From Candidatus Latescibacterota bacterium (lineage in GTDB: Bacteria > Latescibacterota > UBA2968 > UBA8231), in contig OZ253462.1 in the NCBI GenBank assembly GCA_965261395.1, positions 3,296,001 through 3,360,000 on the forward strand: DNA of 64,000 nucleotides, written 5' to 3'. The notes under the pieces were generated by a model. The model searched no databases. It had not been told where the DNA came from and saw nothing but the letters and a program-made list of their open reading frames with translations. The position numbers were made by a program, and so were the translations under genes. Shown here in pieces: positions 1-64,000 of this stretch; position 1 is the stretch's first letter, and each line of letters begins with the position of its first letter.

Positions 1-513
1 ATTTTCGAGGCGCTAGCTGTTGAGGAAAAGCTCTTCGTGGAGGTGCGGATGGGCCAGCGGGGCGTGCATTGGGAGTTCGACGCGGAGCGCGGCCTGTACC
101 ATCTGCCGCCCTACGACGACCGCAATGTCGCCAGCAAGCATCTGACCACGTTGAGCGTCGATAGTCCGGGTGGCTTTTTCGCGCCCTGCGGAGTCCGGCC
201 CGCCATTGCCGACAAGTACCTGCCAACGGCGATGCTGCAACACCGCGAGCGCTATCAGCGCCCCGAGTGGGCGCAGGCCGGTCTTTTTGGCAAGCCGGAC
301 GTGGTGCCCTCGTCGATCAAGCATCTGCGCGATCTGCGCAACTTGCAGATGACGGCTTACGCCGAGATCGTGCGCGGCGAGCGCGCCCTCGACTATTTCG
401 ACGCTTTTGTGGCCGAATGGATGGAACGGGGCGGGGCGGAAATGACCCAAGAGGCGCGGGAAATCTACACGGTGCGCGCGGAGATTTACAGGAAGGTAGG
501 AGTGGTGCAGTAG
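1..513 (+). CDS. C-terminal part of an extracellular solute-binding protein (LplA/aldouronate-type ABC SBP-like); 5' end lies outside the window
   Basis: Frame 1 is open from base 1 (IFEALAVEEKLFVEVRMG...) to TAG at 511-513. The tail 'AYAEIVRGERALDYFDAFVAEWMERGGAEMTQEA' resembles LplA-type SBP C-termini. Confidence 0.6.
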   Translation: MFEALAVEEKLFVEVRMGQRGVHWEFDAERGLYHLPPYDDRNVASKHLTTLSVDSPGGFFAPCGVRPAIADKYLPTAMLQHRERYQRPEWAQAGLFGKPDVVPSSIKHLRDLRNLQMTAYAEIVRGERALDYFDAFVAEWMERGGAEMTQEAREIYTVRAEIYRKVGVVQ

Positions 514-521
514 GGGCGCGC

Positions 522-2153
522 CTAGACCATGTGGCCGTGTCGTCCTCGCATGTAGAAGGTGCCGTCCCGGTTCATGCCGGGGAATCTCCACGCACCGGGG
601 CTGATGGGCCAAGGCAGGACATCGGCGCGATCTGCCCATTCGCGGTAGCGCTTTTCCATTTCTGCGACTCTCGCTTTTTCTCGCTCCGCTAGGTCGTTGA
701 GTTCGGTGCGATCCTCTTCCATGTTGTAGAGCTCCCAGCCGCCTTGGCCGCTGGTTTCGCAGACCAGTTTCCACGGCCCGATGCGGATGGCGGCATTGCC
801 CTCGTGCTCCCAGTACATAGGCTTTTCGCGCGACCACTCGCGGCCTGCGAGGAGGGCGAGGAAGCTCTCGCCTTCGAGGGGGGTAATGGCGTGGCCGTCG
901 TATTCGGCTGGGTAGGAAGCGCCGGCTGCGTCGATGAGGGTGGCGGTGATGTCGAGGATCTGGACGGGGGTATGCGTCAGGTCGGGTTGCTTGATGGTGG
1001 CAGGCCAGCGGACGATGCAGGGGGTGGCGATGCCGCCTTCGTGGACCCAGCGCTTGTAGCGGCGGAAGGGGGTGGTGCTGACATTGGCCCAGGGCACGTC
1101 GTAGCTCATGTAGGTGTCCGAGGCACCGGGCATCAGACCGGGGATGTTGCCCATTTGCACCGGCCGCCCATCGTAGGTTGTGAGGCCCTGTAAAAAGACC
1201 CAGTCGATGCGGTTGCCATCCTCGCACAAGAATTCAGCGCAGCCGCCGTTGTCCGAAAGAAAAACGACCAACGTATTGTCCTCTATGTCGAGCTCGCGGA
1301 GCTTGGCGAGGATGCGGCCAATGCCTTGGTCCATGCGATCGACTTGGGCCGCGTACACGGCCATGCGCCGATCTTCCCAGTCCGGATCAGCCGCTTCATT
1401 CCAGGGAGGTGCGTCCTCGTCGCGGGGCGATATGTCCCAGTGAGAGCTAACGATTTCCATGTCTTTGAGCGCTTCGTGGCGGGCGGTGCGCGCCGCGTCC
1501 CAGCCGCCTTTGCGGTACTGGCCTTGGTAGCGGGCGATGTCCTCCTCAAAGGCGTGGAGCGGCCAGTGCGGTGCCGTGTACGCGACGTACATGAAGAAGG
1601 GCTGGTCGGCGCTTGCGGCGATGAAGTCAACGGCGTGGTCGGAGATGGCGTCGGTGAGGTAGAAGTCGGTGGGATCCTGAGCGATAGGCGTGCCGTCGAG
1701 GGTGCAGGTGCGTCCGCCAAAGTAGCCGCTGTTGGCCCCGAGGCCAAAGAGGCGGTCAAAGCCGTGCTGCATTTCGGGGGGGATGTCGGCGCTGTCAGGT
1801 CTTTTGCCGCAGTGCCACTTGCCCGACATTAGGGTGCGATAGCCGCGCTCCTTGAGCACTTGGGCGATGGTGACGGCCGAGTGGCGCAGGTAGCCGCCGT
1901 AACCGGGGGCGTTGGGAATGCCGCCGGCCATGTGGCCGATGCCGGCTTGGTGCGGATAGAGGCCGGTCAGCAAGGCCGCGCGCGAGGGGCAGCAGCGGGC
2001 GAAATTGTACATCTGCGAGAAGCGCAGGCCCTCGGTGGCGAGGCGGTCTAGGTTGGGGGTGCGGATTTCGGAGCCGTAGCAGCCGAGGTCGGAATAGCCC
2101 ATGTCGTCGGCGAGGATGAGGACGATGTTGGGGCGCTGGGAAGCGGTGGTCAT
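522..2153 (-). CDS. arylsulfatase (Cys-type formylglycine-dependent sulfatase)
   Basis: RPNIVLILADDMG N-terminus, CCPSRAALLTG (CxPxR) signature, GKWH, APHWP and SDNG motifs; RBS GGAG upstream; no signal peptide seen. Confidence 0.95.
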   Translation of the reverse strand: MTTASQRPNIVLILADDMGYSDLGCYGSEIRTPNLDRLATEGLRFSQMYNFARCCPSRAALLTGLYPHQAGIGHMAGGIPNAPGYGGYLRHSAVTIAQVLKERGYRTLMSGKWHCGKRPDSADIPPEMQHGFDRLFGLGANSGYFGGRTCTLDGTPIAQDPTDFYLTDAISDHAVDFIAASADQPFFMYVAYTAPHWPLHAFEEDIARYQGQYRKGGWDAARTARHEALKDMEIVSSHWDISPRDEDAPPWNEAADPDWEDRRMAVYAAQVDRMDQGIGRILAKLRELDIEDNTLVVFLSDNGGCAEFLCEDGNRIDWVFLQGLTTYDGRPVQMGNIPGLMPGASDTYMSYDVPWANVSTTPFRRYKRWVHEGGIATPCIVRWPATIKQPDLTHTPVQILDITATLIDAAGASYPAEYDGHAITPLEGESFLALLAGREWSREKPMYWEHEGNAAIRIGPWKLVCETSGQGGWELYNMEEDRTELNDLAEREKARVAEMEKRYREWADRADVLPWPISPGAWRFPGMNRDGTFYMRGRHGHMV

Positions 2154-2232
2154 GGAGGGACTCCTCTGGGTGGATTTTCTTTTTAGGCCCTAATCAAACC
2201 ACAAACGACTAGAGAGCCAATTGAGGTGTCAA

Positions 2233-3672
2233 ATGAATGTGCTGCACATCCTCTCCGATCAGCACCAAGCGGCCTGCATGGGTTGCGAAGGCCACGCGCA
2301 GGCGCTGACGCCCAATATGGATCGGCTGGCCAGCGAGGGTATGCGCTTTTCAGCGGCGTACACCCAGAATCCGATCTGCACGCCCAGCCGCATGAGCATG
2401 TATACGGGACAGTACTGCCACAACCACGGCTTCTTTGGTCTGGGCGGGCCGCGTCCGGAGGGGATGCAGAGTTTTCTCGGCTACTTTAAGCAGCACGGGT
2501 ACAAGACGGCGGTGATCGGCAAGACGCACGTGCCCAATCAGCCGCGCGACTGGCTTTTGGACCACGTTGACTACTGGATGTCTGGCACTTCGACGCCGGT
2601 GCCGGACGCGGGCGGTCTGTCGCCGTATCAAACGTTTCTGGCCGGTGCTGGTCTTCTGGAGCAAAACGACAACTTTCGCATCACCGGCTACCCGGCCCGC
2701 CACCCGGTTGGCCTACCCCAGAACCAGTTCCGCGCTCGGCCATCGGAGCTGCCGCTGGAGTACAATGTCGAGAGCTGGTGCGTAGATCGGGCGATTGAAT
2801 TTATGGAGGGGTGCGAGGGAGACCCCTTCTGTATGCAGGTCTCGTTGCCGCGACCGCACGCGCCCTATACGCCGGATCAGAAATTCTGGGACTTGTATGC
2901 AGACGACATCGCGTTGCCAGAGACCTATTACCAAGATCCGTCGGGACGCCCGCCGCATTTCCGCGACATGCACGCGCGATTCCAGCGGGCCTGGGAGGGG
3001 GAGGAATGGTCGCCGGAGGAAGGGGCGCGCAACATTTGGCGCGGCTATCTGGGCTGCGTGACGCAGGTTGACTACTGCATTGGCCGCCTTTTGGACTACC
3101 TCGACGAACGCGGCTTGGCCGAAGATACGATCGTCGTCTATAACTCCGACCACGGCGCGTACAGCACTGCTTTTGGCATTCAGGAAAAGGCCCCTGGGAT
3201 CTGCTCGGAGGCAGTGTGTCGGGTGCCGATGCTCTGGCGGGTGCCGGGCGTTGCGGCCGAGGACAGGGTTTGCGACGCGCTGGTGGAAAATGTCGATTTG
3301 GCTCCGACATTTATGAATCTCTGTGGGTTGCCGGTGATGGAGGGCATGGATGGGGCGGATATCAGCGGGTTTTTGCAGGGTGGGACCGATCCGGTGCATG
3401 AGGTGGCGGTCACCGAGCATCGGCACAGCAAGGCGCTGCGTTGGGATAAGTGGCGCTATGTGCATTATCAACCGGAGGATTTCGGGGCCGACTGCGGCGA
3501 GCTCTACGACTTGGAGGCCGATCCGCACGAGGCCCGCAATTTGTACGGAGATCAGGCGTACCAAGAGATTGTCGAGCAGGGCGAGAAACTTCTGTGCCAC
3601 TGGCTGATCTCGACGCGGCAGTATCGCACGGCGTTTTCGGTGGGGGCGTGGAACGAGACTAATTACGTCTGA
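2233..3672 (+). CDS. sulfatase (choline-sulfatase-like family)
   Basis: MNVLHILSDQH, CTPSRMSMYTG signature, GKTH, PHAP, SDHG and ELYDL motifs. ATG at 2233 preferred over TTG at 2221. Confidence 0.92.
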   Translation: MNVLHILSDQHQAACMGCEGHAQALTPNMDRLASEGMRFSAAYTQNPICTPSRMSMYTGQYCHNHGFFGLGGPRPEGMQSFLGYFKQHGYKTAVIGKTHVPNQPRDWLLDHVDYWMSGTSTPVPDAGGLSPYQTFLAGAGLLEQNDNFRITGYPARHPVGLPQNQFRARPSELPLEYNVESWCVDRAIEFMEGCEGDPFCMQVSLPRPHAPYTPDQKFWDLYADDIALPETYYQDPSGRPPHFRDMHARFQRAWEGEEWSPEEGARNIWRGYLGCVTQVDYCIGRLLDYLDERGLAEDTIVVYNSDHGAYSTAFGIQEKAPGICSEAVCRVPMLWRVPGVAAEDRVCDALVENVDLAPTFMNLCGLPVMEGMDGADISGFLQGGTDPVHEVAVTEHRHSKALRWDKWRYVHYQPEDFGADCGELYDLEADPHEARNLYGDQAYQEIVEQGEKLLCHWLISTRQYRTAFSVGAWNETNYV

Positions 3673-3764
3673 GAGGTTATCGTTCTCTTTGACTTAGGAA
3701 GGTTCCATCGTCCAGCGACCGACGCGGTAAGAGAGAGGACCGACGAAATACCTGAAAGCAACAG

Positions 3765-4214
3765 ATGAACTCGAATCCGCCAAAACATATCGTCGCTGCT
3801 GGGATGCTCGTGGAACGGGGAGATGAGGTGCTGCTGGTTAGAACAGAACGAAGGGGATGGGAGTTTCCAGGTGGCCAAATCGAAGAAGGTGAGTCCGTCC
3901 TTGATGGGGTCGTCCGCGAAGTCAGAGAAGAGGCCAATGTCGTGGCTGCGGCTGATCGACTTGTCGGCGTGTATAGCAACCTCAGTAATCATCGAGTGAT
4001 CTTCGATTTTCTTGGTTCTTGGTTGTCTGGGGACGCCCGGATGGGAGAAGAGACGCTCGATGTTGCATGGGTCCAAAGGACTGAGGCCGGTAAGATGATA
4101 GATCATCCTATTTACAGCCGAAGGCTTCAGCAGCTTTTGTCGTTTGATGGACGGGTTTTGTTTCAATCGTACACGACATCTCCTTTCACGGTATGTGCTC
4201 AGAAGTTTGTATAG
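3765..4214 (+). CDS. NUDIX hydrolase
   Basis: Nudix box GGQIEEGESVLDGVVREVREEANV. Confidence 0.9.
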   Translation: MNSNPPKHIVAAGMLVERGDEVLLVRTERRGWEFPGGQIEEGESVLDGVVREVREEANVVAAADRLVGVYSNLSNHRVIFDFLGSWLSGDARMGEETLDVAWVQRTEAGKMIDHPIYSRRLQQLLSFDGRVLFQSYTTSPFTVCAQKFV

Positions 4215-4229
4215 AGAGTGCTGAAGCTT

Positions 4230-4399
4230 ATGAAAGCGGTTTTATTCGATTTATTCGAAACGCTCGTGACACTTCGCAGCTCCGTTCAAATGGCTGGACG
4301 ATTGGGATTGTTAGCAATGCTACTCCGGACGAGGTGGCCGATTGGTCCGAATGCCCGCTCCGCGATGCAGTGGATGATGCTGTTTTTTCATGTCAAATA
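4230..4399 (+). pseudogene. HAD-family hydrolase remnant (internal deletion/frameshift, truncated by IS30)
   Basis: MKAVLFDLFETLVT (HAD motif I) in one frame, then LRSNGWTIGIVSNATPDEV...VDDAVFSCQIG (motif II region) in another frame. The sequence ends at the IS30 left end. Confidence 0.7.
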
Positions 4400-5510
4400 G
4401 GCCTTGAATTCAACTTGTAAGTGCAATCGCTTGGGTAGCTGGCATAGAAAAGGCCAACTGGTATATTTTCCCTGGCCATTTCAAACGCAGCTCCCGACGG
4501 AGGCGCTTATGGGAACGTATCACCAGTTGACCGAGCATCAAAGATACCAAATTTACGCCCTGAAGAAAGCCGGGCATGATCAGCAGTCCATCGCGGCGAC
4601 GGTGGCGGTATCGCCCTCGACGATTTGTCGGGAGTTGCGGCGCAATCAAGGGCAACGCGGCTATCGTCCCGGCCAAGCCCATCACAAAGCGTTGGCGCGT
4701 CGTCGCCACAAGGCGAAGGCGACCAAGATGACGGCGGCGGTCATCGAGCGCATCGAAGCGGGCCTGGGTCAGCAGTGGAGTCCAGAGCAGATTGCGGGTC
4801 GGCTGGCGACGACCGACGGGTTTCGATTGAGTCCGCAGCGTATCTACCAGCACATCCAGGCGGATCGCCAGGCGGGCGGGATGTTGTATCGCCATCTGCG
4901 CCACAGTCAGAAGAAACGCAAGAAACGTTATGGAAAAGCCGATGCCCGAGGGCAGATTAAAGGCCGCATCAGCATGGACCAGCGACCGGCCATCGTGGAG
5001 GAAAAAAGTCGCATCGGCGATTGGGAAATCGACTTGGTGATGGGACGTGCACGCACCGGGGCGCTCGTCTCGGTGGTGGAACGTCGCTCGCGCTATACCG
5101 TGCTGGGCAAAGTCCCCTCCAAACAGGCCGAGCACGTAGCGGCGGCCACCATTGCGTTGCTCGCTGCCCATAAGGGGCATACCCAGACGATTACGGCCGA
5201 TAACGGCAAGGAGTTTGCCCACCATGCCACGATCAGCCAAGCGTTGGACGCGGCTGTGTATTTTGCCCATCCCTACCATGCCTGGGAGCGCGGACTCAAC
5301 GAGAACACCAACGGGCTGATTCGCCAGTATGTGCCCAAAGGGACGGCCTTGGATACGCTGTCCCAGGCGCAGGTACACCACATCATGGAGCGGCTCAATC
5401 ATCGACCGCGAAAGGGCTTGGCATTTCAAACGCCGCATGAAATCTTATGCAAGGAAACAGAAGTTCAACCCAAACATGGCGAAATTGCGCTTACGAGTTG
5501 AATCCGCGCC
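4400..5510 (+). mobile_element. IS30-family insertion sequence
   Basis: Imperfect terminal inverted repeats: left GGCCTTGAATTCAACTTGTAAGTGCAAT (from 4400); right, reverse-complemented, GGCGCGGATTCAACTCGTAAGCGCAAT (ends 5510). They enclose one transposase gene. Confidence 0.9.
4509..5501 (+). CDS. IS30-family DDE transposase
   Basis: HQLTEHQRYQI...SPSTICRELRRN HTH, WSPEQIAGR, GDWEIDLV, TADNGKEFA, WERGLNENTNGLIRQY, LNHRPRK. The stop codon lies inside the right IR. Confidence 0.96.
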   Translation: MGTYHQLTEHQRYQIYALKKAGHDQQSIAATVAVSPSTICRELRRNQGQRGYRPGQAHHKALARRRHKAKATKMTAAVIERIEAGLGQQWSPEQIAGRLATTDGFRLSPQRIYQHIQADRQAGGMLYRHLRHSQKKRKKRYGKADARGQIKGRISMDQRPAIVEEKSRIGDWEIDLVMGRARTGALVSVVERRSRYTVLGKVPSKQAEHVAAATIALLAAHKGHTQTITADNGKEFAHHATISQALDAAVYFAHPYHAWERGLNENTNGLIRQYVPKGTALDTLSQAQVHHIMERLNHRPRKGLAFQTPHEILCKETEVQPKHGEIALTS

Positions 5511-5513
5511 GTA

Positions 5514-5542
5514 TTGATACACTCTGAACTATTGACTATAAT
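5514..5542 (+). promoter_or_regulatory. sigma70-type promoter for the 5600-23362 gene run
   Basis: TTGATA (5514-5519), 17-nt spacer, TATAAT (5537-5542); the ATG at 5600 follows 57 nt later. Confidence 0.7.
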
Positions 5543-5599
5543 TGCTGTGGAAACGGCGTCGACATTGGATTGTAGCACTTCTTCTCGGAGTTTGCGACA

Positions 5600-8095
5600 A
5601 TGCCCTGTGGGATCTACTGGATTTGTCTACTTCTGGTCGGCGCAATATCCCGTCCTTCCCTAGCCGAGATCCAGATTTTCTCCATTCCCAAAGATATATC
5701 CTGGGAGGAGGCAGAGCAGCCTCCCCTTAGACCGGCCAAATTCTTCCATTCTATCGACTTCGAACGCATTCCGGACGGCATCATGTCGCTCGAGCCGAGC
5801 CGAGTAGCAGAGGTTCCCGATATTCCCCTCGAAGGGGACGTGTTGAGCGCTGATCAATGGGATCGCCTGTTCCGCTTTTCCCGGCATGTCGCGCAGCAGG
5901 ACGTGGTGGCCGAGCGGGCAGTGGAACTGGAAGACGGGCGGGTGATCGAGGTGGGAGAAGTCTTGTTCCCCCGCCTAGGCAACCTGCCCGGCAGCATCGA
6001 CGATGTGCGGCTTTTGCTGCGGGCTGGTGTGCGGCAGGTGCCGGTCTTGATCAACGTGGCCGAGTCCTTTCCCAAGACCGAAGTAGAGACCAAGTTCAGC
6101 AAGAATATCAACCTCATCAGTCCGAGTTTTTTCGAGTACGCTCTCACGCAGGACCAGAAAGAGGTGGAGTTCGCCGAGATATTCGACGGCAATCCGCACA
6201 CCTCTTTCGAGCGCGTGGACAAGCCCGGACAAGATATCGTCAAGAAGATGATTCTCGTAGTGGACTTGGATCGCTTCTTTCCTCTGTCCCTGATTCGCTT
6301 TTATCCCAAACCCGGGGGACTGCGGCTCTCGGCCTATACCCTCCGCTTGGGAGTTCCCGGCACGGAAAGACCCATAGCTGGCCTGGACCTCGAAGATCCG
6401 GAGAACGGCAATCCGGGCTTTCCCAAGTACATCAAGGTGGCCGATGCCCTGCCGACTTTTGTAATTGCGCAGAGTGTGCCGGTCAACCGGCAGGACACGG
6501 CGGCGGTCTTCTTTGAGCCGCCGCGTCGGCTGCGTTACTTCCGCCTAGATGTGGATACCAACCTCGACTACGACCTGGCGGAAATGGAGGCATTTGCCGA
6601 CGGCTTTATGCCCAGCGCCTCCTATGTCACCCAGGTTCTGGAGCTTCCTCGATCCACCCTAGGGCGGATTTTCTGGGAAGAGGAAAAGATAGGCGATCCA
6701 AGCCAGTCGCAGGCCGTACTCAGCTTTCAGACTGGCTTGACCGAGGAGTCCGAGGTCCTGTTCCGCAAAACCGATTTCGACGACCAGTTCGAGTGGCAGC
6801 GGCAGGAGGATGGCGGGGCCCTCGTCGTCGATCGGCGGACAGGATCCGGGACTTTTGGCCAGGAGGTCGACTTGAACGCCCTCGAATTGCGCTTAGATGC
6901 CCGCGAGATTTTCAGCGCCCTGAGCGACGAGGAACGCCTAGCCGTGCGTCTCACGCGCGAACAGTACCAAGAGTTGCCCGGCAATCAGATAAGCAAGGTA
7001 GAGCCGGCTCTGCGCTTTTGGAGCGGCTTCCAGCCGCTGGAGAGCGGAGACGCTATCAACGCTCCGAGCGGGCGGCCCTACTTCCAAGTCCGGATCGACT
7101 TTTCCAGTGAGAGTGCGCGGGCGGCTACGGCAATCCGCAACCTGCGCTTTGAATTTGAGACTCCGCTGCTGGTCCAGGAGGCCAAAGGGGAAATTGCCCC
7201 GGCCGCAGATGTAATCGCTGGCAGGGACACGCTGTTCATGTTTGCGCTACAGACGAGTCTGGCAGCGGAAAATGCGGGCTTCAACCGGCTGCATATCCGC
7301 ACTCCGGCGCGGATCCGCGCAATCGAATCGGTGAGCGTAGCGTTGGAGGACAGCCCAGTGCGAGAACTGCGGCGGATTCCGCTGGGGGATCGGCGCGAGC
7401 CGGGTGAGGACGAGTTCAAGGAAGTGGCTATAGAGGACCAGTTTTTTGCAGTGGAGTTGCCGCGGCTGCGGACCTCGGAAGACGGGCTTTCCCGAACGGC
7501 TCTCATCCGGGTGAAATTCATCGGCCGGGTGCTTGATTTCAGAACCCGGTTTCAGGCCCATGTCTTTCTCGACACGCTAGGGGCGCGCGACCGGACGGAG
7601 TTTGTCGACGGAGGAGTTGTGATCATCAATGAGAACGAAGCCGGTGCGGACACGCTGGGCTTTTTGTTGCTCCAAGAAGTTGGAGAGGGAAATGTAGTGA
7701 ATTTTGCCGCTGCCGAGTTGCTGGAGGACCGCAACTCATTGAGCGTGGTGGCCGATATCTCGGCCCAGAGCAAAAAGCTGGTGGACAATGTTGGAGTCGC
7801 TCCCAATCCGTTCACGCCCAATGGAGACGGAGTCAACGACGAAGTGGTCATCTCCTATGATATATTGCGGCTGATAAGGCCTGGTCTGGTGAGTCTGGAG
7901 GTTTTCGATTTGACTGGCTACCGCCGGCGCCTAATCGGGGAACTCCTGTTGACTTCAGGAGGCTACACCGAGACCTGGGATGGTCGAGACGAGAACGGCC
8001 AACCCGTGCCTCCTGGGATCTATTTGCTGCGTATCAGAGGAGACACGGATACCAAGGAGTCGGTCGCACTAAAACAGGTAGCGGTGGTTTATTAG
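5600..8095 (+). CDS. secreted protein with discoidin(F5/8C)-like domain and C-terminal FlgD-Ig/CHU_C-like tail (paralogue 1)
   Basis: Signal peptide ending ...SLA-E; FDGNPHTSF, VDLDRFFPLSLIRFYP, LAEMEAF; C-terminal PNPFTPNGDGVND...WDGRDENGQPVPPGIY...VAVVY. Confidence 0.75.
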   Translation: MPCGIYWICLLLVGAISRPSLAEIQIFSIPKDISWEEAEQPPLRPAKFFHSIDFERIPDGIMSLEPSRVAEVPDIPLEGDVLSADQWDRLFRFSRHVAQQDVVAERAVELEDGRVIEVGEVLFPRLGNLPGSIDDVRLLLRAGVRQVPVLINVAESFPKTEVETKFSKNINLISPSFFEYALTQDQKEVEFAEIFDGNPHTSFERVDKPGQDIVKKMILVVDLDRFFPLSLIRFYPKPGGLRLSAYTLRLGVPGTERPIAGLDLEDPENGNPGFPKYIKVADALPTFVIAQSVPVNRQDTAAVFFEPPRRLRYFRLDVDTNLDYDLAEMEAFADGFMPSASYVTQVLELPRSTLGRIFWEEEKIGDPSQSQAVLSFQTGLTEESEVLFRKTDFDDQFEWQRQEDGGALVVDRRTGSGTFGQEVDLNALELRLDAREIFSALSDEERLAVRLTREQYQELPGNQISKVEPALRFWSGFQPLESGDAINAPSGRPYFQVRIDFSSESARAATAIRNLRFEFETPLLVQEAKGEIAPAADVIAGRDTLFMFALQTSLAAENAGFNRLHIRTPARIRAIESVSVALEDSPVRELRRIPLGDRREPGEDEFKEVAIEDQFFAVELPRLRTSEDGLSRTALIRVKFIGRVLDFRTRFQAHVFLDTLGARDRTEFVDGGVVIINENEAGADTLGFLLLQEVGEGNVVNFAAAELLEDRNSLSVVADISAQSKKLVDNVGVAPNPFTPNGDGVNDEVVISYDILRLIRPGLVSLEVFDLTGYRRRLIGELLLTSGGYTETWDGRDENGQPVPPGIYLLRIRGDTDTKESVALKQVAVVY

Positions 8096-8174
8096 ACTCT
8101 TTCCATATTCGGCGATCCGCTCCGCGGGTTGAGCACGCCCGACCAGGCTATCCAACGCGGAAGGAAAAGACAAG

Positions 8175-11100
8175 ATGGAAAAGTACATCCTGTGGCTCAT
8201 TTCGAGTCTGGTTCTGGGGGGAACGCTCCATCCCCTCCTCGCCCAAGGTCAGGCGTACCGGCTTACCGATAAGGCGGTTTACGTCGACCTTCCCGCGCAC
8301 TGGCGGAACTGGGAGTACCAGAACGACCTAGTCAGCAGCCTAAAAGTGGCGGTGGATTCCACGGGGTTGTTCATCGTCGATGGCGCGGGAATTCGCCCCC
8401 GGTATTTCACCGACAAGAAAAACGCGTCTCTTGAAGCCGGTCGACTTTTTTATACAGATGTAATTCGCGCCAATGGGAAAATTGTAGCGGCTGGGGCTTC
8501 GAGTCTTTCCAACGACCGCTTGGCTGCTGGTGCTATTGATGGCCGTCTGACGACCTACTGGGAGCCGGCCACCAGCGATGTCAATCCAGAGGGACTGCGC
8601 ACGTGGGAACTCCTAGTGGATCTGGGTCAGCTAGTGGTGGTGGACAGCATCACCGTGGTCTTCCCCGGTGCCCCGGATGAGGAAGATCTCGGCGACCCGC
8701 TCAAGACCTTTGTGTTGCTGGCGTCAATGGGCGAGCCTTCGCTGAGCACGGACAGCCAGAACATCAAATTCACGCTGTTGGGCAAAGCCACGGACCGGGA
8801 CCTGCAGCCGATGGGTACCGATGGCCGCTGGCGTCAGATTACCTTCTCTGTAGAGCCTCTCGATCGGGCGGACTTTGACCTAGACGGCTTTCCAGACATG
8901 CAGAGTTCTTTCCTGCACTATGTCAAAATCAAGGCCACGGACAGCGATTATGACCGCCGGATCTCGATCGGCGAGGGAGATTCGGCTCGGGTAGTGTACG
9001 AGACCCTGCCGCCGTTCCGGCGGGGCAAGCGGATCTACCAGCGGGCGACAGCGGGTGGATTGCTGGCCGAGGTGTCCGAGGAGGTCTACCAAGGTCTATC
9101 CCCGGACCGCAAGGGGCCCATCCGCTACTTTGTGAGGGAAGTGCCCCGCGTCCAAGAGGTGCAGGTGTGGACCAAGGGAGACAATCTAGTGCGCGATCTC
9201 ACCAAGCGAGCCGGGAGTTCCTATGAGGATGGTGGGCGGGGTGCCCCTTGGTGGTCAACGGACGGTCTCTACAATACCTGGTGGACGGCCAATGTGTGGT
9301 CGGCCCTCTATGCTAGGGCGACTATGTGGATTGATCTGGGGGCGACCTTTTGGACGGACGAGATGTACGTAGTTATGAACGGCAACTACTTTATCGGACA
9401 CGAATTTCTGGCCTCGGACGGCACCCTGTTGAATCCGGTTAAAATCGAGAGCCCGGAGGACTTCCCCCAACTGGAAAACGGACTGCAGTGGGAGAATATC
9501 ATCAGCGCTGGCAAGGTGGACAACCGGACTACCCAAGTGCGGATGTTCAGCGAGGAATTCACCCGGCGCAAAGTTCGCTTCCTCCAGGTCCGGGACATCG
9601 ACATCAGTGGGCGTCAATCCGGTCGCTACGGATCTTTTGGCAACCTCGCGGAGCTACAGTTGTACGGCAGCGGATACCCCGTCAGCGTGTGGCTCTACTC
9701 CCAGCCCATCCGCCTGCAGCGCCAAGGCGAAGATCGGCAGACGACCCTGTCCAGGATTGCCTGGGAGGGTGAGGCCATCGTCCGCCGACAAGATCCGAGC
9801 GGGGCCTTCATCGAAGTGGCCGAACCCCTCGATCTGCACCCGGAGGTCAGCTTGCAAATCCAGACCCGCACCAGTGAGCAGACCGACTCGCTCTTCACCT
9901 ATTTCGAGGTAGTCGATGACGGGGCAGGAGATTTTGTTCGCACGGAAATAGACGCGGAGCGCTATGGAGATCTGGAGCTGAGTTGGCGGGTCTGGAACCA
10001 CTGGCTGAGTCTGCCTCAAAGCAAACGCCACAAGAGCAAGCAGGATGATGATGGGGACGGCCAAAAAGACGAAGATAAGATCGATTTTATCGACAACGAC
10101 GGGGACGGCCAAATCGACGAGGATGGCAAGAAGCTGCGGCGGGCTCCCCGACAAACCCCAGACAGGGCAGGCGAGTTGGCTTTTGTGGGGTGGAGTTCTT
10201 GGAGCCGGAACTACCGGCCAACTGGGGGTCGTAGAGAGGCCGTGGTCACTTCTCCCAATCCCCGCAAGTTCCTACAGATTCGGGTAAACCTTCAATCGGA
10301 AGATCCCAATGCCACCGTTCGCCTCAAAGCGCTCCGCGTGGATCTCGTCCCGCCGCTGGCCCTGAACACAGGGGCTGAACTCGCCTTGCTGACTCCTCAG
10401 GGGCTGGAGCGCCCCTTGCACGATCTGGAGTCCGAGCCGCTGGACTATCGCCCGCCCCGCCAAGTCAACCCGCTGGAATTGCAGACCTATTCGTATTTCA
10501 TCCGGGCGGCCGGGCCCGATCCGCTGCAGCCGGAGGTGCAGGAGGGATTCGACGAAATCCTCATCCTCACCAAGCAGCCAGCCGCATTGCGGGGTGTGCG
10601 TCTCGGTGAGGTTCGGGTGGTTCGGGAATCGCGGGACAGCTTGCAGACCGCAATCAGGGCCATGGAGACCCGCTTCACCGACTACTTCCAGCGGGTGCCC
10701 GGAGACAGTCTCTTCCGCAATGTCGAGGGCCAGTCTCTGCAAATGCTGGCGCGGCCGGGTTCGGATTCGCTCTACTTTCGTCTGCCCTTTTCCCTCAACA
10801 AAGACAACCGAGGGCAGACCCACGCCATTGCCGAGGTGCAGTTGGCCGTGAAAATGTACCGGGATGGGACGGAATTGCACAGTTCCATGCGCAATTCTCA
10901 GAACCCTGAAATGGACTTTCAGAAGGTCGAATTCGACGGTCAGGACGCCACTGAGCTGGTCGAACACAACGCCGTCCGGGTCAGTCTAGACCAGTCCGCC
11001 GACGAGTTGGTCCGCGTGTTGGAGGTGAACCCCTTTGTCACGCCCAACGGGGACGGCGTCAACGATCAGTTGCAGATCGAATTCGCTCTGATACAGATCC

Positions 11101-11345
11101 TGCAAGATCGTCCCATCGAAGTTGCACTATACGACTTGTCCGGCCGGCTGGTCGGCCGTGCCGTCCAGATGCAGGAGGGAAGGGTGATAGAGAGCATCGG
11201 CAAAGCAGGTGAGCTGCAGTTCACTTGGGATGGGCGCAATCCATCCGGGGCGCTGGTGCCTCCGGGAATCTACCTGTGCCGGATCCAAGTCGAAGCCGAC
11301 CAGGGCGACGAAAAGGTCGTGCTTCCCGTGCACGTGGTCTATTGA
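8175..11345 (+). CDS. secreted protein with two discoidin-like domains, DxDxDG repeats and FlgD-Ig/CHU_C-like tail (paralogue 2)
   Basis: Signal peptide; IDGRLTTYWEP, LVDLG, IDLGATFW, LAELQLYG; DDDGDGQKDED..DNDGDGQIDED; FVTPNGDGVND...WDGRNPSGALVPPGIY...VHVVY. Confidence 0.75.
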   Translation: MEKYILWLISSLVLGGTLHPLLAQGQAYRLTDKAVYVDLPAHWRNWEYQNDLVSSLKVAVDSTGLFIVDGAGIRPRYFTDKKNASLEAGRLFYTDVIRANGKIVAAGASSLSNDRLAAGAIDGRLTTYWEPATSDVNPEGLRTWELLVDLGQLVVVDSITVVFPGAPDEEDLGDPLKTFVLLASMGEPSLSTDSQNIKFTLLGKATDRDLQPMGTDGRWRQITFSVEPLDRADFDLDGFPDMQSSFLHYVKIKATDSDYDRRISIGEGDSARVVYETLPPFRRGKRIYQRATAGGLLAEVSEEVYQGLSPDRKGPIRYFVREVPRVQEVQVWTKGDNLVRDLTKRAGSSYEDGGRGAPWWSTDGLYNTWWTANVWSALYARATMWIDLGATFWTDEMYVVMNGNYFIGHEFLASDGTLLNPVKIESPEDFPQLENGLQWENIISAGKVDNRTTQVRMFSEEFTRRKVRFLQVRDIDISGRQSGRYGSFGNLAELQLYGSGYPVSVWLYSQPIRLQRQGEDRQTTLSRIAWEGEAIVRRQDPSGAFIEVAEPLDLHPEVSLQIQTRTSEQTDSLFTYFEVVDDGAGDFVRTEIDAERYGDLELSWRVWNHWLSLPQSKRHKSKQDDDGDGQKDEDKIDFIDNDGDGQIDEDGKKLRRAPRQTPDRAGELAFVGWSSWSRNYRPTGGRREAVVTSPNPRKFLQIRVNLQSEDPNATVRLKALRVDLVPPLALNTGAELALLTPQGLERPLHDLESEPLDYRPPRQVNPLELQTYSYFIRAAGPDPLQPEVQEGFDEILILTKQPAALRGVRLGEVRVVRESRDSLQTAIRAMETRFTDYFQRVPGDSLFRNVEGQSLQMLARPGSDSLYFRLPFSLNKDNRGQTHAIAEVQLAVKMYRDGTELHSSMRNSQNPEMDFQKVEFDGQDATELVEHNAVRVSLDQSADELVRVLEVNPFVTPNGDGVNDQLQIEFALIQILQDRPIEVALYDLSGRLVGRAVQMQEGRVIESIGKAGELQFTWDGRNPSGALVPPGIYLCRIQVEADQGDEKVVLPVHVVY

Positions 11346-11393
11346 GTCGAGATCTACCGAGATAATTCCACTCGAGTCTGGCAGGAGGGTGTT

Positions 11394-14135
11394 GTGCACA
11401 GACCATACGGCAGACGTTTCGTATGTTTTTTTGCCCTGTGCGTCCTACTCGCAGAGGAGCCGCTCCAAGCCCAGGAAATCGGCACCCGCCTAGGGGCGCG
11501 GCGCGGCGGCGAGATTTCCTATGAATTGCAGGGTTCGGGCGTGCTTTTTGATGCCTTGGATCCGGCGGTCAAGAAGTGGTACGTACCCCAGGAGTTATTC
11601 TACGAATTCCAGTGGCGCCAGTGGCAGTATTCCAACTACGCTCGCAGCCGCTACCTCAGGTACGTGAACACCTCGCTCGAAGGAGACTATTTCTACGATC
11701 TCTACGGCAATTTCATCACCCGCGGCAAACTCGTATACGACTGGCGCGTCTCCACTCCCCAAGTGGCCGGGAATGCCCTGTTCAAGGGCAGCGAGTTCAG
11801 ATCTTGGTTCAACAACTTGGTGATCGCCTCGGACTCAAAGGGCCAGTACTTCTACAGCCTGACCGTGGGCGACAGGATTCGCACGACGCTGACGCCCATG
11901 ACCTTTTCCAAACCCAGCTTTACTGGTATGCAGTTCGATTTCGCCAGCGACAAGTACGAGTTTACCCTCCTTGCCTCGCGTCCCAGCGCGGCCGGAGCAG
12001 TCGGCGACCTGGGGCCCTCCGGAGCCGGTGAGCGCTCCAATGATACCAATCTATTGGGAGGTCGTGGCACCATCCAGGTGGGTGACTTCGTCCGGTTGGG
12101 GACGACCTATGTCAGCGCCTTCAATGCGCAGACCAAGAACCAAGCCTTCTCGGGGAACCCGTTCAGGGGCACCTTGACCGAAGGGCAGAACAACGATGTA
12201 ACGCGCATTGAGATCCGCCTGAGTGACGACTCGCCCGAAGACGGCGATGGCGGGACGGCCTTCTTCCAAGAAGAGATCATCATCACCAATATCGACGGCA
12301 AGCGCTTCAGCAATCGCCGTCCTTTGGACGGCAATTCCATCCTCAACTTTTTCCCCACTATCCAAGGCGGCTTCCGCCAGGAAGGCTTCCTCTCGGCCGA
12401 TGGCAGCGAAGTCATAAGCCTGATATACGATCTGGAGGGTCCAGAATACCGCCAGGCCTTTGGCCCGGCTCCCGATCGGATCAAGAGCGTCGAATTCGTG
12501 CTGCTGCTGGCCAATGACTATCGCATTGACCTGACCTCCAACCGCCAAGTGAACCAGAAACGACAACCGGTGACGCTGGCCGAGGGCATTCCCGAGCGCA
12601 CAATTCGCGCCCCGGGCAATGTCCAGGACGGCTCCAACCAGCGTTTTATTTCCCTCCTGTACGGACTACCCGTAGGCAACGAAATCTTCGGCTTTACCCT
12701 CGATGTGGAAAATGCGCAGGGATTTTTCCTGGCGGGCGAATTCGCCCACAACCGGCAACACAAGCGCTATCCACGCCGGCTGGAAACGGATGTGACCGAA
12801 CACACGCCTTCTCAAGAAAGCGGGGACGCTTGGTTTCTGAATCTGTACAAACGGGCTCATCCGCTGTTCTTTTTTGCCGAAGCCTACAGCATGGATCCAA
12901 GCTACAGTACCAGCACTTTCCTGGCGGGCGTCCAGAACGATCTGGGACCGATCCTCTACGACGACAACCGCCAGTTTGTCTACGAATTTGTCGAGGACAA
13001 CGACGACCAGGACCGCTTCCCCGACTGGTTCCGCCGCGGTTTCACTCGCGACACCGAGATCTTTCCGGGCTGGGATGAGAACAGAGACTTCATCGTCGAC
13101 TTCAACCAGAATGACAATCTCCGGCGTCCCAACACCATCCCCGACTACGAAGAGCCCTTCCTGCGCTACAGTTCGGACCGGCCGGACTTTCTCTTTGGGA
13201 TCGACATGAACAACAACGGCATTGTCGATCGCTTTGAGAACGACATCCAGCCGGACTATCTCTACAAGCGGGATCGACGGGGCTACAATATCTACGTCGG
13301 TTCCAGTCTGGGGCCCGACGCCCGTCTGAGCGTGGGACGCCAGCGCGAGAGGCAATTGGCGGATGATCGGCGGAACAAAAGTACCTATCTATTGCTGACC
13401 TACGAGAAGGATTTTCCGCGGCGAGGACGGCTGCAATTCTACGACAATCTGCGCAGGATTGAGGACAATATCCGCGACAACGTGATAGAATGGGTGCTCC
13501 GGGAGGGGTCGCGAGGAGATTTCGTGCCCTTCGAAGACCCCCTGCCCGCCCGCAATGCCTGGGCCAATACTCTCTACTTGGGCTACCATTACGCCGCGGA
13601 TAACCTGCGCATTATCAACCGCTTCAAATACGAGTTCTTCCGCCAAGTGGACTTCGATGAGCGGCCTTTCAAGCAGCAGAACATCCGCGAGATGGCCAGC
13701 CTGCTGGGGATCATCAACAAAGCGGAATACACCTTTAACTTGGGCGCTCTGCGGCTGGAGCCGCGCTGGAAGAACGAGTTTTTGCGCCACCGGCCCACCC
13801 GCAAAGAAGAACAGATCCGCGTGGCTACTACCGAACTACGGGAGCTTTTGTCCCTGATAGGTCGCATTTCGATTCTATCCAGGACCACCCTGCAGGTCGG
13901 CCTGGAATACTTTTACGTCAACCAGTTCAGGGATATCCTCGAGAACGATCCGGTCCGCTCAGATCGCAATGAGCTGATCTATGCTCTCCAACTCACCAAC
14001 AACGTGGCCTACTTGGGCTACGACTTGTGGGCCCAGGCGGGTATCCACATCGCCCGGGTCGATCGGCAGGCCGCGGCCAAAGTGCAGACGGAGAGCAGCC
14101 TTTTTCTCACGCTGTACGCTGGTTTTGGGGAGTGA
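11394..14135 (+). CDS. putative outer-membrane beta-barrel protein with acidic, possibly Ca-binding insert (barrel paralogue A)
   Basis: GTG start with GGAGG RBS; signal peptide (LQA-Q); many amphipathic aromatic beta-strands; ends ...SLFLTLYAGFGE; colinear with 54225-56933. Confidence 0.65.
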   Translation: MHRPYGRRFVCFFALCVLLAEEPLQAQEIGTRLGARRGGEISYELQGSGVLFDALDPAVKKWYVPQELFYEFQWRQWQYSNYARSRYLRYVNTSLEGDYFYDLYGNFITRGKLVYDWRVSTPQVAGNALFKGSEFRSWFNNLVIASDSKGQYFYSLTVGDRIRTTLTPMTFSKPSFTGMQFDFASDKYEFTLLASRPSAAGAVGDLGPSGAGERSNDTNLLGGRGTIQVGDFVRLGTTYVSAFNAQTKNQAFSGNPFRGTLTEGQNNDVTRIEIRLSDDSPEDGDGGTAFFQEEIIITNIDGKRFSNRRPLDGNSILNFFPTIQGGFRQEGFLSADGSEVISLIYDLEGPEYRQAFGPAPDRIKSVEFVLLLANDYRIDLTSNRQVNQKRQPVTLAEGIPERTIRAPGNVQDGSNQRFISLLYGLPVGNEIFGFTLDVENAQGFFLAGEFAHNRQHKRYPRRLETDVTEHTPSQESGDAWFLNLYKRAHPLFFFAEAYSMDPSYSTSTFLAGVQNDLGPILYDDNRQFVYEFVEDNDDQDRFPDWFRRGFTRDTEIFPGWDENRDFIVDFNQNDNLRRPNTIPDYEEPFLRYSSDRPDFLFGIDMNNNGIVDRFENDIQPDYLYKRDRRGYNIYVGSSLGPDARLSVGRQRERQLADDRRNKSTYLLLTYEKDFPRRGRLQFYDNLRRIEDNIRDNVIEWVLREGSRGDFVPFEDPLPARNAWANTLYLGYHYAADNLRIINRFKYEFFRQVDFDERPFKQQNIREMASLLGIINKAEYTFNLGALRLEPRWKNEFLRHRPTRKEEQIRVATTELRELLSLIGRISILSRTTLQVGLEYFYVNQFRDILENDPVRSDRNELIYALQLTNNVAYLGYDLWAQAGIHIARVDRQAAAKVQTESSLFLTLYAGFGE

Positions 14136-14174
14136 GTTCGCTTCTCTCGGTGGAACTTGGAGGCCGTATCGATC

Positions 14175-16364
14175 ATGAGTAGACAGAAGAGCCTGCTGAT
14201 CTGGAGCGCCCTGTCCCTAGTGGGCGCAAGCGCACTGTCAGCAGAGGTCGAAAAGTGGCGAGTGGGGGACGAGATGCATCCTTGGCAACTGGTCCCGGTG
14301 AGCGGGATCACTCGGTGGGGCCGGGGCTGGGCCTTGGAAATCCTCCAAGACGGGGACGGTAGCACGTGGCTTAGTCCCGTCCGCCTAGACAGCACTTTGA
14401 ACTTGGTCGCCTTGCTTGCCGAACGGGCCCAAAGGGGTGAGTACGGTACAGATATCGCCATTGTCCCCAGCGAGGCGGGAGTCCGCATAGAAGTGGCCGA
14501 CCCCTTCAATACCACGGCCTATGGGGGGACCAAAAAAAACAGGGCCAAGATGGCCGACGGCGATCTGTTCACTGCCTACGGTCTCACCACCCGAGACGCC
14601 AATGCTCGCTTCGACCTCCGCTTTCAGGGCTACTACTACATCCAGCGGATCGTTTTCCAGCCGCGCCCCAGCGTGCCAGAGGCCACCATGCGGGATTACT
14701 GGGTGCGCTACGGGAATGCCGCGCACATCAACAACAACAGGCTGAGTGTCTATCCCTTTGTGATCCCTCCCCAAGTCGGCCAGCAAATACCCGTAATCAA
14801 GGATATATCTCTGGATCAACCACTGCTGATGGGGATGGTGGACATTCTCTCCCGACATCCACCCGGCGAGTACTGGGAGATCGCCGAGGTGGAAATTTAC
14901 GGAGATGGGTATCCCACGGATGGTTTCTATGCTTCGGAGATAATCGACTTGGGGGTGAATCCACCCGGCGTGCGGCGCTATACCCAGCAGTGGGATCGTT
15001 ACAAGCTAGAAGACCGGACAGAAGTAGAGAGCCAGTTCCCCGACCAGGAGGGCAATTCGGTCACCTGGGGAAAGGTGCGCTGGAAAGCCCGTCGCCTGGG
15101 GGAGGAAGGGGACGTGCGCATTCAGTTTCGCGCCGGAAATTCCTTGGACACCCATATTTACCAGCGGCGAGTGGGGAAGGATGTGGTCGATATGCGGGAC
15201 GAAAACGGCCGTACCCTGGACGCGTTCGGTTGGGCGAATCTCAACTCGCTGATGCGGGTGCCAGAGCACAACCTACCCTACAACGAGTTGGGTGCCCCAC
15301 TGGGGGCCGATGGTCCCAAAGGCTGGAGTTTCTGGTCGGCGTCGCTCCGCTACGAGGATGGCTTGGTTGATCAGACGCGGCCGGCAGAGGAGAGCGGCAT
15401 CCTCCTGCCCTTGCCCAGTCAGACCCGCTATCTGCAATTTCGCATCTTCTTCGACAGTTTGCAGCACAGCGCGGTGCTCTTCGACTACCTCGAATTCGAA
15501 TACGATGTCCCCATAGTGGGCCACGGAGTCCGCGGCGAAATCTTTCCTCCCCAGGCGTCCTTAGGTGAGGAGACCACGTTCCGCTATTTTCTCAAACCCT
15601 TCTTTGACCCAAACGACCACAGGGGCTTCAACCGCATTGAGATCGCCGTGCCCAGCCGGGACACTAGGATTCAGACGCTCAAGGTGGACGACCAGCCCTG
15701 GGTAGAGATACCAGTGGCGGCCACAGAGGGGGTAGAGCCGCAACGGCTGCCGCCAGAGCCCGGCGGACTCGATTCACTGGGGCAGTTCACCCAGACCATG
15801 GTCCTAGGCAGCTCCAGCAAGCTGTTGGTCGAGCTGCCGCCCCTCGACGTGGCCGATTTTCCGCCGGGACAGGAGCGGAATATTGAGATCGTCTTCACCT
15901 CAACCCTCTTCAATGGCTCGTGGCAGTTCACCAGCGCGGTGTGGAACGACGCCGAAAAGGGCATCCCCCAGCCCACGGAACCCGGGGATGCCAGTCCCGA
16001 ATTGAGTACGGACGTATTCACCGTAGTGGCAGAAAATTTAGGGAACCTCATCAATCGGCCCCTTGTGGAACCCAATCCCTTTACACCCAACGGCGACGGA
16101 ATTAACGACGAAGCCCTAATCTCCGTTGACCTCTTTCTGATTTCCGAGCCCATAGAACTCACCGTTGATCTGTACGACTTGTCGGGGCGTCGGGTGCGCA
16201 GCCTGGGACACGGGCGGCACGGGGCTGGTGTGGTCGAGTTGCGCTGGGACGGTCGGGACGACAGGGGGGGGATACTGCCCCCCGGAATTTACCTATATCG
16301 CGTAAGAGCGGATGCGGACGACAAACTCAAAAGGCAGACCGGGATCTTGGCCATGCTCTATTGA
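14175..16364 (+). CDS. secreted discoidin-like + FlgD-Ig/CHU_C-tail protein (paralogue 3)
   Basis: Signal peptide (ALS-A); ADGDLFTAY, EIAEVEIYGDGY, WGKVRW, WSFWS; PNPFTPNGDGIND...WDGRDDRGGILPPGIY...LAMLY. Start may be TTG at 14157. Confidence 0.75.
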   Translation: MSRQKSLLIWSALSLVGASALSAEVEKWRVGDEMHPWQLVPVSGITRWGRGWALEILQDGDGSTWLSPVRLDSTLNLVALLAERAQRGEYGTDIAIVPSEAGVRIEVADPFNTTAYGGTKKNRAKMADGDLFTAYGLTTRDANARFDLRFQGYYYIQRIVFQPRPSVPEATMRDYWVRYGNAAHINNNRLSVYPFVIPPQVGQQIPVIKDISLDQPLLMGMVDILSRHPPGEYWEIAEVEIYGDGYPTDGFYASEIIDLGVNPPGVRRYTQQWDRYKLEDRTEVESQFPDQEGNSVTWGKVRWKARRLGEEGDVRIQFRAGNSLDTHIYQRRVGKDVVDMRDENGRTLDAFGWANLNSLMRVPEHNLPYNELGAPLGADGPKGWSFWSASLRYEDGLVDQTRPAEESGILLPLPSQTRYLQFRIFFDSLQHSAVLFDYLEFEYDVPIVGHGVRGEIFPPQASLGEETTFRYFLKPFFDPNDHRGFNRIEIAVPSRDTRIQTLKVDDQPWVEIPVAATEGVEPQRLPPEPGGLDSLGQFTQTMVLGSSSKLLVELPPLDVADFPPGQERNIEIVFTSTLFNGSWQFTSAVWNDAEKGIPQPTEPGDASPELSTDVFTVVAENLGNLINRPLVEPNPFTPNGDGINDEALISVDLFLISEPIELTVDLYDLSGRRVRSLGHGRHGAGVVELRWDGRDDRGGILPPGIYLYRVRADADDKLKRQTGILAMLY

Positions 16365-16407
16365 GATACTCCCGGGCGCGCTCAAACCCTGAATAGGATA
16401 ATCTGGT

Positions 16408-17190
16408 ATGCATAGAGTACACTGCGTCCTTTTGCTGGCACTGGGGTCAATCGGCTTGACCGCGAGTTGTGCCTATCACTACTATGCCGGCAATCTGCGG
16501 CCGATGGACGAAGCAGTTCAGGGCGAGAGCAGAAGGGTCACGGACGACGGCTCTGTCATTTTCACCGCGGGACGGCTAGAAATCCAATTGCGCCCCATGA
16601 ACGACGAGGAATTGAACCGCCAGTTCAGTGTGGCTACAGAGCAGGGGACCAACCCCTATACCTACGGCCAGACAAAGATCTTCAGGACCAACCGGACTCC
16701 CAGCCGCTTTACGGTCTTCCGGTTGAGCGCGAAGAATTACGCCTATCCCAAAGTCCACATAGACCCCACTAGCCTCTACATTGAGACCGACAACGGCCGC
16801 AAGTACGCCGCGCTTAGTTTTGCCCAGCTCAAAATTTACTACCGGAGCTTTTCCCTCGGGGGGTCGGGTGGTGGAGCAGGGAATAGCGGGGATAGAAGTC
16901 GGGGTATGCGTCGGGGCGGGGAGTATCAAACCTGGCAGGAGCGCCAGGGCATCCTCAGGCGCACCTTGTTCGCCGACGAGATGATCTTCAGTGGCCAAGA
17001 GCGCGAAGGATATGTCGTCTTCAAAACTCTGGCTCCTGATGTCGCCAAGCTGACCGTCCACATTCCCGATATTACCGTGCGCTTCGATTTTAGGGACCAA
17101 CCCATTGAGACGCTTGATGTCACCTCCCGATTTGAGCGAGACATCGGACGGGAGTACCCGGACGGGCGTATTGAGTTGGCTCGGAAATAG
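16408..17190 (+). CDS. hypothetical lipoprotein
   Basis: Lipobox-like LTASC after a hydrophobic stretch; Gly-rich loop GGSGGGAGNSG; co-directional within the operon. Confidence 0.7.
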   Translation: MHRVHCVLLLALGSIGLTASCAYHYYAGNLRPMDEAVQGESRRVTDDGSVIFTAGRLEIQLRPMNDEELNRQFSVATEQGTNPYTYGQTKIFRTNRTPSRFTVFRLSAKNYAYPKVHIDPTSLYIETDNGRKYAALSFAQLKIYYRSFSLGGSGGGAGNSGDRSRGMRRGGEYQTWQERQGILRRTLFADEMIFSGQEREGYVVFKTLAPDVAKLTVHIPDITVRFDFRDQPIETLDVTSRFERDIGREYPDGRIELARK

Positions 17191-17243
17191 GGAAACCGGA
17201 TGAGTGGGAGTCTGCTGCCGTGAATTGCCGTGGAGAACGACGC

Positions 17244-18752
17244 ATGTCGCCTTGCTGGGCTTGGTTGCTGGCCGCAGTGGGCCTATCTCTGCTCGGGAAT
17301 TGCAGTCCGCAGCCACAGACCGTAGCGGACCTGCCGCTGGTACAGGTCGGCGATGAGGTGATCACCGCAGAGGTATTGCGGCAGTACGAACGGGATCTAC
17401 CCACGGCCTTTCGTGCAGCCGCCTCTGGAGCGGCGGCTCAGCGCGAGCACCTCCAGAGCCTAGTGGACCGTCAGCTGATGCTGCTCGAAGCCGGAAACAG
17501 GGGGTACAGGAGCATGCCGGAGCTGAAAGCGGAACTGGAGCAACTCGCCAATAAAAAACTGATTGACCAAGTTACAGCCGAATATATCACCCGACGGGTC
17601 GAGGTGGCCGAAGAAGAACTGCTCCAGGAGTACCAAGAGGCCGACCTGGGCTGGATGGTTCGGCCCGCCCGCATTCTCTGCGCGACCGAGGAAGAGGCCC
17701 GAAAAATCGTCCGTGAACTGGAGCAGGGAGCGGATTTCGCCGCGTTGGCAGCGGCTCGCTCGCTAAAGGGCGCGACGGAAAAGGGCGGAGACTTGGGGCA
17801 CTTCTTCGGCCCGGAGGACGTGGCCCCAGTGCTGCAGAAGGTGATCTTCGATCTGCCTGTGGGGGGCATCAGCGCGCCCATCCGCACAGTAGAGGGGTAC
17901 GAAGTGCTGACGATTCTCGATCGCTATAGAATCCCCTTCGACCGGCTAAAGGAGCGATTGGCCACGAACGTGCGCCGGCGCAAATGGGCAGCCCGGCACC
18001 TCGAGTACCTCGAGGAACTCAAGAGGACGGATAGTTTGTCTCAAATTGTTGCTAGCGATCCCAAGGCCCTGTCTGATACCCTGCTGCTGAGAGAGGCTCG
18101 CCGACAAGGATTCGATTTGAACGCCGAGTTTTTGGCCTGGCAGGAAGCCAAATGCGAAGAATTGCTGATCAGACAACTGCGTCGGCGAGAAGTGATTGAT
18201 CTGCTTCCTCCTCCTCCCGAGGCGGAAGTGCGGCAGCACTACGAGGCGCATATAGATGGGTACAGCGTACCTGGAACGGTCTACTTGACCGAGATCCTGC
18301 TCAATACTCGGGAGGAAGCTATGGAGATCCGCCAGGCCGCGGAAGCGGGACAAAGCCTAGAGGATCTGGCTCGAAAGCACTCGGTGCGTCCGAGGACTGA
18401 GGACGGACACGGGCATGTCCACGCCGGTCGAGATGGACATGTGGTCCTTTATGCCCTCCAGAGTTCGCCCTATTACAGACTATTCCAGCGCCAAGAGAGA
18501 CAGCAAGTCGGGCAAATCCAAGGGCCGGTGGAACTGGACGGCAAGTTTGCCGTATTCAGGCTGGACGAGCCCATTGAACCGCATCGGATCCCCTTTGCAA
18601 AGGTGCGGAAGCACGTCCGTCGTCGAGTCAAGTTGCAGCATGCGAAGCGGGCTTTTGAAGTCTATATCGACTCATTGCGCACGGTCTACGCCGGGGAGGT
18701 CAAGTGGTTCGACGAGCATCTGGCTGGGCTGAACGCTGGTAATACGCGATGA
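17244..18752 (+). CDS. PpiC/parvulin-type peptidyl-prolyl isomerase lipoprotein (SurA/PrsA-like)
   Basis: Lipobox LGNC; ILCATEEEA...GADFAALAAARS...KGGDLG..F parvulin motif; a second degenerate parvulin domain (EILLNTREEA...LEDLARKHS). Confidence 0.85.
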   Translation: MSPCWAWLLAAVGLSLLGNCSPQPQTVADLPLVQVGDEVITAEVLRQYERDLPTAFRAAASGAAAQREHLQSLVDRQLMLLEAGNRGYRSMPELKAELEQLANKKLIDQVTAEYITRRVEVAEEELLQEYQEADLGWMVRPARILCATEEEARKIVRELEQGADFAALAAARSLKGATEKGGDLGHFFGPEDVAPVLQKVIFDLPVGGISAPIRTVEGYEVLTILDRYRIPFDRLKERLATNVRRRKWAARHLEYLEELKRTDSLSQIVASDPKALSDTLLLREARRQGFDLNAEFLAWQEAKCEELLIRQLRRREVIDLLPPPPEAEVRQHYEAHIDGYSVPGTVYLTEILLNTREEAMEIRQAAEAGQSLEDLARKHSVRPRTEDGHGHVHAGRDGHVVLYALQSSPYYRLFQRQERQQVGQIQGPVELDGKFAVFRLDEPIEPHRIPFAKVRKHVRRRVKLQHAKRAFEVYIDSLRTVYAGEVKWFDEHLAGLNAGNTR

Positions 18753-20206
18753 AGCCGAACGTCGTCCAACCAGTGATCAAGGGCGCCAGGTACTTCCTCG
18801 CGCATGCTCCCGGATTGGTGCGTTATGGTTCCAAACCTCGCCGCGAACTCCTGAAAACCCCGGAGCTTTGGGACCAAATTGCCCTGCATCTCCGCTCGTA
18901 TTCGGAAGCCGCGGCCTATGCACCCAACCAGGTCTTTCTGGGGCAGTTTGCGCCCGACGAACTCGCCACCCGCGAGCGGCCTTGGTTCGAGGGGAACAGT
19001 CCTTGGCAGCCGCGCTATCCCCACGGCGAGATCATGCCGGAAGAGACCCTCTATGGGCTCCTCAAGATAGCCGATGCGTTCGACTTGGTCTGGCTGGAAG
19101 AGAAATTTGCCGGGGAAGTTAGAGAAGCCCTAGCCGGCCACAGCTTGGTCCACAACTCCGAATTGGAGCGGCTCGGCGACGGTCAGCCCTATGCGGCAAT
19201 CGAGACTAGCGTGGCCGATCTGGAAGCAGCGCTGCCGCTCTTGCTCAAAAATGGGCGTCTGGTCGGATGCATACATCGCGCCCACGAAGAAGATGCCACG
19301 CTGGCAGCGGACGTGTTGCTCGAAAACCTGACGTGCAAAATAACGGCTGCTATGGCGCTGAGGACGCTGTTGAGCGATACCCAACTCGATCCGGCCGCGG
19401 TTGACTATATTATCAATAGCGGTGAGGAAGCCGTCGGGGAACGCTACCAGCGAGGGGGAGGGAATCTGGCCAAAGCCGTCGGAGAGATGTGCGGTCTGAG
19501 CAATGCGACCGGATCCGACGTCAAGGCCTTTTGCTGCGGGCCGGCGCACGCCTTGGTGATGGCCGGGGCGTTGGTGAGTTCAGGCGTGTTCGATGAAGTC
19601 GTCGTAGTCGGCGGATCCTCCCTGGCCAAGCTAGGGATGAAGTTCCAAGGCCATCTGCGCTGCGACTACCCCATCATAGAGGATGTGTTGGCTGCGGTAG
19701 CAGTACTGGTGGGCCCGGACGACGGCCTCAGTCCGGTGTTGCGGCTGGACTCGATAGGGCGGCACAGTGTCGGGGCTGGTTCTTCCCAGCAGGCCGTCTT
19801 TGAGGAACTGGTCTCCCGACCTCTGGCCAGACTGGGCTTGAGCTTCAGGGACGTGGATAAGTACGCTACCGAGTTGCACAATCCAGAGGCCACAGAGCCT
19901 GCGGGCAGCGGTGATGTTCCCAGGAGGAATTACCAAATGATTGCCGCCTTGGCGGTCCTCAACAAAGAGATTGACCGGTCGGAAATGCCGGCTTTCATCC
20001 AGACGTACGGGATGCCCGGTTTTTCGCCCACCCAAGGGCATATTGCCTCCGGCATTCCCTACTTGGGCCATGCGCTGGATCGCATGAGAGATGGCACGAT
20101 GCAAAGGGCCATGTTCCTCGCCAAGGGCAGCCTGTTCCTAGGCCGAATGACGCAGATGTCCGATGGCATGTCTTTTATCGTTGAAAATAACCCCAACAGG
20201 AGTTGA
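18749..20206 (+). CDS. grdC: glycine/sarcosine/betaine reductase component C, beta subunit
   Basis: PVIKGARYFLAHAP, GEIMPE, EEAVGERYQRGGGNLAKA, DVKAFCCGP, KLGM, ELHNPE, GFSPTQGHIASG, KGSLFLGRMT. Start overlaps the previous stop (ATGA). Confidence 0.93.
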   Translation: MKPNVVQPVIKGARYFLAHAPGLVRYGSKPRRELLKTPELWDQIALHLRSYSEAAAYAPNQVFLGQFAPDELATRERPWFEGNSPWQPRYPHGEIMPEETLYGLLKIADAFDLVWLEEKFAGEVREALAGHSLVHNSELERLGDGQPYAAIETSVADLEAALPLLLKNGRLVGCIHRAHEEDATLAADVLLENLTCKITAAMALRTLLSDTQLDPAAVDYIINSGEEAVGERYQRGGGNLAKAVGEMCGLSNATGSDVKAFCCGPAHALVMAGALVSSGVFDEVVVVGGSSLAKLGMKFQGHLRCDYPIIEDVLAAVAVLVGPDDGLSPVLRLDSIGRHSVGAGSSQQAVFEELVSRPLARLGLSFRDVDKYATELHNPEATEPAGSGDVPRRNYQMIAALAVLNKEIDRSEMPAFIQTYGMPGFSPTQGHIASGIPYLGHALDRMRDGTMQRAMFLAKGSLFLGRMTQMSDGMSFIVENNPNRS

Positions 20207-20210
20207 GCAG

Positions 20211-20681
20211 ATGGAACTGCAAGGAAAAAAAGCGATCGTCTTAGGCGAGCGGGACGGGGTGCCGGGTACGAGCATAGCAAACTGCGTCCGCAGCGCCGGT
20301 GCCGAAGTGGTCCTGGAGGTGACCTATTGCTTTGTGTGAACGGCCGCAGGCGGCGTTGACCTGGAAGGTCAAGAGGAAATCAAACGGACCGTCGAGCGCA
20401 CGGGCAGCGACGATGTCATCGTCATTTTGGGCACGCCCACCGCAGACAGCAGCAAGCTGTACGCCCTGACCATGACCGAAGGGGATCCAACTTGGGCGGG
20501 TGCCCTGGCCGGTCGAGCCCTTGGACTTCCGGTCTACCACATTATAGAGCCCGAGATCAAAGCGGCCGTGGACAGCGCGGTGTACGAGGCCGAGGTAGGC
20601 GTGGCCGAGATGGTCATGGACGAGGCCGCAGCCATCGTGGAAGCCGTGCGGGAAGTGCGTCAACGAAACACTACTCTTTAA
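20211..20681 (+). CDS. grdA: reductase selenoprotein A (Sec at codon 43, TGA 20337-20339)
   Basis: MELQGKKAIVLGERDGVPG...YCFV-U-TAAGGVDLEGQ...GDPTWAGALAG..LGLPVYHI, the canonical GrdA CxxU motif. The frame stays open after TGA to TAA at 20679-20681 (156 aa). Confidence 0.95.
20356..20372 (+). promoter_or_regulatory. bacterial SECIS hairpin of grdA
   Basis: TTGACCT-GGA-AGGTCAA, a perfect 7-bp stem with GGA loop starting 16 nt after the UGA. Confidence 0.75.
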
Positions 20682-20703
20682 GGCGAAATTTGGGGGTGAA
20701 CTC

Positions 20704-22053
20704 ATGGTTGAAACGCTGCGGGTAGTCCACTATCTGAATCAGTTTTTCGGGGGTATCGGTGCTGAGGAGCACGCCAATATCCCCCTGCAGGTCGAGGAAG
20801 GTGCCGTAGGGCCGGGCCGCGCGGTCCAGCAGATGTTGGGCGAGCGAGGGGCCGTGGTGGCCACGTTTGTCTGCGGCGACAATTATTTCGTCGAAGAGGG
20901 AGAGCAAGCTGCGGTTGCCGCCCGCCAAGCCCTCGAACACTACGCCCCTGATCTGGTACTCGCCGGCCCGGCCTTTGACGCGGGGCGCTACGGAGTGGCG
21001 TGTGCTCAGATGTGCGCCGTGGCTAAAGAGGCGGGCGTACCGGCCGTCACCGGCATGTACCCCGAGAACCCGGGGTACACTACCTTCCGGCGAGAGCTGG
21101 TGTGCGTACCTACGGGCACTCGGGCGACGGAGATGCAGGCTATCCTCACCCGCATGATCGAATTGGGCGTAAAGCTGGCTCGCGGCGAGGAACTCGGCCC
21201 TGCGGCCAAGGAGGGCTATTTGCCCACGGGCCTCAGAAAATCCGTCGTGCGTCAACAGCCTGGCTGGGAGCGGGCCATCGACATGCTGGAGGCTCGCGTG
21301 CACGAGCGACCTTATGCATCGGAAGTACTGCTTCAGCAGTACGAAACCGTGCCGCCGCCGCCGCCGGTAGAGGATCTTGGACAGGTAACTCTGGGTCTGG
21401 TCACCAGCGGTGGTTTGGTGCCCCGGGGCAATCCCGACGGACAGGTCTCTGGATTCGCTCAGCAGGCTTTTCGCTACTCTATCGAAGGGCAGAAGGCGCT
21501 GAGTACAGAGGACTGGGAATCCGTCCACGGGGGCTTCAACCCCCACATCCTCAACACCAAGAAGCCCAGCTATGTGCTGCCGTTGCCCGTTTTGCGGGAA
21601 TTGGAAGAAGAAGGGAAAATCGGCGCGATTTATCCGTACTTTTTCTCCACGGTGGGCAACGGCACTGCCGTCTCTCAAGCTAAGCAGATGGGAGCGCAGA
21701 TCGCCCAAGAGTTCAAAAGAGCCCAGATACGGGCGGCGCTCTTGGTGGCCACCTGAGGCAGTTGCAATCGTTGCGGAGCGACGATGAGCAAAGAGCTGGC
21801 CCGGGAGGGCATTGACGTGGTCGTGGTGAGCGCTATTCCCATGATCCCCATGTCGGTGGAAGTGAGCCGAGTGGTGAGAGGGGTGCGCGTGGAGCACGTG
21901 TGCGGCGATCCGAATTTGAACGAGGAAAACGATCGGCGACTGATGCGCCGGATCGTCGAGACGGCCCTGCAGGCCCTGCGCACCGAAGTCGCTGGCCCCA
22001 CCCTATTCGATCCGGACGCATCGTCCGCCGAGGAGAGAGTCCATGCGTCTTGA
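20704..22053 (+). CDS. grdB: reductase selenoprotein B (GrdB/GrdF/GrdH family; Sec at TGA 21754-21756)
   Basis: VVHYLNQFFGGIG, CGDNYF, GPAFDAGRYG, GMYPENPG, LVTSGGLVPRGNPD, HGG; LVAT-U-GSCNRCGATM (UxxCxxC). Joins ORF-track entries 20704-21756 and 21784-22053 (449 aa). Substrate subtype unresolved. Confidence 0.92.
21767..21785 (+). promoter_or_regulatory. bacterial SECIS hairpin of grdB
   Basis: ATCGTTGC-GGA-GCGACGAT, an 8-bp stem (one G-U pair) with GGA loop starting 10 nt after the UGA. Confidence 0.75.
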
Positions 22054-23362
22054 ACTAGGTACCTTTCCGGTCGATGAGGCGCGTTTCGGGTCGGAGACTC
22101 GCTGGCACGACGGACAGCTAGAGATCAACAGGCAGGAGTTGCTGGATCTCGCCCTGCAAGGGGGTGATATTCCCTCGGCGAGCATCGACTTGGTGCGGCC
22201 CGGCGAATCCGTGCGCATCGTAAAAATGCAGAACCTATACGAGCCCAAGGTGAAAGTGGCGGGTCCGGGGATGTTTTACCCCGGAGTGTGCGGTCGGCCT
22301 GCCGCTGCCGTGGGCCAAGGGCGGACCCATCGGCTAGGCCAGGTCGCCGTCGCGCTCTGCATCGACACCGGCCCCCTAGGACCGAGTGCGCGCCAGCGTT
22401 CCGAGCGGACGGCTCGGGAATCGAGTGCAAGCGCAGGTGTTCCGCGAGAAAACCGAGGCGGGTTCCTCGACATGTCCGGCCCGGGAAATCTACCTCCGTA
22501 CGATGAACTCAACCTAGTCTGCGCGACCCTGGAAAATCCCCGGGGCGAGGAGGAAGACTGCCATCTGGCCGTCCAAGCCGCGGTCTTGAGGATAGTGGAC
22601 CGGCTGGCCCAGACCACCTCGGGGTTGGAGCCGCCCGAACTGGAAGTATTTGATCTCACCTCGACAGATCCCTCCCTCCCGGGCTTTGTCTTCATAACCC
22701 ACTTGGCGTCCAACGAGTGGCAGGTGGGTCCGCGATCCCAGCGTGGCACCTCGGTATACGGACAAACGAGGCTCTCAGCGCCCTGGCTGCTCTACCCCAC
22801 GGAGGTGATGGACGGTGCCCTCTTCATGGGTTCTGGACGCTCTACCTGCTGGCATCTGTCCAACAACCCAGCGGTCGTCCATCTCGCCCGGCGGCACGGC
22901 GAGAGTTGCAACTTCCTAGGCTGCATTGTGCAGCGCACGAATTGGACCACCCAGGGGGAGAAGGATATGGCGGCCGAGCGCGCCGCTTTGCTGGCCAAGA
23001 GTTTGGGGGCCCAGGGTGCCATTGTAACCACCGACTTCCGGGGCCAGCGGTTTTTGGAGACTGCTCTGACGGTCAGGGCCTGCGAGCGCCAGGGGATCGA
23101 GACCGTTTTGCTCACCGGGGAAGAGGACAACGAGGCAGGAGCGGCTCCGCCCTTGCTGGTGTCATTTGCCGAGATCCGCTCTGTGGTCAGCACGGGTACA
23201 GGCGGCTTTGAGCAGTCCTTCCCGGCTGTAGAAGAAGTGGTGGGAGCTAATTGTCCCGAGGATCACTGGTTCGAGGAAAAGCCGCCCGTGCACGGGCGCT
23301 ACGGCGTCAGCTACATCACCGACTACTATGGCTCTGGATACCATAGCTGCGAGGATTATTGA
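22043..23362 (+). CDS. reductase component B proprotein subunit (GrdE/GrdG/GrdI family), divergent
   Basis: MRLELGTF, PGESVRI, EPKVKV, VGQGRTHRL, LDMSGPG, LYPTEVMDGA, NNP, LGAQGAIVT, CERQGIETV. Overlaps the grdB stop. Confidence 0.85.
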   Translation: MRLELGTFPVDEARFGSETRWHDGQLEINRQELLDLALQGGDIPSASIDLVRPGESVRIVKMQNLYEPKVKVAGPGMFYPGVCGRPAAAVGQGRTHRLGQVAVALCIDTGPLGPSARQRSERTARESSASAGVPRENRGGFLDMSGPGNLPPYDELNLVCATLENPRGEEEDCHLAVQAAVLRIVDRLAQTTSGLEPPELEVFDLTSTDPSLPGFVFITHLASNEWQVGPRSQRGTSVYGQTRLSAPWLLYPTEVMDGALFMGSGRSTCWHLSNNPAVVHLARRHGESCNFLGCIVQRTNWTTQGEKDMAAERAALLAKSLGAQGAIVTTDFRGQRFLETALTVRACERQGIETVLLTGEEDNEAGAAPPLLVSFAEIRSVVSTGTGGFEQSFPAVEEVVGANCPEDHWFEEKPPVHGRYGVSYITDYYGSGYHSCEDY

Positions 23363-23394
23363 CGGGTTTGGCCGTGCGCAGGAAAGGCGTCAAC

Positions 23395-26300
23395 CTAGCT
23401 TTGAGCGGCAAAGGCGAGAGCATTCTGAAATAGCTTCAGCCACGGCCCCTCTTCGCCCGTCCACTCCGCCGGACGCCAAGATAGCTGGACATTGCGGCAG
23501 ACGCGCTCGGGGTGCGGCATCATAATGGTAGCGCGGCCGTCGGCGCTGGTGAAGGCAGTCAGCCCGTCGGGCGAGCCGTTCGGGTTGGCCGGATAGCGCT
23601 CGGCCGGATCGCCGTAGTTATCGACGTAGCGCAGGCAAAGCTGGTTTTGCATCCGCACTCGTTCTATTTCTCGCTCGTCGCCAAATTGGACGCGGCCCTC
23701 GCCGTGCGCCACCGCAATGGGCAAACGCGAGCCTTCCATGCCGCGCAAGAGCACCGATTGGCTCTCCAGCACTTCTACGGTCGCAAATCGCGCCTCAAAC
23801 TGCTCGGAGCGGTTGCGCACAAATTGCGGCCAGTTAGCCGCGCCCGGGATCAGCTCCTTGAGGTGCGACAGCATCTGGCAGCCATTGCACACTCCCAAGG
23901 AAAAGGTATCCGGTCGCTCGAAAAAGGCGGCGAATTGCTCGCGCAGGCGGTCGTGAAAGAGGATCGAACGCGCCCAACCAGCCCCGGCCCCGAGCACGTC
24001 GCCGTAGCTGAAGCCGCCGCAGGCAGCCAGCCCGTGAAACGAACTCAACTCGACGCGTCCTGCCAATAGGTCGGTCATAGTCACGTCAACCGCCCCGCAG
24101 GCGGCTGCGTCAAAGGCTGCGGCCATTTCCACTTGGCCGTTAATGCCCTGCTCTCTCAGCACGGCCACGCGGGGCCGCGCCTTCCCTCCTATGGTCGGAG
24201 CGACTTCGTGCGCCAAGTGGAAGTTCAGGCCCGGGTCTTGGCCGTCGGCAAGGGCCTCGTACTCTTCGCGGGCGCAGTCCGGGTCATCGCGGTGGGCCTG
24301 CATCCGATACGTCAGCTCAGCCCACGCCGCGTGGAGGTCGAGCAGTGGAGCTTCATAGATGAGATCACCGCGGTGGCGAACGCGCAGGTGCAAATCGTCG
24401 GCACCGTCAACGGGCTGGCCCACCCCATGCACCAAGTCGGCGATACCCTGATCCGCAAAGACCTTGTACACGGCTTCCTCATCCTCGACGCGATATTGGA
24501 TCACAACGCCCACTTCCTCGCAAAAGAGCGCAGCGAGTAGATCGTCGCCCAGCGTGTTGATCGTCAGCTCCACTCCGCAGCGACCGGCAAACGCCATCTC
24601 AGCCACCGCGGCGAAGAGGCCACCATCGGAGCGGTCGTGGTACGCGAGCACGAGATCTTGGTCGAGCAAAGTCTGCACGGCCTCATACAAACCGCGCACA
24701 TCGCCTGCATCTACGTCCGGAGCCTCGCTGCCGATTTGATTGTAAGCTTGAGCGAGACAAGAGCCGCCGAGGCGGTTTTGTCGGCGACCCAAATCCACGA
24801 GCAGCAGCCGGGTATCGCCGACGCGCTTTAGATCGGGCGTGGCATGGCGGCGCACATCGTCCACCGACGCAAAGGCCGAGACGACCAAACTCAACGGCGC
24901 GACCACTTTGTGCGCTGCGCCCTCGGCGTTTTCCCACACCGCCCGCATGGACAGCGAGTCTTTACCCACCGGGATCGACACGCCTACTGCCGGGCAAAAC
25001 TCCAACCCCACTGCGCGCACTGTGTCGTACAAGGCCGCATCTTCGCCCTCCTCGCCACAGGCGCACATCCAGTTGCCCGACAGCTTGATGCGGTGGATCG
25101 GGCCGATGTGCGCCGCAGCAATGTTAGTAATCGCCTCGGCAATGGCCATGCGCCCAGACGCTGGCGCATCCACCAAGGCGAGGGGCGTGCGTTCACCCAT
25201 GGCCATGGCCGACCCGGTGTACCCCTGAAAGGAGTGGCAAGTCATGGCCAGATCCGCGACCGGCACCTGATGGGGGCCGACCATCTGATCGCGGGCCACC
25301 AAGCCGGTGACCGTGCGGTCGGCAATGGTGATGAGGAAGGTCTTGGCCGCTACGGCTGGGAAGCGGAGCACGCGCTCGGCGGCCTCGGCTATCGAGGGGC
25401 CCTCCAAGGCGAGGGGTTGCCGCACGGGCCGGCTGCGCGTTGCGCGGCGCAGCATCTTGGGCGGTTTGCCCAAAATGACCGCTAGATCGAGGTCGTCGAT
25501 GGGCTTGCCGCCGAGCAGCGCGTCGTCGAGCGACAGCGTGCCGTCGCCAGTGATCTCGCCGATGACCGCAAACAGGCAGCGCTCGCGCGCGGCCAACTCG
25601 GCAAAGCGATCCAAATCAGCGCGGCCCACCACCAGCACGTAGCGCTCTTGCGCCTCATTGCTCCAAATCTGCATCGGACTCATGCCCGGGTCGTCGTTGT
25701 GAATGGCCCGCAAGTCAAAGCGCGCCCCTACGTCTGCGACTAACTCCGGGCAGGCGTTGGACAGGCCGCCGGCCCCCACATCGTGGATGCTGATGATGGG
25801 ATTTTCCGCACCGAGCGAAATGCAGCGGCTGATTAGCTCTTGGCAGCGGCGCTGCATCTCGGGGTTGTCGCGCTGCACCGAGGCAAAGTCGAGGTCCTCG
25901 CTGTTAGCGCCTGTGTCCATGCTAGAGGCCGCGCCCCCGCCGAGGCCGATGAGCATGGCCGGTCCTCCGAGTTGAATGACGCAATCGCCCGCCGCTGGGG
26001 TTTTCTTTTTTACGTGCGCGGCGTCGATGAGGCCGACGCCACCGGCGACCATGATCGGCTTGTGGTAGCCGCGCCACACCCCAGTGCTGTCGTCTTCTAA
26101 GGTGCGGAACATCCCCAAGATGTTGGGCCGGCCGAATTCATTGCCAAACGCCGCGCTGCCGATCGGCCCTTCGGTCATAATGGCGAGCGGAGTAGCCAAG
26201 CGGTCCGGGAAGGCCGCGCGTTCTTTTTCCCACGGCTGGGCAAACCCAGGCAGGCGCAGATGCGAGGTGAAAAAGGCGCACAGGCCCGCCTGCGACCAGC

Positions 26301-27246
26301 CGCCGGTGCCGACTGCCCCCTCGTCCCGAATCTCCCCTCCGACTCCAGTGGACGCCCCGGGATAAGGCGCGATAGCAGTGGGGTGGTTGTGGGTCTCGAC
26401 CTTGATCAAGACGTGGGTTTGTCGCTGGCGGTATCCATAGCGAAAGTCCTCGTCTAGCTGCGGGCCAAAGACTGGCACATCAGAGCCCTCAATCACGCCG
26501 GCGTTGTCGGAATACGCCTTAACCGTGCCTTCGGGGTGAGCGGCGTGCGTGTGGCGAATCATGTCGAAGAGCGAGCGCGCCTCGCGCTGGCCGTCGATGA
26601 TCCAATCGGCATTGAAAATTTTGTGGCGGCAGTGCTCGGAGTTGACCACCGCAAACATCATTAGCTCCACATCGGTTGGGTCGCGGCCCGCAAAGGCGTG
26701 CAGCGCGTAGTCGATCTCCTCGTCCGAGAGGGCCAAGCCCATCTCGCGGTTGGCGACCACGAGCGCCCGTCGCCCCTCGGCCCGCACCGGGATGTGGACT
26801 AATGGCTTGGGTTCCACGCGGCGAAAGAGAGTCTCTAAGGAATTGAGCGGAGCCTCGATCATGCGGTCGTAGAGCAGCGGCAAGACCGCGCTGGGCAAGG
26901 TATCGGCGGCAAAGGCATAGAGCGTACCGCGCTCGACGCGGCGCACGAATTCGAGGCCGCAGTTTCTGAGGATGTCGGTGGCCTTGCTCGACCACGGAGA
27001 TGTCGTGCCCAGCCGCGGGCCAATGGCCACCTCGTTGCGCGCCCTCGCTGGAAGGGCCATGTCCACGTCGAGGATCCGCATGAGCCGCGCCAACTCGTCG
27101 TCGGTTAGGGTGCGTGCGCATTGCACTGCATAGAAGTACGTGGCGCGCAGATCCTCAATCTCGGGCGCACAACTCTGGCAGCGCGCTATGAGCGACCGGC
27201 GGCGAAGAAACGACAGGGCCGGGGGGCCGACAAAGGCGAGTAACAT
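23395..27246 (-). CDS. purL: phosphoribosylformylglycinamidine synthase (large single-chain type)
   Basis: NSEHCRHKIFNA, KVETHNHPTAI, HDVGAGG, GKDSLSM, HDRSDGG, GGFSYGD, LGVCNGCQ, MMPHPER. ATG at 27246 chosen as start. Confidence 0.97.
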   Translation of the reverse strand: MLLAFVGPPALSFLRRRSLIARCQSCAPEIEDLRATYFYAVQCARTLTDDELARLMRILDVDMALPARARNEVAIGPRLGTTSPWSSKATDILRNCGLEFVRRVERGTLYAFAADTLPSAVLPLLYDRMIEAPLNSLETLFRRVEPKPLVHIPVRAEGRRALVVANREMGLALSDEEIDYALHAFAGRDPTDVELMMFAVVNSEHCRHKIFNADWIIDGQREARSLFDMIRHTHAAHPEGTVKAYSDNAGVIEGSDVPVFGPQLDEDFRYGYRQRQTHVLIKVETHNHPTAIAPYPGASTGVGGEIRDEGAVGTGGWSQAGLCAFFTSHLRLPGFAQPWEKERAAFPDRLATPLAIMTEGPIGSAAFGNEFGRPNILGMFRTLEDDSTGVWRGYHKPIMVAGGVGLIDAAHVKKKTPAAGDCVIQLGGPAMLIGLGGGAASSMDTGANSEDLDFASVQRDNPEMQRRCQELISRCISLGAENPIISIHDVGAGGLSNACPELVADVGARFDLRAIHNDDPGMSPMQIWSNEAQERYVLVVGRADLDRFAELAARERCLFAVIGEITGDGTLSLDDALLGGKPIDDLDLAVILGKPPKMLRRATRSRPVRQPLALEGPSIAEAAERVLRFPAVAAKTFLITIADRTVTGLVARDQMVGPHQVPVADLAMTCHSFQGYTGSAMAMGERTPLALVDAPASGRMAIAEAITNIAAAHIGPIHRIKLSGNWMCACGEEGEDAALYDTVRAVGLEFCPAVGVSIPVGKDSLSMRAVWENAEGAAHKVVAPLSLVVSAFASVDDVRRHATPDLKRVGDTRLLLVDLGRRQNRLGGSCLAQAYNQIGSEAPDVDAGDVRGLYEAVQTLLDQDLVLAYHDRSDGGLFAAVAEMAFAGRCGVELTINTLGDDLLAALFCEEVGVVIQYRVEDEEAVYKVFADQGIADLVHGVGQPVDGADDLHLRVRHRGDLIYEAPLLDLHAAWAELTYRMQAHRDDPDCAREEYEALADGQDPGLNFHLAHEVAPTIGGKARPRVAVLREQGINGQVEMAAAFDAAACGAVDVTMTDLLAGRVELSSFHGLAACGGFSYGDVLGAGAGWARSILFHDRLREQFAAFFERPDTFSLGVCNGCQMLSHLKELIPGAANWPQFVRNRSEQFEARFATVEVLESQSVLLRGMEGSRLPIAVAHGEGRVQFGDEREIERVRMQNQLCLRYVDNYGDPAERYPANPNGSPDGLTAFTSADGRATIMMPHPERVCRNVQLSWRPAEWTGEEGPWLKLFQNALAFAAQS

Positions 27247-27391
27247 GGGATACTTTCTAAAGGGAAAAGGTTTAATAAATGTAGGTGCTGCCATGGAAAC
27301 CCTCAAGATTGGGGCGGCGCCACGAGCGCATTTTTGCACCTATTTATATAATGTCTATCTTCAGAATCTAGCCCATGCAGTTGGAGGTTCT

Positions 27392-30193
<2,802 letters not shown>

Positions 30194-30203
30194 GAGCATT
30201 TGC

Positions 30204-31451
30204 ATGTCAGTACAAGTCGAAATACCGAGCATGGGCGAATCGGTCAGTGAGGTAATTCTCCTCGAATGGCTCAAGGGCGCCGGCGAGCGCGTCGAGCAGG
30301 ACGAGCCGCTCTGCGTGCTGGAGACCGACAAGGCCAACGTCGAGCTGCCGTCCCCAGCCAGCGGCGCCCTCAAACACCTACAACCTACCGACACCACCTT
30401 AGCCATAGGGGCTATAATCGCGGAAATAGAAGAATCCGCCGCGTCAGCCCCAGCGTCTAAGCCCGAACCCGCCGCGCCCGAACCCGCGCCACCCAAACCC
30501 GAGCCCGTCCTAAGCCCAGCCGTGCGCCGCTTAGTCGAAGAGCACGAGTTGGACCCGGCTGCAATTGAGGGCACGGGTAAGGATGGGCGGCTGACGAAAA
30601 AGGACGTGCTCGCCCACCTGAAGATTCTATCTGCGCCCGAACCCGCTCAACCGCCGCCTGCACCTGAACCCACTCAACCACTACCTGCGCTCGAACCCGC
30701 TCAACCGTCCCCTGCACCCGAACCCACTCCTTCCCCCGCGCCCACCGGTCCCGATCCCATCCGCCGCGAGCCGATGAGTCGGCTGCGCCAGCGCATTGCC
30801 GAGCACTTGGTCGCCGCTCAGCACAACGCGGCCATGCTGACGACCTTCAACGAAATCGACATGAGCGGGGTGATGCAACTCAGGGCCAAATACAAGGAGC
30901 GCTTTGCCCAAGTCCACGGCGCGTCGCTGGGGCTGATGTCCTTTTTCTCGCGCGCCGCCGTCCTCGCGCTCGGCGAGTTTCCGGCAATCAACGCGCAGAT
31001 CGACGGCACCCACATTGTGTATCACGACTTCGTCAATTTGGGGATCGCGGTGAGCACGGAGCGCGGGCTAGTCGTGCCGGTTTTGCACCACGCCGATCAG
31101 ATGTCCATCGCCCAGCTCGAAAGCCACATCAAGCGGCTCGCGCTAAGCGCCCGCGACAACAAGCTGGCCATGAACGAGCTGAGCGGCGGCACCTTTACTA
31201 TCACCAACGGCGGGGTCTTCGGCTCGCTGCTTTCCACGCCGATTCTAAACGCGCCACAAAGTGGGATTCTGGGGATGCACGCGATCCAAGAGCGGCCCGT
31301 GGCCGTGGACGGCCAAGTGGTTATTCGGCCGATGATGTACATAGCGCTGTCCTACGATCACCGGCTCGTCGATGGCCAGCAATCGGTCTCGTTTTTGGTG
31401 CGGTTGAAAGAACTTCTCGAAGATCCAGCGCGGCTGCTGTTAGAGGTATAG
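30204..31451 (+). CDS. sucB: dihydrolipoyl succinyltransferase E2
   Basis: Lipoyl motif ETDKA, E3-binding [10 protein letters not shown], catalytic SYDHRLVDG. Confidence 0.96.
30633..30742 (+). repeat. imperfect 27-bp tandem repeat (about 4 units) in the sucB linker
   Basis: Encodes [35 protein letters not shown]. Confidence 0.75.
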
Positions 31452-31465
31452 CCAGCACCGCATCC

Positions 31466-32866
31466 ATGCAAAAAGGAACAACTGTGAGCGACACTGCATT
31501 CGACTTAGTGGTTATCGGCGCTGGGCCGGGCGGCTACGTGGCCGCGAGCAAGGCGGCGCAACTCGGCATGAAGGTGGCCTGTATCGACAAAAGCTACCTC
31601 GGCGGCACCTGCCTCAACGTCGGCTGCATCCCCAGCAAGGCGCTGCTGGAATCGAGTGCTTTGTTCTACAGAGCCAAGAAGGGGTTGGGGCACCACGGAA
31701 TTGGGCAGGGCGAAGTGGGCTTGGACCTACAGGCCATGATGGCGCGAAAAGACAAAATCGTCCAGACCATGACCAAGGGCATTGAAGGGCTGTTTAAGGG
31801 CCGGAAGGTGGCGCATTTCGTCGGCAAGGGCCAAGTCCTCGCCCCGGGGAGCGTGTCGGTGCAAGGTGCCGACGGCGAGCAGGTGCTGTCTGCCAAGCAC
31901 ATCCTGTTGGCCACGGGGAGCACGCCCGTGGAGCTGCCGAATCTGCCTTTTGATGGGAAACACATAATCAGTTCGACCGAGGCCCTAACCTTAGAAAAGG
32001 TGCCGGAGCGGCTCGTCGTCATTGGCGGCGGTGCCATTGGGTTGGAACTGGGTTCCGTGTGGGCGCGGCTGGGTGCCCAAGTGCTCGTAGTGGAGGCTAT
32101 GGATCAGATTTTGCCGGAGATGGACCAAGAGATGGCCCAGCAGCTAGAACGGCTGCTCAAGCGACAGGGACTCAAGGTGTTGCTCGGTGCCAAGGCCCAA
32201 GCAGCCGCGATCGCAGAAGGCCAAGTGACGCTGACCATAGCGGCCGGCGATCAAGAGCGCGTCGAGACGTGCGATCAGGTATTGGTGGCGGTGGGGCGCA
32301 AACCATGCAGCGCGGGATTGGGGCTGGAAGACGTGGGCGCGGCAATCAACGAGCGGGGACAGGTGCTAATTGACGCGCAGGGGCGCACCAATGTCGAGGG
32401 AATCTGGGCTATCGGCGACCTTGTGCCCGGGCCGATGCTGGCCCACAAGGCCGAGGCCGAAGGCGTCGCGGTTGCCGAGCGGATAGCCGGACGCGCCGGG
32501 CAGGTCAATTACGAGGCCATCCCCTCGGTAGTGTACACTCATCCAGAACTAGCCTCCGTCGGCATCAGTGAGGAAGAAGCCACCGTGGCCGGCCACAAGA
32601 TCGCCGTCGGCAAGTACCTCTTTCGCGGCAATGCTCGCGCCCACTGCATGGACGACATCGACGGCCTAGTCAAGATCGTCGCCGATGCACACACCGACCA
32701 GCTTTTGGGAATGCACATCCTCGGGCCGCAGGCTTCGCACCTGATTGCCGAGGGCGTCTTGGCCCTAGAGTTCGGCGCGAGTGCCGAAGACGTGGCCCGC
32801 ACCGTCCACGCGCATCCGGCGCTGTCAGAGGTCGTAGGCGAGGCAGCGCGGGCCGTAGCGTCATGA
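31466..32866 (+). CDS. lpdA: dihydrolipoyl dehydrogenase E3
   Basis: GAGPGG, GGTCLNVGCIPSK, GGGAIG, MLAHKA, HPALSE. Start may be GTG at 31484. Confidence 0.96.
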   Translation: MQKGTTVSDTAFDLVVIGAGPGGYVAASKAAQLGMKVACIDKSYLGGTCLNVGCIPSKALLESSALFYRAKKGLGHHGIGQGEVGLDLQAMMARKDKIVQTMTKGIEGLFKGRKVAHFVGKGQVLAPGSVSVQGADGEQVLSAKHILLATGSTPVELPNLPFDGKHIISSTEALTLEKVPERLVVIGGGAIGLELGSVWARLGAQVLVVEAMDQILPEMDQEMAQQLERLLKRQGLKVLLGAKAQAAAIAEGQVTLTIAAGDQERVETCDQVLVAVGRKPCSAGLGLEDVGAAINERGQVLIDAQGRTNVEGIWAIGDLVPGPMLAHKAEAEGVAVAERIAGRAGQVNYEAIPSVVYTHPELASVGISEEEATVAGHKIAVGKYLFRGNARAHCMDDIDGLVKIVADAHTDQLLGMHILGPQASHLIAEGVLALEFGASAEDVARTVHAHPALSEVVGEAARAVAS

Positions 32867-33636
32867 GGCTCGCTGACAAAGTCGTCCTCATCACCGGCGC
32901 TGGCTCGGGCATCGGCCGCCAAACCGCGCTGCACTGCGCCCGCGAAGGCGCGCACATTGCAGCCGTTGACATCGACGCGGCCACGGCCGAGCAAACGGCC
33001 ACCACCATCGCCGCTGACAACGGGCAGGCCATCGCCATCGCCGCGGACGTGTCCCGCGCCGCCGACTGCGAGCGCATGGTGCAGCAAGCCGAAGCCGCTT
33101 ATGGCCGCCTCGACGTGCTGTTCAACAACGCCGGCATCTCACACCACGCCGACGCCGACGCCATCGACACCGAAGAAGAGGTCTGGGATCTGACCATGGC
33201 CGTCAATCTCAAGGGCGTCTTTTTGGGCTGCAAATACGGCATCCCGGCCCTGCGCCGCGCCGGCGGCGGCGCCATCGTCAACACCGCCTCTTTTGTCGCC
33301 TTGCTCGGAGCGGCCACGCCCCAATTGGCCTATACCGCCAGCAAGGGCGGCGTCCTCGCGCTAACGCGCGAGTTAGCGGTTGTCCACGCCCGCGAAAACA
33401 TCCGCGTCAACGCGCTCTGCCCCGGCCCCCTGCGCACCGAGCTGTTGATGAAATACCTCGACAGCGAAGAGAAGCGCCAGCGCCGCTTGGTCCACATCCC
33501 CATGGGGCGCTTCGGCGAGGCTGAAGAAATCGCCCGCACGGTCGTCTTCTTGGCCTCGGACGATGCCTCCTTCATCACCGGCGCGACTTTCGCCGTCGAT
33601 GGCGGCATCACCGCTGCCTATGTCACTCCAGAGTGA
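32863..33636 (+). CDS. SDR-family oxidoreductase
   Basis: TGAGSGIG, NNAG, YTASK catalytic motif, PG, VDGG. Confidence 0.93.
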   Translation: MRLADKVVLITGAGSGIGRQTALHCAREGAHIAAVDIDAATAEQTATTIAADNGQAIAIAADVSRAADCERMVQQAEAAYGRLDVLFNNAGISHHADADAIDTEEEVWDLTMAVNLKGVFLGCKYGIPALRRAGGGAIVNTASFVALLGAATPQLAYTASKGGVLALTRELAVVHARENIRVNALCPGPLRTELLMKYLDSEEKRQRRLVHIPMGRFGEAEEIARTVVFLASDDASFITGATFAVDGGITAAYVTPE

Positions 33637-33644
33637 GGCCGCCC

Positions 33645-34295
33645 ATGCGCTTTGCGGCCGCAGTTTTCGACCTCGACGGCACCCTGCTCGACACGCTCGC
33701 CGACCTCGCGGATTCGACTAACGCTGCGCTCGCCGCGGCTGGGCATCCGCCGCATCCCATTGACGCGTACCGCTACTTTATCGGCAACGGCATTGAAAAC
33801 TTGGTGCGCTGCGCCCTGCCTGCCACGGCCCGCGACGACGCTTCCGTCGCTCGCGCCAAGGCCGCGATGGAAGCCGAGTACAGCCGGCGCTGGCAGGCCA
33901 AAACCCAGCCCTACGCAGGCGTCCCCGAGTTGCTCGACGCACTGAGCGAGCGCCAGATGCCCATGGCCATCCTCTCCAACAAGCCCCAAGCCTTTACGCG
34001 CCTCACCGTCGATGCACTGCTGCCGCGCTGGTCCTTCCACCCGGTCTGCGGGGCGCAGCCCGACGTCCCGCGCAAGCCCGACCCGGCGGCGGCCCTGTAC
34101 ATCGCCGCGGCCCTCGGCCACAGCCCGGAAGAGTGCCTCTACTTAGGCGACACGGACACGGATATGCAGACTGCTACTCGCGCTGGCATGTACGCCTTGG
34201 GGGCCACGTGGGGCTTTCGCTCCGGGGATGAATTGCGCCGTAGCGGCGCCCGCGACTTGCTCGACGCGCCGCTGGACCTATTGAATTTCCTGTAA
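33645..34295 (+). CDS. HAD-family hydrolase (phosphoglycolate-phosphatase-like)
   Basis: FDLDGTLLDT, LSNK, RKPDP, YLGDTDTD. Start may be GTG at 33633. Confidence 0.9.
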   Translation: MRFAAAVFDLDGTLLDTLADLADSTNAALAAAGHPPHPIDAYRYFIGNGIENLVRCALPATARDDASVARAKAAMEAEYSRRWQAKTQPYAGVPELLDALSERQMPMAILSNKPQAFTRLTVDALLPRWSFHPVCGAQPDVPRKPDPAAALYIAAALGHSPEECLYLGDTDTDMQTATRAGMYALGATWGFRSGDELRRSGARDLLDAPLDLLNFL

Positions 34296-34324
34296 ACCAC
34301 TGCATAACTCAGAAAGGGCGAACC

Positions 34325-35638
34325 ATGAGCGAATTTTTTGAGGGCATCGAAAAAATTGCCTACGAAGGCCCGGATTCTAAAAACCCCCTAGCCTTCAAGC
34401 ACTACGCCGCCGAGGCCACGGTCGGCGGCAAGACCATGGCCGAGCACCTGCGCTTTTCCGTGGCCTTTTGGCACAGCTTTAAGGGCGGGGGTATCGATCC
34501 CTTCGGCCCGACTCCGGTGTACGACCGCCCCTGGGACCGCGCCGCCGACCCCATGCAGCGCGCCGAGGACACCTTGCGCGCGGCCTTTGAGTTCATCACC
34601 AAACTCGGCGCGCCGTTCTACTGCTGGCACGACCGCGACATCGCGCCCGAAGGCGAGACCCTCAAAGAGAGCAACGACCGCCTCGACCACATCGTGGGGC
34701 TGGCCGAGCAATTGCAAGCCGACACGGGCGTCCGCTTGCTCTGGGGCACGTCCAACTGTTTCTCGCACGCGCGCTTTACTCACGGGGCCGCCACCAACCC
34801 CGACGCCCACGTCTTTGCCTGGGCCGCGGCTCAGATCAAGAAAGCCATGGAATGCACCCATCGGCTCGGGGGGGCCAACTACGTGTTTTGGGGTGGGCGC
34901 GAGGGGTACTCCAGTTTGCTCAACACCAACATGGCCCACGAGCAAGACCAGCTCGCGCGCTTCTTGCACATGGCCGTTGAACACAAAAAGGCAATCGGCT
35001 TTACCGGCACCCTGCTCGTGGAGCCCAAACCCAAAGAGCCGACCAAGCACCAGTACGACTACGACGCCGCTACCGTCTTGAGCTTTCTCCGCAAATACGA
35101 CCTGTTGGACGAGTTCAAGCTCAACATCGAAGCTAACCACGCCACCTTGGCCGGCCACACCTTTGAACACGACCTCCAGCTCGCCTCGGCCGATGGCAAA
35201 CTGGGCAGCATTGACGCCAACCGCGGCGATTACCTGCTCGGCTGGGACACCGACCAATTCCCCACCGACCTCTACTCCGCCACCTACGCCATGCTGGTGA
35301 TCCTCAAACAAGACGGCATCGCGCCTGGGGGCATCAACTTCGACGCCAAGGTGCGACGCGGTTCCTGTGACTTGGAGGATCTCTTCCACGCCCACATCGG
35401 CGGCATGGACTCGTTTGCCCGCGGACTAACGCTGGCCCAGCGCATCATCGACGACGGCGCACTCGACGCCTTTGTCGAGGCGCGCTACGCCTCGTACCGC
35501 AGCGGCATTGGCGAGAAGATCATGCGCGGCGAGACCAACTTCGCCGAGCTAGCGGCATACATCCACCAGCACGGCGAGCCGGAAAAGCGCAGTGGCCGCG
35601 AGGAAATGCTGGAGAATATCGTCAATAGTTATCTGTAA
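34325..35638 (+). CDS. xylA: xylose isomerase (class II)
   Basis: NPLAFKHY, FWHSF, WHDRD, FWGGREGY, EPKPKEPTKHQYD, NIEANHATLAGH, GWDTDQFP. Confidence 0.96.
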   Translation: MSEFFEGIEKIAYEGPDSKNPLAFKHYAAEATVGGKTMAEHLRFSVAFWHSFKGGGIDPFGPTPVYDRPWDRAADPMQRAEDTLRAAFEFITKLGAPFYCWHDRDIAPEGETLKESNDRLDHIVGLAEQLQADTGVRLLWGTSNCFSHARFTHGAATNPDAHVFAWAAAQIKKAMECTHRLGGANYVFWGGREGYSSLLNTNMAHEQDQLARFLHMAVEHKKAIGFTGTLLVEPKPKEPTKHQYDYDAATVLSFLRKYDLLDEFKLNIEANHATLAGHTFEHDLQLASADGKLGSIDANRGDYLLGWDTDQFPTDLYSATYAMLVILKQDGIAPGGINFDAKVRRGSCDLEDLFHAHIGGMDSFARGLTLAQRIIDDGALDAFVEARYASYRSGIGEKIMRGETNFAELAAYIHQHGEPEKRSGREEMLENIVNSYL

Positions 35639-35671
35639 GGAAGGACGCCGCGAGAAATACGGGGGCTAAGC

Positions 35672-36658
35672 TCAATTGTCCCGTGGCACGGCCATCATCC
35701 GCTCCAACGCCCGCCGCGCCCCCACAATCACCTCGTCGTCCAGCTTGATTTCGTAGCGCTTGTAGAGCAGCGAAAAGTACACGTCTTGCAGGTCGGTGAT
35801 TTTCATGTAGGGGCAGTGTAGCCGGCAGCCAATGCAGCCGTCAGCCGCTACGAACTCTTGGTGCGGGAAGCGCTGCCGGAGCTGGTGCAGCATGCCGTTT
35901 TCCGTGGCGATGATGAAGCTCTTGGCCTCGGGGTACTTTTCCACGGCCTTGAGCATCCCCGTGGTCGAGCACACTTCGTGCGCGATTTCGACCACGTCCT
36001 CGCGGCATTCTGGGTGCGCGATGATGACGGCCTCGGGAAACTCGCTGCGGGTGCGCTCGACGCTGGCGGCGCGCAGCACGTCGTGCGTCGGGCAAACGCC
36101 GTCGTACACGACGATCTCTTTCTCCGGCACCTGCTCGGCCACCCAGCGGCCCAAGTTGCGGTCGGGCGTAAAGAGGATCTTGTCGCTATCGAGGCTGCGC
36201 ACCACCGAGACGGCGTTGGCCGAGGTGCAGCAGATGTTGGACTCGGCCTTCACCTCGGCCGTGGAGTTGACGTACGTCACCACCGTGTGATCGGGATAAT
36301 CTGCTTTCCAATCGTCGAGGCTTTCGGGGGTAATGGAGTCGGCTAGCGAACAGCCCGCGCCTAAATGGGGCAAGAACACCTGCTTGTCGGGGCTGAGGAT
36401 TTTGGCCGACTCGGCCATGAAATGCACGCCGCAAAAGACGATGCGCTCGGCATCCGCCTTGGCCGCTTCCACTGACAGCCCGAGCGAATCACCCGTGAAA
36501 TCGGCCAAGTCTTGGATCGGCGGAATTTGGTAGTTGTGCGCGAGGATGACCGCGTTTTTCTCGCGGCGCAAGCGGTTGATCTGGGCGATGAGCTCCTCGG
36601 CGGGCAGGTCGCTGTGGTACTGCCCAGCGGCTGGGGCAATCGTCTCTGAGTAAGTCAT
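35672..36658 (-). CDS. nadA: quinolinate synthase
   Basis: ILAHNYQ, GDSL, FCGVHFMAE, AGCSLA, YVNS, CTSANA, CPTH, AHPEC, CPYMK. ATG at 36658 overlaps the stop of the upstream small gene. Confidence 0.96.
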   Translation of the reverse strand: MTYSETIAPAAGQYHSDLPAEELIAQINRLRREKNAVILAHNYQIPPIQDLADFTGDSLGLSVEAAKADAERIVFCGVHFMAESAKILSPDKQVFLPHLGAGCSLADSITPESLDDWKADYPDHTVVTYVNSTAEVKAESNICCTSANAVSVVRSLDSDKILFTPDRNLGRWVAEQVPEKEIVVYDGVCPTHDVLRAASVERTRSEFPEAVIIAHPECREDVVEIAHEVCSTTGMLKAVEKYPEAKSFIIATENGMLHQLRQRFPHQEFVAADGCIGCRLHCPYMKITDLQDVYFSLLYKRYEIKLDDEVIVGARRALERMMAVPRDN

Positions 36659-36864
36659 GGCTTGCCTTGCGCTCCTTCGTCGGGGGGGATGGTCTCGGTG
36701 CCGTTGGGAAAAACGCGCCAAAACTCCTTGCGAATGAGGCCGGCGATCATGGCGCTTTTGCTGCTGCCGTGATAGCGGGCAATTGCGTCGAGCATCTCGT
36801 GATCCCTGTCGGGTGCCGAAAAGGTTCGCACCTTGGCCCGGCGACTGTGATCTTTGGTTGGCAT
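36655..36864 (-). CDS. small ribbon-helix-helix/CopG-like DNA-binding protein
   Basis: 69 aa; beta strand KVRTFS, helix DRDHEMLDAIARYHG, helix SKSAMIAGLIRKEF; 4-bp overlap with nadA. Confidence 0.65.
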   Translation of the reverse strand: MPTKDHSRRAKVRTFSAPDRDHEMLDAIARYHGSSKSAMIAGLIRKEFWRVFPNGTETIPPDEGAQGKP

Positions 36865-36882
36865 TATATCTTTCTTATATAA

Positions 36883-36931
36883 AATTTAATTAATATGTAT
36901 GTAATTTAATGAATCACTGGCGGTCCGTCAA
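36883..36931 (-). promoter_or_regulatory. promoter and candidate operator of the RHH-nadA operon
   Basis: On the minus strand: TTGACG (36931-36926), 17 nt, TAAATT (36908-36903). ATTAAATT occurs twice, 20 bp apart, in an AT-rich patch. Confidence 0.55.
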
Positions 36932-37004
36932 TATAGAAGTAACCATTTTTTAACAGAATTTTCGCAAGCGAGCTGCGACAATAAGAAAGGTGTGGGACGC
37001 GGGC

Positions 37005-38231
37005 CTATAGCTGGCTAATCCGCTCCATGGCCTCTTCAATCCGGTCGCGGTGATTGAAGGCCGATAGGCGCAGATATCCCTCGCCAGCCGCGCCAAAACC
37101 CGCACCCGGCGTGCCGACGATGTGGGCCCTGTCGAGCAAGCAGTCGAAGTAAGTCCAACTGTCCTGCCCGTCGGGCGTGGCTACCCACAAATAGGGAGCG
37201 TGCTCGCCCCCGTACACGGTAAGCCCGGCCGCCCCCAACTGCTGGCGCATGATCGCGGCATTTTCCATGTAGAACGCAACCCGCTCGGCAATGCCCTGCT
37301 GGCCGGCCGGCGAGTACGCGGCTGCCGCGCCGCGCTGCACCGGATACGCCACGCCGTTAAACTTGGTCGAGTGCCGCCGCGCCCACAGTCGATGCAGATC
37401 CACTTCCTCGCCCGAGGCAGCGCGGCCCTTGAGTTCCTTCGGCACCACGATGTACCCACAGCGCAGACCGGTAAAGCCGGCGTTCTTGGAAAAGCTGCGA
37501 AACTCGATGGCTACCTCTCGGGCACCTTCGACCTCGTAGATGGAGTGCGGGACTGACGGATCGGTGATGTAGCTTTCGTAGGCCGCGTCAAATAGAATGA
37601 CGGCCTGCTCGCGACGGGCGTATTCGATCCAGCGGGCCAAGGCGTCGCGGGTCATCACCGCGCCCGTGGGATTGTTGGGCGAGCACAAGTAGATCAGATC
37701 GACGTGGCCTGTGGGCAGGTCCGGGATGAAGTCATTGGCGGCCGTACACGGCATGTAGATCAAGCCGGCGTACGAACCGTTCGCATCGGCTGGGCCAGTG
37801 CGGCCGGCCATGACGTTGGAATCGCAGTACACTGGATAGACCGGATCGGTCAGCGCGACCACGCAATCGCCGGCGAAAATTTCCTGCACATTGCCCGAGT
37901 CGCACTTGGACCCGTCGGAGACAAAAATCTCGTCGCTGTGCACCTGCACGCCGCGTGCGGCAAAGTCGTGCTCGACAATGGCTGCGCGCAAAAAATCCTG
38001 GCCTTGGTCGGGCGGATAGCCCTGTAAGGTGTCGTCGTGGGCCATTTCCTCGACGGCCTCTTTCATCGCATCGACAATCGGCCGCGGGATGCCCTTGACC
38101 ACGTCGCCGATCCCCAAGCGGATCACGTCGGCTTGGGGGTGAGCGGCGGCAAACGCATCGACCCGGCGGGAGATTTCTGGAAAAAGGTAACCGGCTTTGA
38201 GCTTGAGGTAATGATCGTTGATATGCACCAT
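37005..38231 (-). CDS. dapL: LL-diaminopimelate aminotransferase
   Basis: [58 protein letters not shown]. Confidence 0.95.
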
Positions 38232-38309
38232 GACATTGCTTTCTTTTGTGAGAGTGAGCACAAAAATCTAACCATAAGACCCGTGATTTCAAGCGGAGGA
38301 GACTCGCTC

Positions 38310-39263
38310 GTGGATATAAGTTTTATGACCAGTGCCGGCGGCGCCAACAATTGGAGCCTCGACGAATGCGCCCGCTGGGCGCGGGAGCACGATTTCGACT
38401 GCGTGCGCTTGAACGACTCCGGCGCGCTCGACTCGGACCACATTCTATCAGTCGGGCCGGACTCCGTGCTGGAGACCTTGCGCCAGCACGACCTGTACCT
38501 CGCCGCCCTCACCGCGCACTACAACCTGCTCGACGACGACCGCGAACAGGCTCGCGCCGCCCAAGCCAAGCTGCTCAAGGCCATTGCGTCGGCCCGCGCC
38601 CTCGACTGCCCAGTCATCGTCACCAGCAGCGGCGCGCCCGTCCGCAACGGCCAGTTCTACGGCATGTTCTCCTCGGAACCCGGCAACCCCAGCGATCGCT
38701 CCGACGAATTAGTTGATCGCTTCCAAGCCATGTTCGAACCCGTGGTGCAAGCGGCCGAAGACAGCAATGTCCGGCTCGCACTCGACGTGGCCGTGCGCAT
38801 GGGACAAATCGGCTGCAACCCGGAGATGTGGGGAAAAATTCTCAACGCCGTGCCCTCGGATCACCTCGGCTTGTCCTGCGATCCCTCGCACTGGCTGTGG
38901 ATGCACATCCTGCCGGTCGAAGACGTCATCCGCGACTTTGCCGGCCATTGGTACTACGCCGATGTCAAGGACTGCGAGATTAGCCCGCGGATGCTCTACC
39001 GCCAGGGCATCATCGGCAACTGGTGGTGGCAATACCGAGTCCCCGGCCGCGGCCAACTCAACTGGAGCACCATCATCGGCGCGCTGTGGGAATCCGGCTA
39101 CGACTACGTGCTGTGCGTCGAAAACGAGGACCGCGGCTTCCCCGGTCTAGAGGGCTTTGCCTTTGGCGGCCAACACCTGCGCGGCTTGCTGCCGCCCAAG
39201 GAGTCTGGTTTTAAGCGACAAGGAAGGCATTGGAAGACGAGCGGATGGGAGCGCAAGAAGTAG
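38310..39263 (+). CDS. sugar phosphate isomerase/epimerase (AP endonuclease 2 TIM barrel)
   Basis: GGAGG RBS before GTG at 38310; LGLSCDPSHWLW, DVKD, RVPGRGQLNW, GYDYVLCVENED. Confidence 0.85.
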   Translation: MDISFMTSAGGANNWSLDECARWAREHDFDCVRLNDSGALDSDHILSVGPDSVLETLRQHDLYLAALTAHYNLLDDDREQARAAQAKLLKAIASARALDCPVIVTSSGAPVRNGQFYGMFSSEPGNPSDRSDELVDRFQAMFEPVVQAAEDSNVRLALDVAVRMGQIGCNPEMWGKILNAVPSDHLGLSCDPSHWLWMHILPVEDVIRDFAGHWYYADVKDCEISPRMLYRQGIIGNWWWQYRVPGRGQLNWSTIIGALWESGYDYVLCVENEDRGFPGLEGFAFGGQHLRGLLPPKESGFKRQGRHWKTSGWERKK

Positions 39264-39287
39264 GGGCGACCGGCCGGTCGCCCCTAC
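39260..39287. repeat. GTAG-type REP-like palindrome
   Basis: Perfect 28-bp palindrome GTAGGGGCGACCGGCCGGTCGCCCCTAC; a second copy lies at 57954-57981. Confidence 0.8.
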
Positions 39288-39353
39288 TTGCCGTTAGAAC
39301 CATTTGCCCTACTATTATTTATTTGCTGCGCTGCAAACAGCCACAGAGGAGCT

Positions 39354-41027
39354 ATGAGCACGGACAAAAACCGCGACTTCATTCGCGAAGCCATCGATGC
39401 CGACCTCAAAAGCGGTCGCTACGACAGGGTCATAACCCGCTTCCCACCAGAGCCTAACGCGTACCTGCACATTGGCAGTGCCAAGGCCATTTCGATCAAC
39501 TTCGGCATTGCCGCCGACTACCAAGGCCAGTGCAACCTCCGCTACGACGACACCAACCCCACGCGCGAAGAGCAAGAATACGTGGACTCCATGCAGGAGG
39601 ACATTCGCTGGCTCGGCTACGACTGGGGGCCGCAGCCGTACTACGCTTCCGATTACTTCGGCCAGCTCTACGAATGGGCCGTCGTGCTCATCAAAAAGGG
39701 CTTGGCCTACGTGGACGACCAGACCGCGGACGAGATTCGGGAAAATCGCGGCACGCTCAACGAGCCGGGCAAAAACAGCCCGTATCGCGACCGCTCCATC
39801 GAGGAAAACCTCCACCTCTTCGAGCAAATGAAAAACGGCGCATTCCCCGATGGCAGCCGCGTGTTGCGCGCCAAAATCGACATGACCGCGCCCAACATCA
39901 ACCTGCGCGACCCAGTCATGTACCGCATCATGCACACCACCCATCACCGCACCGGCGCCGCCTGGTGCATCTATCCGCTCTACGACTGGGCCCACGGCCA
40001 AAGCGACTCCATCGAGGGCGTTACGCACTCGCTGTGCTCAGACGAATTCATCAACAATCGCCCCCTGTACGATTGGTTCATCCAACAGCTCGGCATCTTC
40101 CCCTCGCGCCAAATCGAGTTCGCCCGCGGCAACATCACCTATACCGTCCTGTCCAAGCGATACATCCGGCCGCTCATCGAGCAACAGCTAGTGTCTGGCT
40201 GGGACGATCCTCGGCTCTACACTTTGCGCGGCCTGCGCCGCTTGGGCTGCCCGCCCGAAGCCATCCGCCGCTTCTGGGCCGCAGCGGGCATCGCTCGCCG
40301 CGGCAACAACATCGACATCTCCCTCCTCGAATACTGCATCCGCGACCAGCTCAACAAGACCGCGCCCCGGCGCATGGCCGTGCTCAACCCGCTCAAAGTC
40401 GTCATTGAAAATTACCCGGAGGGCCAAAGCGAGATGCTAACGGCCATCAACAACCCAGAAGACGAAAGCGCCGGCACCCGCTCCGTGCCCTTTTCGCGGC
40501 AGCTCTACATCGAGCGCGAGGACTTTATGGAAGACCCGCCGCGCAAGTTCTTTCGCCTCGCCCCAGGCCGCGAAATCCGGCTGCGCTACGCCTATTTCAT
40601 CACCTGTACCGAGGTGGTCAAAGACGATAGCGGCGAGGTTGTCGAACTGCGCTGCACGTACGACCCGGCCACCCGAGGCGGTAACGCACCCGACGGCCGC
40701 AAAGTCAAGGCCACCCTGCACTGGGTCTCGGTCCCCCACGCGGTCCCAGCCGAGGTGCGGCTCTACGACCGGCTCTTCAAGGTCGAAAAACCGCTCGCAG
40801 CCCCGCCCGAAGGTACCTGGCTGGACAACCTCAACCCGGATTCGCTCAAAGTTCTCAACCCTTGCTATCTAGAGCCGTCCCTCGCCGACATGGCCCGAGG
40901 GGACTCCTGCCAGTTTGAGCGGCTCGGCTACTTCTGCGCCGACCGCGAGGACCACGCGCCGGACGCACCCGTCTTCAACCGCACCGTCACCTTGCGCGAC
41001 ACCTGGGCGCGGATACAGAAGGGCTAG
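39354..41027 (+). CDS. glnS: glutamine--tRNA ligase
   Basis: [59 protein letters not shown]. Confidence 0.96.
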
Positions 41028-41045
41028 CCACACCCACCGCCGCGC

Positions 41046-41816
41046 ATGCGGATTTCGCGCATCCTATCGGCCCTGCTACTGGCGGCTCCCGTTGCCGCCG
41101 AAGAGGTCGTCGTGCCGGCCGGCCCCTTCACCATGGGCATTGATCACCCGCGAGCCACCGACGAAAAGCCCAGCCGCCAAGTCTATCTCAGCGCCTTCTC
41201 CATCGACCGCTACGAGGTCACCAACGCCCGCTTTGCCGCCTTTGTCGCGGCCACCGGCTATCAGACGGAGGCGGAAAAACGCGGAGCCGAAAAGGCCGAC
41301 GGCATTAGCTGGCGTCAGCCCCACGGCCCCGGCTCAGCCGCCGACCCGGGCCATCCGGTCGTCTATGTTAGCTGGCAAGATGCCCATGCGTATTGCGCTT
41401 GGCGCGGCGGACGCTTGCCCACCGAAGCCGAGTGGGAAAAAAGTGCGCGCGGCAGCGATGGCCAGCTCTGGCCTTGGGGCGCGAAGTTTGCCGCGGGACG
41501 CGCCAATCTCTGGGGACCGGAAGACGGCTATGCCGGGCTAGCACCCGTCGGCTCTTTTCCCGCAGGAGCCAGCCCGTACGGCGCGCTCGACATGGCCGGA
41601 AACGTCTGGGAGTGGTGCTCCGATTGGTACGACGCCAACTATTATGCCACGGCACCGACCAAAGACCCGCAAGGGCCAGAAACCGGCCGCCTCAAGGTCC
41701 TGCGCGGCGGCTCGTGGATCAACCCAGGACCGGCGCTGCGCAGCACCAACCGCTTTGAGGTCCTGCCCGTAGAACGCAGCCCCTATATCGGCTTCCGCTG
41801 CGCCCGCTCTCCATGA
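41046..41816 (+). CDS. secreted FGE-sulfatase (SUMF1-like) domain protein, probably non-catalytic
   Basis: Signal peptide; FTMG, YEVTN, HPV..VSW.DA, RLPTEAEWE, DMAGNVWEW, RGGSW, IGFRC; lacks the FGE catalytic Cys pair. Confidence 0.88.
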   Translation: MRISRILSALLLAAPVAAEEVVVPAGPFTMGIDHPRATDEKPSRQVYLSAFSIDRYEVTNARFAAFVAATGYQTEAEKRGAEKADGISWRQPHGPGSAADPGHPVVYVSWQDAHAYCAWRGGRLPTEAEWEKSARGSDGQLWPWGAKFAAGRANLWGPEDGYAGLAPVGSFPAGASPYGALDMAGNVWEWCSDWYDANYYATAPTKDPQGPETGRLKVLRGGSWINPGPALRSTNRFEVLPVERSPYIGFRCARSP

Positions 41817-43447
41817 CCCTGCTTACCGCGCTCTGCGTCGCGCTTTTAGTAGCCTGCGACGACGCGACGACGCCCAAGCCTGCGCCCGCACACTTTGCCG
41901 AAGTGGCCGCCGCTTCTGGCCTCCACTTTGAGATGCGCTCCGGCGGGCAGGTCAAAAACTACATCCTCGAATCCAAGGGCGGCGGCGGTGCTTTCCTCGA
42001 CTACGACGGCGATGGCTGGCTCGACATCTACCTCGTCAATGGTGCCCAGCTCGGGGGCACGGCTCCCCCCAACGCCCTCTATCGCAACCAAGGCCATGGC
42101 GCGTTTGACGACCGCACGCAAGCGGCCGGCGTCGGCGATGACCAGTGGGGCATGGGCTGCGCCGTGGGCGACTACGACAACGACGGTGCGAGCGACCTCT
42201 ACGTGACCAACTACGGCCCCAACGCCCTCTATCACAACGAAAGCGGTGGCACCTTCCGCGAGGTAGGCCAAGCGGCTGGCGTCGATCTAGCCGGTTGGAG
42301 CACCAGCGCGACCTTCGGCGACTATGACCGCGACGGCGACCTCGACCTCTACGTGGCCCAGTACCTACAATTTGCGGCCGAGCACGTGCCGCCTCGGGGC
42401 GGGATGTGGAAGGGGGTTCTAGTGTTCGCCGGCCCACTCGGCCTCATCGGCGCACAAGACGCCCTTTACCGCAACGAGGGCGCCGGCACCTTTCGCAATG
42501 TTACCGGCCAAGCCCATGTCGAACAAGCAGAGCCGACCTACGGACTTGCCGCGCTCTTTTGCGATTACGACCGCGACGGCGACCCAGACCTCTACGTGGC
42601 CAACGACTCCGCGCCCAACTTCCTCTACCACAACGAGGGCGGCACCTTCCGCGACATTGGCATTGCGGCAGGTGTGGCCCTCAGCGCCGAGGGGGTAGCC
42701 CAGGCCGGCATGGGCATTGCCTATGGGGATTACGACCGCGACGGATTTGGGGATTTTCTGGTGACCCATTTTGAGGACGATTACAACACCCTCTACCGCA
42801 ATCGCCGCGACGGTACCTTTGCCGTGGCCAGCGCTGCGGCCGGCCTCGCCGAGCCGAGCCTGCCCCACTTGGCCTTTGGCACGTGCTTTCTCGATTACGA
42901 CAACGACCAAGACCTCTTCGTCGCCAACGGACACGTCTATCCCCAAATACGACACTTGAACCCGGACGGGTACGCCGAACCCAACCAGCTCTTCGCCAAC
43001 GAGGGACCGGCCGCGGCCTACCGATTCTCCTCGGTTTCAGCCGGGGATTTGGGCCACCCTGCGGTCAGCCGTGGTGCGGCCAAAGGAGATTGCGACAACG
43101 ATGGGGACGTGGATCTGTTGGTGTTCAATCTCGACGGCCCACCGTCTCTGCTGCGCAACGACAGCGGCAACCAACTCAACTGGCTGAGCCTGCGGTTGGT
43201 CGGCACCGCGTCCAACCGCGATGGCATTGGGGCGCGGGTCGCCGTGGTCAGTGGCGGGGTCGAACAGATCGCCGAGCGGATCAGCGGTGGCAGCTTTCTC
43301 TCGCACAGCGACGGGCGCGTCCACTTCGGCTTAGGCACGAACACCACGGCCGAGCGAATCGAAATCTACTGGCCTTCGGGCCGCGTCCAGCGCTTAGAGG
43401 ATGTGGCCGCTAATCAGTTCTTGGTAGTAGAAGAGCCGGAGCGTTAG
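41813..43447 (+). CDS. CRTAC1-family lipoprotein (FG-GAP/VCBS repeats + ASPIC/UnbV)
   Basis: Lipobox LVAC; repeated DYDxDGxxDLYV units; SNRDGIGARV, GSFLS...VHFGLG, WPSG. Confidence 0.9.
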   Translation: MTLLTALCVALLVACDDATTPKPAPAHFAEVAAASGLHFEMRSGGQVKNYILESKGGGGAFLDYDGDGWLDIYLVNGAQLGGTAPPNALYRNQGHGAFDDRTQAAGVGDDQWGMGCAVGDYDNDGASDLYVTNYGPNALYHNESGGTFREVGQAAGVDLAGWSTSATFGDYDRDGDLDLYVAQYLQFAAEHVPPRGGMWKGVLVFAGPLGLIGAQDALYRNEGAGTFRNVTGQAHVEQAEPTYGLAALFCDYDRDGDPDLYVANDSAPNFLYHNEGGTFRDIGIAAGVALSAEGVAQAGMGIAYGDYDRDGFGDFLVTHFEDDYNTLYRNRRDGTFAVASAAAGLAEPSLPHLAFGTCFLDYDNDQDLFVANGHVYPQIRHLNPDGYAEPNQLFANEGPAAAYRFSSVSAGDLGHPAVSRGAAKGDCDNDGDVDLLVFNLDGPPSLLRNDSGNQLNWLSLRLVGTASNRDGIGARVAVVSGGVEQIAERISGGSFLSHSDGRVHFGLGTNTTAERIEIYWPSGRVQRLEDVAANQFLVVEEPER

Positions 43448-43465
43448 CGCGAAGTGTCCCGCTCC

Positions 43466-45376
43466 CTATTCCTCGCGGATCACCAACCGATCATTCGTTG
43501 CGATAGGGCCGGGAACGATCTGGGTGTGGCCGGAGGGCCAGCGCACTTCGATAGCATCCACCACCTCGGCATCGTCTAGACCGAAGTACAGCGGCAATGC
43601 GCTCTGCGAGAGGTAGCCCGACTTGCCGTCGCGCACTCGGGTGTAGGTGTGTGCGCCAGCCTTCACTTGCACGATCGCGCCCAGACCGTCGCGGTTTGAG
43701 CGGACCCCTTGCAAGTCAATTTTGAGAAAGCGAAGGGCCTTTTTGTCACTCAGGTCGCTGATCAATACTTGGGGTGGGCCATTGAATTCGTTGGTAACGA
43801 TGTCCAAGTCGCCGTCGCCGTCGAGGTCGAAGATCGCCGAAGAACGCGAACCCTGTGCCCCCCAGACCTCGACCTGGCCCTCCTGACCCGCACAGCGGAT
43901 ATGCCCGCGGTCCACCCCAGTGCAGTCGAGCACAAACCAAGGTTTGGCCGTCTGGCGGCGCGGCTCAACCCCCAAGACGAATTCCGCGGCGAGGAAGGTT
44001 TGCCCGCGGTCGTTCAACAGCAGGGAATTGATACCGTAGCGGAAGGGATAATTCATACTCGCAGTGATGAACACATCTTCATAGCCATCGGCATTGAGAT
44101 CGCCAACGCTAAGCCCCCACGGCCAATAGTTTTCAACACCAATCTGATCGGATATCTCACTGAAGTGCCCCCCGCCCAAATTGCGGTAGAACGCATTGCC
44201 GAAGATGCTGTGCCCGTCGCTTACGAGAAAATCCTCGGGGTACTGCATATCCGCTTTTAGCTTCTCCTGTTCCGGCCCAATATCCTCGCTCATATCCGAG
44301 TGCATATCGGTGATGAGCATGTCGATACGACCATCGTTGTCGTAGTCGAACCCCTTAACTCCCATGGACCCCCAAGGGGTACGAGGGAACAGGTCGCGGC
44401 TTTTGTCAGTGAAGTATTGGCCCTCAGTATTCTCATAGTAGTGGTCATGGCCCTGCATGTTCAGGACGTAGAGATCGACCCACCCATCCTCGTTGGCGTC
44501 TATGGCACAGGCCTCGCCGGACCAGCTAGTATCTTGCAGACGCGTTTGGGCGGATACATCGACAAAGCGATTGTCGCCCGCGTTTTTGAACAGGATGCTT
44601 TGTTCAAATCGCTCGGGTTTGAGGTGGCCAGCAAAGGCGTCCTCTAGGCCGATGTAGTACTCGTATGCGATCGCGTGCTGCGGGTCGGAGTTGTAGGTGG
44701 TTGCCGGGGTGGCCACCTCAGTAGTGTAGTTGCCGACGTTGGCGAGGAATCCATCGAGCAAGCCGTCATTGTCGTAGTCGAAGAACAAGGCCGCGGAGGA
44801 GTGCCCCTTGTAATTGAGACCGGATGGGGCGGAAATATCCTCGAATTTGCCCGTGCCATCGTTGGCAAACAAGCGGTTGCCATCGCGGAGGACCGTGGCG
44901 TAGAGGTCTGGATCGCCGTCGTTGTCTAGATCGGCGAACGAGGCGGTAACGCCGATCGGGGCAGCTACTCCGACGCCGGCGGCTGTCGTAATATCCTCGA
45001 ATTTGCCGTCGCCCAAGTTGCGCCATAGCTCGTTAGTTCCGGCCTGCGTCGCAAGGTACAGGTCGTGCCAACCGTCGCCATCCACATCGGCAACGGCGAT
45101 GCCATTGCCGTGATCGTAGTGAATCGGCAGCCAGTGTTTGCCCGACTCCTCGGTAATCTGGTTGTGGAAGTGAATACCGCTTTGTTCAAGCTGGTCGAAA
45201 AAAGAGAACTGGTGAAATATGTCGAACTGTTCCGCCGCGGCGAGTTGCCCTGCCCTACGGTCTTCTATCCAAGGCGGGGCAAAGATCGCGGGAGGAACGT
45301 ACAAGGGCTTGAGGCTCTGCGCCTCGGCCACGGCCACGCCGTAGAAGGCAGCCATCAGTAATAGGAGTCGGTTCAT
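43466..45376 (-). CDS. CRTAC1-family secreted protein (FG-GAP repeats + ASPIC/UnbV)
   Basis: Signal peptide; DVDGDG, DLDNDGD, DYDNDG repeats; SNRDGLGA, GYLSQ...LYFGL, WPSG. Confidence 0.9.
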   Translation of the reverse strand: MNRLLLLMAAFYGVAVAEAQSLKPLYVPPAIFAPPWIEDRRAGQLAAAEQFDIFHQFSFFDQLEQSGIHFHNQITEESGKHWLPIHYDHGNGIAVADVDGDGWHDLYLATQAGTNELWRNLGDGKFEDITTAAGVGVAAPIGVTASFADLDNDGDPDLYATVLRDGNRLFANDGTGKFEDISAPSGLNYKGHSSAALFFDYDNDGLLDGFLANVGNYTTEVATPATTYNSDPQHAIAYEYYIGLEDAFAGHLKPERFEQSILFKNAGDNRFVDVSAQTRLQDTSWSGEACAIDANEDGWVDLYVLNMQGHDHYYENTEGQYFTDKSRDLFPRTPWGSMGVKGFDYDNDGRIDMLITDMHSDMSEDIGPEQEKLKADMQYPEDFLVSDGHSIFGNAFYRNLGGGHFSEISDQIGVENYWPWGLSVGDLNADGYEDVFITASMNYPFRYGINSLLLNDRGQTFLAAEFVLGVEPRRQTAKPWFVLDCTGVDRGHIRCAGQEGQVEVWGAQGSRSSAIFDLDGDGDLDIVTNEFNGPPQVLISDLSDKKALRFLKIDLQGVRSNRDGLGAIVQVKAGAHTYTRVRDGKSGYLSQSALPLYFGLDDAEVVDAIEVRWPSGHTQIVPGPIATNDRLVIREE

Positions 45377-47049
45377 TGTCTCTCTAATTGTGCTAGTTGT
45401 TCCCGCGCCTTGGCGTGGTTGGGGTTGTATTCCAGTACTTTTTCAAAGGCGCGTCGGGCGAGGTCTGCGCGGCCAAGACGCATCGACAACTGCCCCGCGC
45501 TGTAGCGAGCCTGCACATCGCTGGGCTCGATTTCAATACACGTCTGGAAACTGTGTGCCGCCTTGCGGTGCTCGCCCAACTGCACGTACACCTGACCCAA
45601 GAAATAGTGGCTGTCGCGGTGGTCCGGATCAATGGCCAAGGAGCGGTGGAAGGCGGCTACTGCCGCGGGCAAATCGCCGGCTTGGTATGCCGCCTTGCCC
45701 TGGCCGTAGTGCGCCCGCACGGAAGTAGAGTCCAAGTCCAGCGCCCGGGCAAAAAACGAGCGCGCCGAGTCCGGGCGACCAGCGGATGCGTGGGCTTCGC
45801 CCAAAAGACAATGTGCTTCCACATTGTGCGGGTCAAGGGCAATGGCTCGCTCTAAAGCCGAGATGCCTGCTGCCGGCGCGTTCTGGTACAGGCGGACCAT
45901 CGCCAAGCGGATATGCGCCTGCACGTAGGACGAATCAATTTCGATGGCGCGCGCCAGCAGAGCAGCAGCGCGGTCCCAGTAGCGCTGGTTGGCGTTTCTG
46001 ATGCCCTGCTTATAGTGCCGCTCGGCTGCACTTAGGCGCTGGAACGCGGTCGCAGCAGCCTCCGCCTCCGCCTGTTGCCCCACCTGCGCGTAGGCCTGGC
46101 TCAACAGGTAGTAAGTTCGGGGGTTCGACGAGTCTAAGTGGAGTACCTGTTCGAGAGCGGCAACGGCTTTGGTAGGCCGCTGTTGTTTAGTATGTATCCC
46201 GGCCAAGCCAATGAGAGACCCCACGTGCTCCGGCTGGAGGACCAAGACGCCTTTGAAACCGGCGGCGGCGGCTTCTAAATCACCGCTGCGGACCAGCAGG
46301 TCGCTGCGTCGGTACAGGGCCTCGGCGTGGTCTGGCTGGAGCGCGAGGGCCGCGTCGTAAGCGGCCAACGCTTGAGCAAAAGACGCCAAGGACCGGTGCG
46401 CTTCCCCCAAGCGAAAGTAGTAATGGGAATGGTCCGCTCTCAGGGCGATGGCCTGCTGAAGACAGGCGGCTGCGTCCCCGTAGCGATGATCTAGCTGGAG
46501 GGCTGTGCCGAGCGCGTAGTGAAAATCGGCCCTGTCTGGGGCGAGGGCCACGGCGCGTTCAAAGGCAGGTACGGCATGTCCGTTTTCGTCTAGGCGGGCA
46601 TGAGCCAGCCCAATGTAGAAGTAGGTCTGCGCCAGCCTAGGGGCATAGGTGGTCGCCTCGGTGAGAACGGTCAGTGCCCGGCGCAGGCGGCCCTGCTTGA
46701 GGAAGGCCCCGCCGCGCTGGCTCAACAGCGCACCCCGCTGCTGGTTTTTCCGCTGAATCAGCGAGTCTGGCAGGGCGCGTTCCAGATGTTGTCGATAAAC
46801 CTGGACCTGAATGGTATCGAGGCTCTGGTTATCTGCCGCTAGGAGGTAGCGATCGATGAGCAGCTGGAGGTACTGGCGCTTGTCCACCGCCTCACTAGGC
46901 TGTCCGGCCGGGAGCTGCTCGACGAAGGCACGCAAGTGCTGGGCCGTAATCTGGTGTGGCCCGACCTCGGCGACGACCGGGTCTTCGGCGGCGATACAGG
47001 CTGACGTTAGATACGCCAAAACGCAGCCTAGCAGCCGCGAACATCGCAC
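45373..47049 (-). CDS. TPR-repeat (lipo)protein with N-terminal SurA/PpiC-N-like segment
   Basis: Many TPR units (A..F..A..L.P...AHY.LG); possible lipobox TSAC. Start uncertain: GTG at 47049 was chosen to avoid overlap with the upstream gene. Confidence 0.8.
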   Translation of the reverse strand: MRCSRLLGCVLAYLTSACIAAEDPVVAEVGPHQITAQHLRAFVEQLPAGQPSEAVDKRQYLQLLIDRYLLAADNQSLDTIQVQVYRQHLERALPDSLIQRKNQQRGALLSQRGGAFLKQGRLRRALTVLTEATTYAPRLAQTYFYIGLAHARLDENGHAVPAFERAVALAPDRADFHYALGTALQLDHRYGDAAACLQQAIALRADHSHYYFRLGEAHRSLASFAQALAAYDAALALQPDHAEALYRRSDLLVRSGDLEAAAAGFKGVLVLQPEHVGSLIGLAGIHTKQQRPTKAVAALEQVLHLDSSNPRTYYLLSQAYAQVGQQAEAEAAATAFQRLSAAERHYKQGIRNANQRYWDRAAALLARAIEIDSSYVQAHIRLAMVRLYQNAPAAGISALERAIALDPHNVEAHCLLGEAHASAGRPDSARSFFARALDLDSTSVRAHYGQGKAAYQAGDLPAAVAAFHRSLAIDPDHRDSHYFLGQVYVQLGEHRKAAHSFQTCIEIEPSDVQARYSAGQLSMRLGRADLARRAFEKVLEYNPNHAKAREQLAQLERQ

Positions 47050-47096
47050 GAAATTTTTCTGTTCAAAGTGGGCGACCAAGGGAAGGGGGCAACGAA

Positions 47097-49226
47097 TTAG
47101 TAAATGAGTGAAATAGTGCCGATTCGATTCTCCGATTCTTCGTCGGTGTCCAGCGAGATGCGGTATATGTAATGGCCCGGCGGCACCTGTTGGCCTTGGT
47201 CGTTTCGGCCATCCCACACCGGCACATTGACCTCTTGGTCGAACACGCCGCGGATCACGCCTTGCCGCTCGAGTTGGCGCACGCGCAGGCCGGCCAAGTC
47301 GTAGATATCGATAGTTAGCAGACGCTGTACCGATATATCGTGTAGCTGGAAGCGAAACTCGGCTGCGTCATTAACGCCGTCGCCGTTAGGAGTGAATGGG
47401 TTGGGTGCTAGGTGAACTTGCTCTAGAGGGTTCGCGCCCAGCTTGTCGGTCCGCACCCCCAGAGAGTTGCCCGGAAAGTCGATATTGGCATCTCCTGGGT
47501 TGATTAGCTGTTTGACGCCCGCGCCCGTGCTGTCGAAGACCCAGCCTTGAAATTGGGTTCCATAGCGCACCACGTGGGCGGCGAATTCTACCTCAATGAG
47601 CTTGAACGTGTCGTCCGTACCCACCAGCTTGGGCAGGGCCACGACGATGCGGTCGTCGAAAATCTCGACCGGAAAGTCGCTGCCCAAGGCGACGCCATCG
47701 ACGCGCACGGCATGCACGGCCTCGGCGCGGGTCAGCGTGAAAATTTCCAGCCGATCAAAGCCCGTGTCGCTTGGAGCAAAAGTTGGGCGCACGCTATAGG
47801 TGAAGGTCGTGCTCTCGCTGCGCGAGACGTCCTGCGGCCAAATCTCCCCGACAACCTCTAAGGCGGCTGGCGGCGCGAACTGGATCTCTAGTTCGCGCAG
47901 TGCACCGGCCTGGTGCAGGCTCGACAGGAAGATGACCTGGATTTGCAAATAGCGCTCGGGGCCGGGCGAGAGGATTGGGGTGCCGTCCGCCCACTCTACC
48001 GCCTCTGCGGTAGAATCGCGCTGACCGGCCGTCAGCGCGTAGGGGGCCGACCAGAAGCTCCAGTTTTCTTCGTCGAGGGTCGTAAAGCGCACAGACAAAT
48101 CAGCGCGTTCAAACTCCTTGCGGATTAGCTGCGTCGGCTCGCCCTCTATGTTGCTCGGCACCCAGTACAAATTGGGATCTGGGTCGCGGCCCGAGCGCGT
48201 GCGGATAATCACATTAGACCCCTCCTCAAACGCGCCGTCCCAACGGATCTTGCCCCACGCCATGGGTGTGCCAAAGTCGAGCACGGCCGTGGTGTACACG
48301 GCGCGTCCGACAAAGCCCTCGCCAAAGATCTCAAATTCGGCGATCTCCCAGTTTTCAATCGGGTTGAGCGGACGCACGGCCACCCACTGGAACTGCTGGG
48401 TTGGGAAGCGGATATCGACTATTGGGTCCAAATTTTCGGTTTCCTTGCCCAAGGTAATCAGCCGCGAGTCGTTGGGCGGGTCCACGCGACGGCTGCTTAT
48501 CGAGGCGAACCAGCGGTTCGCGGAGGTGCTCAAATAGCAATGGGGAGCAAAGTTGTTGAAGCTATTGGCCGCCGAGATCTCGTACCAAGGCAGGAAATTC
48601 TCGGTGAAATCCTCCTCGGCCAAGCCTTCCTTGGCCAGTCGCGGCTCCCCCATCAGCGCGAGCAGCTCGTCGATTTTGGGGTTGGCGGTGCCCAACCGCG
48701 GGTAGAAGCGGATCCGATTGATAGGGTAGTTGACGCCCAACTCGACAATCGAATTCTGGACGTACAACCGGCTCTGGATCCCGCTGCTTGCGCTGGTGCT
48801 GACGTTGAAAAACGCCGCCGTGTTGGGGTCGCCGTCGAACATGGGGGCAACCTGCACCAATTGGGTGGAGATGTCGCTGCAGCTCCCGCTGGTGGTGATG
48901 TTGTTAGAAATGCCACGGGCAATGCGGGTGCGGACCTCGGGGTGCGCCAAGTTCAAATCCGGCGGCACGAAAAACGGGCGCATCCACAGCCCATCGTCCG
49001 CATCGACGATCTCGTTGAGCGTATCTTCCCAAGTGGCATAGGCGATATTGGAAGCCACCGGCTGCATCTCAAGCAGCGCGCCTGCACTGTCGAGCACCGC
49101 GTAGTGGCCCGGCTCAAAGGACAGGGCCGCCGTCCAAGCATTGCCATCCTCGCCGAGTTTATACGAGTTGAAAGCGAGGGCCGGTGAGACGACCAGCACG
49201 CCGAGCAAAAGACCAACAAAGAGCAT
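47097..49226 (-). CDS. secreted discoidin-like + FlgD-Ig/CHU_C-tail protein (paralogue 4)
   Basis: Signal peptide (ALA-F); FDGDPNT, ELGVNYPINRIRFYPR, EIAEFEIFGEGF, WGKIRW, WSFWS; PNPFTPNGDGVND...WDGRNDQGQQVPPGHY...ISLIY. Confidence 0.75.
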   Translation of the reverse strand: MLFVGLLLGVLVVSPALAFNSYKLGEDGNAWTAALSFEPGHYAVLDSAGALLEMQPVASNIAYATWEDTLNEIVDADDGLWMRPFFVPPDLNLAHPEVRTRIARGISNNITTSGSCSDISTQLVQVAPMFDGDPNTAAFFNVSTSASSGIQSRLYVQNSIVELGVNYPINRIRFYPRLGTANPKIDELLALMGEPRLAKEGLAEEDFTENFLPWYEISAANSFNNFAPHCYLSTSANRWFASISSRRVDPPNDSRLITLGKETENLDPIVDIRFPTQQFQWVAVRPLNPIENWEIAEFEIFGEGFVGRAVYTTAVLDFGTPMAWGKIRWDGAFEEGSNVIIRTRSGRDPDPNLYWVPSNIEGEPTQLIRKEFERADLSVRFTTLDEENWSFWSAPYALTAGQRDSTAEAVEWADGTPILSPGPERYLQIQVIFLSSLHQAGALRELEIQFAPPAALEVVGEIWPQDVSRSESTTFTYSVRPTFAPSDTGFDRLEIFTLTRAEAVHAVRVDGVALGSDFPVEIFDDRIVVALPKLVGTDDTFKLIEVEFAAHVVRYGTQFQGWVFDSTGAGVKQLINPGDANIDFPGNSLGVRTDKLGANPLEQVHLAPNPFTPNGDGVNDAAEFRFQLHDISVQRLLTIDIYDLAGLRVRQLERQGVIRGVFDQEVNVPVWDGRNDQGQQVPPGHYIYRISLDTDEESENRIGTISLIY

Positions 49227-49347
49227 GTCCCGACCTCGATTTTTAGGGAGTGGAGGGCGTGAATGCAACATAGTAAAAAAAAACCCGCTATGCACTCTTT
49301 TGGCTAGGTTCTATATTAGCACATTCATTCCTAACAGGCAGGGTTTT

Positions 49348-52011
49348 ATGGGTTATCGGCTCATGTTGGGCATTCTCTGGGGGGCGCTAACGCTCGCCAC
49401 CGACCTGCTAGCACTCGATACCCTGCGGGTGGGCAACAACGGCAACGTCTCTTGGGCTGGACAGACCTTCGGCACCGCCGTGCAGACGCTCCCCGCCGAA
49501 TACAAGGTCAGCCGGTTCTCGACCGAGGTCGGCAATGTACCGGGCGACGTCATCGACCTGTCCAACCTAGTAGTGGTAAGCCCCCAAGTACTGGTCAAAA
49601 CCCTCATCCAAGCGCCGCCCGAACTGCTCGCCGGCGAGCTCGCCCTAGCCGAAGAAAAGCTGCTAGACGCGGTCTCATCCCTGCCGGGGGCGACGGCGAT
49701 CACGCCTTCCCAGCGCGAGGGACTCTCTCTGATTCACCTTGATTTTGCGGACGACATTCCCCTCGACGAGGCCGTGGCGCAGGTGGCTGCCGCCCTAGAT
49801 CCGGTGCGTTCCGCAGGCGTTGATCCACTCATCCTGCCGGTCTTGTTAAGCCCGGATCACGTCGTCCGTGGCGAGAACGTGGCCCAGCGCGCTCTCGGGT
49901 GGGGCGGCGGCATTACGGCACCGGCCATCAAGGACGTGCCCGCATCTGCGCTGGAGGCGACCTTGCTGGAGCTAATCGAGCCGGGCGGGGCCGAAGACGC
50001 GTTCGCCCGCAAGGGGGCCTTCGGGGCCTTGGGCACCTTTATCGTCCTCGATCTCGGCAGCCCCATTGGCATCAACCGCATCCGCTTCTATCCGCGCAAC
50101 ACCGTGCAGAGCGCGCCCCAGTACCCCTTTCAGACGGATTTTATCCGCCAGTTCGAGCTGCTCGCCCACGACGGGCAAGACCTCGTCTTAGACGGCACCG
50201 GACGCTTCGTGCCCCAGCTCGACGACTTCGAGCTGCTGCTGAGGACCACGACCAACGAAGAGTCGGTAGTGGAAGTGGTGATCGAACCCGCCCAGACCGC
50301 GCGCTTTGTGCGGCTCAAATCCACATCTTCCTTCCCCTATGAAATCGACGAGTTTGAGGTCTTCGGCGAGGGCTTTATCGGCACTAGCCGCTACATCTCC
50401 CACGTGTACGACTTGGGCGCACCCGCCACTTGGGGCCACATAAGCTGGCGGGAAAAAACCGTGGATTTGCGCACCCGCAGCAATCCGACCGACTCCACAC
50501 CCCAAGCCAGCACCTGCCAAGTCAAATCCGCGGTATTCACCACGCCCGACGCCATCCCAAGCGACTACGGCGATTGCACTCCAACGGCGCGTTTTACCGC
50601 GGACCAAGGCTACACCAACGTGTACGAGTGCTTCCAGACCCACTGCGGCGAGACCGTGCTGCCGGGCCGCCAGCAAAGCACGGAGCCAACAGCCAGTGAA
50701 CCCTCGCGCCTGTCAGGGCATACCAGTGGCGTCTCTGAGATCATCGTCCGCACCCGCACGGGCACCGACCCGACCCCAGTGCTCTACAAGCGCGGCAACG
50801 TGCAGCGCGTGTCGGACGACCAGCTTTCCTCCTCCATAGACCATCCGGGCGACCAGCTCGCGCGCGACGAATATCTCGATCTCGTGCCCGATCTCGAAGC
50901 CGTGCCCCCGCAGGTTTGGGGCAAGGGGGCAATCGAAGAGGATCTGCAAAACTGGAGCCCTTGGTCGTCGCCCCACCAAGGCGGCACGCCGGTTTTGTCG
51001 CCGGGGCCGCGTCGCTACATCCAGTTTTCCGTCGATTTCCTCAACAGCGAAATCAACGCGACGAAGGCGTTGGAGCAGCTATCCATCGAATACTTGCTGC
51101 CACCGATTGCCGAGGAACTCGTCGCCGAGATCTTCCCGCGGGAGGTGGAGGTCTTTGAATCGGTGGATTTCACGTATGCAGTGCGCGCCAAAATGGAGTT
51201 CGGCGGGGTCAAGGGGTTCGACACCTTTGAGCTGCTAACCTCCAGCCGAGTGCTGGGCATCGACAAGATCGAGATATGGGAACTGCCCGACCGCTTAGTC
51301 GCCGAGCAGGCCCTAAACGCCGACATCGTAACTGCTCCCAATGGCCTGTCCGCAGTCCAGACGCCCGACGGCACCCAACACGCCTTACCCTATACCGTAG
51401 AGTCCGCAGACGGCGGCTCCTTTGTCATTCAAGCGGTAACCGAGCGCAACGCGATCGTGCGCTTTCCCCAAATCATCCGACCACCCGACGGCGGCCAGAT
51501 GCTGCTGAAAATCAAGTTCCGCGGGCGCGTGCTGCTATACAGCACCTTGTTCCGCGGACAGGCCGTGCTTTCGTCGCAGGCCGGCAGCATCCAGCGCATC
51601 TCCGCGGGCAACGCCGACTTCTTAGGCGAAGGCGACCTACCCACGGCCTCTGGCATTACCGTGTTAAGCCCAGACATTAACAAAGGCGACCTGTTTGGCT
51701 CCTTTGCCATCGAGCCGGGTGTATTCACCCCCAACGGCGACGACATCAACGACGCCGTGACCATCGGCTACGACATCCTCGCGGTGACTCGACCAACCGC
51801 TGTAGCAGTGCACGTCTTCGACCTGTCTGGCCGCCTCGTAAAGCCACTCTACTCAGGGACAGATCTGAGCGGCCATTACGACGGCCTGTCTTGGGATGGC
51901 CGCGACGCCGACGGCAACCGGGTGCCACCGGGGCTGTACTTGGTGTCGCTTGCCGTAGATGGCGATGCGCGTCGGACGCGCAGGGTGCACACGGTAGGTG
52001 TGGCGTATTGA
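49348..52011 (+). CDS. secreted discoidin-like + FlgD-Ig/CHU_C-tail protein with insertions (paralogue 5)
   Basis: Signal peptide; DLGSPIGINRIRFYPR, EIDEFEVFGEGF, WGHISW, WSPWS, SPGPRRYIQ; FTPNGDDIND...WDGRDADGNRVPPGLY...VGVAY. Confidence 0.75.
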   Translation: MGYRLMLGILWGALTLATDLLALDTLRVGNNGNVSWAGQTFGTAVQTLPAEYKVSRFSTEVGNVPGDVIDLSNLVVVSPQVLVKTLIQAPPELLAGELALAEEKLLDAVSSLPGATAITPSQREGLSLIHLDFADDIPLDEAVAQVAAALDPVRSAGVDPLILPVLLSPDHVVRGENVAQRALGWGGGITAPAIKDVPASALEATLLELIEPGGAEDAFARKGAFGALGTFIVLDLGSPIGINRIRFYPRNTVQSAPQYPFQTDFIRQFELLAHDGQDLVLDGTGRFVPQLDDFELLLRTTTNEESVVEVVIEPAQTARFVRLKSTSSFPYEIDEFEVFGEGFIGTSRYISHVYDLGAPATWGHISWREKTVDLRTRSNPTDSTPQASTCQVKSAVFTTPDAIPSDYGDCTPTARFTADQGYTNVYECFQTHCGETVLPGRQQSTEPTASEPSRLSGHTSGVSEIIVRTRTGTDPTPVLYKRGNVQRVSDDQLSSSIDHPGDQLARDEYLDLVPDLEAVPPQVWGKGAIEEDLQNWSPWSSPHQGGTPVLSPGPRRYIQFSVDFLNSEINATKALEQLSIEYLLPPIAEELVAEIFPREVEVFESVDFTYAVRAKMEFGGVKGFDTFELLTSSRVLGIDKIEIWELPDRLVAEQALNADIVTAPNGLSAVQTPDGTQHALPYTVESADGGSFVIQAVTERNAIVRFPQIIRPPDGGQMLLKIKFRGRVLLYSTLFRGQAVLSSQAGSIQRISAGNADFLGEGDLPTASGITVLSPDINKGDLFGSFAIEPGVFTPNGDDINDAVTIGYDILAVTRPTAVAVHVFDLSGRLVKPLYSGTDLSGHYDGLSWDGRDADGNRVPPGLYLVSLAVDGDARRTRRVHTVGVAY

Positions 52012-52018
52012 GGGGAGG

Positions 52019-54220
52019 TTAGCGCCCAGCCCCCTTCAATCGCTCGTTCCACTGCTCTTTAAGTTGCTCGAAAATCTCCGCCGAGCGCCCCTCTCGGTAG
52101 TACTCGGTAAACTGCTCCAAGTGCTTCACTCCTTTGAGCGTATCCCCTAAGACCATGTACAAATGGCCGGCTAAGCGGTTGCCTTGATAGTGCGCTGGCT
52201 GAACGGCCAAAATGGCCTGCACCTGTTCCATGGCGGCCGCGGCGCGGTGCTCGACGACATACTGGGTGGCCAATAGCAAGCGGGCATCGACCGCGGCCGG
52301 GCTGCGAGCAATCACTTGCAGCAAAAGGGCCTTGGCCTCCTCGGCTTGGTCGGCGAAGAAGAGCAAGCGGGCCAAGCGGTAGCGCGCCGCAGCCTGCAGC
52401 GAATCCGTCGCTAGGATCTGCCGGTATTCGGCGCGGGCTGAGTCCAAGCGTTCCAGCCGCTCATATAGCTCGCCCAACTGCAGGCGCGCCTGCAGCGAAT
52501 CCGGTTTGGCGGCCACGAGCGCCCCATATGCGGCAACGGCTTGCTCCAATTGCCCTAACTGGGCGTGGGCATAGCCGAGCCGCCCGTAGAGATCCGCCGC
52601 GTCCGCGTCTTTGGCACCTAACAAGCCTTCGTAGGCAGCGATCGCTGCGGCATAACGGCCGGTTCGCAAATAGATGTTCCCCAGCGCCAGACGCGCCCGC
52701 GCAACTTCGGGAAAGCGGCGGATGAATTCGCCGTATGCAGCAACGGCTCGGTTGTATTCGCCGCTGCGGGCATACAAAGAGGCCAAGTTGAAACGCGCCC
52801 ACTTTATATCCGGGTCGAGCGTCAGCGCTTGCTCATAAGCGGCTATGGCATTGATCGGCAAACCCTTTTTCTCGTACACATAGCCCAATCGATAGTGCGT
52901 GTGGGCGTCGCCCTCCACATTCATCGCCCCCACCCGAAAATTGCACGCGACCACCAACAGGAATGCGGCACCGCAACCGACGAGCAGGTCCCGGTACGCC
53001 CCTCGTCGCCACAGCAGGTAGAGCTCCCGGCCACCATACGCGGCGAACATCAGTAGGATGGGGATCACGGGCAGGCGATAGCGCGCGCTAATAAAAAAAG
53101 CCACCACCGTCAGCATGTACGCACCGGCGAACAAGGCGAGCAACAGGGGTTCGGGGCGGCGCAGCAACCCGCTCCGATAGCTCAGGCCCAGCCCCACCAG
53201 CGCAAGCGGTGCCAGCAGCCCAAAGGGGAATGCCACGCCGTACTTCCACAAAAGCACGTGCAGCAACGGCGCGTACTGGCGGGCAAAGTAGAGGTCCTGA
53301 TTGCGGCCGATCTCGTCGCCATGCCAAAACAAATACAACTTGTACAGCAGCAGCTTCAGGTAGGTAAAAGGCTGATGGCGAATGAAATCCCAAGCTTCGG
53401 CAAAGAAAAAGCGGGATTGGGCCGAAGGCTGAGAAATGCCGGCCTCCACGCGCGGCCGCGCGGTTAATTCCAGCCACGCCGGCCCCGGCTGGATCGCCAC
53501 GGTCTCGTCGTAATGGGCGTTGTTGCCAATGTAAAAATTGAGACCAGCGTTAGAAGAAATAAGCACCCAATCGCCGCCCACATAGTAGTTGCGCAGGGTG
53601 ACCGGCGCGATGGCTAAAGCAGTCCCCAACAACAGTACGGCCACTCCCACTAATCGACCGCGACGCACCCATACCAACCACAGGGCAGCCACCGGCACAA
53701 ACGCCAGCACATTAGCCACGCACAGCGCGGAAAGGCCGCAGAGGAATCCAGGCAACAAAAGCCGCCGCGGTCGCCCCTCGGCCGCCCACAGCAGCGCCCA
53801 TAGCGCGAGCAGGTTTAACACCAGCGCGAGGGCCGGCGGCAGCAACTCAGCCTCGAAGAAGATGAAAGGCCCGTAGCAAGCGGCTAGCCCGGCCGCCAGA
53901 TAACCTACGGCAGGCGAAAAGACGCGCCCCAAGCGAAAAATCAGCAGGCACAGCGTGGCCCCCAGCGCGGCTTGGACTAGCCGCGGCAGGGTAAAACTCG
54001 GCTCAAAAAGCGCGTAGAGCGCGCCGAGGAAATGCGGGTAGAGCGGAGGTTGCCAAAAGGGCTGATCGCCGAAGTGGCCGAGGGCCATCGCCGCGGCCGC
54101 TTGGGTATAGGTTTTGGCGTCGACGAGGGGAAAATCGTAGAACGGGCTGCGCTGGCTCTGGAAGATGTACAGCAGCCGCAGCGCAAAAGCCGCGCCCCAG
54201 ACGAGCGCGAGTTTTCCCAC
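52019..54220 (-). CDS. GT-C fold (ArnT/PMT-like) membrane glycosyltransferase with C-terminal TPRs
   Basis: Multi-TM N-terminal half with DAKTY, PFWQPPLYP, RNY..G, GLNFYIGNN, RYRLP; TPR-rich C-terminal half. Confidence 0.8.
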   Translation of the reverse strand: MGKLALVWGAAFALRLLYIFQSQRSPFYDFPLVDAKTYTQAAAAMALGHFGDQPFWQPPLYPHFLGALYALFEPSFTLPRLVQAALGATLCLLIFRLGRVFSPAVGYLAAGLAACYGPFIFFEAELLPPALALVLNLLALWALLWAAEGRPRRLLLPGFLCGLSALCVANVLAFVPVAALWLVWVRRGRLVGVAVLLLGTALAIAPVTLRNYYVGGDWVLISSNAGLNFYIGNNAHYDETVAIQPGPAWLELTARPRVEAGISQPSAQSRFFFAEAWDFIRHQPFTYLKLLLYKLYLFWHGDEIGRNQDLYFARQYAPLLHVLLWKYGVAFPFGLLAPLALVGLGLSYRSGLLRRPEPLLLALFAGAYMLTVVAFFISARYRLPVIPILLMFAAYGGRELYLLWRRGAYRDLLVGCGAAFLLVVACNFRVGAMNVEGDAHTHYRLGYVYEKKGLPINAIAAYEQALTLDPDIKWARFNLASLYARSGEYNRAVAAYGEFIRRFPEVARARLALGNIYLRTGRYAAAIAAYEGLLGAKDADAADLYGRLGYAHAQLGQLEQAVAAYGALVAAKPDSLQARLQLGELYERLERLDSARAEYRQILATDSLQAAARYRLARLLFFADQAEEAKALLLQVIARSPAAVDARLLLATQYVVEHRAAAAMEQVQAILAVQPAHYQGNRLAGHLYMVLGDTLKGVKHLEQFTEYYREGRSAEIFEQLKEQWNERLKGAGR

Positions 54221-54224
54221 CGCG

Positions 54225-56933
54225 CTAGATGCCCAAGCCGGCGTACACCGTGATAAAGCCCTCGGTCACCGTGCGGGTTTTGATGTCTGGATCTTCAAAG
54301 TCGCGCGCGTCGAACTTCAGGCCGACCTGAGTGGTCAGCACGTAGCCTTGGTATTCGGCCACGTTGGTGACTTGGCTGGCAGTAATGAAGGACTGGAAGT
54401 TGTTGATCTCGGCCTCCAGATCCCGCAACAGCACGTATTCAACGCCGGTCGCTATGGTCGTGCGACGCATTACGGGCAGCTCCACTACCACGCCGAATAT
54501 CTCGGTCAGCTCTTCGCGGTCGTCCTTGGTAAACAGGTCGTAGGTCTGGCGGCGGTATTCACTTTTCCATCTCGGCAACACTCGCAGGCGCGACAGCTCG
54601 ACGAGATAATCGGCCTTGTTGATGACGCCCAAGAAAAACTCCTCGTCGTCCAAGCCGAACTGGGTGCGCGCCGTTTGGCCGAGGCGCTGGTGCCAGAGGT
54701 CGTATTTGAGCGAATTTTTAATCGTCAAATCCTCCAGCGGCTCGTACGTGTGGCCGATGTACAGCGAATTGTTGAGCGCGTCGCGCGCCAACAGTGGGTC
54801 TGGCACTTCCACGTTGCGGGAGTCGCGCAGGGTATTGCGATTGTGCCACTGGATTAGGTCGTCTGGAATGTCGTCCGCCACGCTCTTGAGCACTTCCATG
54901 ACCTTGAGCCGCCCCCAATTCGGATGATCCACATCGACGGTCAGCACACCATATGTGGCGCGGTTGCGCTGGTCTGAGGTAATCCGCTTCTCGCGCAAAT
55001 GTCCGGCAGTCACGCGGATTTCCGGGGTGATGTTGACGCCAGCATACACGTTGAAACCACGGCGGTCGCGCTTGTAGGGAAAGTCCGGCTCGTTGTCGTT
55101 TTCAAAGCGATCGACCCAGCCATTGTTGTTGGCGTCAATGCCGTAGAGAAATTCGGGACGATCTACGTGTTGCCGGAGGAAAGGCTCCTCGTAGTCCGGG
55201 ATCAGGTTAATAACGCGGCCATTGTCGTTTTGGTTGAAGTCGGGAATGAAGTCGTTGTTTTCGTCCCAACCCGGAAAGACCGCGCGATCGACCGACAGAG
55301 CGTCGTTGCGGCCCCAATCCGGGATGCGGTCTTGATCGTCGTTGTCCTCGACGAATTCCACCAGGAATCGCTCATTGCTGCCCGGGTTGTGGTCGGCAAA
55401 ATAACCGGAGTTGTAATCGATGAAGCCGTCTTGCTCGCTGATGTACGTCGAAGTGGCATAATCTGGGTCCATGCGGAACGCCTCGGCAAAAAAGAAATAC
55501 GGAGCGGCGCGCTTCCACAGGTTGAACATGTAGGCGTCCGCCGAGGGCTTCGCGGACGTACCCGACGAAGTGCTGTGATCGGTGTTGCCCTGGTCAGCGC
55601 TCGGATAGGGATACTTGCGATACGTGCGGCTGTTGTCCCACTCGCCGTACAAGTGAAAGCCCTTGACATCTTCCAACGCGAGCGTGAACCCAAATATCTG
55701 CGTTGCAGTGGGCAGGCCGTACTCAAACGAGACGACTTGCAGATTGGTGTTGTCCTTGACGTTGCCTGTGGCTCGCGCGACCAGCAGGAAAATGGGATCG
55801 TTGTTGCGGCCAGTTTGGCGGTTGGACGTAGCCTGCACTTTGTAGTCATTACCCAAGACCAAGTCGAACTGGACCTTGCGAATCTGCGACTTGTCCTGCG
55901 AAGCGACTAACAAAAAATCCGTGCTGTTGAAATCGTAGCGCAAGCGGATTTGCTCGTTGCCGTCGGCCGAGATAAAGCCCTCTTGCGGGAAGCCGCCTTC
56001 AACGACCGGTTCAAACCCAATCTCCTTGCCGCGGTCCACACTACCGTCCAAATAGGTAATGATGATGTCCGAGCCGGCGCTGAAAAACGCCGCGCCGCCC
56101 TCGCCATCGGCCGGTGAGTCGTCGCTGAGCAAAATTTCGATCCAAGAGATGGCTTCGTTCTTCTGATCTACGGTCAGTTCGCCCGCGAGGGGATTACCGC
56201 CAAAGCCGTCGGTGAGAGTATTCGACTGATGGGCATTGACAAAGTTGAAACCCAGCGTGGTGAAATCGCCCACCTGAACAGTGGTGCGCCCCCCCATCAG
56301 CGTGGTGTTGTTGGTGCGGTTGATGCCCTCGACATTCGTGCCCGAGCCACCCGATTCGCTCAGCCGCGAATACAGGAAGGTGAGCAAGTATTTGTCCGTG
56401 GCCAAGTCGAACTGGACCCCGTCGAAATCGGGTTTGGAAAAGGTCATGGGCGTCAAGGTCGTACGGATGCCGTTGCCAATGGTGATGGCGTAGTGATACT
56501 CGCCGACGGAGTCCGAGGCGATAAGCAGACTGTTGAACCAATTGCCAAAGCGACCATCCTTGAACAGCTCGTTGCCGCGCTGCAAGGGCTGGCTCTGGCT
56601 ATTGTTGTAGATGAGCCAGCCGCGATTGACGAAATTGCCAAAGAAGTCGTAGAAGTAGCTGCCCTCCAACGCCACATCGACGTAGCGCTGGTACGGCGAG
56701 CGGGCGTAGTTGGAATACTCCCACTGCCGCCAGCGGTACTCGTTGAAGAGCTCCTGCGGGATGTACCACTTTTTTACGGCCGGGTCTATCGCATCGAAAA
56801 GAACGCCCGAACCCTGTGGCTCGAACGTGGTCCTGCCGCCGCGTTGGACACCCAGCCGACTGCCGTAGTTTTGGGCACTGGCCGCGCCGGCTAGAATACA
56901 AAGCAAAGACGCAATAAAAAAACGCGTTCTCAT
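54225..56933 (-). CDS. putative outer-membrane beta-barrel protein (barrel paralogue B)
   Basis: AAGGAG RBS; signal peptide ASA-Q; shares GSGVLFDA.DPAVKKWY.PQELF, IRTTLTPMTFSKP, LSDDSP, EDNDDQDR.PDW and PDYEEPFLR with 11394-14135; ends FITVYAGLGI. Confidence 0.65.
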   Translation of the reverse strand: MRTRFFIASLLCILAGAASAQNYGSRLGVQRGGRTTFEPQGSGVLFDAIDPAVKKWYIPQELFNEYRWRQWEYSNYARSPYQRYVDVALEGSYFYDFFGNFVNRGWLIYNNSQSQPLQRGNELFKDGRFGNWFNSLLIASDSVGEYHYAITIGNGIRTTLTPMTFSKPDFDGVQFDLATDKYLLTFLYSRLSESGGSGTNVEGINRTNNTTLMGGRTTVQVGDFTTLGFNFVNAHQSNTLTDGFGGNPLAGELTVDQKNEAISWIEILLSDDSPADGEGGAAFFSAGSDIIITYLDGSVDRGKEIGFEPVVEGGFPQEGFISADGNEQIRLRYDFNSTDFLLVASQDKSQIRKVQFDLVLGNDYKVQATSNRQTGRNNDPIFLLVARATGNVKDNTNLQVVSFEYGLPTATQIFGFTLALEDVKGFHLYGEWDNSRTYRKYPYPSADQGNTDHSTSSGTSAKPSADAYMFNLWKRAAPYFFFAEAFRMDPDYATSTYISEQDGFIDYNSGYFADHNPGSNERFLVEFVEDNDDQDRIPDWGRNDALSVDRAVFPGWDENNDFIPDFNQNDNGRVINLIPDYEEPFLRQHVDRPEFLYGIDANNNGWVDRFENDNEPDFPYKRDRRGFNVYAGVNITPEIRVTAGHLREKRITSDQRNRATYGVLTVDVDHPNWGRLKVMEVLKSVADDIPDDLIQWHNRNTLRDSRNVEVPDPLLARDALNNSLYIGHTYEPLEDLTIKNSLKYDLWHQRLGQTARTQFGLDDEEFFLGVINKADYLVELSRLRVLPRWKSEYRRQTYDLFTKDDREELTEIFGVVVELPVMRRTTIATGVEYVLLRDLEAEINNFQSFITASQVTNVAEYQGYVLTTQVGLKFDARDFEDPDIKTRTVTEGFITVYAGLGI

Positions 56934-56945
56934 ACCGGACTCCTT

Positions 56946-56982
56946 AAAAAAATAAGGCGATGAGCTGGGTAGCCCATCGCCT
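56946..56982 (-). terminator. intrinsic terminator between the CBM9-like gene and the barrel gene
   Basis: Minus strand AGGCGATGGGCT-ACCC-AGCTCATCGCCT followed by TATTTTTTT. Confidence 0.75.
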
Positions 56983-57020
56983 GTAAATCTAAATCGAATG
57001 CCGGGTCGAGCCAGCAGGAC

Positions 57021-57923
57021 CTAGTGGTTAAACTCGGTTTTGATGCGGCCCCAAGTGCTGGATTCAACGGCTGTGGGGGCGGCTCCCCAGTCGATGGCGT
57101 CGTCGAGTTCGCTCATGACCATGTCGTTGTCTGCGCGGCAGCAGCCATTGGGCGATACCGACCAGAAACCCTGATAGTCTTCGAGAGCGGCTCCGCCTTC
57201 AATGTCGAAGTCGCCGAAGGTCCAGCTAATGGCGATGATCTGGCCTTCTTCGAGGTCGGTTTCTTCAGCAGCGGCCCGGTCGCCATCGTCGGGAATGAAG
57301 TCAAAGGGCCGGATCCAAGCCTCGTAGAAATACGTGCTCTCGCCGAACTCTTCTCCTGAAAACGTGTATGCGAACCTCCAGGCATCGTTGTTGTCTGGAT
57401 CGAGGACCCAGTCAAACGGGGGATTATAACCGCCCCACGCCCCAGCCGTCGGCGGCATGGACCAGTTGTACCCCACCTTGAGGATGCCGCCTTCCGTCCC
57501 GGGGGCATAACCGCCGCCGCCCTCGGCCTCGGGGTGGGTCGGCGACACATAGACTTCCCAAGCGTCGTCTGCCCACCAAGCATTAGGCTCTTCGGCGTCG
57601 CGGGTGTGGACGTTGTCGAAAACCTCGGCCATGAAATAGAGCAGGTTGGTATTGTCGTTCCAGCCGACAATCTGCCGCACGCTCAGGTCGCTTACGTCGA
57701 TCTCGCCGCGCAACTTGCTGTACACCGAATCGGAGTACTTGTCGTTGCCGACTTCGTAGGGAATCTGGGGCACGGCGGCCCAGTCTGCGTGATTGCCGTC
57801 GATGACCGGTATATTTTCATCCGGGAACTGCACGGCGAACAGGAGTTCGCCGGGAGGAAAGTGAGCCAGAGCCGGTAGCGCAACCACCGCGACGAGCAAG
57901 GCGCTTACTAACGTTTTTCGCAT
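57021..57923 (-). CDS. secreted acidic CBM9/DOMON-like protein with C-terminal PTAVESSTWGRIK motif
   Basis: Signal peptide (ALA-H); PVIDGNHADW, VGWND, LLYFMAEVFDN, DAWEVY, YEAWI. Start could be 57929. Confidence 0.7.
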   Translation of the reverse strand: MRKTLVSALLVAVVALPALAHFPPGELLFAVQFPDENIPVIDGNHADWAAVPQIPYEVGNDKYSDSVYSKLRGEIDVSDLSVRQIVGWNDNTNLLYFMAEVFDNVHTRDAEEPNAWWADDAWEVYVSPTHPEAEGGGGYAPGTEGGILKVGYNWSMPPTAGAWGGYNPPFDWVLDPDNNDAWRFAYTFSGEEFGESTYFYEAWIRPFDFIPDDGDRAAAEETDLEEGQIIAISWTFGDFDIEGGAALEDYQGFWSVSPNGCCRADNDMVMSELDDAIDWGAAPTAVESSTWGRIKTEFNH

Positions 57924-57953
57924 CTCCATCTCCTTGTAAATTGGCGTGAATAG

Positions 57954-57981
57954 GTAGGGGCGACCCACCGGTCGCCCCTAC
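57954..57981. repeat. GTAG-type REP-like palindrome
   Basis: GTAGGGGCGACC-CACC-GGTCGCCCCTAC; the stem can be extended over 57950-57985. Confidence 0.8.
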
Positions 57982-57997
57982 CTATATATCGCGCTTC

Positions 57998-58026
57998 AAG
58001 GTACTCCCAACAACGTTGAAAGTCAA
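57998..58026 (-). promoter_or_regulatory. sigma70-type promoter for the CBM9-like/barrel/GT operon
   Basis: Minus strand TTGACT (58026-58021), 17 nt, TACCTT (58003-57998). Confidence 0.5.
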
Positions 58027-58102
58027 GCGTCTTTTTTCCGTACCGCCGTGTTCATAGCTGCCGTTGCCTAAAATTCTAATTCCTTGTTATCAAAGGAGTT
58101 AT

Positions 58103-59845
58103 CTACTTCTGGCTCAGTGCCTGACGAATGCGCTCGGCCTCGCGGTGCGCCGGGTCGAGACGCAGCAAGGTCGTCCAAGCAGCGGCCATTTCCTCGTGGC
58201 GCTGCTGGCGGCGGTACAGCTCGCCCAAGCGGTAATACGCCTTAACAGCCTCGGCGTCTAGTGCCACGAGCGCGGTGTATTGCCGGATGGCGGCTTCTGT
58301 GCGGCCGACGCGCTCGTAGGCACGGCCGAGATTGTAGTGAGCTTTCAGATGGTGCGGTGCCAAACGCAGCACCGTGCCATAGTGTCCTATGGCCTCCTCG
58401 TAGCGGCCAGCTTTCTGGTAGGTCAGGCCGAGGTTAAAATGCGTTTCAACGTGGGTGGGATTCAGGGCTAATGCGGTTTTGAAGGACGTGATAGCCTCCT
58501 CGTAACGCCGTGCCGCGCTGTGCAGTATTCCGAGGTTGAAATGCGCTCGCAGCCGAGTCGGCTGGATGACCACCGCCCGCTGGTAGTGGTGGAAAGCGCG
58601 GGCGTATTGTCCCTGCTGATAGTAAGCAAACGCGAGGTTGTCGTGGGCGCGGGCGTTGTCTGGATAGTGTGCCAAAACCGCAGCAAACAAGCGGGCGTCG
58701 CTGTGCCAATCTCGGTTGCGAACTATGGTGCGCGCACCGCACAGCACCACTGCGCACAGCACCACCGCCCAAATTAGGCGCTGCTGTCGCGGATTTTTCC
58801 GCAGCCAGTACTGCCCGGCCCACCCCCAAGTCAGGGCCACCGGGATCATGGCCAAGTGCAGGTAGCGCTCGGCCATGCCGCTGGGTGCGAGAAAAAACAA
58901 ATTGGCCACCGGCAGCAGGCACCAGCCAAAGAACGCGCTGGTGAAGACGAGAAAGCGCGATCGCACCACCCAAGGCAGCGCAACTAACGCGATCACACAT
59001 GCCAAACCCGCGATAAACCACAGGTCCCAAGGCGACGCTACCGGGGGAATTGACGCATGCGAGTAATCTGCCGACAGGTGCAGCGGCGCGGCGATCAGCA
59101 GCAAATAGCGCGGTAGAATGGCCACGGCGGTGCCGAGCCGCTGCCACGGGCCAAGGTCGGCTAAAAAATTGGTAGAAATTGGCCCGGCAGGGGCGTCGGC
59201 CAACGCCAGCCAACGCAATGCCAAGACGCCCAGCAGGGCCACCCCATATCCCCAGTGTCGCTTGCTCCAAGCCGCTGCCCCCTCCCGTGAGTCGGCCAAG
59301 AACAGCGCGAGCGGCAAAACCATCGCCGTCTCCTTCGACAGGCAGGCCCCCGCGTACAGCAAATAGGCTAGTACGCGCCGCCGCCGGTGTGCTAGCAAAG
59401 CACTCAGCGACAACAGGCTGGCCAGCAAGTCGCCCCGCGCCGAGACCCAAGCCACCACTTCAGTCTGGAGGGGATGGCTCGCGTACAGTAAAGCGACCCA
59501 CAGCGCGGCGCGATCCTCGCCGAGCAGGTCGCGGGCCAAGGCGTACAGGAGCAGGCTATTGACCGAGTGCAACAGGACGTTGGTCAGATGATAGCCCCAA
59601 GGGGCTTCCCCGAAGAGCTGGAAATCGAGGCCGAGCGAGAGCAAGGTGAGCGGCCGGTACAGCTCCAGCCCCATCCAGCTAGCGCCAAAAAGCTCGCCTA
59701 GGGCCAGAGTGCGCACCGCGTCGCTAGCGAGGTACGCCGAGTCGTCGAAAACAAAGCCGTTGCCCAAGGTATTGGCGTAACACACCAGCGCCAACGCCGC
59801 TATGCAGATGGGGTGCGAAGTCGAAAACCGGATGCTAAAGCGCAT
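58103..59845 (-). CDS. TMTC-like (DUF1736 + TPR) protein O-mannosyltransferase-like membrane protein
   Basis: NGFVFDD, YRPLT, YHLTNVLLH, HPLQTEVVAWVSARGDLL, SKETA, PLHLSADY, MAERYL, RNRDW, followed by TPRs. Confidence 0.85.
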   Translation of the reverse strand: MRFSIRFSTSHPICIAALALVCYANTLGNGFVFDDSAYLASDAVRTLALGELFGASWMGLELYRPLTLLSLGLDFQLFGEAPWGYHLTNVLLHSVNSLLLYALARDLLGEDRAALWVALLYASHPLQTEVVAWVSARGDLLASLLSLSALLAHRRRRVLAYLLYAGACLSKETAMVLPLALFLADSREGAAAWSKRHWGYGVALLGVLALRWLALADAPAGPISTNFLADLGPWQRLGTAVAILPRYLLLIAAPLHLSADYSHASIPPVASPWDLWFIAGLACVIALVALPWVVRSRFLVFTSAFFGWCLLPVANLFFLAPSGMAERYLHLAMIPVALTWGWAGQYWLRKNPRQQRLIWAVVLCAVVLCGARTIVRNRDWHSDARLFAAVLAHYPDNARAHDNLAFAYYQQGQYARAFHHYQRAVVIQPTRLRAHFNLGILHSAARRYEEAITSFKTALALNPTHVETHFNLGLTYQKAGRYEEAIGHYGTVLRLAPHHLKAHYNLGRAYERVGRTEAAIRQYTALVALDAEAVKAYYRLGELYRRQQRHEEMAAAWTTLLRLDPAHREAERIRQALSQK

Positions 59846-59893
59846 AACGGCATTTCCTTAAGCAAATGTTTCTTTGTATAATGCAACGTAACT

Positions 59894-61558
59894 ATGGATA
59901 CTTTAAACAGAAACCTTTTGCGGCGCAGATGCGCCATCGCGTGGGTGGCATTGATTTTGTGGGTGGCCTGCAGCCAGCAAGACGCGCCACCGGTAGCCAC
60001 CGTCGGCGAGGTGCCCGTCACAGGAGCAGAACTGCGCCGATTTGCGTCAAACGTGCTGCCGGGGCTGCGTCCAGCCCAACAGGGGCAAGCAGCGCGGCAG
60101 GATTACTTGCAGACCTTGATCGACCGCCATCTCATGCTGCGCCAAGCGCGCGAAATGGGATTAGACAGCGAGCCGGCCGTGTGGGTCGAGCAGCTACTCC
60201 AGCGGCGCACCTATCTGGCGAACCTGTACCGAAAGCGCGACCTGCATCCCCAAGCGCAAGTTGCAGACGCGGACATCGCCCACTTTTTCGCAGAACAAGA
60301 CCTCGGGCGCGAGCGCCTCATGACGGCCATTTTGCTCCAGACCAAGGCCGAGGCACAAGCGATCCAGCGCCAGCTCGCAGCCGGCGCTTCCTTTGCCGAC
60401 CTCTCCGCTCAACACACGCTCGACCCGCGCACGGCCGCCCAGCGCGGCCAGATCGGCTTTGTCAATCGCTCCATGGCCAGCCGCCTTGGGGTTCCAGAGG
60501 TCGTATTCGATCACCAGCCGACCGGCGTCGTATCCGAGCCGTTGCCCTTGGGCCGGCGATTTCACTTGGTGCGCTTTATAGAGGATCGCCAAGTAGAGAT
60601 CGATAGCCAGCGCGACTTGCTCGCCCAACAGATGGCCAAAGCCAAGAGGCGGGAGGTCGAGCGGCAGCAGGTCGAACTCCTCGCCTATGAATTGGGCTGG
60701 CATTTGACCGCGCAGGGGCTAGCCGCCCTGCCATCGCAAGCGAATGCACCTCTGTTCGCGTATGCAGGCGGTCAGGTCTCCACCGAAGAATATCTAGAGG
60801 TACTGAAGAAGCATCAGATAACGCGACCAGAGGCGCTACGGGACAGCGCGGCCATTGCGGCTTTTGCGCGCCGCGCTATCCTGCCGGAGCTCGTTTTGGC
60901 CGACGCGGCCGAAAAGGCGGGCTATCACCAAGAGCCAGAGGCCGCGGCGCATTTGGCCAAGGCCGACGAAGAATTGCTGCTCAAGGCCGCGTATCAACGC
61001 CAAGTAAGCGATGCGGTCGCCGTAGCCGCAGCCGATGTCGAGCGCTATATCGCAGAGTATCCCGAACGATTCACCATCCCGGAGTCCATCTGCTTTGACG
61101 AGCTGATCGCGCCCAGCCTGCCAGAGGCACAGCAGCTCAAAGAGACCTTGACCGGCCAAGAGGATTGGGCCGCACTAGCCGAGGCTCGCGACTTCCCGCT
61201 GCGACCGCGGCGCGCCGACGGCCTCGTCTGCATGCACCGCTACAACAGCATTCCGTACCCCCAGCTCTGGCGCGCCCTGCAACAGGCCGAGGTAGGGGTC
61301 CTAAACGGCCCCGTGCGAACCCGCGAGGGATTCGCTTTGTTCGTGGTGATCCGCACCGAGCCCGCCCGCCCAGAGCCGCCACAGCAGGCACGGCAACGGG
61401 CGCGGGCAGCCCTCGTGCAGCAGGCCGAACAAGCGCGCTTTGACCAATGGATTGCGGCACTGCGAGCAAAATACCGCGATGAAATCGACATATCCGCCGA
61501 GCAACTCGCCGCTGCCCTGCCCGATTCGCTGCTAGCCAACCTAGTACAGCGCGAGTGA
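59894..61558 (+). CDS. PpiC/parvulin-type peptidyl-prolyl isomerase lipoprotein (second copy)
   Basis: Lipobox WVAC; ILLQTKAEA...GASFADLSAQHT...RGQIGF; second degenerate parvulin domain; paralogous to 17244-18752. Confidence 0.82.
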   Translation: MDTLNRNLLRRRCAIAWVALILWVACSQQDAPPVATVGEVPVTGAELRRFASNVLPGLRPAQQGQAARQDYLQTLIDRHLMLRQAREMGLDSEPAVWVEQLLQRRTYLANLYRKRDLHPQAQVADADIAHFFAEQDLGRERLMTAILLQTKAEAQAIQRQLAAGASFADLSAQHTLDPRTAAQRGQIGFVNRSMASRLGVPEVVFDHQPTGVVSEPLPLGRRFHLVRFIEDRQVEIDSQRDLLAQQMAKAKRREVERQQVELLAYELGWHLTAQGLAALPSQANAPLFAYAGGQVSTEEYLEVLKKHQITRPEALRDSAAIAAFARRAILPELVLADAAEKAGYHQEPEAAAHLAKADEELLLKAAYQRQVSDAVAVAAADVERYIAEYPERFTIPESICFDELIAPSLPEAQQLKETLTGQEDWAALAEARDFPLRPRRADGLVCMHRYNSIPYPQLWRALQQAEVGVLNGPVRTREGFALFVVIRTEPARPEPPQQARQRARAALVQQAEQARFDQWIAALRAKYRDEIDISAEQLAAALPDSLLANLVQRE

Positions 61559-61573
61559 AATGGAGGAATTCCC

Positions 61574-64000
61574 ATGACCATCCAACGCACACCCTTACGC
61601 TGGATCCTGCCGCTGTTCCTTTTCTTGAGCCAAGCGGGAGCACAGGAGGGGTTTGAGCTAACCGCCGACGGCATGGCCATAAATCGAGCCGCGCAATGGG
61701 AACACTGGACGCGGCCCAAACACGCCGTGCGCATCAACCCCCAGACCCATGCTATTATTCCGCGCCGCATAGGCCAAGCGACCGACGCCATCCTAGACGT
61801 CGACCGCTTCCAGACCCTGATCGGCAACCAGAGTGCATACGACAAACTGGTTAAGGAATTAAACCGCGCCGACCGCCCCATACCGCTCAACATCCGCACG
61901 GCCCCGGCCACCGTAGCCGGGGTGCCGATCATCTATCTAAAGGCCAACACAAAGAAGAACATCGAGATCGGCGATCCGATCATCTGGTATTACTATCACG
62001 GCGGCATCCGCCACGCCGGCACCAGCGCCGAAACCGCCGCGGCCATACTCGACGGCGACCCCGCGACCTATTGGGAACCCAGCACCTTGGTCTCCCGCAC
62101 CGAATACAACGACCTCGCGCCGGCCGCCAAGGGGCCTATCTACTTTTTCGTCAAAGGCGACGATGGCCTAGAGCGGCGGGTAGATGAAGCCGCGTACGAA
62201 GCAGCTGCCCCGGGGGATCGCCGCGTGGAATACCACAACCACTCGCTCGAAAATTGGACGGTCGATATCGACTTAGGCCGGCTGGTGCCAATCTCCAAGG
62301 TGGTGTTGCGCTTCCTAGACCCTGGCGAGGGCGAACCTTTCCGCCAAGTGCGCCTACTTGGCACGCCTTCGGACGCCCGGGGTGCGGCTTTATCGCTCAT
62401 AGACCGCACCATTGCCCCGGTCGAAAACCAAACCTCGGTGGAGTTCAACCTCGACCCAGATGATGAGGGTATTTACCGGCAACTCCACATCCTCCGCATC
62501 GCGGTCACCGACAGCAAGCTAAACAAGTTCGCGGCCGTGACGGAAGCTGAGTTCGCCGCCCTGTCGCTCGACCAACAGGGCGGCATCGACTACCACATCG
62601 TCAACGCGGCCGGCACTGAGACCAAGGTCGCCCGCAGCATCTACGAGGACGTCTCTCCCGAGCGCCGCGGTCGCCTCGTCCACCATCGGCGCGAGCGGCC
62701 CCGCCTAGCGGCCGTAGAAGTGTGGACCCAGGGCGACAACATCGCCCTCGACGTAATCAATGGCGGCGGCAGCGTCGAGCTGACCGGCACCTTCGGCGGC
62801 CTGCCCGGCTTCGACGGCCGCTACGAGAGCAACTTCCTCCAATTCGTCTGGTCGCCCGACCCCCGCTTTGAAGATCGCGGCATTATGATCCTCGACCTCG
62901 GGGCGCGCTTCTGGCTCAACTACTTCCGCATGGTAGGCGGCATCAGCGGGGTGGACGAATTGGTCGTCCGCATCTCCGACGGCACCCGAGATTCCAACGG
63001 CAGCCTGAAGTGGCGCGAGATGTACCGCCGGGCAGGATCTGCACAGAATTCTACCCCATGGTCGGGGGTATCAGTGGGTGCGGCGGAGAACGGGTTCGAA
63101 AGACTTGAGCAAGTGCGCTACCTGAACAGCCAGATATATACCAGCCAAGCAGGCCGCGCCGGCGGGTACAACACCGGCGACCGCATCCGCGAGGTGCAGC
63201 TATTCGGCGAGGGCTACCCCTCTGAAGTCACAGTCACCTCGCCGATGATCGAGCTGCCCGGCTCGGTCATTCTCGGCCCCATTGAATGGGAAGCCGACCT
63301 GCCGGACTCAGACCTAGTCGATGTCCAGATCCGCACGCGCACCGGCGACCGCCTCGTAGAGATCGTCGAGTACTACGGCAACGGCGGCGATCTCAAGACC
63401 GAAACCGAGTACACCAACCTGCCGACCAACTTTAAGGGACCGGTCGTGGATAAGCTGCAGCCCGGCGGCGGCTGGAGTAGCTGGAGCCAGCGCTATACCC
63501 GCTCGGGCCAGTTCGTGACCTCCCCCAGCCCGCGCCGCTTCTTGCAGATCCAAGCGCGGCTGCTCTCCACCTCGCCCGACGTGGCGGCCAGCCTGCGCTC
63601 CATTACCGTGAAATTCCTGCCCCCAGTGGCGCACCGGACCGTCGCCGAGATCTGGCCCAATACGGTCGAGCCGCGGGAAATGCGCGAGTTTGCACTTTAC
63701 CTCAAGCCCACTTTTGTCGAGCACCAGCCCGGGGGACCGCCCAGCCGACGCTTTGACGAGATATTGCTGGACGCCGCACCCATAGAGACGCTCTCTATCA
63801 CCGATGTGGCTCTCGGCCAGGAAGAAGATTTCGATCGTGGCCAACCCCGCCGCCTCTTCTCCGCCGCCAGCGCGGACGTGCTGATCGACGCGGCCACTGG
63901 CGATTCCCTGAAGATCTTCCCGGCGGATACTGGCACCGGCCTGCGATTACTCCTCCCCGAAAAGGTGGCCTTGCAGGCCGCAGACGACGATACCCGCACC
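61574..64000 (+). CDS. secreted two-discoidin protein of the FlgD-tail family (paralogue 6), runs off the window
   Basis: Not in the ORF track because it has no stop in the window. GGAGG RBS; MTIQRTPLRWILPLFLFLSQAGA-Q; LDGDPATYWEP, IDLGRLV, EVWTQGDN, LDLGARFW, EVQLFGEGY, IRTRTG, WSSWS, SPSPRRFLQ, AEIWP. The C-terminal tail itself is not visible. Confidence 0.8.
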   Translation, partial: MTIQRTPLRWILPLFLFLSQAGAQEGFELTADGMAINRAAQWEHWTRPKHAVRINPQTHAIIPRRIGQATDAILDVDRFQTLIGNQSAYDKLVKELNRADRPIPLNIRTAPATVAGVPIIYLKANTKKNIEIGDPIIWYYYHGGIRHAGTSAETAAAILDGDPATYWEPSTLVSRTEYNDLAPAAKGPIYFFVKGDDGLERRVDEAAYEAAAPGDRRVEYHNHSLENWTVDIDLGRLVPISKVVLRFLDPGEGEPFRQVRLLGTPSDARGAALSLIDRTIAPVENQTSVEFNLDPDDEGIYRQLHILRIAVTDSKLNKFAAVTEAEFAALSLDQQGGIDYHIVNAAGTETKVARSIYEDVSPERRGRLVHHRRERPRLAAVEVWTQGDNIALDVINGGGSVELTGTFGGLPGFDGRYESNFLQFVWSPDPRFEDRGIMILDLGARFWLNYFRMVGGISGVDELVVRISDGTRDSNGSLKWREMYRRAGSAQNSTPWSGVSVGAAENGFERLEQVRYLNSQIYTSQAGRAGGYNTGDRIREVQLFGEGYPSEVTVTSPMIELPGSVILGPIEWEADLPDSDLVDVQIRTRTGDRLVEIVEYYGNGGDLKTETEYTNLPTNFKGPVVDKLQPGGGWSSWSQRYTRSGQFVTSPSPRRFLQIQARLLSTSPDVAASLRSITVKFLPPVAHRTVAEIWPNTVEPREMREFALYLKPTFVEHQPGGPPSRRFDEILLDAAPIETLSITDVALGQEEDFDRGQPRRLFSAASADVLIDAATGDSLKIFPADTGTGLRLLLPEKVALQAADDDTRT

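Follow-up and report, generated by a model that had tools for sequence, protein, structure and literature searches.

The closest described counterparts of the locus analysed here are pairs of a type B cargo of type IX secretion (by the system T9SS) and a barrel of the PorP/SprF family. Two examples are SprB/SprF of Flavobacterium johnsoniae and PG1035/PorP of Porphyromonas gingivalis. Further points of comparison are the SusC/SusD loci, the tether barrels SlpA (Deinococcus radiodurans) and OmpM, and the sheath- or usher-type barrels MtrB, LptD and FimD, each of which works with a protein that is lodged in the barrel or passes through it. According to published work, a type B cargo binds and needs its neighbouring PorP-like barrel (PMC9143113, PMC12618676), solved type A sorting domains have about seven strands and type B domains are predicted to form a four-stranded sheet (PMC12618676), and the SlpA barrel is 30-stranded (PMC9388160).

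The window, a 64-kb stretch of DNA from a Candidatus Latescibacterota bacterium (contig OZ253462.1), contains two modules, at 5600-18752 and 47097-64000. Each comprises one B protein of about 900 residues, three tailed A proteins of 730-1056 residues and one parvulin lipoprotein P. In module 1, six forward-strand genes spaced by 22-80 bp follow one another in the order A1 (5600-8095, 831 aa), A2 (8175-11345, 1056 aa), B1 (11394-14135, 913 aa), A3 (14157-16364, 735 aa), C1 (16408-17190, 260 aa) and P1 (17220-18752, 510 aa). A promoter-like TTGATA-17-TATAAT lies on the same strand at 5514-5542, 58 bp 5' of A1, in a stretch still identical to the related locus L001; it has 11 of 12 matches to the sigma-70 consensus, the rules of which may not hold in this phylum. 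Module 2 uses both strands. The longest open reading frames of A4 (47097-49295, reverse) and A5 (49141-52011, forward) have overlapping 5' ends, and signal-peptide-like starts at 49226 and 49348, respectively, are the likely ones. Then come T1 (52019-54220, reverse), a glycosyltransferase with PMT_2 and TPR domains, B2 (54225-56933, reverse, 902 aa), the secreted CBM9-like protein C2 (57021-57968, reverse, 315 aa), the PMT_2/TMTC-like protein T2 with TPR repeats (58103-59845, reverse), P2 (59894-61558, forward, 554 aa) and the long-type A6 (61574-64000, forward), which runs past the end of the window with its tail outside view. On the other side lie the TPR protein T3 (45373-47217, reverse) and an FG-GAP/ASPIC (UnbV) gene pair (41813-43447, forward, and 43466-45376, reverse), a frequent accessory neighbour of the module. 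An earlier note on this DNA had described the same gene set as occurring twice in 64 kb. One B, three A and one P gene do recur, but the sets are not identical: module 1 adds the lipoprotein gene C1, and module 2 adds C2 and two PMT_2+TPR genes. Between C1 and C2 there is no relationship (2.6% probability by hhalign).

Fourteen of the 15 pairs of A proteins align by BLASTP (25-37% identity, E 2e-4 to 8e-48), in line with the three secreted paralogues per copy that had been proposed; the pair A1-A6 gives no BLASTP match at E<=1e-3. A1 is homologous to A3, A4 and A5 and falls with them into the short type, A4 and A5 being homologous to other A proteins as well. A2 belongs to a long-type cluster of 70, and its N-terminal 500 residues are homologous to A6, which aligns with it over residues 142-612. 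The eight scaffold motifs listed earlier proved approximate. The consensus of a 47-sequence alignment recovers a colinear scaffold, and of the 8 literal patterns A4 and A5 each contain 7, A3 contains 5, A6 4, A1 3 and A2 2, compared with 0 or 1 in each of the 10 proteins outside the A family; the pattern '(I/Q)TR(T/S)G', however, is literally present in no A protein, and our own reading of the translations gives RTR(S/T)G as its actual form. The discoidin folds suspected in these paralogues are supported. The N-terminal region of A2 reaches 25.5 bits for F5_F8_type_C, below the cut-off of 28.2, and long-type relatives in loci L033 and L062 reach 33.0 bits. A3 matches the CBM32 structure 7jnb at profile level (E 2.8e-9), and its predicted model (pLDDT 89.2, pTM 0.83) matches CBM32 at the level of a domain (2v72, TMt 0.65), with no full-length fold match. 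The picture predicted for an A protein is a string of domains of CBM32/discoidin and Ig-like type.

The common C-terminal tail is indeed shared, but its identity had been missed: by its family matches it is recognisable as a T9SS C-terminal sorting domain (CHU_C/FlgD_ig). CHU_C exceeds its Pfam cut-off in four of the five complete paralogues (A1, 32.3 bits against a cut-off of 27, residues 735-819; A2, 29.1; A3, 30.6; A4, 39.1) and FlgD_ig does so in three (A2, 27.8; A3, 39.5; A5, 29.3); for CHU_C, A5 stays below the cut-off with 24.7 bits. Relatives of A3 carry the source annotation 'gliding motility-associated C-terminal domain-containing protein', and the tail is present on 209 of 218 A-family reading frames in 80 related loci. 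As a T9SS sorting domain, the tail would place the system, which the earlier note could not assign to any named one, in a named secretion pathway. The type of the domain is less clear-cut: the NCBIfam cut-offs are not reached for type B (TIGR04131, best 25.9 against 35 bits) or type A (TIGR04183, 17 against 23 bits), and the tail of the A3 model has about seven strands. Should the tail act like a type A domain, attachment of the cargo to lipopolysaccharide would be conceivable, with no need for B. Among the scanned flanking reading frames of the related loci no T9SS core gene was found; one protein reached 84.9 bits for GldK, where the cut-off is 350, and scored higher for PvdO. Another small protein, in the related Latescibacterota locus L048, carries Por_Secre_tail (type A; 31.2 bits, cut-off 27), which suggests that T9SS cargo exists in this phylum.

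The two B proteins are colinear paralogues, as had been noticed (46% identity over 931 columns by BLASTP, residues 8-912 of B1 against 4-901 of B2). Neither matches a Pfam or NCBIfam family, sequence searches find no PDB match, and the family profiles of PorP_SprF, ushers and LptD match neither B1 and B2 nor 45 homologues; 745 representative relatives are known for the B1 family. The AlphaFold2 model of B1 (pLDDT 77.4, pTM 0.77) has about 28 long strands, so that B1 models as a large outer-membrane beta-barrel of an uncharacterised family, a prediction that agrees with the barrel proposed before. Foldseek returned 170 PDB matches at E<=0.001, and each of the 46 listed is either an outer-membrane barrel protein or a complex that includes such a barrel. 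The best of those listed is SlpA of Deinococcus (8ae1_A, E 1.1e-8, TM 0.26), followed in 2nd to 5th place by MtrB, LptD and FimD (TM 0.17-0.35; about 0.2 for FimD and LptD); none of these leading matches is close, with TM at most 0.35. SlpA_C is weakly matched by 6 of the 45 homologues (best E 7.6e-5) and is a precomputed domain on 11 of 120 distant ones. B1 also has an acidic, conserved insert that carries three Asp/Asn-rich loops (12990-13268, forward strand, residues ~533-625), the consensus of which was built over 106 sequences. It matches no Pfam family even at E<=10, and D535, D537, D561, D569, D604, N608, D612 and E615 are invariant in the 45 homologues. The loops resemble an EF-hand-type pattern, so the insert may bind calcium; a parity count from the DSSP string of the model would put it on the extracellular side.

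Recurrence of the module is far above chance. At least one tailed A gene lies within 10 kb of B in 78 of the 80 related loci, all from other genomes, which supports the proposed synteny; the hosts are metagenome-assembled genomes of Latescibacterota, Gemmatimonadota and Marinimicrobia. Among the 57 full loci (those of at least 20 kb), all have two or more A genes (mode 3), and in 37 of them the A genes number exactly three, one of the long type and two of the short. Loci with two barrels have no more A genes than the others. The 'variable' subunits of the earlier note are in this respect mostly fixed, which points to a hetero-complex of set composition and away from subunits that vary freely. 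Accessory genes recur as well: P in 51, C1 or C2 in 46 (C2-type alone in 40), T in 39 and the FG-GAP/ASPIC type in 24 of the 57. The parvulin lipoprotein reported for each copy was confirmed, P1 (Rotamase_2 72.1, Rotamase 67 bits) and P2 (Rotamase 46.5, Rotamase_2 43.3 bits, with a weak SurA_N_3 match) being lipoprotein-like with PpiC-type domains above the Pfam cut-offs; they share 25% identity over 549 columns (BLASTP, E 1e-24), and the nearest solved relatives of P1 are PrsA, SurA and PpiC. T1 and T2 score 36.8 and 38.7 bits for PMT_2 (cut-off 26.1); T1 is a membrane protein of GT-C type with C-terminal TPR families, and T2 stays below the cut-off for TMTC_DUF1736 (24.5 against 27 bits). 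T3 matches TPR families, and its residues 54-147 resemble residues 6-104 at the N-terminus of P2 (32% identity, E 1e-5). C2 is just short of the CBM9_1 cut-off (21.8 against 23.4 bits), a family found on 13-94% of the members of its nearest Atlas clusters. C1, a predicted lipoprotein with a visible lipobox-like LTASC, matches no Pfam or NCBIfam family; its relatives occur in 14 of the 80 loci, and in L001-L011 as well as in L017 they lie 3' of the barrel gene. C1 is specific to the B1-type module. The FG-GAP/ASPIC pair at 41813-45376 matches FG-GAP_3 (146 bits) and UnbV_ASPIC.

It is conceivable that such a module serves uptake, as the earlier note had suggested by analogy with SusC/SusD: A and C2 would capture glycans and B would be an oligosaccharide channel into the periplasm, with its conserved N-terminal segment or the acidic insert as a gate. 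As in polysaccharide utilisation loci, many paralogous copies occur per genome (at least seven in OZ244561.1), surface proteins with carbohydrate-binding-type domains (CBM32, CBM9) are encoded beside a large outer-membrane barrel, and the invariant insert may face outwards. In the window and in some loci (L009, L025, L031, L035, L036, L044, L052, L062, L071 and L079) the module is flanked by genes for sulfatases, for dehydratases of sugar acids, for GH5- or GH42-like enzymes and for parts of ABC sugar transporters, but these genes are inconsistent between loci, and other flanks hold housekeeping genes. The analogy fails on membership, since the window proteins, the 45 barrel homologues and 108 module-adjacent reading frames matched none of the families of TonB plugs, TonB-dependent receptors and SusD; the binding proteins are T9SS-tailed and not lipoproteins, glycoside hydrolases and regulators are not regular members, and the core lacks an inner-membrane transporter. 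A barrel of about 28 strands would also leak if ungated, and uptake appears unlikely.

A secretion or assembly pore independent of T9SS, with B as an usher- or LptD-like translocon, P as its chaperone and the A tail as a signal for B, would fit the place of FimD and LptD among the top five folds, the dedicated SurA/PrsA-like chaperone gene of most full loci and the position of B beside its presumed substrates; moreover, the literature searched holds no paper that ties Latescibacteria or Latescibacterota to T9SS. Such a pore is nevertheless rather improbable, as the tail matches T9SS sorting-domain families, the phylum has the Por_Secre_tail protein of L048, B has no family-level match to MtrB, LptD or FimD, and no energy source, plug domain, cytochrome, LptE-like or pilin gene was recognised in the module. 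The best fold match and the scattered SlpA_C hits instead recall the SlpA/OmpM tethers and a structural envelope, in which B would be an abundant scaffold barrel covered by a surface layer of A; the S-layer protein 7ptp is even among the A3 fold matches, but with a TM of 0.13. B lacks an SLH domain and a coiled-coil stalk, neither B1 nor B2 itself matches SlpA_C, and the acidic insert and the many paralogous operons with T9SS-tailed proteins have no parallel in SlpA/OmpM. At least seven diverged modules in one genome suit a single structural layer poorly, and we consider a scaffold very improbable.

We give about an even chance (roughly 0.5) to a T9SS cargo that is held on a cognate barrel, as in SprB/SprF but with an unrelated barrel. 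Both systems encode multidomain secreted proteins with a CHU_C (PF13585) tail beside an outer-membrane barrel gene, and in both, cargo and barrel have diversified in concert, in sets of cognate partners. In 40 loci the similarity matrices of B and long A correlate with a Mantel r of 0.98, reached by 0 of 2000 permutations, a correlation that also reflects shared inheritance and is no demonstration of binding. The differences are these: B has about 900 residues and 28 strands, each barrel or pair of barrels is accompanied not by one cargo gene but by three, which fall into two size classes, the tail is modelled as a sandwich of seven strands, the set includes parvulin, GT-C/TPR and CBM9-like genes, and the hosts lie outside Bacteroidota. 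Against this reading count the NCBIfam scores of the tail below both cut-offs and its seven strands, the scanned flanks free of T9SS core genes, the dissimilarity of B to PorP/SprF and the fact that loci with two barrels have no more A genes. The A proteins, multidomain beta-sandwich chains of which one is long and two are short, would reach the periplasm through Sec and cross the outer membrane by their sorting domain via a T9SS encoded elsewhere, to be kept on one or two giant barrels of the same operon. P may chaperone the barrel, the cargo or both, T may glycosylate the cargo, and C2 could be a further binding part.

What the earlier note observed is thereby confirmed and its interpretation partly supported; sequence and fold searches gave no full-length match of a module protein to a characterised complex. 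The module probably encodes a cell-surface complex around an uncharacterised giant barrel on which, we infer, the A proteins dock. In the barrel tree about 8-10 clades branch deeply, each of them common to several genomes, and B2 joins L069, L073 and L075. That a genome has many such paralogous modules of ancient origin suggests that the complexes serve capture or adhesion with ligands that differ from one to the next and are most likely glycans.

The module is real, strongly conserved and uncharacterised. In its first copy (region 1, 5600-18752) all genes lie on one strand with 22-80 bp between neighbours: the tailed secreted proteins A1 (5600-8095, +) and A2 (8175-11345, +), the predicted ~900-aa barrel B1 (11394-14135, +), a further tailed protein A3 (14157-16364, +), the 260-aa predicted lipoprotein C1 (16408-17190, +) and the parvulin lipoprotein P1 (17220-18752, +). 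A strong promoter-like site at 5514-5542 agrees with 11 of 12 consensus positions, although sigma-70 rules may not hold in this phylum. In the second copy (region 2, 47097-64000) the tailed genes A4 (47097-49295, -) and A5 (49141-52011, +) are divergent, with likely true starts at 49226 and 49348, respectively. They are followed by the PMT_2/TPR glycosyltransferase gene T1 (52019-54220, -), the barrel gene B2 (54225-56933, -), the gene C2 for a CBM9-like secreted protein (57021-57968, -), a second glycosyltransferase gene T2 (58103-59845, -), the parvulin gene P2 (59894-61558, +) and A6 (from 61574, +), which runs past the window end so that its tail lies outside. Housekeeping enzymes are encoded between the two regions, and the G+C content of the window is about 60%.

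The earlier note had described one gene set occurring twice. This holds for the core: B1 and B2 are colinear over their full length (46% identity), P1 and P2 (25% identity) each carry PpiC-type domains, and 14 of the 15 pairs of A proteins align with 25-37% identity and E values down to 8e-48, the exception being A1 and A6. The sets are not identical, since two glycosyltransferase/TPR genes and the CBM9-like gene are confined to region 2 and an unrelated lipoprotein gene to region 1; remote homology between C1 and C2 was ruled out (hhalign probability 2.6%). The colinear scaffold proposed for the secreted paralogues is reproduced by a family alignment of 47 sequences. The literal wording of its motifs is approximate: 2-7 of the 8 motifs match in each A paralogue, against 0-1 in each of 10 unrelated proteins of the window.

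Neither B1 nor B2 has a match in Pfam or NCBIfam, or in the PDB by sequence or profile. An AlphaFold2 model of B1 based on a 45-sequence alignment (pLDDT 77.4, pTM 0.77) is nearly all beta, with about 28 long strands between residue 107 and the C-terminus. Foldseek returned 170 PDB matches at E<=0.001, and those listed are all outer-membrane barrels or complexes that contain one: SlpA (8ae1_A, E 1.1e-8), MtrB, the SlpA-containing SDBC complex, FimD and LptD lead, followed among the matches listed by TonB-dependent receptors and porins. The suggestion that the ~900-aa protein is a membrane barrel is thus borne out at the level of the model, and B is predicted to belong to an unnamed family of giant outer-membrane barrels. 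TM scores to the top matches do not exceed 0.35, so no solved structure is close to B1. SlpA_C was matched weakly in 6 of the 45 homologues and 11 of 120 distant ones. The nearest named Atlas cluster, DUF6029 (score 0.89), came without a supporting Pfam match and was taken as no more than a lead to the identity of the barrel. The family comprises at least 823 homologues in one search, for which 'hypothetical protein' is the only name that any source gives, and 745 representatives at 50% clustering.

Two parts of the barrel sequence show strong conservation throughout the family. The first, near the N-terminus (about residues 45-104), is poorly modelled; the second is an acidic insert (about residues 533-625) in which eight Asp/Asn/Glu positions are invariant (n=45). 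In B1 we take this insert to resemble a set of three loops that bind calcium in the way of an EF-hand. Assignment to the dockerin, EF-hand or TSP3 families was rejected, as no Pfam family matched the insert even at E<=10. Counting DSSP strands back from the C-terminus of the model would place the insert on the extracellular side.

The A proteins fall into a long type with a discoidin-like N-terminal region (A2, A6) and a short type (A1, A3, A4, A5). All six begin with a hydrophobic stretch followed by an A-x-A-like site, as read from the sequence and as expected of a Sec signal peptide. The A3 model (pLDDT 89.2, pTM 0.83) has no full-length counterpart among solved structures (TMq <=0.16); at the domain level it matches CBM32 modules (2v72, TMt 0.65), Fn3/Ig-like domains and the PorU tail. 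The A3 family profile finds the CBM32 protein 7jnb (E 2.8e-9) and FlgD Ig-like domains (E 1.3e-9), and the four A3 domains showed no internal duplication (hhalign probabilities <=0.5%). We read the tailed A proteins as chains of beta-sandwich domains. Discoidin domains had been proposed for these paralogues and are found: in addition to the CBM32 matches of A3, long-type relatives in two other loci (L033, L062) pass the F5_F8_type_C cut-off of 28.2 with 33.0 bits, whereas A2 itself stays below it at 25.5.

In A1-A5 the C-terminal ~100 residues score 32.3, 29.1, 30.6, 39.1 and 24.7 bits, respectively, for Pfam CHU_C ('Type IX secretion signal domain'; cut-off 27). FlgD_ig exceeds its cut-off in three of the five (A2, A3, A5). 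Both Pfam domains are also precomputed annotations of A3 relatives, some of which their sources name 'gliding motility-associated C-terminal domain-containing protein'. The NCBIfam tail models stay below their cut-offs (TIGR04131 at best 25.9 against 35; TIGR04183 17 against 23). Type B domains are predicted to form a four-strand sheet, according to the part of PMC12618676 consulted; the A3 tail is modelled as a sandwich of about seven strands and in this form resembles solved type A domains more closely. Because of the CHU_C match, the NCBIfam scores below cut-off and the type A-like seven-strand model, we call the tail T9SS-type, subtype uncertain. A small protein of 202 residues encoded in a related locus (L048, 3895-4503, -) consists of little beyond a type A tail (Por_Secre_tail 31.2 bits, above cut-off), and similar proteins adjoin the same module type in L041, L051 and L053; type A tails therefore also occur in these Latescibacterota genomes.

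Whether the arrangement extends beyond this genome was addressed by scanning genome contigs with an alignment of 16 barrel sequences. This confirmed 348 relatives, of which the best 80 loci were kept together with flanks of at most 10 kb, and all their open reading frames (ORFs) were searched with the window proteins (phmmer, E<1e-5). These best 80 stem from metagenome-assembled genomes (MAGs) labelled Latescibacterota, Gemmatimonadota and Handelsmanbacteria; more distant barrel homologues also occur in MAGs labelled Marinimicrobia and Bacteroidetes. Synteny in other genomes is clear, with at least one tailed A gene in 78 of the 80 loci and the tail on 209 of 218 A-family ORFs. In the subset that spans at least 20 kb (57 loci), two A genes occur in 7, three in 40, four in 9 and five in 1. 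The same 57 contain P in 51 cases, C1 or C2 in 46 (C2 40, C1 9), T in 39, an FG-GAP/ASPIC gene in 24 and two or three barrel genes in 18. In 37 of them the A genes number three, one long and two short, a composition that points to a defined hetero-complex.

Module copies are numerous and old. The 7.3-Mb genome OZ244561.1 carries at least seven loci (seven of the best 80). The barrel tree resolves into about 8-10 deep clades, each spread across several genomes, and barrels that occur in tandem belong to two separate clades. Similarity matrices were compared over the 40 loci in which B, long A and P each occur exactly once. Those of B and long A (Mantel r 0.98) and of B and P (0.92) are highly correlated, and none of 2000 permutations gave a value as high. 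It follows that whole modules are duplicated and diverge together, a correlation that does not by itself prove physical contact. In locus L001, which lies in OZ244561.1, the barrel is 96% identical to B1, so that the window stems from a close relative of this Latescibacterota MAG. Window and L001 are identical from a point some 90 bp before A1 onwards, and the sequences are unrelated farther upstream. An IS30-type transposase gene (HTH_38 + rve; 4404-5501, +) lies exactly at the upstream end of this match. In B1-type loci (L006, L010, L011) a CBM9-like gene often lies upstream of the first A gene, a position at which it is absent from the window.

Of the accessory proteins, the parvulin lipoproteins score above the cut-offs for Rotamase and Rotamase_2 (P1 67 and 72.1 bits; P2 46.5 and 43.3). 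Among solved structures PrsA and SurA are the closest to them, and neither P1 nor P2 reaches the full-length SurA or PrsA equivalog cut-offs. T1 and T2 match PMT_2 with 36.8 and 38.7 bits (cut-off 26.1) besides TPR families, and a TMTC_DUF1736 match of T2 stays below cut-off. A TPR protein encoded next to region 2 (45373-47217, -) has an N-terminus that resembles the SurA-like N-terminus of P2 (32% over 99 residues, E 1e-5), and in several related loci ORFs match both P and TPR queries. Five loci with the order 'A A B A B' (L021, L025, L029, L042, L050) carry a leucine-rich repeat (LRR) protein gene directly after the second barrel gene (for instance L025, 12643-14520), which is an accessory specific to this clade.

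The idea that flanking genes form a fixed component of the module was rejected. A large DUF6785+DUF6784 membrane protein adjoins it in 18 of the 80 loci (L033, 14466-16481; L073, 159-2111; also L038, L047, L049, L071, L072) and may be an inner-membrane partner or merely a frequent neighbour; next in frequency are spermine-synthase-like proteins (14 loci), GDSL lipases (11) and LRR proteins (8). Plain housekeeping genes surround some modules; near others there are sulfatases, sugar-acid dehydratases, GH5 or GH42-like genes or ABC transporter parts. The window itself encodes sulfatases (522-2153, -; 2221-3672, +) and a formylglycine-generating enzyme (FGE-sulfatase, 41046-41816), in agreement with degradation of sulfated polysaccharides. 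Downstream of region 1, a gene for a GrdB/GrdF/GrdH-type reductase 'selenoprotein B' (20704-22039, +) apparently continues past a TGA that lies in frame at codon 351; taken as selenocysteine, this TGA leaves the frame open for 445 residues. In the equivalent ORF of L001 the TIGR01918 match ends at profile position 345 of 431. Genes of the same pathway lie on either side (reductase complex C subunit beta, 18749-20206, 644 bits; Gly_reductase, 22043-23362).

The reading that we favour, by analogy and with a probability of about 0.5, is that the A proteins are T9SS cargo kept at the cell surface by the co-encoded barrel. They would be exported by Sec and cross the outer membrane via a T9SS encoded elsewhere, and B would retain them much as PorP/SprF-like barrels retain type B cargo. 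The parvulin lipoprotein could serve as chaperone for barrel or cargo, and the PMT_2/TPR enzymes might act in the periplasm to glycosylate this beta-sandwich cargo, an idea modelled on the eukaryotic TMTC enzymes. The CBM32 and CBM9-type domains, and the existence of many ancient types of module, hint at glycans as ligands. PorP/SprF barrels measure roughly 300-400 aa, whereas B has 902-913 aa and no PorP_SprF match was found in B1/B2, the 45 homologues or 108 module-adjacent ORFs. Type B cargo binds to PorP/SprF-like barrels encoded nearby and cannot do without them (PMC9143113 and PMC12618676, in the parts consulted). That lectin-like subunits dock on a barrel, as the earlier note suggested in general terms, appears reasonable; the note could not assign the system, which on the strength of its T9SS-type tail would belong with T9SS cargo.

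A translocon that is independent of T9SS and has a dedicated chaperone appears quite unlikely. The parvulin lipoprotein, a regular module member, speaks for it and the T9SS-type tail against it. No T9SS core gene (SprA/Sov, PorV, GldK/L/M/N) was found in the window or in scanned flank ORFs about 10 kb to each side of modules. T9SS biology is, to our knowledge, known almost solely from Bacteroidota. In the literature searched, no paper links Latescibacteria or Latescibacterota with 'type IX secretion' or 'T9SS', and the passages searched in the 2015 Latescibacteria genome paper do not mention PorSS; Gemmatimonadetes are listed among FCB phyla possibly having a T9SS (PMC11285876, in the part consulted). 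A Sus-like entry channel is an unlikely explanation. The proposed likeness to SusC/SusD found no support in a TonB plug, receptor-barrel or SusD match in the window, the 45 homologues or the 108 ORFs. A structural scaffold of the SlpA type is very improbable. SlpA heads the fold matches with a TM of 0.26 only, and SlpA/OmpM tethers combine SLH and a coiled coil with an SlpA_C barrel, whereas B1 and B2 have neither SLH nor SlpA_C. The system also differs from chaperone-usher pathways: usher and PapD matches were absent from window proteins and the 45 homologues, usher matches also from the 108 unassigned ORFs inside or adjoining modules, and FimD resembles B1 at low TM (0.18-0.21).

If the A proteins are indeed T9SS cargo held by B, the module would reveal how FCB phyla outside Bacteroidota keep such cargo at the surface, through a barrel family for which Pfam and NCBIfam hold no model. 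Latescibacterota and Gemmatimonadota are thought to be polysaccharide degraders of sediments, soils and waters. Given the size of the family and its many copies per genome, the module is probably a major feature of the envelope in MAGs labelled Latescibacterota and Gemmatimonadota. The ~28-strand barrel also offers a testable case of a protein outside all known functional classes. More tentatively, and on balance rather doubtfully, B could represent a new class of giant outer-membrane barrels whose invariant extracellular insert binds calcium and docks a fixed triad of lectin-like proteins delivered by T9SS, forming capture-and-entry machines of about ten ancient types, each tuned to a polymer of its own. 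In those FCB phyla that are devoid of SusCD loci, such machines would take over the corresponding function.

Follow-up and report, generated by a model that had tools for sequence, protein, structure and literature searches.

A surface-protein module and a selenium-dependent Grd cassette lie end to end in one Latescibacterota lineage

In the 64,000-nt window (the whole stretch of DNA that was analysed), genes for exported proteins run directly into a Grd reductase cassette, and the question is whether the two share a pathway or only a position. A sequence-only reading had grouped the ten genes into a single substrate-utilisation locus, with capture at the surface, outer-membrane passage by a 913-aa protein and reductive cleavage by cytoplasmic Grd enzymes. 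Our analysis favours, with reasonable though far from complete confidence, two functionally separate units placed end to end and probably carried on one transcript. The juxtaposition is specific to the lineage of the window, and the coupling is positional only.

The ten-gene run and the ppiC/grdC junction

The features of the run are as follows.
5514..5542, + strand: sigma-70-like site (TTGATA-17-TATAAT, 11/12 positions, consensus match only), 58 nt upstream of the first gene of the run
5600..17190, + strand: upstream surface module of five genes, with signal-like N-termini in 5/5
5600-8095, 8175-11345 and 14157-16364, + strand: proteins with a common C-terminal sorting-type domain of about 90 aa; these domains align
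11394-14135, + strand: conserved 913-aa exported protein with a signal-like N-terminus
16408-17190, + strand: 260-aa putative lipoprotein with a signal-like N-terminus
17244..18752, + strand: ppiC, prsA-like lipoprotein peptidyl-prolyl isomerase, 502 aa, from Pfam matches (510 aa from a GTG start at 17220)
18749..18752, + strand: ATGA stop/start overlap of ppiC (TGA, 18750-18752) and grdC (ATG, 18749-18751), read directly
18749..20206, + strand: grdC, reductase complex component C beta subunit, 485 aa (NCBIfam NF040746 equivalog, Pfam)
20211..20681, + strand: grdA, selenoprotein A, 156 aa, translated with TGA as U (NF040748)
20704..22053, + strand: grdB-like selenoprotein B, 449 aa, translated with TGA read-through (Pfam GRDB, 403 bits)
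21757..21794, + strand: SECIS element of grdB, hairpin 21767-21785 (Rfam SECIS_4, RF01990)
22043..23362, + strand: grdE-like component B proprotein-type subunit, 439 aa (Pfam Gly_reductase PF09338, 213 bits)

As previously described, the ten genes between 5600 and 23362 all lie on the + strand with gaps below 80 bp (79, 48, 21, 43, 53, −4, 4, 22 and −11 bp in order; the gap before ppiC is 29 rather than 53 bp if the GTG at 17220 is its start). The count of ten requires that grdA and grdB are read through in-frame TGA codons (20337 and 21754); in the table 11 ORF list grdB is split into two ORFs and grdA is absent. The scan of 4300-24000 gave 21 terminator-like sites, where shuffled sequence gave 17.1 ± 4.0, and none of the eight on the + strand fell in an intergenic gap, which agrees with the reported lack of a clear terminator. 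The closest + strand site, 11404-11425, sits in the opening codons of the 913-aa gene, with three G-C pairs only. Fold stability showed no excess over shuffles between the fifth gene and ppiC (z = +0.4), between ppiC and grdC (z = +1.1) or after grdE (z = +1.3).

The ATGA overlap was confirmed, and an identical one joins ppiC and grdC in L001, an independently assembled Candidatus Latescibacterota chromosome, so the junction is genuine and misassembly is ruled out. L001 shares 21.4 kb of collinear, 95.0% identical DNA with the window and is therefore of the same lineage; its contig measures 7,323,734 nt, and the genome about 7 Mb. The overlap is not beyond chance expectation for the window, where 5/27 co-directional junctions overlap by 4 bp, including pairs of unrelated function such as lpd>SDR, SDR>HAD and FGE>FG-GAP. 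PpiC itself matched Rotamase_2 (72 bits), Rotamase (67) and Rotamase_3 (44), all above the Pfam cut-offs, and has a hydrophobic N-terminus, with a lipobox (L-x-G-S-C or L-A-G-C) in five orthologues. A compartment boundary would coincide with the junction, judged by signal-like N-termini in 6/6 upstream proteins and 0/4 Grd proteins: the highest hydropathy of any 12 residues within the first 40 aa was 2.05–3.07 in the former and 0.07–1.18 in the latter.

The grd genes are probably co-transcribed with ppiC, as had been suggested, given the overlap, a Shine-Dalgarno (SD) pairing at grdC that is the weakest of the ten genes (−2.8 kcal/mol versus −4.0 to −10.8) and a ppiC without promoter-like sites. 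Translation of grdC would most likely depend on ribosomes that finish ppiC, and its transcription would most likely start at an upstream promoter, possibly 5514-5542. This site ranks top of seven sigma-70-like sites in the region, where shuffles predict 5.1 ± 2.6. A different reading is that grd is transcribed alone from a promoter in the 3' part of ppiC, that the overlap reflects genome compaction and that the units are not co-expressed. Overlaps and gaps below 30 bp are indeed usual in the window regardless of gene function, the cassette works behind upstream regions of its own in many other settings, and our scan covered the sigma-70-like consensus only, which may not match the promoter types of this phylum. 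Against this, no + strand site reached 9/12 positions anywhere in 16485-23362, the interior of ppiC included, whereas the 11/12 site precedes the first gene, and the weakest SD pairing is what would be expected of a gene coupled to the preceding one. We regard independent transcription as an unlikely alternative. Co-transcription and translational coupling would bring co-expression whatever the origin of the units, so co-expression says little for a shared role.

The Grd cassette

The identification of a selenium-dependent Grd cluster held up: 18749-23362 encodes grdC-grdA-grdB-grdE with two in-frame selenocysteine (Sec) codons and a conserved SECIS hairpin. GrdC scored 644.5 bits against NF040746 (cut-off 450) and contains DUF5940 and ACP_syn_III domains, and GrdA scored 193.6 bits against NF040748 (cut-off 130). 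Sec43 of GrdA (TGA 20337-20339, motif CFVUTAAG) is conserved as a TGA inside C-x-x-U in 72/72 homologous HSPs spanning the site. Sec351 of GrdB (TGA 21754-21756, motif ATUGSCNRC) corresponds to a single TGA at the aligned site in 49/49 homologous HSPs. The SECIS element covered the RF01990 model at full length with 32 bits (gathering score 38; E = 7e-5) and a fold z of −2.8, and its eight pairs are preserved in 25/25 aligned grdB genes, with a compensatory change at one pair.

The B and E subunits belong to a 'B-then-E' variant and are more divergent; their genes share an 11-nt overlap here. GrdB passed the cut-off of one NCBIfam model only, the subfamily model TIGR01918, and the GrdE-like protein fell far below those for GrdG and FarE (scores below) and for PrdA (16.5 bits, cut-off 700). 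The pair meets none of the glycine, sarcosine, betaine or proline family thresholds, and a non-glycine substrate would fit this divergence. On the model of the homologous glycine reductase system, the B and E subunits would bind a glycine-like substrate (X-CH2-COO−), whose carboxymethyl group would move to the GrdA selenocysteine and then, through GrdC, on towards acetyl phosphate.

Distribution of the linkage and origin of the cassette

We compared 80 loci encoding GrdC relatives, a biased set in that 79/80 come from other phyla without such modules. The module or ppiC adjoined grd in 1/80, L001 only, so recurrence in other genomes was not found beyond the lineage itself. Searches with the six module and ppiC proteins (tblastn, E ≤ 1e-5) likewise matched L001 alone among the 80, and Rotamase (PPIase) domains were found in 0/503 ORFs flanking grd in 71 of the other 79 loci. 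Three later Pfam scans were run at E ≤ 1e-8, a threshold too strict for sorting domains that score as weakly as the window's own (E about 1e-7). The grd neighbours in the other 79 loci vary, with inner-membrane importers (SBP_bac_5 ABC systems in 14 loci, MFS in 10, TRAP in 1), amidohydrolases and deacetylases frequent. The cassette stands by itself in other loci: grdA lies no more than 1.1 kb behind grdC in 66/80 loci, and 22 B>E and 21 E>B pairs are spread over 42/80.

These results bear directly on the proposed sequence of capture, passage and cleavage, which we now consider improbable. In its favour are the ten tight co-directional genes, which include a stop/start overlap and have gaps free of terminator-like sites, an arrangement preserved in L001, and a divergent B/E pair that leaves scope for an unusual substrate. 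In a diderm Rokubacteria locus (L027), two OprB-family porin genes also lie immediately 3' of grdA, so outer-membrane uptake genes can adjoin grd. However, the linkage is seen in 1/80 loci, one of the same lineage, and junctions as tight join unrelated genes in the window. A second module copy at 47097-64000 comes with a separate PpiC paralogue and lacks grd. No inner-membrane transporter, which such a pathway needs and which is the usual marker of a Grd substrate as described in PMC10838667, was found at the module-grd locus. Domain hints from the module proteins are limited to weak glycan-binding ones (F5/8 type C at 26 bits, below cut-off; CBM9-like in copy 2), which do not indicate amino-acid or osmolyte binding. 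Their CHU_C and FlgD_ig matches were marginally over the Pfam cut-offs, NCBIfam T9SS sorting-domain models scored below cut-off, and the 913-aa protein had no Pfam or PDB match.

It is similarly doubtful that ppiC and grd form the conserved unit, with the upstream module variable and the foldase tied to grd by history or regulation. PpiC and GrdB relatives form similar numbers of clusters (14 at ≥68% identity and 10 at ≥75%, respectively), with PpiC relatives at 99, 97 (partial), 89–85, 79 and 68% and GrdB relatives at 99–75%, whereas those of the 913-aa protein reach at most 83% (that one partial), full-length ones starting from 71%. Two single-member clusters, PpiC P0255 (79%) and GrdB P0129 (90%), also each lie on a 186,238-nt contig. 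This asymmetry may, however, be an artefact of short-read assemblies, in which the long gene is broken up and so misses the length range of the search. L001 carries module, ppiC and grd, all collinear; a PPIase lies beside grd in 0 of the other 79; PpiC is a lipoprotein that is exported, and Grd is cytoplasmic; and the second module copy is accompanied by a PpiC paralogue. The large ORFs of the window encode no GrdD-like (FA_synthesis-type) protein, thioredoxin (trxA) or thioredoxin reductase (trxB), which could mean that the cassette is a non-functional, incomplete leftover. This is highly improbable: the four genes are intact with both Sec codons and the SECIS kept, they are under purifying selection (dN/dS against L001 0.10–0.19, similar to housekeeping genes, with purL at 0.13 and sucA at 0.19), a nearby grdD is normally absent in this family branch (FA_synthesis-like in 1/503 flanking ORFs from 71 loci, L009), and the missing genes may lie elsewhere in the genome.

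We therefore return to two units. The first (5600-18752) would be exported: three sorting-domain proteins, the 913-aa protein, a small lipoprotein and, probably, the PrsA/SurA-like foldase PpiC. The second (18749-23362) would be a self-contained cytoplasmic cassette. Confinement to one lineage makes the arrangement look like tight gene packing rather than a shared pathway.

The nearest relatives of the cassette are from Chloroflexota and Rokubacteria. In the GrdC tree of 77 rows, the window and L001 fall in a clade of 20 rows, 15 of them Chloroflexota, and L001 is the sole Latescibacterota row. Horizontal arrival of the cassette downstream of ppiC fits this placement, which is not proof of it; grd GC3 (0.69–0.72) is the same as in neighbouring genes, so composition shows no sign of recent transfer. 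The window thus holds a Grd-family variant in a phylum that is new for it. The presence of sucA, sucB and lpdA (27140-32866) and the absence of trxA and trxB beside grd bear out the earlier view that the host is no typical Stickland fermenter.

Comparison with known systems

Like the glycine reductase GrdA/B/C/D/E of Peptoclostridium acidaminophilum and Clostridium sticklandii, the window has a GrdC and a GrdA that pass equivalog models, a GrdB with Sec in U-x-x-C-x-x-C and a SECIS, and a GrdE-type partner. The chemistry expected of the window cassette is likewise that of this system, reductive cleavage that yields acetyl phosphate with electrons from NADPH (PMC12674515). Unlike it, the window has the order C-A-B-E, with B ahead of E, and lacks nearby grdD, trxA, trxB and grdX, which a figure legend in PMC10838667 places among the glycine-reduction genes. 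Its GrdB scores 386 bits against a glycine-specific cut-off of 602 and departs from the published GrdB motif at four sites, and its host has 2-oxoglutarate dehydrogenase genes. The best NCBIfam scores of the B and E subunits were to sarcosine reductase (GrdF 436 bits, GrdG 163), far below the cut-offs (800 and 780), and the published GrdF motif was unmatched. For betaine reductase (GrdH/I), the B subunit scored 373 bits against a GrdH cut-off of 775.

The far operon of the Cloacibacillus porcorum fluoroacetate reductase, as described in PMC10838667, likewise has a substrate-specific B/E-like pair, which handles a new substrate and feeds shared GrdA and GrdC, showing the substrate plasticity of the family. 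It has its own MFS antiporter and radical-SAM gene, whereas the window has neither, and the window E subunit scored 107 bits against FarE (cut-off 675). Grd selenoproteins outside Firmicutes, for example in uncultured Dehalococcoidia with horizontal transfer inferred, are described by Nobu et al. 2022 (PMC9751293); the window Grd is similarly non-Firmicutes, and its GrdC nests among Chloroflexota. That study describes retaining only sequences with its GrdB motif, which is unmatched by the window GrdB and by 48/49 B homologues beside GrdC relatives.

Bacteroidota polysaccharide-utilisation loci and type IX secretion cargo clusters likewise combine sorting-domain surface proteins and catabolic genes in one co-directional run, the analogy behind the one-locus proposal. 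Such loci need a SusC/SusD or TonB-dependent transporter and a PorP/SprF-type partner, none of which was found by Pfam. Unlike in those clusters, the catabolic enzyme in the window is a cytoplasmic selenoprotein reductase.

Identity of the grd cassette

The four genes that follow ppiC had been read from the sequence as a selenium-dependent Grd reductase cluster. That identification was upheld and could be sharpened: the genes run C-A-B-E, carry two Sec codons together with a SECIS element, and include a divergent B/E pair (the substrate-binding subunits).

Features of the grd cassette
18749-20206, + strand: grdC, component C beta subunit (NF040746, 644.5 bits against a cut-off of 450)
20211-20681, + strand: grdA, TGA at 20337 read as Sec in CFVUTAAG (NF040748, 193.6 bits against 130)
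20704-22053, + strand: grdB-type selenoprotein gene, TGA at 21754 read as Sec (U351) in ATUGSCNRC
21767-21785, + strand: grdB SECIS hairpin, directly 3' of the grdB TGA
22043-23362, + strand: grdE-type gene (Pfam Gly_reductase, 213 bits)

Both Sec codons are judged to be real, because TGA is kept in homologues encoded beside GrdC relatives: a single TGA occupies the GrdB site in 49/49 HSPs, and TGA lies within C-x-x-U at the GrdA site in 72/72. The grdB hairpin was more stable than shuffled sequence (z = -2.8). It matched Rfam SECIS_4 along the whole model (E = 7e-5), its 32 bits falling short of the gathering score, 38. All eight of its pairs are present in 25/25 aligned genes, with one compensatory change, a conservation partly imposed by the encoded NRCGAT residues. 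A SECIS search at grdA gave a fold no better than shuffles (z = -0.08). At gathering thresholds no Rfam family was found in the window, nor was any tRNA or tRNA-Sec. The cassette thus has a selenoprotein A with C-x-x-U, a selenoprotein B with in-frame UGA and SECIS, and GrdC, three of the features by which the Grd family is recognised. In PDB sequence searches the sole match of GrdC was KAS III (E = 3e-5), and GrdB and GrdE had none.

Relative to L001, a Candidatus Latescibacterota chromosome (OZ244561.1), dN/dS of the four grd genes was 0.10-0.19, similar to purL (0.13) and sucA (0.19), which argues that the grd genes are maintained by selection. The literature searched reported no Grd-family selenoprotein cluster in Latescibacterota, and held at most passing mention of Grd terms with Latescibacter*, SAR202 or Entotheonella.

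The exported module and its junction with grdC

Five genes for exported proteins (the module) and the foldase gene ppiC precede grdC.

Features upstream of grdC
5600-8095, + strand: module gene 1
8175-11345, + strand: module gene 2
11394-14135, + strand: module gene 3, encoding the 913-aa protein
14157-16364, + strand: module gene 4
16408-17190, + strand: module gene 5, encoding the 260-aa putative lipoprotein
17244-18752 (from 17220 with a GTG start), + strand: ppiC, two parvulin-type rotamase domains

Three of the five module proteins close with a shared domain of about 90 residues. It reached Pfam CHU_C in all three (29-32 bits, cut-off 27) and FlgD_ig in two (27.8 and 39.5 bits, cut-off 27), with 22 bits, below the cut-off, in the third; it fell short of the NCBIfam T9SS sorting models (type A 17/23, type B 16/35). 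The same domain ends two more window proteins, encoded at 47097-49295 and 49141-52011, making five in all. Nothing tying T9SS or 'type IX secretion' to Latescibacter* was found in the literature searched. Neither the 913-aa protein nor the 260-aa putative lipoprotein matched a Pfam family at E ≤ 0.5. The former also had no PDB sequence match, as a single sequence or as a profile, and PDB searches with the 260-aa and 1056-aa proteins returned chance-level or FlgD-domain matches. For these proteins, Pfam and PDB sequence searches thus gave no sign of the SusC/TonB-dependent outer-membrane transporter and surface binder that a PUL-type locus would have.

The 913-aa protein is a member of a large and well-conserved family; at E ≤ 1e-5 its homologues number more than 823. 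The named ones among the matches listed are all hypothetical and labelled Latescibacteria or Gemmatimonadota, and the family is nameless in every source checked. Its alignment holds many invariant Asp/Asn-rich motifs.

PpiC is a PrsA/SurA-like exported foldase, given its two rotamase domains and an N-terminal hydrophobic stretch that closes with LLGNC. At that place L-x-G-S-C or L-A-G-C, a lipoprotein signal, is present in five orthologues. These signal peptides led us to reject a role as a cytoplasmic NifM-like maturation factor for Grd, for which there was a sub-threshold NifM match. N-terminal hydropathy was signal-like in the six upstream proteins (2.05-3.07) and in none of the four Grd proteins (0.07-1.18), which places a clean compartment boundary at the ppiC/grdC junction.

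All ten genes lie on the + strand (5600-23362, ORF reading with Sec readthrough), separated in order by 79, 48, 21, 43, 53, -4, 4, 22 and -11 bp. The ATGA overlap of ppiC with grdC, the common strand and the short gaps were therefore all as first described. The claim that the run has no clear terminator also agreed with our scan, which gave 21 sites against 17.1 ± 4.0 in shuffles, none of those on the + strand being intergenic. Folds of the gene 5/ppiC, ppiC/grdC and post-grdE regions were no more stable than shuffles. The promoter scan returned 7 sites (5.1 ± 2.6 expected from shuffles). The top one, TTGATA-17-TATAAT at 5514-5542 (11/12 match), lies just 5' of the first gene, and the same scan found no promoter-like + strand site within 16485-23362. 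Predicted Shine-Dalgarno pairing was weakest at grdC among the ten genes (-2.8 v -4.0 to -10.8 kcal/mol), as expected where translation restarts from a preceding stop. Together, the overlap, the weak pairing and the lack of promoter- or terminator-like sites make co-transcription and translational coupling across the ppiC/grdC junction likely.

Within 4396-5542 lies an IS30-family element (transposase 4404-5501) whose bordering inverted repeats, each 32 nt long, span 4396-4427 and 5484-5515. The promoter-like site begins on the final two bases of the right repeat, so a hybrid promoter at the IS border may drive the ten-gene run. Judged by eye, 4230-4395 resembles a HAD-hydrolase remnant interrupted by the insertion.

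The sequence-only reading had also expected a utilisation locus joining module and grd to give a handle on the module's substrate. We found the same type of junction between unrelated genes of the window. Four-bp overlaps occur at 5 of its 27 co-directional junctions, the four besides ppiC/grdC (32863, 33633, 41813 and 45373) joining lpd to SDR, SDR to HAD, FGE to FG-GAP and FG-GAP to TPR genes, of apparently unrelated functions; only 18 bp separate a glutaminyl-tRNA synthetase gene from the FGE-type gene behind it. Tight packing of unrelated genes is a habit of this genome, so that, if our reading is right, the junction offers no handle on the module's substrate.

On either side of the region, at 522-3672 and 41046-45376, the window encodes a pair of sulfatases, a sulfatase-maturing enzyme of the FGE type and two FG-GAP/ASPIC proteins. 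Together these suggest a capacity to degrade sulfated polymers.

Recurrence and origin of the linkage

We asked whether the module and grd are linked in other genomes. A scan with GrdC, taking one genome per species, gave 80 loci, and tblastn with the module and PpiC (E ≤ 1e-5) matched L001 only. Over 21.4 kb, L001 and the window are collinear (95.0% DNA identity) and share the ATGA junction, which rules out a misassembly. L001 is of the same lineage as the window and so does not count as independent evidence; beyond it, the linkage did not recur among the 80 loci. Flanking ORFs were scanned in 71 of the 79 other loci (503 ORFs), with eight short loci outside the scan (L029, L039, L053, L055, L057, L061, L068, L078). 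There was no rotamase domain among the 503. CHU_C and FlgD_ig were likewise found in 0/503, in scans of which three of four were run at E ≤ 1e-8 and were blind to sorting domains as weak as those of the window.

Other copies of the module had been proposed as a further check on its partner, and the second copy in the window (47097-64000) has no grd genes. In it are two sorting-domain proteins together with paralogues of the 913-aa protein (46% identical) and of PpiC (26% identical).

Paralogues in the second module copy
54225-56933, - strand: 913-aa type
59894-61558: PpiC type

Its gene arrangement differs, and it also has two TPR plus PMT_2 glycosyltransferase-like genes. The PpiC paralogue is followed by an 809+-aa protein similar to the N-terminal portion of the 1056-aa protein. 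Between the 315-aa gene of this copy and the 260-aa lipoprotein there was no detectable relation.

The database relatives of the individual proteins bear on where ppiC belongs. Database clusters number 14 for PpiC at ≥ 68% identity and 10 for GrdB at ≥ 75%, and both proteins have many relatives at 85-99%. The 913-aa protein is 96% identical in L001; the 120 matches listed for it span 48-83%, the one at 83% being partial and the full-length ones reaching up to 71%. Close relatives may carry ppiC-grd without this module copy, in which case the link between module and grd would be weaker still and the assignment of ppiC to the module would come into question. Alternatively, the 913-aa gene may be fragmented in the relatives' assemblies and fall outside the length window of the search. 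A 79% PpiC orthologue and a 90% GrdB orthologue form single-member clusters, each on a 186,238-nt contig. We dropped an argument for absence of linkage from the longest-contig entries of the database because these have gaps where a cluster has several members (in one case, 48 members and 1 contig).

A 77-row GrdC tree (LG+G4, quick search, midpoint root) joined the window and L001 in a fully supported pair within a 20-row clade, 15/20 of it Chloroflexota, the pair adjoining one Rokubacteria row and one Deltaproteobacteria-labelled row. L001 was the only Latescibacterota row. Of the named GrdB proteins in the collection other than self, the closest (73%) has a Chloroflexi label. The pattern, from an unrooted tree with the phylum thinly sampled, fits a horizontal acquisition of the grd cassette. 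Base composition does not point to a transfer: the grd genes have a GC3 of 0.69-0.72, similar to their neighbours, so a transfer, if there was one, either was not recent or had a donor close in composition.

Surface capture, outer-membrane passage and reductive cleavage had been put forward as one pathway, a utilisation locus. In the other loci, grd is flanked by SBP_bac_5 ABC importers (14 loci), MFS (10) and TRAP (1) transporters, and by amidohydrolases, polysaccharide-deacetylase-type enzymes, a penicillin amidase, a creatininase (in L069) and, in 7 loci, DUF255 thioredoxin-like proteins. In one Rokubacteria locus (L027, 11928-14788) two OprB-family porin genes lie directly 3' of grdA, the only outer-membrane neighbour among the 503 flanking ORFs; they favour the pathway. 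Against it, comparative support was lacking, the scheme has no inner-membrane step and the junction type also occurs between unrelated genes. Of the proposed coupling of module and grd, co-expression is likely to hold, by the overlap and the weak Shine-Dalgarno pairing, and shared function is not upheld by the comparison of loci. If this reading is right, a functional coupling of surface module and Grd should not be carried forward. We would class the locus as a variant Grd-family cluster that came to lie behind a foldase gene through lineage-specific history.

A recurring gene set flanks grdC-grdA in the Dehalococcoidia loci L002, L003, L014, L045, L046, L050, L051, L060, L062, L064, L070, L071, L073, L074 and L075. 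Immediately upstream, on the other strand, is a small RTX-repeat protein; the set also has a TPR protein and one or two genes of the polysaccharide-deacetylase type. Many of these loci have an SBP_bac_5 ABC importer as well, and in several a DUF1326 gene separates grdC from grdA. In a Deltaproteobacteria-labelled locus (L069:7414-8232) grd has a creatininase gene nearby, and penicillin-amidase-type and acetamidase/formamidase genes lie near it in two Entotheonella loci (L063, L065, about 13500-16000). Such neighbours hint at substrates freed by amide hydrolysis.

The B/E pair compared with known Grd enzymes

In the window grdB precedes grdE with an 11-nt overlap. Across the 80 loci there are 22 B-then-E and 21 E-then-B pairs, and the B-then-E pairs are the closer relatives throughout (B identity 37-57%). 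GrdD, the alpha subunit of component C, forms acetyl phosphate. A GrdD-type (FA_synthesis) protein, thioredoxin and thioredoxin reductase were all absent among the 38 window proteins scanned. Among the 503 flanking ORFs of related loci, GrdD-like appeared once (L009) and thioredoxin twice (L042, L043), so that distance from grdD is typical of this branch. The B-then-E cassette lacking an adjacent grdD or thioredoxin gene is found in the window and 21 other loci (Dehalococcoidia, Entotheonella, Rokubacteria, NC10 and others), and the branch recurs in lineages not known as Stickland fermenters. Beside grd of the E-then-B type, seven loci (L005, L008, L010, L015, L016, L017, L026) encode a DUF255/Thioredoxin_7 protein of about 500-575 aa, which may substitute for the absent trxA.

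The E-subunit family is small: out of 1.84 billion representatives, 853 clusters matched at E ≤ 1e-3. The nearest representative to the window GrdE is 66% identical and the next full-length ones ≤ 51%. The cleavage position of a GrdE-type component B proprotein, presumably a Cys whose self-cleavage gives a pyruvoyl group, was sought near window residues 232-292. Among 56 aligned E homologues, no Cys column there is kept in at least half, and Cys268 of the window protein faces Ser or Thr in most.

B/E-like pairs can use non-amino-acid substrates (fluoroacetate) and usually adjoin a dedicated importer, according to passages of PMC10838667. It is conceivable, though we consider it improbable, that the B-then-E cassette encodes a selenoenzyme of its own kind, with a carboxymethyl compound other than glycine as substrate, in organisms whose central metabolism is of aerobic type, and that in this Latescibacterota lineage a ten-gene transcript brings it under joint expression with the secreted-protein module. 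Were that so, the condition inducing the module would be a handle on the enzyme's substrate.

Among the subfamily models, the window GrdB passed the broad one alone, and the pair fell below those for each characterised reductase.

Scores of the window pair against NCBIfam models (bits, then cut-off)
Broad subfamily, TIGR01918, GrdB: 407, 65
Glycine reductase, TIGR01917, GrdB: 386, 602
Sarcosine reductase, GrdF, window GrdB: 436, 800
Sarcosine reductase, GrdG, window GrdE: 163, 780
Betaine reductase, GrdH, window GrdB: 373, 775
D-proline reductase, PrdB, window GrdB: 69, 300
D-proline reductase, PrdA, window GrdE: 16.5, 700
FarE, window GrdE: 107, 675

Motifs defining the glycine-specific GrdB and the sarcosine-specific GrdF are set out in the Methods of PMC9751293. 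By the motifs in that section, the window protein has no match to GrdF and misses GrdB at four sites, with GAE for GGE, D for [NF], VHGGFN for AHGGxD and YVLPLP for RV[IL]PxD, while TVGNGTAV fits. As defined there, the GrdB motif is matched by 1/49 B homologues in the fetched loci (L040) and the GrdF motif by 0/49. The substrate-binding pair belongs to a widespread, uncharacterised branch, one that published glycine reductase filters exclude.

Follow-up and report, generated by a model that had tools for sequence, protein, structure and literature searches.

In uncultured Latescibacterota, one GT-C glycosyltransferase gene (GT1) is conserved next to the gene of a giant outer-membrane barrel and a second (GT2) next to that of a small sugar-binding-like protein, and the association of glycosyltransferase and barrel is strong, old and far beyond chance. 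As the pair is conserved within a surface cassette of four genes, the proteins of the cassette may well be glycosylated by it, and we assign a probability of about 0.5 to the reading that GT1 and GT2 are dedicated periplasmic glycosyltransferases of their own cassette's proteins. We infer the existence and identity of a protein acceptor and the role of the tetratricopeptide repeats (TPRs) from the order of the genes and the parallel with TMTCs and TfpW, and we presume the enzymes to be active.

The window, which is the whole stretch of DNA that we analysed, comprises 64,000 nucleotides of a Candidatus Latescibacterota bacterium (GCA_965261395.1 OZ253462.1:3296001-3360000) and contains the cassette and its neighbouring module genes as follows.

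45373..47217, minus strand: periplasmic protein that begins with a SurA_N-like part and continues with ~13 TPRs (TPR families over residues 155-600)
47097..49295, minus strand: secreted 732-aa module protein with a C-terminal CHU_C domain (T9SS type B; 39.1 bits, cut-off 27)
49141..52011, plus strand: secreted 956-aa module protein, convergent with GT1, with a FlgD_ig/CHU_C-type C-terminal sorting domain
52019..54220, minus strand: GT1, predicted PMT_2-type GT-C glycosyltransferase of 733 aa with a C-terminal TPR domain
54221..54224, minus strand: spacer of 4 bases (CGCG) from the barrel B stop to the GT1 start, a tight coupling
54225..56933, minus strand: barrel B, predicted outer-membrane β-barrel of 902 aa from an undescribed Latescibacterota family
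56955..56982, minus strand: terminator-like hairpin separating the CBM9-like gene from barrel B
57021..57968, minus strand: CBM9-like (DOMON-clan-like) secreted β-sandwich protein with a longest ORF of 315 aa
58103..59845, minus strand: GT2, predicted bacterial TMTC-like GT-C glycosyltransferase of 580 aa with a C-terminal TPR domain
59894..61558, plus strand: SurA-like peptidyl-prolyl isomerase, divergent, with Rotamase, Rotamase_2 and SurA_N_3 matches
61574..64000, plus strand: large secreted module protein of the T9SS-tail cargo class, extending past the window to a full 1086 aa in the genome

An earlier note had placed an ArnT/PMT-like TPR gene 4 bp past the barrel B stop, and the sequence agrees, with barrel B terminating in a TAG that ends at 54225 and GT1 starting with a GTG at 54220 on the other side of the CGCG spacer. 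The same note had the two enzymes bracketing the barrel gene: the TMTC-like GT2 does lie upstream on the same strand, but the CBM9-like gene and the hairpin separate it from the barrel. This hairpin (56982-56955 when read along the minus strand) has a 12-pair stem with 7 GC pairs and a T run; the stem is followed by TATTTTTTTA. Because a scan of the region returned 11 terminator-like sites against a shuffle mean of 10.2, the site is weak when taken alone; its position coincides with the break point of a split cassette in another genome.

The genome carries 13 genes of the GT1 family, 19 PMT_2 matches, 46 barrel paralogues and 29 paralogues of the CBM9-like protein. Six of the 13 GT1 paralogues follow a barrel gene immediately and in the same orientation, 0-14 bp away, and ten are within 10 kb of one, compared with a mean of 0.19 (maximum 3) for direct adjacency and 1.18 (maximum 6) for the 10-kb distance in 2000 random draws. 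All six GT1-adjacent barrels fall within one clade of 10 (100% SH-aLRT in a quick tree), and five GT1 genes from barrel-adjacent pairs also group together (support 90), which fits co-duplication of barrel and GT1 as a pair. These within-genome counts are not independent events, because the paralogous modules arose by duplication. The co-occurrence check of the earlier claim found the linkage in other genomes as well: the order GT2-CBM-barrel-GT1 is present in 21 of the 22 Latescibacterota loci with enough flank, a set that leaves aside six more loci cut by contig ends, with identities down to 49% (GT2), 58% (GT1), 65% (CBM) and 76% (barrel). In the sole exception the cassette is broken up, with GT2+CBM and barrel+GT1 occupying different sites (L022 and L007). 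Among the best 80 GT1-family loci, 8 are without flank and 72 assessable, with a full-length barrel directly upstream in 40, a barrel within 6 kb in 14 and none in 18; by row reading, a CBM9-like gene is directly upstream in about 11 of the 80 and divergent in 5. GT1 stands directly downstream of only 6/46 barrels, and about 1 in 5 modules of the genome carries such an enzyme, which marks the enzyme as an accessory of one subtype rather than of modules in general; with GT1 missing from most modules, glycosylation would be dispensable for the module as such.

GT1 scores 36.8 bits to PMT_2 (PF13231; cut-off 26.1), with Pfam TPRs over residues 439-716, and its AF2 model (pLDDT 88.6) consists of 11 TM helices and then a TPR domain of ~9 repeats (439-730), a superhelix that the helix count and homology would place on the periplasmic side. 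Using VIA-align, residues 1 to ~450 of the model gave a Z of 24.3 to AglB (3waj), with further matches to Pmt1/2 (6p2r chain B; Z 22.6, 340 residues, rmsd 4.2), ArnT (5f15; Z 22.3, 307 residues, rmsd 3.6) and Pmt4 (9e61; Z 21.6). A profile of the N-domain found no match among solved-structure sequences (best E = 1.5), the Pfam search found none to TMTC_DUF1736, and no ArnT model was among the best 25 of 26 and best 25 of 31 NCBIfam matches of GT1/GT2. The loop-1 Asp, D34, is present in 19/20 aligned members and 79/79 loci, while R15, P59, Y61, E303 and R382 are invariant in the 20 aligned members; judged by position, D34 would be the counterpart of ArnT D55 and Pmt1 D77. One barrel-adjacent paralogue (2490011-2491954 of the genome; L096) carries the changes D34A, R380E and Y381T; it may have lost activity, in keeping with a non-catalytic function in this case at least. 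Among paralogues the TPR part is 22-35% identical and variable in length and the GT domain 31-52% identical, whilst among orthologues the two are similar (50-85% and 58-89%, respectively).

GT2 likewise matches PMT_2 (38.7 bits, cut-off 26.1) and has TPRs over residues 384-565. It matches TMTC_DUF1736 (PF08409) at 24.5 bits (E = 2.6e-5), below the cut-off of 27, and 7/15 GT2 homologues match this family at E <= 0.01 (best 1.4e-8). In the TMTC family the DUF1736 loop lies between TM7 and TM8 of 11 TM helices, with the TPR on the extracytoplasmic side. The motifs of GT2 are FVFDD (31-35), LYRP (62-65), SKETAM (170-175) and AERYLH (324-329), and in 15 homologues from several phyla GNGFVFDD is invariant, as are D34, D35, Y63 and P65, with K171 nearly so. 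In the portion of the TMTC literature consulted (PMC7801869), the listed motifs are DD in EL1, (SHKS)YRP, KET(Q)xxT and ERxxY, and the DD, YRP and KET of GT2 correspond to M1, M2 and M4 of that list; GT2 has H in place of the final Y of ERxxY, and the family consensus is ERYLY. These motifs and the literature are the basis of the topology we assign to GT2, and taken together GT1 and GT2 look like active, periplasm-facing GT-C enzymes with their TPRs on the catalytic side.

Barrel B has a signal peptide and is modelled by AF2 with ~24 strands (pLDDT 68.4, pTM 0.71); its best Foldseek matches are MtrB, SlpA, TonB-dependent transporters, LptD and FimD, and searches returned no Pfam-A family at E <= 0.01 (PorP/SprF included), no NCBIfam and no PDB sequence match. 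In the model, residues 243-404 form a β-sandwich inserted in loop 4 and residues 495-623 an acidic insert in loop 6, and the N-terminal 100 residues are of low confidence and highly conserved in all 46 paralogues. Barrel A, in the same window (11394-14135), is 46% identical to barrel B and is without GT1. The loop-4 insert holds 14 of the 24 clade-specific residues of the GT1-adjacent barrels against an expectation of 4.3 (hypergeometric p = 8e-6), an enrichment that may reflect merely a more variable region. The CBM9-like protein scores 21.8 bits to Pfam CBM9_1, slightly below the cut-off of 23.4, and has Atlas scores of 0.94-0.97 to CBM9_1-bearing clusters, the cluster scored at 0.94 having CBM9_1 in 94% of its members. 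Translation of its gene probably starts at a downstream ATG that precedes the signal peptide, and RNA-library contigs from three studies cover the gene.

In the mechanism we propose, GT1 and GT2 would be inner-membrane GT-C enzymes using polyprenyl-phosphate-sugar donors, with the catalytic loop and the C-terminal TPR superhelix both facing the periplasm. They would act as fixed accessories of one subtype of surface module, made up of the giant barrel, T9SS-tailed cargo, the CBM9-like protein and the SurA-like protein, each enzyme glycosylating one of its cassette partners in transit through the periplasm while its TPR domain holds the client. From gene order, barrel B would be the first candidate client of GT1, with the strongest hint within it pointing to the surface β-sandwich insert of loop 4, and for GT2 the leading candidate would be the CBM9-like protein; T9SS cargo proteins would rank next. 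The earlier suggestion of glycosylation of the module's β-sandwich proteins is therefore supported as far as linkage goes and narrowed in its targets, since gene order ties GT1 in the first place to the barrel and GT2 to the CBM9-like protein, rather than either to β-sandwich proteins generally.

SprA and PorU are both encoded in the genome, together with about 150-200 CTD proteins, and synteny of the 59894..61558, 61574..64000 and 49141..52011 genes is conserved in other loci, with a SurA-like gene beside GT2 also in L014, L016 and L036. The 956-aa module protein scores 29.3 bits to FlgD_ig and 24.7 bits to CHU_C, the 61574..64000 protein matches no Pfam family in the portion within the window, and the N-terminal 150 residues of the 45373..47217 protein cross-match the module PPIases. 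In Cytophaga hutchinsonii, T9SS cargo receives glycans in the periplasm, as described in section 4.3 of PMC11611037. It is conceivable, if rather unlikely, that the T9SS-tailed cargo is what is glycosylated here, for example on its C-terminal sorting domains, instead of the barrel or the CBM9-like protein, with the barrel adjacency reflecting operon packing only. The abundance of T9SS components speaks for this, as does the common order of the module subtype, in which barrel and GT1 are followed by two or three cargo genes. However, cargo with the same tails occurs in all modules and GT1 in only about a fifth, the 4-base coupling is to the barrel, and the split cassette left GT1 beside the barrel and GT2 beside the CBM9-like gene.

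Since lipids and polymers, too, are substrates of PMT_2-type enzymes, ArnT being a case in point, the fold is no proof of a protein acceptor. We regard as unlikely a non-protein acceptor, in which an ArnT-like or YfhO-like enzyme would modify an envelope lipid or glycopolymer, such as a glycolipid that anchors T9SS cargo, and the TPR would serve only to dock the enzyme to the barrel complex. The near-equal fold matches of GT1 to ArnT and the PMTs (Z 22.3 vs 22.6) are compatible with it, as is a weak match of P0002 to a 'cell surface glycopolymer formation' family (31.3 bits, cut-off 150). The module proteins have no Ser/Thr-rich tracts that could serve as acceptors, their S+T fraction and densest 20-residue window being the same with or without a nearby GT1, a result that also counts against the preferred reading. 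Polysaccharide export, in the portions of the literature consulted, typically has TPR-plus-barrel pairs (BcsC, PgaA). Nevertheless, a single lipid or polymer acceptor is hard to reconcile with 13 paralogues that have strongly divergent TPRs and different protein sets. The cassette also contains no polysaccharide-synthesis or donor-synthesis genes. Moreover, the characterised GT-C + TPR enzymes (TfpW, TMTCs) use protein acceptors in the parts of those accounts consulted. A point against the preferred reading is that none of the 16 Glycos_transf_2 genes of the genome, possible sources of lipid-linked donor, lies near any GT1.

A structural role has a still smaller chance of being correct: the inner-membrane-anchored TPR would serve the barrel as a chaperone in the periplasm or as a trans-envelope tether, much as the TPRs of BamD, BepA or PelB do, with catalysis secondary or lost. 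A spacing of just 4 bases suggests that barrel and GT1 are made in matched amounts, the L096 paralogue is retained despite losing D34 and R380/Y381, and a conserved barrel N-terminus of low model confidence is what would be expected if it folded on a partner. That N-terminus, however, is conserved in all 46 paralogues, mostly without GT1, and conservation of the loop-1 Asp (79/79 loci) and of E303 and R382 (20/20) argues for selection on catalysis. Accidental neighbourhood of abundant GT-C/TPR paralogues among abundant barrel modules, which 19 PMT_2 matches and 46 barrels would lead one to expect in some instances, is refuted by the 6/13 adjacent genes against 0.19 expected, by the order kept in 21/22 loci down to 49-58% identity and by the barrel directly upstream in 40/72 family loci, and retains a negligible probability.

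Dedicated glycosylation of the cassette's own proteins, the reading we prefer, can be compared with several known systems. The CHU_C/FlgD_ig-tailed cargo genes beside a dedicated outer-membrane barrel resemble T9SS type-B CTD cargo with PorP/SprF-like barrels, although in the sections consulted of PMC11611037 no GT-C/TPR enzyme is described as a component of the Bacteroidota cargo-barrel pairs. The barrel here, unlike PorP/SprF, has ~24 strands and 900 aa and matches no Pfam family, PorP/SprF included.

Both enzymes pass the PMT_2 gathering score and in this resemble the PMT (GT39) and ArnT (GT83) families, but they are without the MIR domain that PMTs carry, and the fold of GT1 is no closer to ArnT than to the PMTs. 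Metazoan TMTC1-4 (CAZy GT105) are O-mannosyltransferases of cadherin EC domains, and GT2 shares with them the design of a GT-C N-domain with C-terminal TPR, the DD, YRP, KET and ER-x-x motifs and the weak DUF1736 match. TMTCs act on folded β-sandwich domains, which the cassette offers, but their targets have cadherin domains, and none are present here; the TMTC donor is dolichol-linked, whereas a bacterial donor would be carried by an undecaprenyl-type carrier.

TfpW is the pilin D-arabinofuranosyl transferase of Pseudomonas aeruginosa. According to the portion of its description consulted (bioRxiv 10.1101/2020.04.19.049825), the enzyme combines 11 TM helices and a DDX motif with a C-terminal TPR in the periplasm, and the gene for its substrate, pilA, immediately precedes its own. 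Likened by this description and not by sequence, GT1 has the same layout and begins 4 bases past its partner gene. The partner of TfpW is a pilin, whereas the partner genes here encode an outer-membrane barrel of 902 aa or a CBM9-like protein, and the GT1 family has 13 paralogues in a genome, corresponding to paralogous modules.

The earlier note had reported a glycosyltransferase gene starting just after the stop codon of barrel B, with a TMTC-like gene upstream on the same strand, and this was borne out, with four genes lying head to tail and 4 bases separating the TAG stop of barrel B from the GTG start of GT1, a predicted GT-C enzyme with PMT_2 and TPR domains. That two GT-C enzymes with TPRs bracket the barrel gene held in so far as both genes flank it, but a gene for a CBM9-like protein intervenes before GT2, the predicted TMTC-like GT-C enzyme. 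The features of this cassette are, in gene order:

58103–59845, minus strand: GT2, 580 amino acids, PMT_2 match of 38.7 bits, TPRs at residues 384–565
57021–57968, minus strand: CBM9-like protein, 315 amino acids, signal peptide, CBM9_1 match near threshold
56982–56955, minus strand: terminator-like hairpin between the CBM9-like gene and barrel B
54225–56933, minus strand: barrel B, 902 amino acids
52019–54220, minus strand: GT1, 733 amino acids, PMT_2 match of 36.8 bits, TPRs at residues 439–716

The TMTC_DUF1736 match in GT2 scored 24.5 bits, below the cut-off of 27, and the CBM9_1 match is supported by ESM Atlas scores of 0.94–0.97 to clusters bearing CBM9_1. Searches of barrel B against Pfam, NCBIfam and PDB sequences gave no match, and hhalign found no relation between the CBM9-like protein and the barrel profile (probability 0.35%). 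Since the terminator pattern scan was overall no better than on shuffled sequences, the hairpin carries weight only in combination with the comparison to a split cassette, given below; perhaps a transcript end also separates GT2 from barrel B.

Searching from GT2 we found 28 Latescibacterota-type loci, six of which are cut by contig ends, and the order GT2, CBM9-like gene, barrel, GT1 was seen in 21, with the one other locus holding only GT2 and the CBM9-like gene. The earlier note had named a lack of linkage in other genomes among the outcomes that would refute it, and the linkage clearly extends beyond this genome. Across the loci, GT2 is at least 49% identical, GT1 58%, the CBM9-like protein 65% and the barrel 76%, and the flanking isomerase and cargo genes hold their positions. 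In the exceptional genome a barrel and GT1 pair (L007) lies 2.3 Mb from GT2 and the CBM9-like gene, and the cassette is split at exactly the position of the hairpin in the window, which would fit a cassette built of two units, GT2 with the CBM9-like gene and the barrel with GT1. Neither a barrel nor a CBM9-like gene was found near any of 50 remoter homologues of GT2 (25–45% identity), which come from other phyla. Judged by sequence, GT2 is a member of a wide bacterial family of TMTC-like proteins, and within it only the branch in Latescibacterota has joined the cassette. A profile search for the GT1 family returned 575 relatives, and among the best 80 loci a full-length barrel ends just upstream in 40, lies within 6 kb in 14 and is absent in 18, with the flank lacking in 8. 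By our reading of the rows for these 80, a CBM9-like gene is directly upstream in ~11 and divergent in 5, so that GT1-family enzymes accompany either a barrel or a CBM9-like gene.

Within the source genome, a search with the N-domain of GT1 found 13 family members, six immediately following a barrel at a distance of 0–14 bp (random-draw mean 0.19) and ten within 10 kb of one (random-draw mean 1.18). A quick IQ-TREE search grouped the six adjacent barrels in a single ten-member clade with strong support, barrel B branching first, and five of their six partner enzymes also group together. This indicates that the barrel and GT1 pair was duplicated as a unit, and the six adjacencies are thus not independent events. 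One barrel-adjacent paralogue (L096, genome 2490011–2491954) has a long branch and the changes D34A, R380E and Y381T, and may have lost catalytic activity while staying beside its barrel. Also in the GT1-linked barrel clade, the module starting at genome position 6234243 has no GT1 gene, and the slot after its barrel is filled by an unassigned 354-aa ORF (~6246063), perhaps left over from such a gene or taking its place. The window also holds a second module of this type, at 5600–18752 on its plus strand, which is without a GT-C/TPR gene and comprises:

5600–8095, 8175–11345 and 14157–16364, plus strand: cargo genes
11394–14135, plus strand: barrel A, 46% identical to barrel B
16408–17190, plus strand: 260-aa protein of a 12-member family
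17220–18752, plus strand: SurA-like isomerase

A transposase-like gene (HTH_38 and rve integrase core; 4404–5501, plus strand) lies directly upstream of this first module in the window, and genes for a DUF5940 protein with an ACP_syn_III-like part (18749–20206) and a glycine/sarcosine/betaine reductase component B-like protein (22043–23362) adjoin a module. On the minus strand, 45373–47217 encodes a 614-aa protein whose N-terminal part resembles the SurA-like N-domain of the module isomerases and is followed by ~13 TPRs, and which may be a chaperone-like variant without the rotamase domain. Two sulfatase genes, a gene for the formylglycine-generating enzyme (FGE-sulfatase) and genes for two FG-GAP/ASPIC (UnbV) proteins flank the modules at 522–3672 and 41046–45376, which fits a sulfated-glycan-degrading lifestyle.

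The AF2 model of GT1 (pLDDT 88.6) has 11 membrane helices followed by a superhelix of ~9 TPRs, and two long loops with short helices at residues 23–76 and 216–332. With the whole model, Foldseek was swamped by TPR proteins, and the GT-C fold was revealed only by VIA-align, run for GT1 against all 48,161 PDB representatives, in which the N-domain matched AglB (Z 24.3), Pmt1/2 (22.6), STT3 (22.4), ArnT (22.3) and Pmt4 (21.6), as well as ALG12. PDB sequence searches with GT1 and GT2 returned TPR proteins only, and the N-domain profile of GT1 matched solved structures no better than by chance (E = 1.5). Our own hydropathy scan, which gave 8 transmembrane helices for GT1 and 5 for GT2, under-detected helices and was dropped. 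Just ahead of the first loop helix, D34 is shared by 19 of 20 aligned members and by 79/79 loci, and R15, P59, Y61, E303 and R382 are invariant in the family. Loop 1 is extracytoplasmic in all GT-C enzymes, and as with an odd number of helices the TPR domain comes to lie on the side of loop 1, this domain would also be extracytoplasmic. Such a topology agrees with that of TMTCs and TfpW (PMC7801869; bioRxiv 10.1101/2020.04.19.049825). GT2 has an invariant GNGFVFDD motif together with YRP, KET and ERY motifs, which correspond to motifs that Eisenhaber and colleagues name for TMTCs (PMC7801869). A further PMT_2 gene (59.4 bits; genome 5540380–5540853, minus strand), outside the GT1 family, lies ~3 kb from the CBM9-like gene of another module. 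The only two GT2 paralogues of the genome, both weak matches, are in tandem at genome 2079938–2084160, ~9–14 kb downstream of the single gene for SprA, the T9SS translocon (genome 2065172–2070727).

For barrel B, the AF2 model (pLDDT 68.4, pTM 0.71; alignment of 35 homologues) predicts ~24 long strands, connected at one end of the barrel by short turns and at the opposite end by long loops, and two large loop inserts, a well-modelled beta-sandwich at residues 243–404 and an acidic region at 495–623; by the usual rule for outer-membrane proteins, both would face outwards. Foldseek returned only generic large barrels at low TM-scores throughout, led by MtrB (E = 9e-11) and followed by SlpA, TonB-dependent transporters, LptD and FimD. 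The first 100 residues (window ~56634–56933) hold many residues, aromatic and charged, that are invariant in the 35 homologues, despite being poorly modelled (pLDDT 33–48), and may form a plug or partner-binding segment. The homologues are 'hypothetical proteins' in Latescibacterota MAGs, some labelled Gemmatimonadota. In the single-contig 6.55-Mb genome we counted 46 barrel paralogues, in ~32 modules. On a gene map built from a crude ORF set, a typical module has one or two barrels joined by two to four secreted proteins that bear CHU_C/FlgD_ig-type tails, a SurA-like isomerase and a small protein that is CBM9-like or related. As SprA and PorU are both encoded in the genome, these tails are plausibly T9SS signals.

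RNA-library contigs from runs of four studies were mapped on the region; they come partly from relatives (90–99% alike), such libraries can hold DNA, and contigs cannot prove a single transcript. The CBM9-like gene was covered in three studies, barrel B partly in all four and GT1 partly in two, and contig X17 (183 bases, 54099–54281) spans the junction of barrel B and GT1; GT2 was essentially uncovered, which says nothing about its expression. This shows the cassette to be present as DNA or RNA in sponge-labelled and other metatranscriptome libraries, and does not imply an operon structure.

What these enzymes modify was weighed from several sides, and we give roughly even odds (about 0.5) to a dedicated glycosylation of proteins of the cassette, the foremost candidate clients being the barrel for GT1 and the CBM9-like protein for GT2. 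Four observations argue for it. TfpW, the best-studied bacterial enzyme of such design, is encoded directly after its substrate gene (bioRxiv 10.1101/2020.04.19.049825). Paralogues of GT1 diverge most in the TPR domain (22–35% identical, variable in length) and less in the catalytic domain (31–52%), while orthologues retain both. Fourteen of the 24 residues that set the GT1-linked barrels apart fall in the surface beta-sandwich insert, where 4.3 were expected, and when the cassette split each enzyme kept one particular neighbour. Against this, Ser/Thr-rich acceptor tracts were not found in the module proteins, whose composition is alike with and without GT1, and no Glycos_transf_2 (donor-synthesis) genes were found near GT1 genes in the genome. 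In addition, most modules, including that of barrel A, have no GT-C/TPR enzyme, one barrel-linked GT1 paralogue is without the Asp, and the GT1 fold is common to the lipid-modifying ArnT. The remaining probability is shared among acceptors in the T9SS cargo, acceptors other than proteins, and a role of the TPRs that is mainly structural. We think it very improbable that a glycan placed by GT1 on the surface insert of its cognate barrel is the point at which PorU attaches tailed cargo, replacing an anionic LPS anchor, a scheme in which the glycan would be added while the barrel crosses the periplasm and which would amount to a system of enzyme, anchor and cargo matched by paralogue, each anchor having a glycosyltransferase dedicated to it.

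GT-C glycosyltransferases with TPRs are widespread in bacteria, and to our knowledge almost none has a known client; TfpW is the one chiefly characterised. The TMTC enzymes of animals are linked to disease, and we know of no account of how they recognise their substrates. The locus opens up a natural set of pairs matched by paralogue, with 13 enzymes in one genome, most of them beside a distinct barrel or CBM9-like gene, and its main value is in concrete, testable candidate pairs of enzyme and client and in how TPR domains set specificity. If dedicated glycosylation of the cassette proteins is correct, GT1 would be the first dedicated glycosyltransferase for an outer-membrane barrel, and the cassette contributes a defined accessory to a surface module, undescribed and massively expanded, of the Latescibacterota, which appear here in sponge-associated samples. 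We found no description of the cassette in literature on Latescibacterota, periplasmic PMT_2/TPR glycosyltransferases or T9SS O-glycosylation; in the accessible text of a paper on genomes of sponge Latescibacterota, TPRs are discussed as 'eukaryotic-like proteins', and 'outer membrane' and 'secretion system' do not occur. The design of a GT-C enzyme with periplasmic TPRs is already known from TfpW and animal TMTCs, and so, for TfpW, is the position beside the substrate gene. Relative to the literature found, three features appear new: such enzymes are coupled in a fixed way to CBM9-like proteins and to an undescribed family of giant outer-membrane barrels, they have multiplied into pairs matched by paralogue, and a cassette with two of them is kept across Latescibacterota.
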